Assembly: GCA_964016885.1 (NCBI GenBank)
Contig: CAXHJY010001120.1
Span: 1-30,977, forward strand
Length of the DNA stretch: 30,977 nt
Direction: 5' to 3'
From: Eledone cirrhosa
Taxonomy: Eukaryota
The notes beneath the pieces were generated by a model that saw only the letters and a list, made by a program, of their open reading frames with translations, had not been told where the DNA came from and ran no database searches. Positions within the stretch are counted from its first letter, which is position 1; the number at the start of each line of letters is the position of its first letter. Both the position numbers and the translations under genes were made by a program. Positions 1 to 30,977 of this stretch are shown piece by piece.

Positions 1-1814
1 GCTTTGTTGGAGGTATCCGTCCTCACGTTGCACTGGTAGATCACATTACGGTCTCTGCATCTATTGTCGAGTGGGCAAATAGATCTATCCGGGCAGTTAC
101 ACCTCCTGGTCGGTTCTCCACTGCTATTTAGGTTATTTCTGCCATCGGGGTTGAGTTTTTTGTTGTTAGAGGAGACGATGTTTTGTGCGAAGTTTGGTGT
201 AGTGCTGTAAGAGAGTTTGATGGTATTTTTGTTAATTATGTTGTGGTAGCGGTGTTGTAATGGGAAGTGTTTTTCAATGAGCCTAAAGAATAGTTTCCCG
301 ATGGGAGTAGTCACCTCTGCGTTGTGGGGAGGATTGAACCATGTTACATTGCGTGAGCGGCGGTGTCTCCTGCTGGTTCCGCTAATGGGATCTGGACAGT
401 AGGATATTTCCTCCCGGAAACCACTCCGCTTGAGGGCCTGGTTGTAATAAGGCGCATGTTCATCGAATATCCGCTCATTAGCTGACAAACGGGATATGCG
501 GAGGGAGATGTTTTTGACCAGGTTGTTTGTGATGTTCCTAGGATGGTTTGATCGGCGGTGGATGTAGTGCAGATTGTCATTAGGTTTCCTGTATGGGTAG
601 TACAGGTCGTTTTCGAGGTCGAGGGTTACGTCCAGGAAGTTTACTCGGGTCAGGGACGTTTGTAGGGTTATTTTAAATCCCCAGTCGCGGAAGAATCTGA
701 TTAATTGTTTCCGGACCCGATCTGTACTACTGGGGTTGTACCCTTTAAGGGTAAGGAGCCCATCATCACGGTACAATCCACCACCGAATGCAGGAAACAT
801 ATCAGTGAGTTTGGCTATTAGGAATAATCCTATAAGATCAGTGACCTCCGCCGAATCCGTGGCGCCCATGCTGACGTCGAAGGGTGAGTCGGGAGCTCTT
901 TTTATCCATTTAGAGTCGTCAAAGAGTAAGACTGTCTTCCTGGCGTGGAGGATGATTTTTCTTTCCTGGTCGGTGATGGGCACGAGTGTTTCGGCGAAGT
1001 CCAAGGCGGCAGTAAGTAGCGGTAAGGTGATTGAAGCATAGTAGCTCTCTATGTCGAACTGTATGAATTTAGTTTCTCGTTTATCCTCCATATTGCTGAA
1101 CCAGGAGATTACTTCCTGGGTGTTGATCCATAGGCTAAGTCGGGTGTGTTGCTTGACTTTTGGTATCACGCGGTCTAGGATTTTTTTGCTGATTCTCCCT
1201 ATGTCGGACTTCGTTGGGTTAATAAGCCTGATGGAGGGTTTACGGTCAAAATCGGATTTATGGTCCTTCAGTGTGAAGTATGGTGTCCGTGGGTCTAGAG
1301 GTTCCGTGCGGTCGGCGACCCCGAGGCTGGAGGTGATTTGTTGTCCATCTCGATTTATGTCCTCGATGCAAGAGTGGTTGGCCTTTTTATAGGTGGAGTT
1401 TAGGCTGCTCCTGATCAGTGTGTGGTATCTGTCAGGGTTGACAAAGTATAGGTTCCCAGTTTTATCCGAATGCACCATGATGTCATTTGTGTTATCATAC
1501 TCTGTTAAGTTGCTACGGAGTTTTTGTAGGAATCGGTTGTGTCTGGGTTTAAATTTAATGTTCTTGACCAGTTGGAAGAGGTCATTCTCGAAGGGTGCGA
1601 GCAAGGGGTTCAGGGGCGGAGATTTGTAGGTAATAAATCCGAATCTCTCCTTGGTGCCGAAGTCTTGGTTGTCGCAATATCTGTCATAGAAAAAAGTTCT
1701 CCATCTAAGTCTTTTCGCAAATAGATCAATTTTTTGCGTGAGCATCCGAAGGTAAAGTTTTTTCGGTGGGATTGGGATGTTCTTGGTAGAGAAGTCAATG
1801 TTGTGTTTTCGCAT
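1..1814 (-). CDS. Penelope-like element RT + start of GIY-YIG endonuclease (Naiad-like), 3' end outside the window
   Basis: Manual translation of segments in one minus frame from ATG 1814: MRKHNIDFSTKNIPIP..KRLRWRTFF, HSDKTGNLY (DKT 1458-1466), FIQFDIESYY, FDVSMGATDSAEV, GLYRDDGL (~760-779), NVTWFNPP, CNCPDRSICPLDNRC..VIYQCNV. It is absent from the ORF track, which is consistent with there being no stop before the window edge. Confidence 0.93.
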   Translation of the reverse strand, partial: MRKHNIDFSTKNIPIPPKKLYLRMLTQKIDLFAKRLRWRTFFYDRYCDNQDFGTKERFGFITYKSPPLNPLLAPFENDLFQLVKNIKFKPRHNRFLQKLRSNLTEYDNTNDIMVHSDKTGNLYFVNPDRYHTLIRSSLNSTYKKANHSCIEDINRDGQQITSSLGVADRTEPLDPRTPYFTLKDHKSDFDRKPSIRLINPTKSDIGRISKKILDRVIPKVKQHTRLSLWINTQEVISWFSNMEDKRETKFIQFDIESYYASITLPLLTAALDFAETLVPITDQERKIILHARKTVLLFDDSKWIKRAPDSPFDVSMGATDSAEVTDLIGLFLIAKLTDMFPAFGGGLYRDDGLLTLKGYNPSSTDRVRKQLIRFFRDWGFKITLQTSLTRVNFLDVTLDLENDLYYPYRKPNDNLHYIHRRSNHPRNITNNLVKNISLRISRLSANERIFDEHAPYYNQALKRSGFREEISYCPDPISGTSRRHRRSRNVTWFNPPHNAEVTTPIGKLFFRLIEKHFPLQHRYHNIINKNTIKLSYSTTPNFAQNIVSSNNKKLNPDGRNNLNSSGEPTRRCNCPDRSICPLDNRCRDRNVIYQCNVRTDTSNK

Positions 1815-1999
1815 GGTGCGGGTGAAATGAATTGAGCTTAGCGGAAAAGTCTGGATACGGCGTGGTAGGGTCGGAAAGTGCTCTACTACGGGAGTAGGAG
1901 CTAGATAACGAAGGAAATGTGGTAAGGAACCAGGTGGACCATAACGCACCAAAGTACTCAATACTTGAGGTAGTAGAGTGGGTAATAGGAACCAGTAAG

Positions 2000-2093
2000 A
2001 CCCCGACAGCTGAGCTCAAGCCGTTTCGACGGCTAATTCTGGACTAAATGAACATTTATCCTGGTATTTAAATAGCCGATCTTCTCAAGGGGT
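2000..2093 (-). ncRNA. Type I hammerhead ribozyme, U3:A8 core variant (family A)
   Basis: Minus strand: ACCCC-UUGAGAA-GAUCGGCUA...UAGCCGUC-GAAA-CGGC(UUGAGCUCA)GCUG-UC-GGGGU. Stems I, II and III all pair, the triplet is GUC and loop III is palindromic. Confidence 0.8.
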
Positions 2094-2984
2094 AATTCCA
2101 TATATGGTCAAAGTGATTGTCAAAAATCAGTAGTAATTCTGTGGTTGCAAATTAGTAGGGGAGATGGTGGCTAAACCTGCCAGTAGGAGAAAGAGGGGAG
2201 GGGGTGGAGTAGACCCAATCAAGCGTTGGTAGTGCCAGCTACAGCTGGGCATGAGGTCAAAGAAGATACAGGGGAGGGGGAGGGGGAGGAAGTCGGAACG
2301 GTAGGTAGAACAATGGGGGGTAAAAATAGGAAAGAAAAAATACTGAGAGTGAAGAAAAGCAAATAAGTGTAAAGAAAAAATTAAATTCTACGACCTAGGT
2401 GTCAGGCTATTGTTAGGCGAGAATAAAATAAAGAAAGAAAGAAAGAAGTAAATAAATAAATAAATAAATAAATAAGGAAATAAGTAAAAGAACTAGGTGG
2501 GACGAATTAAGCAAGGACCCTTTTAAGAGGTATAAGTACGTAAATGATACGGTGACTGGTCAACAAAAGGGGCCAAAATACTAAAGAGACTACCACGAAA
2601 TAAACAATAAAGGTTTCCATCCCGGGCCAGCAACGACCCAGTGCAGCAAAGTGAACTTGTACGACATAATAATTCTGAGTCCCGGGAAAAATATATACTA
2701 ATGCTAACTCTAAAAGATCTAAAACAAGCTACATGAGAGTTCGTACGAAATAAAGGTAGAATACGGAGAAATAAGTTCAGAATCCACCCCGCCCAGAAGA
2801 AAAGCGAAGCAAGAAATACTGAAACGAAAAAATAAGGCATAAGTGCCACTAAGAAATATAGAGGGCACAGAGAATAGTGGGAGCGGTCGGAAAAGGGGGG
2901 CAAGTATCCGGGGTCTAAGCCAACTGCTATAAAGGGCGGAGTCCGCCAAATCTATCAAAGACTAGGGGAGGGGGGAGTGGGGGT

Positions 2985-5860
<2,876 letters not shown>

Positions 5861-6868
5861 ATTTTTTTTTTTTTCTGTAACATCATATTTTTTCTGTAAC
5901 ATCATAATTTTTCCTTGTACCATTATAGTTTTTTTTAGTATTATATGATTTATATTTCCTCATTTATTATGTAACCCAGTATGAATCATTTTGTATATAT
6001 TGTTTATGGTACTTGTTAATATAATGTTAACATTTTATCATTGTATTTCATTGTGACATCTATTTTTGTTTCTGTAAATTAACCGGGGATTATCTATTCT
6101 ACTTTATTATATTGTATTGAATTATATAATTTTGTTGTTTATTATTTGTTATAAGTTTTTCTTGTAATTATATCATATTATTGCCTCATGTATATTGGGT
6201 AGATGTATTAGTATTATTTTCACTATTACCATGCTTATTTTTAATATTCAAACTTCTAATAGGGCTTAATTTCTGTGTAATAGAACATAGATATGTGTAT
6301 TGTTATATGTGTGTGTGTGTGTGTGTGTGTGCGTGTGTGTGCGCACATATATACATGTATATTTTGTACCTTTTGATTTTTAATTTGGAATTTTAATGTT
6401 GGTATAAATATATTATTATTATAATGTATTATATTGTGTTATATATAATTCCTGCTCTATATAACCAAATTTGTTTAGATTTAGGTTGGTGGCTTTGGAC
6501 TATATTTGTAGGATGGTTCTTAATGTTATCTACATCCTTAGTTATTATAATTTTATTATTTTTATCTTTATTTTCATTTTTATTATCGTATATCTTTGCA
6601 AGACATTAGTGTATGTACACTCCAAATTCTTCAGAGTTTCTGGCTTGTATCTGCCGATATTACCTCTTGTTGTTTTGATTGCCCTGATGAGTCCTTAATA
6701 GGACGAAACATTGTCGGCTAATAAAAACTTTTGATGTATTAAAGGATTCTTTGTTTTGCTCTGTTAATTTTTTGGCTCTGTTTAACTGCATTGAGCTATA
6801 CCTTTTACTGTCATTTCTATAATACGAAGAGGGTGTTTAACTCAAACACGCTCCAGTATTCTAATCCT

Positions 6869-6870
<2 letters not shown>
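5861..6870 (+). mobile_element. Non-coding HHR-bearing element (family B; PLE 3' end/pLTR remnant or retrozyme-like)
   Basis: An AT/T-rich island between two (TA)n tracts. It has a minimal HHR ~150 nt from the right end followed by AATAAA, and a short tandem duplication (TTTTTTCTGTAACATCATA x2) at the left junction. Confidence 0.6.
6681..6718 (+). ncRNA. Minimal type I hammerhead ribozyme (family B)
   Basis: GCC-CUGAUGA-GUCCU(UAAU)AGGAC-GAAA-C(AUU)G-UC-GGC: perfect core, minimal stem III and GUC triplet. Confidence 0.9.
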
Positions 6871-8150
<1,280 letters not shown>

Positions 8151-8208
8151 AATATTAAACAAATAATGAATAAACAATGAGACAGTTCCTTATATTAAAC
8201 AAAAAAAG

Positions 8209-8359
8209 TTCATTATTTAACGATCGTTTCTAGGATATATATGTGTTAGAATTGGCATGCATATTCAACAGATCTATGTACAAAATTATACAAAATTATA
8301 CAAACTATCAAGATTAAATATACATACCAACACATATATACGCCGTCTTCAGAAATAAT
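8209..8359 (-). ncRNA. HHR-like motif, family C (5' strand of stem I clipped at the fold)
   Basis: AUUAUUU-CUGAAGA-long stem II-GAAA-C(GAUC)G-UU-AAAUAAUGAA. Confidence 0.6.
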
Positions 8360-8360
8360 C

Positions 8361-8514
8361 TTCATTATTTCTGAAGTCGGCGTATATATGTGTTGGTATG
8401 TATATTTAATCTTGATAGTTTGTATAATTTTGTATAATTTTGTACATAGATCTGTTGAATATGCATGCCAATTCTAACACATATATATCCTAGAAACGAT
8501 CGTTAAATAATGAA
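8361..8514 (+). ncRNA. HHR-like motif, family C, with core mutation (CUGAAGU)
   Basis: Same motif as 20034-20187 but with A9 changed to U at 8377, so probably impaired. Confidence 0.55.
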
Positions 8515-8710
8515 CTTTTTTTGTTTAATATAAGGAACTGTCTCATTGTTTATTCATTATTTGTTTAATATTTTATCTTGACTCTGTATACCGTTTATCT
8601 TTCACCGAAAGTGATTTTTCATTACATCTCTTCTTTCCATGATATCCGGAATACATTGAGTTCTTCATACGGATTGGACACTACCGTAAACTCTTGGTAG
8701 ATTTATCTAC

Positions 8711-9027
<317 letters not shown>

Positions 9028-9085
9028 AAATATTAAACAAATAATGAATAAACAATGAGACAGTTCCTTATATTAAACAAAAAAG

Positions 9086-9239
9086 TTCATTATTTAACGA
9101 TCGTTTCTAGGATATATATGTGTTAGAATTGGCATGCATATTCAACAGATCTATGTACAAAATTATACAAAATTATACAAACTATCAAGATTAAATATAC
9201 ATACCAACACATATATACGCCGTCTTCAGAAATAATGAA
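9086..9239 (-). ncRNA. HHR-like motif with long stem II, family C
   Basis: Mirror copy of 20034-20187. Confidence 0.65.
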
Positions 9240-9887
9240 GTATATTTATTGATAATAACAACAATTCAAAATTTCAGGTCCGTTTGGGAACAAAATTGAC
9301 CAATGAAAACACAAAGGGTTAAATGCAGTTCGGTGTGTGTATATACATGTAAAACCCTTACACATATTTACAAAAATGTATGTATAATTTGTATACGCAT
9401 ACTAAAAGGATGGATGCAAATACAAAATTTCAAGGTTAATGTCTCTGTAAGTTTATAATGCACAGATAAGATGCGTATTGACACACAAATATGAAATTAA
9501 GTATATAAATATATTTTTTCATACTCACACATATCCGTACAATCACACATACACGCGCGTATATGCATAAATATACACATAACCACGAACATACAAACAC
9601 ACACACACCCCCACTCACATTTATATATGTGGATATAAAATCATAAGCGCATGGATATTAATTCACTCACATAAACACTGGCACACACATTTAGATCAAG
9701 ATACAGAAATTAGGTGGGAGGGGGGGGAGAGGTCAGTATTCAACGGTCTGAGCAGACTGCCTAATATAGATGTATCTATAAACTAAGAAAATAAAAAATA
9801 ATAAATAATAAATAAATATTAAAGAGGAAAGAATAGAAAGAAAAAAGAAAAAAGAAAAAAGAAAAAAGAAAAAAGAAATATATCAAG

Positions 9888-9925
<38 letters not shown>

Positions 9926-10135
9926 CATACATATATATATATATATACACACATATATATATATACATATACATATATATACACATAGACACACACACAC
10001 ACATACATATATATACACACATATACAAACACATACATACATATACACACATCCACACTAAGAACATACATACACACACATATATAAACATATACATATA
10101 CACACATACATACATATACACATATACATACAAAT

Positions 10136-10196
<61 letters not shown>

Positions 10197-10540
10197 TATG
10201 TATATACACGTACATATACACACACATATACATATAATCACACATACTATATAGACACACATATATATAACCACACACATACATGCACATATACAACACT
10301 TACATACTAATATACATACAGATATACACATACATAGCTATATATACACACAAATATATACAGACTTACATATATACATACAGACAAATACTTACGCATC
10401 TATATATCGGTATATACATACAAACACCACTACACTATCACACAGCTTAGACATACAAAGAGAAAGGTATATACCTATACACACATACATATACAAATAG
10501 AAAAACATATAGATATATATATATATATATACACACACAC

Positions 10541-10581
<41 letters not shown>

Positions 10582-10803
10582 CATACATATACACATACAC
10601 ACACATACACATACACACACATACATACATGTACACACACATAGAAATATATACGCATACACACATACATATAAAGTCATACACACACATACACCTACAC
10701 GAACATACACATACACATATATAAAGATATATATACACACACACACACACACAACACATACACACACACATATATATAAAAAATAAATAATAAAGATATA
10801 TAC

Positions 10804-10862
<59 letters not shown>

Positions 10863-10865
<3 letters not shown>

Positions 10866-11476
10866 GGTGGCTGCCAACTCGTTTTCGAGTACGGCCACTA
10901 CTTTATATCCATGTAGGAGAACCCCTACTGATGCGCTGAACGAGTGTGACTTTTTAGTCCAGCCAGCGACTTGAAAGCTCTGGTACAAACACTACACTTG
11001 TGACAATTATTGACACATAGTGCTGGGCCCATGGTACCATGTGACGACAAATGCAGAGAGATCTCCAGATACAAAGCAATGCCTGTGCCGTGAAGCTTTT
11101 ATAGTGAGCAAAGGCACTGCACAAAGCCAGTCCCACTCTCTTAACCAAGATGATATTTACCAAAAAGAAGAACAAGTCAACATCATTGGATACCATCAGG
11201 GTTGCAGGTGTTATATCAGAGTTTTCCTTCTCCTAGAATTCTGCCTTGACAAAGGCTAAGGGGTCATCTCTCCCGGTGATTTTGGATGGCCATTGACTCT
11301 TAAGAGCTCCTTTGCCTTTTGACAGGTTTTGTTTTTAGTCCTGCAGGATGTCCAAAGTCACCCTCCTCACCAAGAAACCTTGGTGGGGTTGCCAGTTTAG
11401 TCGCCAACGACCCGACCATGGGACAGGTTGTACTGGAATACATGTTACCAGTAGCACCAACTGGTGACCTGACCAT
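10863..11476 (-). mobile_element. ~610-bp complex-sequence insert, possibly derived from an RTE-type 5'UTR/SINE (mirror copy)
   Basis: A higher-GC island inside simple repeats and the mirror of ~17804-18417. The family assignment is from memory of the CTAGGAGAAGGAAAACTCTG motif only. Confidence 0.35.
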
Positions 11477-11824
11477 ATATACACATACATATATATATAC
11501 ACACACATACATACACACATACATAGACATACATGTACATACATACACATACATCGATATACATATATATATATACACACATAGACATATACATACATAC
11601 ACACACAACTTACATACACACATATATATACATGTATATTCATACATAGAATTAGATATATAATCATACATACATATGCACTTACTTATACTCATATATA
11701 CAAATACATACGCATCCATATATGCGTATATACATAGAAACACCACTACAACCTCACCTAACTCAGACATACAAATAAAAATAAAAAGGCATATGTATAT
11801 ACATATATACACGCATTAATAGAG

Positions 11825-11874
<50 letters not shown>

Positions 11875-12099
11875 ATTCATATATATATATAGATACCCAC
11901 ACACACATACCACCATAAATACACATACAAACACCCACATATACATATATATACACACGTATATATATATATATACACACACATAAAAAACAGACATGCA
12001 CATATATATATATTTTTTTACACTTATATATACACATATTATATACACATACACAACCTCACATATACACACATACACATAAGTTATATTATAATAATA

Positions 12100-12136
<37 letters not shown>

Positions 12137-12224
12137 CATATATATATATATATATATACATATAAACATATACATACATATATACACACATACGAATATA
12201 GACATATATTCACACATAGACACC

Positions 12225-12256
<32 letters not shown>

Positions 12257-12522
12257 TACATATACACAGACACATATACACACTCACATATATATGTGTG
12301 TGCACACACACATATATACACACATACACACATATACACATAAACACATATATGTGTATACATGCACACACACACACATATATCCACATAGATACGAAGA
12401 TAGACATATAAATAGAGAGACATACATATATATACAACACACATACACACACATACATACACACACATATACATATACATACATATATATATATATATAT
12501 ATTTTTATATATACATATATAC

Positions 12523-12553
<31 letters not shown>

Positions 12554-13894
12554 CATACACATACACATACACACATTCACATACACATACATATACACAT
12601 GCATATATACACATATATACATACATACACACACTCATATATACACACACAATCTTACATTCATATTTGCATGCGCATATATGTATTTTTATATTCAGAT
12701 ATAAATACCCAAACCTATATAGACACCTACCTACATATATATTCATACATACACGCTTACAAATACAGATGATAATAGTATGGGGGAAAGGGGGGGTTTG
12801 GAGAAGGGGATCATAGTAAATATATGTTTCAAGAAACATAGAATATTTTCCGTATCTTGATCCAATGTATGTTTTTACATAGTTTCAGTGTTAGGAAATA
12901 CAATAAACAAGAACTAAGGCAAAATCTATGCATCTCAAAATAAACAAGTATACCATTAATTATATGTTAACTAAACCAAAGATAGTTAACATATTGATTT
13001 CTAAGGTGTAAATTAGTTAGGTTTATAATATTTGAAGCAGAATTTTGAAGTTAAATAGTAGTAGAGTATTAATTATAGTATAACTAAATTAAAGTTAATA
13101 ACGTTATGGTATCAATATTAGGAAATGAATTTAGTAATAGGGAAAAAAACAAATAAAGTATTACATCGGTAGTAGAATATAAATTATAGGTTAACTAAAT
13201 TAAAAATTATATATTTATTTCTATAGTATATGTTAATTAGGTATATAATAAATAAAACAGATATTGTATTTTATCAATAGCAGAATATAATTATATGCAA
13301 ATAGAAATCAAAATTAATACATATACATATACATACACATACATATATACATATATATACACATATATATATATATACATATATACACATATACATACAC
13401 ACACACATACACATACACATATACATATACATATTTTTTTCAAAAAATTGCATAGAATATATTAACTAGGTATATATCCAAAACACATCCCATTCTATGA
13501 TTACATGACATTCTGCAATTCGTCTGTATAAGGATACTAATTTTAAGCAAATTAAATTAAATTTTTAGGTTGATTAAAATTAAAACCAAATTATAAATAT
13601 ATTTCTAAAATGTATATTAATTAGGTCTATAATACTAAAAATTATTTCTCTGTCATTGGATACACGATATTATTTTGTTATATTTTATCTGTAAAAGAAT
13701 TATAATAAAAGGTTTAAATAAATTAAAATTAATCTATAAATTAAATTACTAAGTATATATTAGTAATATTTAAAGGTTTTTCACAATTTATGATTACATA
13801 ATATTTTATATTCTCATCTGTAATAAAATTTTAATTAAATTAAATTTATAGGTTAACTAACATTTAAATTAAATTAATTTCTAAAATAATGTTA

Positions 13895-14324
13895 TTAATT
13901 AGGTTTATAATATTTAAATGTTTTTTTTAGTTTATGATTACACGATATAATTAATTCCTGTCGTTTATTTAATAAGATATCCTTAGACTTCATTATTTCA
14001 AATAGTTCTTGGGAACATAATCTACATTCATTTCTATTATTTTGATAAGGGGTGGCTCTTTTGAGCACACTCCAGGTCAAATCATATTCTATATTCTTAT
14101 TTTTAAAACTATTGATTTTTTCTGCTAGAGATGTTGTATTAGCCAGTGCGGCATTTTTAAAACTATGCTTGTGGGTATTAAACCTTGTCTTAAAATTGTT
14201 AGAGGTAGCTCCTATATATGAGCAAATAGAATCTTTAGTTTTAACATTACATTTATAGACTATGTTGTTAACAAGACAATTCCCTTTTAATGGGCAGTTT
14301 GCTTTGTTTCTACAGTTACATCCT
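13895..14324 (-). pseudogene. Inverted duplicate of the GIY-YIG domain C-terminal portion
   Basis: GCNCRNKANC...YKPN* is identical to the end of the 14414..15385 ORF. The N-terminal 12 aa of the track ORF come from the junction. Confidence 0.88.
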
Positions 14325-14410
14325 AATAATATACAACATAATATTACCAACAAACACATCCTAATAAGTTACATCCTAATAATATACAACATAATATTAC
14401 CAACAAACAC
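14314..14410 (+). repeat. 44-bp direct duplication spanning the inversion junction
   Basis: AGTTACATCCTAATAATATACAACATAATATTACCAACAAACAC at 14314-14357 and 14367-14410, separated by ATCCTAATA. Confidence 0.92.
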
Positions 14411-14413
14411 CAA

Positions 14414-15385
14414 ATGAAAAGTACACACCTAAATGCCACCCACACTATACCCCAAAATACCAAATCTTCTAATATAAAGTATAGTAACTCTCAAAAAACT
14501 ACTCATCATACAACTCTAATAAATATTAATAATAAAACTCCTAATAAAAAGGATAAAACACCTAAATCTACAAATATAACTAAAAATGGTTGTGGTGAGA
14601 TCATTAACATTAATCCTCCTAGTAAAAATCACGATACAACCTATAAAAATAATAAAAATAATAAACAACATAGAAACCGTAATAGACGGGTTACTTGGTA
14701 TAATGCTCCATTTAATTTACAAGTTAAGGATAATATTGCTAAAGAATTTTTTTATATCCTTGAGAAAAACTTCCCGCCAAACCACAAATACCATCAAATC
14801 TTAAATAGGTCTACAGTTAAATTCTCATACTCTACAACAAATAACATAAAACAAAATATAAGTGCCTATAATGCATATAAATGTAAGAAAACCATAAGTA
14901 TACCACCAGTACATCAAATTAACCATAATATCTCCTCAAATACAGAATTAACGAAAGGATGTAACTGTAGAAACAAAGCAAACTGCCCATTAAAAGGGAA
15001 TTGTCTTGTTAACAACATAGTCTATAAATGTAATGTTAAAACTAAAGATTCTATTTGCTCATATATAGGAGCTACCTCTAACAATTTTAAGACAAGGTTT
15101 AATACCCACAAGCATAGTTTTAAAAATGCCGCACTGGCTAATACAACATCTCTAGCAGAAAAAATCAATAGTTTTAAAAATAAGAATATAGAATATGATT
15201 TGACCTGGAGTGTGCTCAAAAGAGCCACCCCTTATCAAAATAATAGAAATGAATGTAGATTATGTTCCCAAGAACTATTTGAAATAATGAAGTCTAAGGA
15301 TATCTTATTAAATAAACGACAGGAATTAATTATATCGTGTAATCATAAACTAAAAAAAACATTTAAATATTATAAACCTAATTAA
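14414..15385 (+). CDS. PLE C-terminal region: N/K/T-rich linker + CxCx5C + GIY-YIG endonuclease (5'-truncated, no RT present)
   Basis: RRVTWYNAPF..HKYHQILNRSTVKFSYS..CNCRNKANCPLKGNC..IVYKC..YIGAT..FKTRFNTHKHSF..CRLCSQE..LLNKRQELIISCNH. It is collinear with the family A C-terminus. The frame stays open upstream of the ATG into the junction duplication. Confidence 0.88.
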   Translation: MKSTHLNATHTIPQNTKSSNIKYSNSQKTTHHTTLININNKTPNKKDKTPKSTNITKNGCGEIININPPSKNHDTTYKNNKNNKQHRNRNRRVTWYNAPFNLQVKDNIAKEFFYILEKNFPPNHKYHQILNRSTVKFSYSTTNNIKQNISAYNAYKCKKTISIPPVHQINHNISSNTELTKGCNCRNKANCPLKGNCLVNNIVYKCNVKTKDSICSYIGATSNNFKTRFNTHKHSFKNAALANTTSLAEKINSFKNKNIEYDLTWSVLKRATPYQNNRNECRLCSQELFEIMKSKDILLNKRQELIISCNHKLKKTFKYYKPN

Positions 15386-16320
15386 TAACATTATTTTAGA
15401 AATTAATTTAATTTAAATGTTAGTTAACCTATAAATTTAATTTAATTAAAATTTTATTACAGATGAGAATATAAAATATTATGTAATCATAAATTGTGAA
15501 AAACCTTTAAATATTACTAATATATACTTAGTAATTTAATTTATAGATTAATTTTAATTTATTTAAACCTTTTATTATAATTCTTTTACAGATAAAATAT
15601 AACAAAATAATATCGTGTATCCAATGACAGAGAAATAATTTTTAGTATTATAGACCTAATTAATATACATTTTAGAAATATATTTATAATTTGGTTTTAA
15701 TTTTAATCAACCTAAAATTTAATTTAATTTGCTTAAAATTAGTATCCTTATACAGACGAATTGCAGAATGTCATGTAATCATAGAATGGGATGTGTTTTG
15801 GATATATACCTAGTTAATATATTCTATGCAATTTTTTGAAAAAAATATGTATATGTATATGTGTATGTGTATGTGTGTGTGTATGTATATGTGTATATAT
15901 GTATATATATATATATGTGTATATATATGTATATATGTATGTGTATGTATATGTATATGTATTAATTTTGATTTCTATTTGCATATAATTATATTCTGCT
16001 ATTGATAAAATACAATATCTGTTTTATTTATTATATACCTAATTAACATATACTATAGAAATAAATATATAATTTTTAATTTAGTTAACCTATAATTTAT
16101 ATTCTACTACCGATGTAATACTTTATTTGTTTTTTCCCTATTACTAAATTCATTTCCTAATATTGATACCATAACGTTATTAACTTTAATTTAGTTATAC
16201 TATAATTAATACTCTACTACTATTTAACTTCAAAATTCTGCTTCAAATATTATAAACCTAACTAATTTACACCTTAGAAATCAATATGTTAACTATCTTT
16301 GGTTTAGTTAACATATAATT
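15369..16320 (+). repeat. Degenerate AT-rich dispersed/tandem repeat in the 3' region (4-5 copies)
   Basis: ATTATANACCTAA(T/C)TAA at ~15369, 15648, 16030 and 16250, each followed ~51-55 bp later by a TTAGTTAACCTATAA-like motif. Mirrored at ~12960-13911. Confidence 0.6.
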
Positions 16321-16724
16321 AATGGTATACTTGTTTATTTTGAGATGCATAGATTTTGCCTTAGTTCTTGTTTATTGTATTTCCTAACACTGAAACTATG
16401 TAAAAACATACATTGGATCAAGATACGGAAAATATTCTATGTTTCTTGAAACATATATTTACTATGATCCCCTTCTCCAAACCCCCCCTTTCCCCCATAC
16501 TATTATCATCTGTATTTGTAAGCGTGTATGTATGAATATATATGTAGGTAGGTGTCTATATAGGTTTGGGTATTTATATCTGAATATAAAAATACATATA
16601 TGCGCATGCAAATATGAATGTAAGATTGTGTGTGTATATATGAGTGTGTGTATGTATGTATATATGTGTATATATGCATGTGTATATGTATGTGTATGTG
16701 AATGTGTGTATGTGTATGTGTATG

Positions 16725-16755
<31 letters not shown>

Positions 16756-17021
16756 GTATATATGTATATATAAAAATATATATATATATATATATGTATG
16801 TATATGTATATGTGTGTGTATGTATGTGTGTGTATGTGTGTTGTATATATATGTATGTCTCTCTATTTATATGTCTATCTTCGTATCTATGTGGATATAT
16901 GTGTGTGTGTGTGCATGTATACACATATATGTGTTTATGTGTATATGTGTGTATGTGTGTATATATGTGTGTGTGCACACACATATATATGTGAGTGTGT
17001 ATATGTGTCTGTGTATATGTA

Positions 17022-17055
<34 letters not shown>

Positions 17056-17143
17056 GGTGTCTATGTGTGAATATATGTCTATATTCGTATGTGTGTATAT
17101 ATGTATGTATATGTTTATATGTATATATATATATATATATATG

Positions 17144-17180
<37 letters not shown>

Positions 17181-17405
17181 TATTATTATAATATAACTTA
17201 TGTGTATGTGTGTATATGTGAGGTTGTGTATGTGTATATAATATGTGTATATATAAGTGTAAAAAAATATATATATATGTGCATGTCTGTTTTTTATGTG
17301 TGTGTATATATATATATATACGTGTGTATATATATGTATATGTGGGTGTTTGTATGTGTATTTATGGTGGTATGTGTGTGTGGGTATCTATATATATATA
17401 TGAAT

Positions 17406-17453
<48 letters not shown>

Positions 17454-17803
17454 CTCTATTAATGCGTGTATATATGTATATACATATGCCTTTTTATTTT
17501 TATTTGTATGTCTGAGTTAGGTGAGGTTGTAGTGGTGTTTCTATGTATATACGCATATATGGATGCGTATGTATTTGTATATATGAGTATAAGTAAGTGC
17601 ATATGTATGTATGATTATATATCTAATTCTATGTATGAATATACATGTATATATATGTGTGTATGTAAGTTGTGTGTGTATGTATGTATATGTCTATGTG
17701 TGTATATATATATGTATGTATATCGATGTATGTGTATGTATGTACATGTATGTCTATGTATGTGTGTATGTATGTGTGTGTATATATATATGTATGTGTA
17801 TAT

Positions 17804-18414
17804 ATGGTCAGGTCACCAGTTGGTGCTACTGGTAACATGTATTCCAGTACAACCTGTCCCATGGTCGGGTCGTTGGCGACTAAACTGGCAACCCCACCAA
17901 GGTTTCTTGGTGAGGAGGGTGACTTTGGACATCCTGCAGGACTAAAAACAAAACCTGTCAAAAGGCAAAGGAGCTCTTAAGAGTCAATGGCCATCCAAAA
18001 TCACCGGGAGAGATGACCCCTTAGCCTTTGTCAAGGCAGAATTCTAGGAGAAGGAAAACTCTGATATAACACCTGCAACCCTGATGGTATCCAATGATGT
18101 TGACTTGTTCTTCTTTTTGGTAAATATCATCTTGGTTAAGAGAGTGGGACTGGCTTTGTGCAGTGCCTTTGCTCACTATAAAAGCTTCACGGCACAGGCA
18201 TTGCTTTGTATCTGGAGATCTCTCTGCATTTGTCGTCACATGGTACCATGGGCCCAGCACTATGTGTCAATAATTGTCACAAGTGTAGTGTTTGTACCAG
18301 AGCTTTCAAGTCGCTGGCTGGACTAAAAAGTCACACTCGTTCAGCGCATCAGTAGGGGTTCTCCTACATGGATATAAAGTAGTGGCCGTACTCGAAAACG
18401 AGTTGGCAGCCACC

Positions 18415-18417
<3 letters not shown>
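17804..18417 (+). mobile_element. ~610-bp complex-sequence insert, possibly derived from an RTE-type 5'UTR/SINE
   Basis: Sharp boundaries against simple repeats. It contains GTTGGCGACTAAACTGGCAACCCCACC and CTAGGAGAAGGAAAACTCTG, which recall RTE 5'UTRs (unverified). Confidence 0.35.
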
Positions 18418-18478
<61 letters not shown>

Positions 18479-18700
18479 GTATATATCTTTATTATTTATT
18501 TTTTATATATATGTGTGTGTGTATGTGTTGTGTGTGTGTGTGTGTGTATATATATCTTTATATATGTGTATGTGTATGTTCGTGTAGGTGTATGTGTGTG
18601 TATGACTTTATATGTATGTGTGTATGCGTATATATTTCTATGTGTGTGTACATGTATGTATGTGTGTGTATGTGTATGTGTGTGTATGTGTATATGTATG

Positions 18701-18755
<55 letters not shown>

Positions 18756-19089
18756 ATATATATATATATATATCTATATGTTTTTCTATTTGTATATGTA
18801 TGTGTGTATAGGTATATACCTTTCTCTTTGTATGTCTAAGCTGTGTGATAGTGTAGTGGTGTTTGTATGTATATACCGATATATAGATGCGTAAGTATTT
18901 GTCTGTATGTATATATGTAAGTCTGTATATATTTGTGTGTATATATAGCTATGTATGTGTATATCTGTATGTATATTAGTATGTAAGTGTTGTATATGTG
19001 CATGTATGTGTGTGGTTATATATATGTGTGTCTATATAGTATGTGTGATTATATGTATATGTGTGTGTATATGTACGTGTATATACATA

Positions 19090-19148
<59 letters not shown>

Positions 19149-20033
19149 ATTTGTATGTATATGTGTATATGTATGTATGTGTGTATATGTATATGTTTAT
19201 ATATGTGTGTGTATGTATGTTCTTAGTGTGGATGTGTGTATATGTATGTATGTGTTTGTATATGTGTGTATATATATGTATGTGTGTGTGTGTGTCTATG
19301 TGTATATATATGTATATGTATATATATATATGTGTGTATATATATATATATATGTATGTATGTGTATATATATATATATATATATATTTTCTTGATATAT
19401 TTCTTTTTTCTTTTTTCTTTTTTCTTTTTTCTTTCTATTCTTTCCTCTTTAATATTTATTTATTATTTATTATTTTTTATTTTCTTAGTTTATAGATACA
19501 TCTATATTAGGCAGTCTGCTCAGACCGTTGAATACTGACCTCTCCCCCCCCCTCCCACCTAATTTCTGTATCTTGATCTAAATGTGTGTGCCAGTGTTTA
19601 TGTGAGTGAATTAATATCCATGCGCTTATGATTTTATATCCACATATATAAATGTGAGTGGGGGTGTGTGTGTGTTTGTATGTTCGTGGTTATGTGTATA
19701 TTTATGCATATACGCGCGTGTATGTGTGATTGTACGGATATGTGTGAGTATGAAAAAATATATTTATATACTTAATTTCATATTTGTGTGTCAATACGCA
19801 TCTTATCTGTGCATTATAAACTTACAGAGACATTAACCTTGAAATTTTGTATTTGCATCCATCCTTTTAGTATGCGTATACAAATTATACATACATTTTT
19901 GTAAAATATGTGTAAGGGTTTTACATGTATATACACACACCGAACTGCATTTAACCCTTTGTGTTTTCATTGGTCAATTTTGTTCCCAAACGGACCTGAA
20001 ATTTTGAATTGTTGTTATTATCAATAAATATAC

Positions 20034-20187
20034 TTCATTATTTCTGAAGACGGCGTATATATGTGTTGGTATGTATATTTAATCTTGATAGTTTGTATAA
20101 TTTTGTATAATTTTGTACATAGATCTGTTGAATATGCATGCCAATTCTAACACATATATATCCTAGAAACGATCGTTAAATAATGAA
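20034..20187 (+). ncRNA. Type I HHR-like motif with ~115-nt stem II region, family C
   Basis: UUCAUUAUUU-CUGAAGA-[CGGCG-UAUAUAUGUGUUGG...CUAACACAUAUAUA-UCCUA]-GAAA-C(GAUC)G-UU-AAAUAAUGAA. It has a perfect 10-bp stem I and a palindromic minimal stem III, but the base of stem II pairs poorly. Confidence 0.68.
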
Positions 20188-20383
20188 CTTTTTTTGTTTA
20201 ATATAAGGAACTGTCTCATTGTTTATTCATTATTTGTTTAATATTTTATCTTGACTCTGTATACCGTTTATCTTTCACCGAAAGTGATTTTTCATTACAT
20301 CTCTTCTTTCCATGATATCCGGAATACATTGAGTTCTTCATACGGATTGGACACTACCGTAAACTCTTGGTAGATTTATCTAC

Positions 20384-21487
<1,104 letters not shown>

Positions 21488-21959
21488 TACAATATTAAAT
21501 AAATGGAAAACTATATTTATAAAACCATATTTATTTCATTATATATATTTCGGGGATATCATATTAACAATATGCTATGCCTTCATCAGACAAAATACAA
21601 TAAAAACAGTTTTATAGATAAATATATTCGACATACCGTAATAAACATCAACTTCATTTGAAGAGGTTTACGCTAGCAGTGAAAATACAGAGAGAAAGAA
21701 AGAGAGAAAGAAAAGAGGGAAAAACGAAAGAAAGAAAGACAAAACGAAGAAAAGGAAGAAAAAGAAGAAAAAGAAAAAGAAGAAATGCATGGAACAAAAT
21801 AGAGAGATGGAAAAATAGATAAAGTGAAGAGCTTCATGTAAAGAGACAGAAAGATATATATATATATAGAGAGAGAGAGGAAATAGAGATAGATACATAT
21901 ATATATATAGAAAATTAGGTAGTGGGAGGTCATTTTGAGTAAGTGTATCAATGATACAT

Positions 21960-21998
<39 letters not shown>

Positions 21999-22160
21999 GC
22001 TCAAGTATTAATGTAAGGGAGATATATAAATATGGTTTTATAAATATAGTTTTCCATTTATTTAATATTGTAAATATACTCCAAATATTTGTCGAGTGCT
22101 TTTATATCAGTTATAAATATTTACTAGTTGTAACCCAACAATTTTAAATATAACTTTACA
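21488..22160. mobile_element. HHR element family E: long minus-sense arm + short plus-sense arm + ~88-bp tail
   Basis: 47-bp inverted repeat 21488-21534 / 22026-22072, HHR in the left arm, tail 22073-~22160, and (TA)n on both sides. Confidence 0.7.
21532..21597 (-). ncRNA. Minimal type I hammerhead ribozyme (family E)
   Basis: UAUUUUGU-CUGAUGA-AGGCAUAGCAUAUU(GUU)AAUAUGAUAUCCCC-GAAA-UAUAUA-UA-AUGAAAUA: an 8-bp stem I with two G-U pairs and a palindromic stem/loop III. Confidence 0.72.
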
Positions 22161-23442
<1,282 letters not shown>

Positions 23443-23671
23443 TAAACAATTAAGTTAAAAAAATGTACATCCACATATGTATACTGAAATACTAGTATGC
23501 ATATGATTACACACACGTATACATATGTAGATGTACCGAGTTTTTCACTGGTCACTTTACTGTGAGTGTCCAGCTATTCTGTATGTAAACACACAGACAA
23601 ACCGGTTTTTAGAGTCATACTGGGTTTTTTAGGAAACACCTTTCCTCTATTCTCCAGAAAGCCAGACAAGG

Positions 23672-23716
23672 AATATTGAACTAGTTTCGATGTTGTTACA
23701 TCTCATCAGCAATATT
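23672..23716 (-). ncRNA. Minimal type I HHR, family D copy 1
   Basis: AAUAUUG-CUGAUGA-GAUGU(AACA)ACAUC-GAAA-CUAG-UU-CAAUAUU. Confidence 0.9.
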
Positions 23717-24140
23717 TACCTATCTTCCGGCCTCTCTAGAGAATCGTAAAAGCACATATCGTTATATGCTTTTTCTATGAAAATTAGTAGTGGGCAGACT
23801 AATTTGCATAGAGCGTGAGTACGTACCGGTTCAACGGAGACGATAAAAACAAATAACGAAACGAAATTAAATTTCGTTTCGTTTGTAACTCACTTTTGTA
23901 TGACTGACGCTTAAACAATTAAGTTAAAAAAATGTACATCCACATATGTATACTGAAATACTAGTATGCATATGATTACACACACGTATACATATGTAGA
24001 TGTACCGAGTTTTTCACTGGTCACTTTACTGTGAGTGTCCAGCTATTCTGTATGTAAACACACAGACAAACCGGTTTTTAGAGTCATACTGGGTTTTTTA
24101 GGAAACACCTTTCCTCTATTCTCCAGAAAGCCAGACAAGG

Positions 24141-24185
24141 AATATTGAACTAGTTTCGATGTTGTTACATCTCATCAGCAATATT
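24141..24185 (-). ncRNA. HHR family D copy 2
   Basis: Identical motif. Confidence 0.9.
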
Positions 24186-24610
24186 TACCTATCTTCCGGC
24201 CTCTCTAGAGAATCGTAAAAGCACATATCGTTATATGCTTTTTCTATGAAAATTAGTAGTGGGCAGACTAATTTGCATAGAGCGTGAGTACGTACCGGTT
24301 CAACGGAGACGATAAAAACAAATAACGAAACGAAATTAAATTTCGTTTCGTTTGTAACTCACTTTTGTATGACTGACGCTTAAACAATTAAGTTAAAAAA
24401 AATGTACATCCACATATGTATACTGAAATACTAGTATGCATATGATTACACACACGTATACATATGTAGATGTACCGAGTTTTTCACTGGTCACTTTACT
24501 GTGAGTGTCCAGCTATTCTGTATGTAAACACACAGACAAACCGGTTTTTAGAGTCATACTGGGTTTTTTAGGAAACACCTTTCCTCTATTCTCCAGAAAG
24601 CCAGACAAGG

Positions 24611-24655
24611 AATATTGAACTAGTTTCGATGTTGTTACATCTCATCAGCAATATT
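24611..24655 (-). ncRNA. HHR family D copy 3
   Basis: Identical motif. Confidence 0.9.
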
Positions 24656-25081
24656 TACCTATCTTCCGGCCTCTCTAGAGAATCGTAAAAGCACATATCG
24701 TTATATGCTTTTTCTATGAAAATTAGTAGTGGGCAGACTAATTTGCATAGAGCGTGAGTACGTACCGGTTCAACGGAGACGATAAAAACAAATAACGAAA
24801 CGAAATTAAATTTCGTTTCGTTTGTAACTCACTTTTGTATGACTGACGCTTAAACAATTAAGTTAAAAAAAAATGTACATCCACATATGTATACTGAAAT
24901 ACTAGTATGCATATGATTACACACACGTATACATATGTAGATGTACCGAGTTTTTCACTGGTCACTTTACTGTGAGTGTCCAGCTATTCTGTATGTAAAC
25001 ACACAGACAAACCGGTTTTTAGAGTCATACTGGGTTTTTTAGGAAACACCTTTCCTCTATTCTCCAGAAAGCCAGACAAGG

Positions 25082-25126
25082 AATATTGAACTAGTTTCGA
25101 TGTTGTTACATCTCATCAGCAATATT
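25082..25126 (-). ncRNA. HHR family D copy 4
   Basis: Identical motif. Confidence 0.9.
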
Positions 25127-25550
25127 TACCTATCTTCCGGCCTCTCTAGAGAATCGTAAAAGCACATATCGTTATATGCTTTTTCTATGAAAATTAGTAG
25201 TGGCAGACTAATTTGCATAGAGCGTGAGTACGTACCGGTTCAACGGAGACGATAAAAACAAATAACGAAACGAAATTAAATTTCGTTTCGTTTGTAACTC
25301 ACTTTTGTATGACTGACGCTTAAACAATTAAGTTAAAAAAATGTACATCCACATATGTATACTGAAATACTAGTATGCATATGATTACACACACGTATAC
25401 ATATGTAGATGTACCGAGTTTTTCCACTGGTCACTTTACTGTGAGTGTCCAGCTATTCTGTATGTAAACACACAGACAAACCGGTTTTTAGAGTCATACT
25501 GGGTTTTTTAGGAAACACCTTTCCTCTATTCTCCAGAAAGCCAGACAAGG

Positions 25551-25595
25551 AATATTGAACTAGTTTCGATGTTGTTACATCTCATCAGCAATATT
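25551..25595 (-). ncRNA. HHR family D copy 5
   Basis: Identical motif. Confidence 0.9.
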
Positions 25596-25773
25596 TACCT
25601 ATCTTCCGGCCTCTCTAATTTAATTTCGTTTCGTTATTTGTTTTTATCGTCTCCGTTGAACCGGTACGTACTCACGCTCTATGCAAATTAGTCTGCCCAC
25701 TACTAATTTTCATAGAAAAAGCATATAACGATATGTGCTTTTACGATTCTCTAGAGAGGCCGGAAGATAGGTA

Positions 25774-25818
25774 AATATTGCTGATGAGATGTAACAACAT
25801 CGAAACTAGTTCAATATT
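25774..25818 (+). ncRNA. HHR family D copy 6
   Basis: Identical motif on the plus strand. Confidence 0.9.
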
Positions 25819-26242
25819 CCTTGTCTGGCTTTCTGGAGAATAGAGGAAAGGTGTTTCCTAAAAAACCCAGTATGACTCTAAAAACCGGTTTGTCTGTGTG
25901 TTTACATACAGAATAGCTGGACACTCACAGTAAAGTGACCAGTGAAAAACTCGGTACATCTACATATGTATACGTGTGTGTAATCATATGCATACTAGTA
26001 TTTCAGTATACATATGTGGATGTACATTTTTTTAACTTAATTGTTTAAGCGTCAGTCATACAAAAGTGAGTTACAAACGAAACGAAATTTAATTTCGTTT
26101 CGTTATTTGTTTTTATCGTCTCCGTTGAACCGGTACGTACTCACGCTCTATGCAAATTAGTCTGCCCACTACTAATTTTCATAGAAAAAGCATATAACGA
26201 TATGTGCTTTTACGATTCTCTAGAGAGGCCGGAAGATAGGTA

Positions 26243-26287
26243 AATATTGCTGATGAGATGTAACAACATCGAAACTAGTTCAATATT
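26243..26287 (+). ncRNA. HHR family D copy 7
   Basis: Identical motif on the plus strand. Confidence 0.9.
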
Positions 26288-26583
26288 CCTTGTCTGGCTT
26301 TCTGGAGAATAGAGGAAAGGTGTTTCCTAAAAAACCCAGTATGACTCTAAAAACCGGTTTGTCTGTGTGTTTACATACAGAATAGCTGGACACTCACAGT
26401 AAAGTGACCAGTGAAAAACTCGGTACATCTACATATGTATACGTGTGTGTAATCATATGCATACTAGTATTTCAGTATACATATGTGGATGTACATTTTT
26501 TTTAACTTAATTGTTTAAGCGTCAGTCATACAAAAGTGAGTTACAAACGAAACGAAATTTAATTTCGTTTCGTTATTTGTTTT

Positions 26584-27422
<839 letters not shown>

Positions 27423-27424
<2 letters not shown>

Positions 27425-29356
27425 GCTAGTGAGGAAGGACGAGAACAAGGGGGACGAAATAAGTAACTTCAGGCCCATAACACTGCTAAATACAGAGTTA
27501 CAGATTTTGGCCAAGGTGCTAGCAAAGAGGTTGGCGCTTGTCGTGGGCAACCTGGTGGGAGATGCGCAGACATGCGCTATCCCGTCCAGGTCCATCCATG
27601 ACAACCTCCACCTCATGCGATACATCATAGAGAGGGTTGGGAACGAACCCGGCTTTGGTGGGGCTCTGATCAACTTGGATCAATCTAAGGCGTTCGATAG
27701 GGTCGACCATGGTTACCTGGATGCGGTGCTAGCGGCGGCAGGCTTCGGACCCGTTTTCAGGGCTGGATCACTGCTATGCACAGCAGCCGCATCTGCTCTA
27801 GGTCAAAGTGAACGGCTACCTCTCGGAGCCGTTCAAAATCGCGCGGTCCATCCGACAAGGGTGCCCTCTCTCCTCCCTTCTGTATGTGTTGACTCTCGAG
27901 CCACTACTGCGGAAGTTGGAGTTGTTGCAGGGCATCCCTTTGGAACCGGGATTGCGGAAAGCGGTGTCGGCCTACGCCGATGACGTGACAGTAATGGTGT
28001 CGACGGCCTCCGAAATCGAGGCGGTCGGCACCTTACTGGAGGAGTATGAAAAGTTCACAGGGGCTAAGCTGAACCGGGACAAGTCGATCGGTTTGCAACT
28101 CGGCACGTGGAGGGGCAGACCGATGCCCTCCGACGGCGTCGTCGGACGCTGGACGGAGGGCCCGGTGAAGTTGCTCGGGGTCTGGTTCGGACCGGACCTC
28201 CAGGTGGAGAAAAACTGGGCGGAGGTTACGAACAGGGTGTTTGCACTGACCCAGAAGTGGGCCAGTTGCAAACTATCCCTGAAAGGTCGGGCGGAGGTGG
28301 CGAACACCTACATAGCGTCCGTCATCTACTACCGCCTGACCGTAGTGCCCTGCCCAAGGGAAACCCTCACCAAGATGGAGCGCGCGCTCTTCCAATTCCT
28401 TTGGAAGAGGCGGGCTCCTATGGTGAGGAGATCCATCTGCTGTCAACACCCTTCGAAAGGAGGGCTGGGGATGCCGTGGCTAATGATGCGTAAACACGCT
28501 TTAAGGCTACGGCACCTCTACGTATTCCTCACCGGACAACCGGTGTGGGCCTCGTTTGTGAGACGAACATTTCCCAGACTCGTCTCACTCACCGAGCTGC
28601 AATCCTGGGTCAAGCAAAGACCGAGAAAACTGGGCGCCTGGCACACTGAGTGTGCCCAGGCGCTCACCGCCCTCTGGCAGGCGGATCCGGTTATCAGTGG
28701 AGACTCCACCGCAACATTCTATAGAGGGCTGGTACGCAGCAGGTGCGACGACGCCCTCGGAGAAGCCCTAGACATGGAGGAGGACGAACTGGCCAGCCTG
28801 TTCGGTAGGACATTCAGCCCGGGACCTATGGACAACTTCCAGAAGTCCCTGGCCTGGCAGTGCTACCGAGGGGCTTTACCCGTTCGAGAAAGGCTCTACA
28901 GACACGGGCGCCCGGGTAGGGACCCCGCCAAAAAGATCTGTCCCAGATGCGTGTGCGACGAGGAAACCGTTGCACACGCATTGGTACACTGCTCGGGCGT
29001 AGCCGATCTGTGGGGCTATGTCGAACAACTGCTGTCAAGGGTGGGACCGATCCGGTTGACCACCGAGTCTATTGTAATGATCAAGCCGCCTCCCCCCTTC
29101 AAAGATGAAGCAGAGGCGGTGTTTTCTGTGCGTAATAGCCATGGCGAAAGAGGTTGTATGGTGGACGCGTCTGAAAGGACTGAGGTCAGGCACCTTTCTC
29201 TCTGGCCAACAACTGGTCCGTTTCTTCCGATACCATTTCGGAAGAAGGATCAGGATGGAGAGAGAGGTGCTGCACCCCAGCCGTTTCTATGAAAGATGGG
29301 TGAAAGTGGCGAGAATGGCCCGTGTGAATGGGCCTTCACTCTACATCAGACTATAG
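27423..29356 (+). pseudogene. LINE ORF2 fragment: RT domain + C-terminal zinc-binding region, frameshifted
   Basis: [60 protein letters not shown] and CPRC..ETVAHALVHC. There are frameshifts at ~27760, ~27800 and ~29100-29120, and the stop is at 29354-29356. Confidence 0.9.
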
Positions 29357-29618
29357 GTGAGGAAGATGAAAGACCAAGGGAGCACCCCTTCTCTGTGCTC
29401 CTGAGGAGAAGGGTTGCACACTTTTTTCGGGGGTGTGTGCGACCCCCCAAGGCGCCTCCTCTCTATTGAGGATTTTGTTAAAAATTTTATTTTTTGTTAT
29501 ATCTTATTTTATTTTATATTTTGTTATTGCCTCCTCCTTATTGAGGACGCCTTTTTGTGTAAACTCCCCCCTTTGTACTTGTCCCACTTTTGATGCCCTA
29601 GTGGCAAATAAAAGAAAC
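27423..29618 (+). mobile_element. 5'-truncated L1/Tx1-clade non-LTR retrotransposon
   Basis: GC-rich island with an RT ORF2 fragment, a T-rich 3'UTR, and AATAAA plus a short A-rich end at ~29607-29617. Confidence 0.9.
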
Positions 29619-29670
29619 ATATCTATCTATCTATATATATAAAAATGAATGTATGTTTGTTTGTTTGTCC

Positions 29671-30151
29671 AAAGATATAAACGGAGAAAGAGAAATCAAC
29701 GTATATTCAAACAGAGAGTGAAAGAGCGAGTAGTCTGGCTGCTTTGAACCACTCCCTATATTAGACTGTCTCTAAAGTTATAAACGGAGAAAGAGAAATC
29801 AACGTATAGACAAAGAGAGAGTGAAAGAGCAACGAGTGAAAGAGCGAGTAGTCTGGCTGCTTTGAACCACTCCCTATATTAGACTGTCTCTAAAGTTATA
29901 AACGGAGAAAGAGAAATCAACGTATAGACAAAGAGAGAGAGTGAAAGAGCAACGTATAGAGAAAGAGAGAGTGCTATAAACGAAGAAAGAGAAATCAACG
30001 TATAGACAAAGAGTGAGTGAAAGAGCGAGTGTGAAATTTTTTTAATTAAAGATAATTTCAATAGAATTAGTATTCTCTCTTTAATTTAATATAATTTCAA
30101 TAGAATTAGTAAATTCTCTCTTTAATTTAATATAATTTCAATAGAATTAGT
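29671..30151 (+). repeat. Helitron-internal minisatellites (118-bp and ~40-bp units)
   Basis: TTAGACTGTCTCTAAAGTTATAAACGGAG at 29761 and 29879. ATAATTTCAATAGAATTAGTA at ~30052, 30091 and 30133. Confidence 0.88.
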
Positions 30152-30286
30152 ATAGTGTCTGTTTCACATTACTTCCCTTCCACTCCCATTACAGGAATTC
30201 TTTTTCAGCTAGCCCTTAACTAAGTGCTGTAATTTGATATCTTCATTTCGTCTGTCCTTATTTTCCTGACCTGGACACATACGTGG

Positions 30287-30977
30287 ACCGACATCATTCC
30301 AAGAATTGAGAACAGTAAACGGTCAAGTATGTGCCACTTATCGTGAAGCTTGCCAAGAATTAAATCTTCTTGAAAATGATGGACATTGGGACACTTCACT
30401 CGCTGATGCATCGAATACTGCTCGACCAAAGCAAATACGCACATTATTCTCAATAATATTGACAACGTGCTTCCCATCAAATCCAAAAGATCTTTGGGGA
30501 AAATATAAAGACTACATGAGTGAAGACATCCTACATCGTTTGCGTGCAACAAATCAAAATATGAATATTCAATTCACACAAAATGTGTATAATGAAGCAT
30601 TGGTTTCCATTGAGGTCATATGTTTAGCAATCGCTAACAAAACATTGGTACAATTGGGAATGCCTGCGCCGAATCGATCTGTAAACGACAAACAAACTTT
30701 GATGTCGCCGAATTGGGTACATTTGTTCAAACGAATCTTCCCAAATTGCTACCAGAACAACGCATAGTATATGACCAAATTATGCAGGCAATTATAAGTC
30801 AAAGCGGCGGATTGTATTTTATAGATGCGCCCGGTGGTACAGGCAAAACTTTTCTCATTTCACTTATTTTGGCAACTATACGATCAGAAATAATATTGCA
30901 CTGGCAATCGCATCATCTGGAATTGCGGCAACTCTTTTAGATGGTGGCCGAACAGCACATTCAGCCCTGAAATTGCC
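30287..30977 (+). pseudogene. Helitron RepHel fragment (pre-helicase region and Pif1-family helicase motifs I/Ia), frameshifted
   Basis: PTSFQELRTVNGQVCATYREAC..LLENDGHW..QIRTLFSIIL, then EQRIVYD..FIDAPGGTGKTFL, then in a shifted frame ASSGIAATLLDGGRTAHSALKLP. Confidence 0.92.

Follow-up and report, generated by a model that had tools for sequence, protein, structure and literature searches.

The tandem repeat in the analyzed contig of Eledone cirrhosa is best read as one insertion of a dispersed non-LTR retrozyme, which bears the two-arm scar of a PLE and was likely reverse-transcribed in trans by a PLE, probably from a circular monomer. We put the probability of this reading at roughly 0.6. 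Mobilization of the 469-nt repeat by a PLE, considered apart from the nature of the template, is very likely. An earlier note on this DNA had proposed a retrozyme-type family with a PLE signature and a (TA)n target; this interpretation holds, but three of its parts do not, namely the use of a neighboring PLE as special evidence and the terms "minimal" and "viroid-like". The parts of the insertion are listed below by their positions in the window, that is, the whole stretch of 30,977 nt that was analyzed.

22154-23444: left (TA)n/(TACA) target tract
23445-25617, minus strand: left arm of 4.64 units, with its 5' end at unit position 410; its 3' end, on the 23445 side, lies at unit position 236 (inner start site) and abuts (TA)n
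25617-25618: head-to-head junction, where the 5' ends of both arms meet with a 1-nt overlap
25618-26586, plus strand: right arm of 2.07 units, with its 5' end at unit position 275; its 3' end, on the 26586 side, lies at unit position 303-305 (outer start site) and abuts (TA)n, the last bases being shared with the TA tract
25812-26280, plus strand: single monomer of 469 nt, from cut site to cut site, the origin of all unit numbering
26516-26583, plus strand: tail of about 70 nt, from the inner to the outer start site, absent from the end of the left arm
26546-26574, plus strand: hairpin of 13 bp immediately upstream of the outer start site, retained in a sister family as well
26584-27422: right (TA)n/(TACA) target tract
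25763-25834, plus strand: canonical type I hammerhead, predicted cut after 25811
26232-26303, plus strand: type I hammerhead, predicted cut after 26280
25535-25606, minus strand: type I hammerhead, predicted cut at 25558
25066-25137, 24595-24666, 24125-24196 and 23656-23727, minus strand: four further type I hammerheads, predicted cuts at 25089, 24618, 24148 and 23679

A period of 469 was found by TRF in both blocks, with 4.6 copies at 23443-25617, 2.1 copies at 25617-26583, and 99% matches. The blocks are inverted, the ribozyme sense being minus in 23445-25617 and plus in 25618-26586. The GC content of the unit is 35.6%, its longest stop-free frame is 57 aa, and the frame scan of the 469 nt detected no RT or GIY-YIG frame, so that an autonomous PLE was rejected as its identity. 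The array of nearly identical, non-coding 469-nt monomers described earlier is thus borne out. The differences between units had been called single-base homopolymer indels; they are indeed indels in base runs, with zero substitutions, but their size is 1-2 nt, one unit having two additional T residues. The tail is the most conserved part of the unit. Since both flanks are (TA)n, any target-site duplication would be invisible. A 5'-truncated LINE-type RT frame (RVT_1, zf-RVT) is located directly after the right TA tract at 27420-29620 (plus strand). A broken frame with a P-loop motif, which we take to be Helitron/PIF1-like, is located at 30270-30977 (plus strand); a Pfam search of 30270-30764 gave no match.

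All seven tandem units of the window contain a canonical type I hammerhead. Rfam Hammerhead_HH9 matched seven times in the window at 36.5 bits, under its gathering score of 52, with an E-value of 7e-6 when the whole window was searched and 1.1e-7 when one unit was searched. The ribozyme consists of a CUGAUGA...GAAA core, a stem I of 6 bp, a stem II of 4-5 bp with a UAACAA loop, and a stem III formed by the palindromic ACUAGU. According to the definitions in the accessible text of PMC4209133, canonical metazoan type I ribozymes have a helix I of 6 bp, a helix II of 4 bp, and a short palindromic helix III, whereas the "minimal" hammerheads of PLEs have a helix II of 7-8 bp and a helix I of 4-5 bp. 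By these definitions the ribozyme of the window is the canonical metazoan form, and "minimal" was the wrong class for a helix I of 6 bp and a helix II of 4-5 bp. The cuts predicted after 25811 and 26280 on the plus strand are the same as those named in the earlier note. The GUU triplet occurs throughout the window as stated there, but not family-wide, GUC being present instead at 81 of 360 junctions. GUU is a poor cleavage triplet, and its presence in the subfamily of the window counts against the reading given at the outset. The weak palindromic stem III is predicted to favor dimer-assisted cleavage; a similarly weak palindromic helix III is described for axolotl HHR_Amex1, which needs dimers (PMC7229834, accessible text).

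At the sequence level, the unit has the features by which non-LTR retrozymes are characterized in the available text of Cervera and de la Pena 2020 (PMC7229834). Like the retrozymes of coral, mussel, and axolotl described there, it is a low-GC, non-coding tandem unit with one canonical type I hammerhead, a stable fold, and thousands of copies. The circular fold of the unit is predicted at -154.7 kcal/mol (z -10.3 against 60 dinucleotide shuffles), compared with -121.3 for the antisense. Units of 461-484 nt were found here versus a range of 150-450 bp in that work, and circular RNA was shown there, whereas the present family is known from genomic sequence alone. The 469-nt unit lies within the retrozyme range of 51-972 bp given in the consulted part of Li, Clavereau and Pollet (bioRxiv 10.64898/2026.07.22.740005).

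Viroids and viroid-like satellite RNAs resemble the unit in size, high self-pairing, and hammerhead. Viroid-like replicons, however, replicate through RNA only and usually carry ribozymes in both polarities, whereas the unit has a DNA phase, a ribozyme on a single strand only (scan of one unit), and a ribozyme fold left open in the predicted circle. Because no sign of RNA-to-RNA replication accompanies these properties, "viroid-like" overstates the case.

The family is dispersed and abundant. In the genome (G000), exact patterns, whose counts are lower bounds, matched the ribozyme at least 8,379 times, the outer end followed by TA at least 2,129 times (at least 2,129 insertions), and two inner ends at least 464 and at least 546 times; the reversed-pattern controls for ribozyme, outer end, and inner end gave 0 matches each genome-wide. 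The retrozyme-type family thereby gains far stronger support than a single locus could give. About 200 of the more than 2,100 insertions were examined in all. In 70 loci, sampled by similarity (39 of 288 and 38 of 763 candidates scored) or by ribozyme position (the first places listed) and not by where arms end, the 3' ends of arms cluster at two sites (122 of 127), with 68 at 296-308 and 54 at 220-240; the other 5 lie elsewhere. A strict rule places 112 of the 127 directly next to (TA)n. Among 53 head-to-head pairs, 48 combine one inner with one outer end. The PLE-type insertion signature and the (TA)n target, both claimed earlier for the window, are therefore confirmed in this sample. The inner and outer combination was counted in 122 of 139 pairs after addition of loci chosen by end patterns, a count biased by that choice. 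Some seemingly single arms carry a tiny opposite arm that ends at the other start site.

The same anatomy bears on the possibility that the inverted multimer is a long-read fold-back or an assembly artifact in a contig that is small and unplaced. The window, an entire contig of 31 kb, holds several palindromes, as such an artifact might; however, its arms are unequal and end at family-wide fixed sites, the anatomy is the same at more than 100 chromosomal loci, and short-read contigs, possibly from the source sample, give TA junctions at the same positions. We give practically no weight to an artifact at this locus, and for the family it is already refuted.

Arms have a median length of 1.1-1.2 units with fixed 3' ends, and their 5' ends are distributed uniformly round the unit (KS p 0.20, n=278), except that positions 1-4, at the cut site, hold slightly more than their share (7 of 278, p 0.011); both arms of locus L047 begin there. 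The 139 head-to-head junctions comprise 88 with microhomology, 11 blunt, and 40 with filler. In 57 of 122 pairs the inner arm exceeds the outer in length, and the lengths of paired arms are correlated (Spearman 0.37, p 2e-5), which indicates that the arms arose in two syntheses rather than as a fold-back copy. A shared phase of both arms was moreover found at only 6 of 139 junctions, and fold-back copying was rejected as the general source of the inverted arm. Twin priming from a single linear RNA, in which the outer arm would end where the inner begins, was rejected as weak (31 of 122 pairs versus 21 expected).

We consider it very improbable that the unit is no more than a coding PLE's terminal repeat (pLTR) or a satellite of the ordinary kind. 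Homology to TEs, mostly PLE ends, is reported for 24 of 57 Xenopus retrozyme families (bioRxiv 10.64898/2026.07.22.740005, consulted part), and a rare coding parent is conceivable beyond the roughly 200 insertions inspected. Against this, no frame continues the unit at a fixed phase: among 348 unique 5' ends (two-arm junctions count twice, and 14 proved to be sister-family matches), 283 are joined to an opposite arm and 23 to TA, while a same-direction piece adjoins 6, a gap 2, and other sequence 34. PLE frames near arrays are at least 480 nt away, the ribozyme is canonical rather than of the PLE-minimal kind, and dispersed short arrays with fixed ends are unlike a satellite. A pLTR was rejected on the lack of a contiguous PLE frame at a fixed position among about 200 sampled insertions, and a conventional satellite on the short median arm and fixed ends; the few arrays of more than 30 units may be secondary growth. 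Two arrays of at least 30 units (G000:C1:5.738-5.752 Mb and C1:81.85 Mb) have block-like variant patterns, which suggest later DNA-level expansion. A third array of this size, at C1:95.94-95.96 Mb, was recognized from spaced matches only.

The scar closely resembles the products of PLEs. Purified PLE cuts and extends both target strands and starts at two internal RNA sites, with the tail between them (PMC11167929, available text). The two fixed start sites, the tail, and the (TA)n target match this behavior and make mobilization by a PLE likely. Poseidon of Anolis (Frangieh et al. 2024, PMC11167929) shares with the present family the use of both strands, two internal RT starts, an AT-rich target, and a hammerhead upstream of the start sites. 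It differs, in the part of the paper available, in being autonomous and coding, in its tail of 30-40 nt versus about 70 nt here, and in starting at an AC-rich stem-loop rather than U-rich sites; only linear templates were tested there. Insertions of the Neptune/Naiad type (Craig et al. 2021, PMC8557442, available text) likewise contain partial tandems, an inverted 5'-truncated copy, a tail at either end, and a (TA)n bias with no discernible target-site duplication, but these are PLEs, whereas the retrozyme unit has no RT or GIY-YIG frame.

The following course of events would account for this anatomy. Arrays would be transcribed as multimers, paired hammerheads are predicted to cut the multimers into monomers, and a host ligase would circularize the monomer as in other retrozymes. 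A PLE RT/GIY-YIG dimer would bind the conserved segment 222-305 and nick both (TA)n strands, one nick priming at about 305 and the other at about 231-236, the positions where arm ends are found. Each RT would make a varying number of turns across the ligated cut site, and the two cDNAs would be joined head to head in random phase by microhomology or short templated filler, as the junctions display.

Rolling-circle copying of a 469-nt circle appears to fit best, and a circle is probably the main template, as far as genomic copies can tell. The uniform spread of 5' ends round the unit speaks for a circle, as do the cut-site junctions, of which 358 of 360 have no indel, a rate (2/360) below that of the rest of the unit. 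In 37 arrays of at least three units, 404 departures from the family majority are fixed in every unit of their array; most of them are subfamily markers common to several arrays and not independent, but 9 are substitutions private to one locus. Single-unit changes number 210, and a further 58 changes, common to subsets of units, speak against a circle. The array at G000:C1:30.83 Mb, with 19.7 units in two arms, has 3 private fixed changes and only 0.11 internal substitutions/kb. A recent monomer bottleneck is implied by arrays of 12-20 units in which both arms carry private fixed changes and internal variation is nearly absent.

The same PLE-driven insertion might instead draw on an uncut linear multimer transcript or a multimeric circle, the arrays being lengthened and homogenized at the DNA level and the ribozyme cutting rarely or late. 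We regard this as rather unlikely, although several observations favor it. The anole PLE works mainly on uncut RNA, and insertion proceeds normally with ribozyme mutants (PMC11167929, available text); 8 of 9 frog retrozyme dimers are uncleaved, and local tandem amplification is favored, in the consulted part of bioRxiv 10.64898/2026.07.22.740005. Mosaic arrays of unit variants, which could not be made from a single monomer circle, occur at L034, which mixes two haplotypes, at L038, which alternates two, at L056, and in three long arrays, and arrays of more than 30 units contain block duplications. Moreover, 4.5 near-identical units of 3,531 bp stand in tandem in coding PLE family A as well, so a multimer is in itself no proof of a small circle. 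An uncut multimer, however, does not sit well with locus-private substitutions fixed through both arms of 12-20-unit arrays; repeated 5' truncation would shrink arrays each generation unless the monomer were re-amplified; and two retrozyme families preserve the core of the ribozyme and the pairing of stem II.

Jumping of the RT from end to end between linear self-cleaved monomers, without ligation, is far less probable again. The excess of 5' ends at the cut site, the L047 arms, and L351, which resembles a jump from the repeat onto PLE mRNA, would agree with it, but the low indel rate at cut-site junctions and the otherwise uniform 5' ends would not. The excess hints that some templates are cleaved; rolling of a circle is still preferred as the main route. 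A search of sequencing runs for this stretch listed six runs of unrecorded kind, with 3 organism codes, and none recorded as RNA. Contigs from 4 of the 6 contain units joined head to tail throughout, which tandem DNA explains equally, so they are uninformative on circles or expression. Runs X4 and X6, of other organism codes, each gave a single, identical unit variant on window 25630-26090; contamination, a relative, or RNA may be its source.

Several measures argue for selection at the RNA level, as judged on the predicted fold. In 22 units of different subfamilies, 99.3% of the cells in 145 predicted pairs are paired, and G-U wobbles, which can pair on the ribozyme strand only, account for many of the changes. 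Two-sided change was found in 6 of the 145 pairs, including an A-U/U-A swap in stem II (11 versus 11 units), a count not above shuffles (62 of 500 reach 6), and relatedness among the 22 units inflates the remaining pairing measures. Segment 222-305 has 2 variable columns of 84 versus 68 of 385 elsewhere, a contrast partly built in by end-pattern sampling. A sister family with a unit of about 424 nt (L177:2097-2520, minus strand; also L148, L178, L286, and L347) is colinear with the 469-nt unit at about 61% identity and gave at least 12,131 ribozyme matches. Its core is CUGACGA and its triplet GUA; the ribozyme, the head-to-head arms, and a similar predicted fold are all retained, and the arms end at homologous sites, with 12 inner and 10 outer ends abutting TA. 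Further hammerhead families, with a long stem II and a TATATA-type stem III of the PLE "minimal" kind, were seen at L033, L046, L051, L057, L135, L148, and other loci.

Three coding PLE families are present in the window as follows.

1-2984, minus strand: copy of PLE family A
2000-2092, minus strand: candidate type I hammerhead of family A, predicted cut at 2005, found by eye, with stems reproduced by RNAfold
5879-6870, plus strand: terminal piece of PLE family C
6678-6722: hammerhead of family C (Hammerhead_1, 31.7 bits)
8150-20383: insertion of PLE family B with a 5'-truncated frame, GIY-YIG region at 14342-15385
8150-8710: second, small palindromic insertion of family B
10862-11473 and 17807-18418: 610-bp dispersed repeat in both arms of family B, present at many other loci at 95-99%

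Each family has two TA-abutting ends, and the tails measure about 83, 137, and about 100 nt. Family B is the neighbor whose inverted arm and tail were reported in the earlier note, and these are real: arms at 9028-14324 and 14956-20246, with a 137-nt tail to 20383 and a microsatellite-rich 3' region of about 5 kb mirrored in the 5.3-kb inverted arm. As special evidence for trans-mobilization the neighbor fails, since the unit has no similarity to the PLEs of the window beyond chance words of TA-like sequence and the anatomy is common to all three PLE families and the sister retrozyme family; the link survives only in that one of four hybrid junctions involves family B. Family A, with a 3,531-bp unit and an intact 784-codon frame, is very young: 17 of 40 scored copies are identical over the query, and its 4.5 tandem copies lie at one locus (G000:C1:437.198-437.214 Mb, L133-L135); its protein lends itself to in-vitro study. 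Its candidate hammerhead, missed by the Rfam search, has U3-A8 in place of C3-G8, a change tolerated in the hammerhead core, and a long stem II insertion. The full unit of family C, at other genomic sites, is about 4.85 kb with a 915-codon frame. Atlas places the PLE frames, the 784-codon frame of family A included, in RT/GIY-YIG clusters at 0.96-0.99; Pfam and PDB searches of these frames gave no match. A motif common to the outer start sites of the repeat and family A was rejected (shuffle p 0.011-0.019, non-significant over 18 comparisons).

Four of the sampled arm 5' ends join a PLE, each of a different family; these hybrids were found by sampling insertions. At L061 an inner-ended arm is joined head to head to a 128-nt piece of family A that extends to the outer site of this PLE; at L352 the head-to-head partner of an inner-ended arm is a 2,196-nt piece of family B, which likewise stops at its own outer site. 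At L062 an outer-ended arm is joined to 1.8 kb of coding family D, apparently ending at D's outer site (outer with outer), and at L351 a family E fragment lies in tandem, together with E's inverted arm. The first two have the form that co-insertion would predict, while all four could be deletions between neighboring insertions. No second hybrid of the L061 type was found among the 40 of 2,562 candidates scored with a query spanning that junction. Since four different families are joined, no single helper is singled out, and the helper may be several PLE families. A more specific scheme, in which the two active sites of a PLE dimer roll one ribozyme-made circle from two starts and several PLE families load it, leaving hybrids, is offered tentatively. 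If true, the hybrids would preserve direct genomic traces of a circular RNA that had hijacked the enzyme of a retrotransposon, and would show that separate templates give rise to the two PLE arms.

PLE help and rolling-circle copying were proposed for animal retrozymes in 2020 (PMC7229834, available text) and have been a hypothesis since. Li, Clavereau and Pollet also conclude that PLEs are the partner, in the consulted part of their preprint (bioRxiv 10.64898/2026.07.22.740005), on the evidence of co-occurrence and pLTR homology, and ascribe tandems to local amplification; the present unit gave no pLTR homology, and its insertion anatomy points to multimers made at insertion. The two start sites, head-to-head arms, and strict (TA)n target are not described in the accessible text of PMC7229834, and a literature search gave no description of the 469-nt family, the two-start-site scar, or the hybrid arms, though Dfam, Repbase, or supplements may hold the family. 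The two-start-site insertion scar on a retrozyme gives unusually direct genomic support for PLE mobilization. The arm statistics also bear on the origin of PLE inverted arms and tails, favoring two independent syntheses over fold-back. With the sister family, more than 20,000 ribozyme copies are present in one genome. The family offers a defined test, with a template, two base-resolution start sites, a target, and, encoded alongside it in the genome, PLE frames that are young and intact, through which the standing hypothesis of mobilization becomes amenable to the in-vitro assay published in PMC11167929 (available text).
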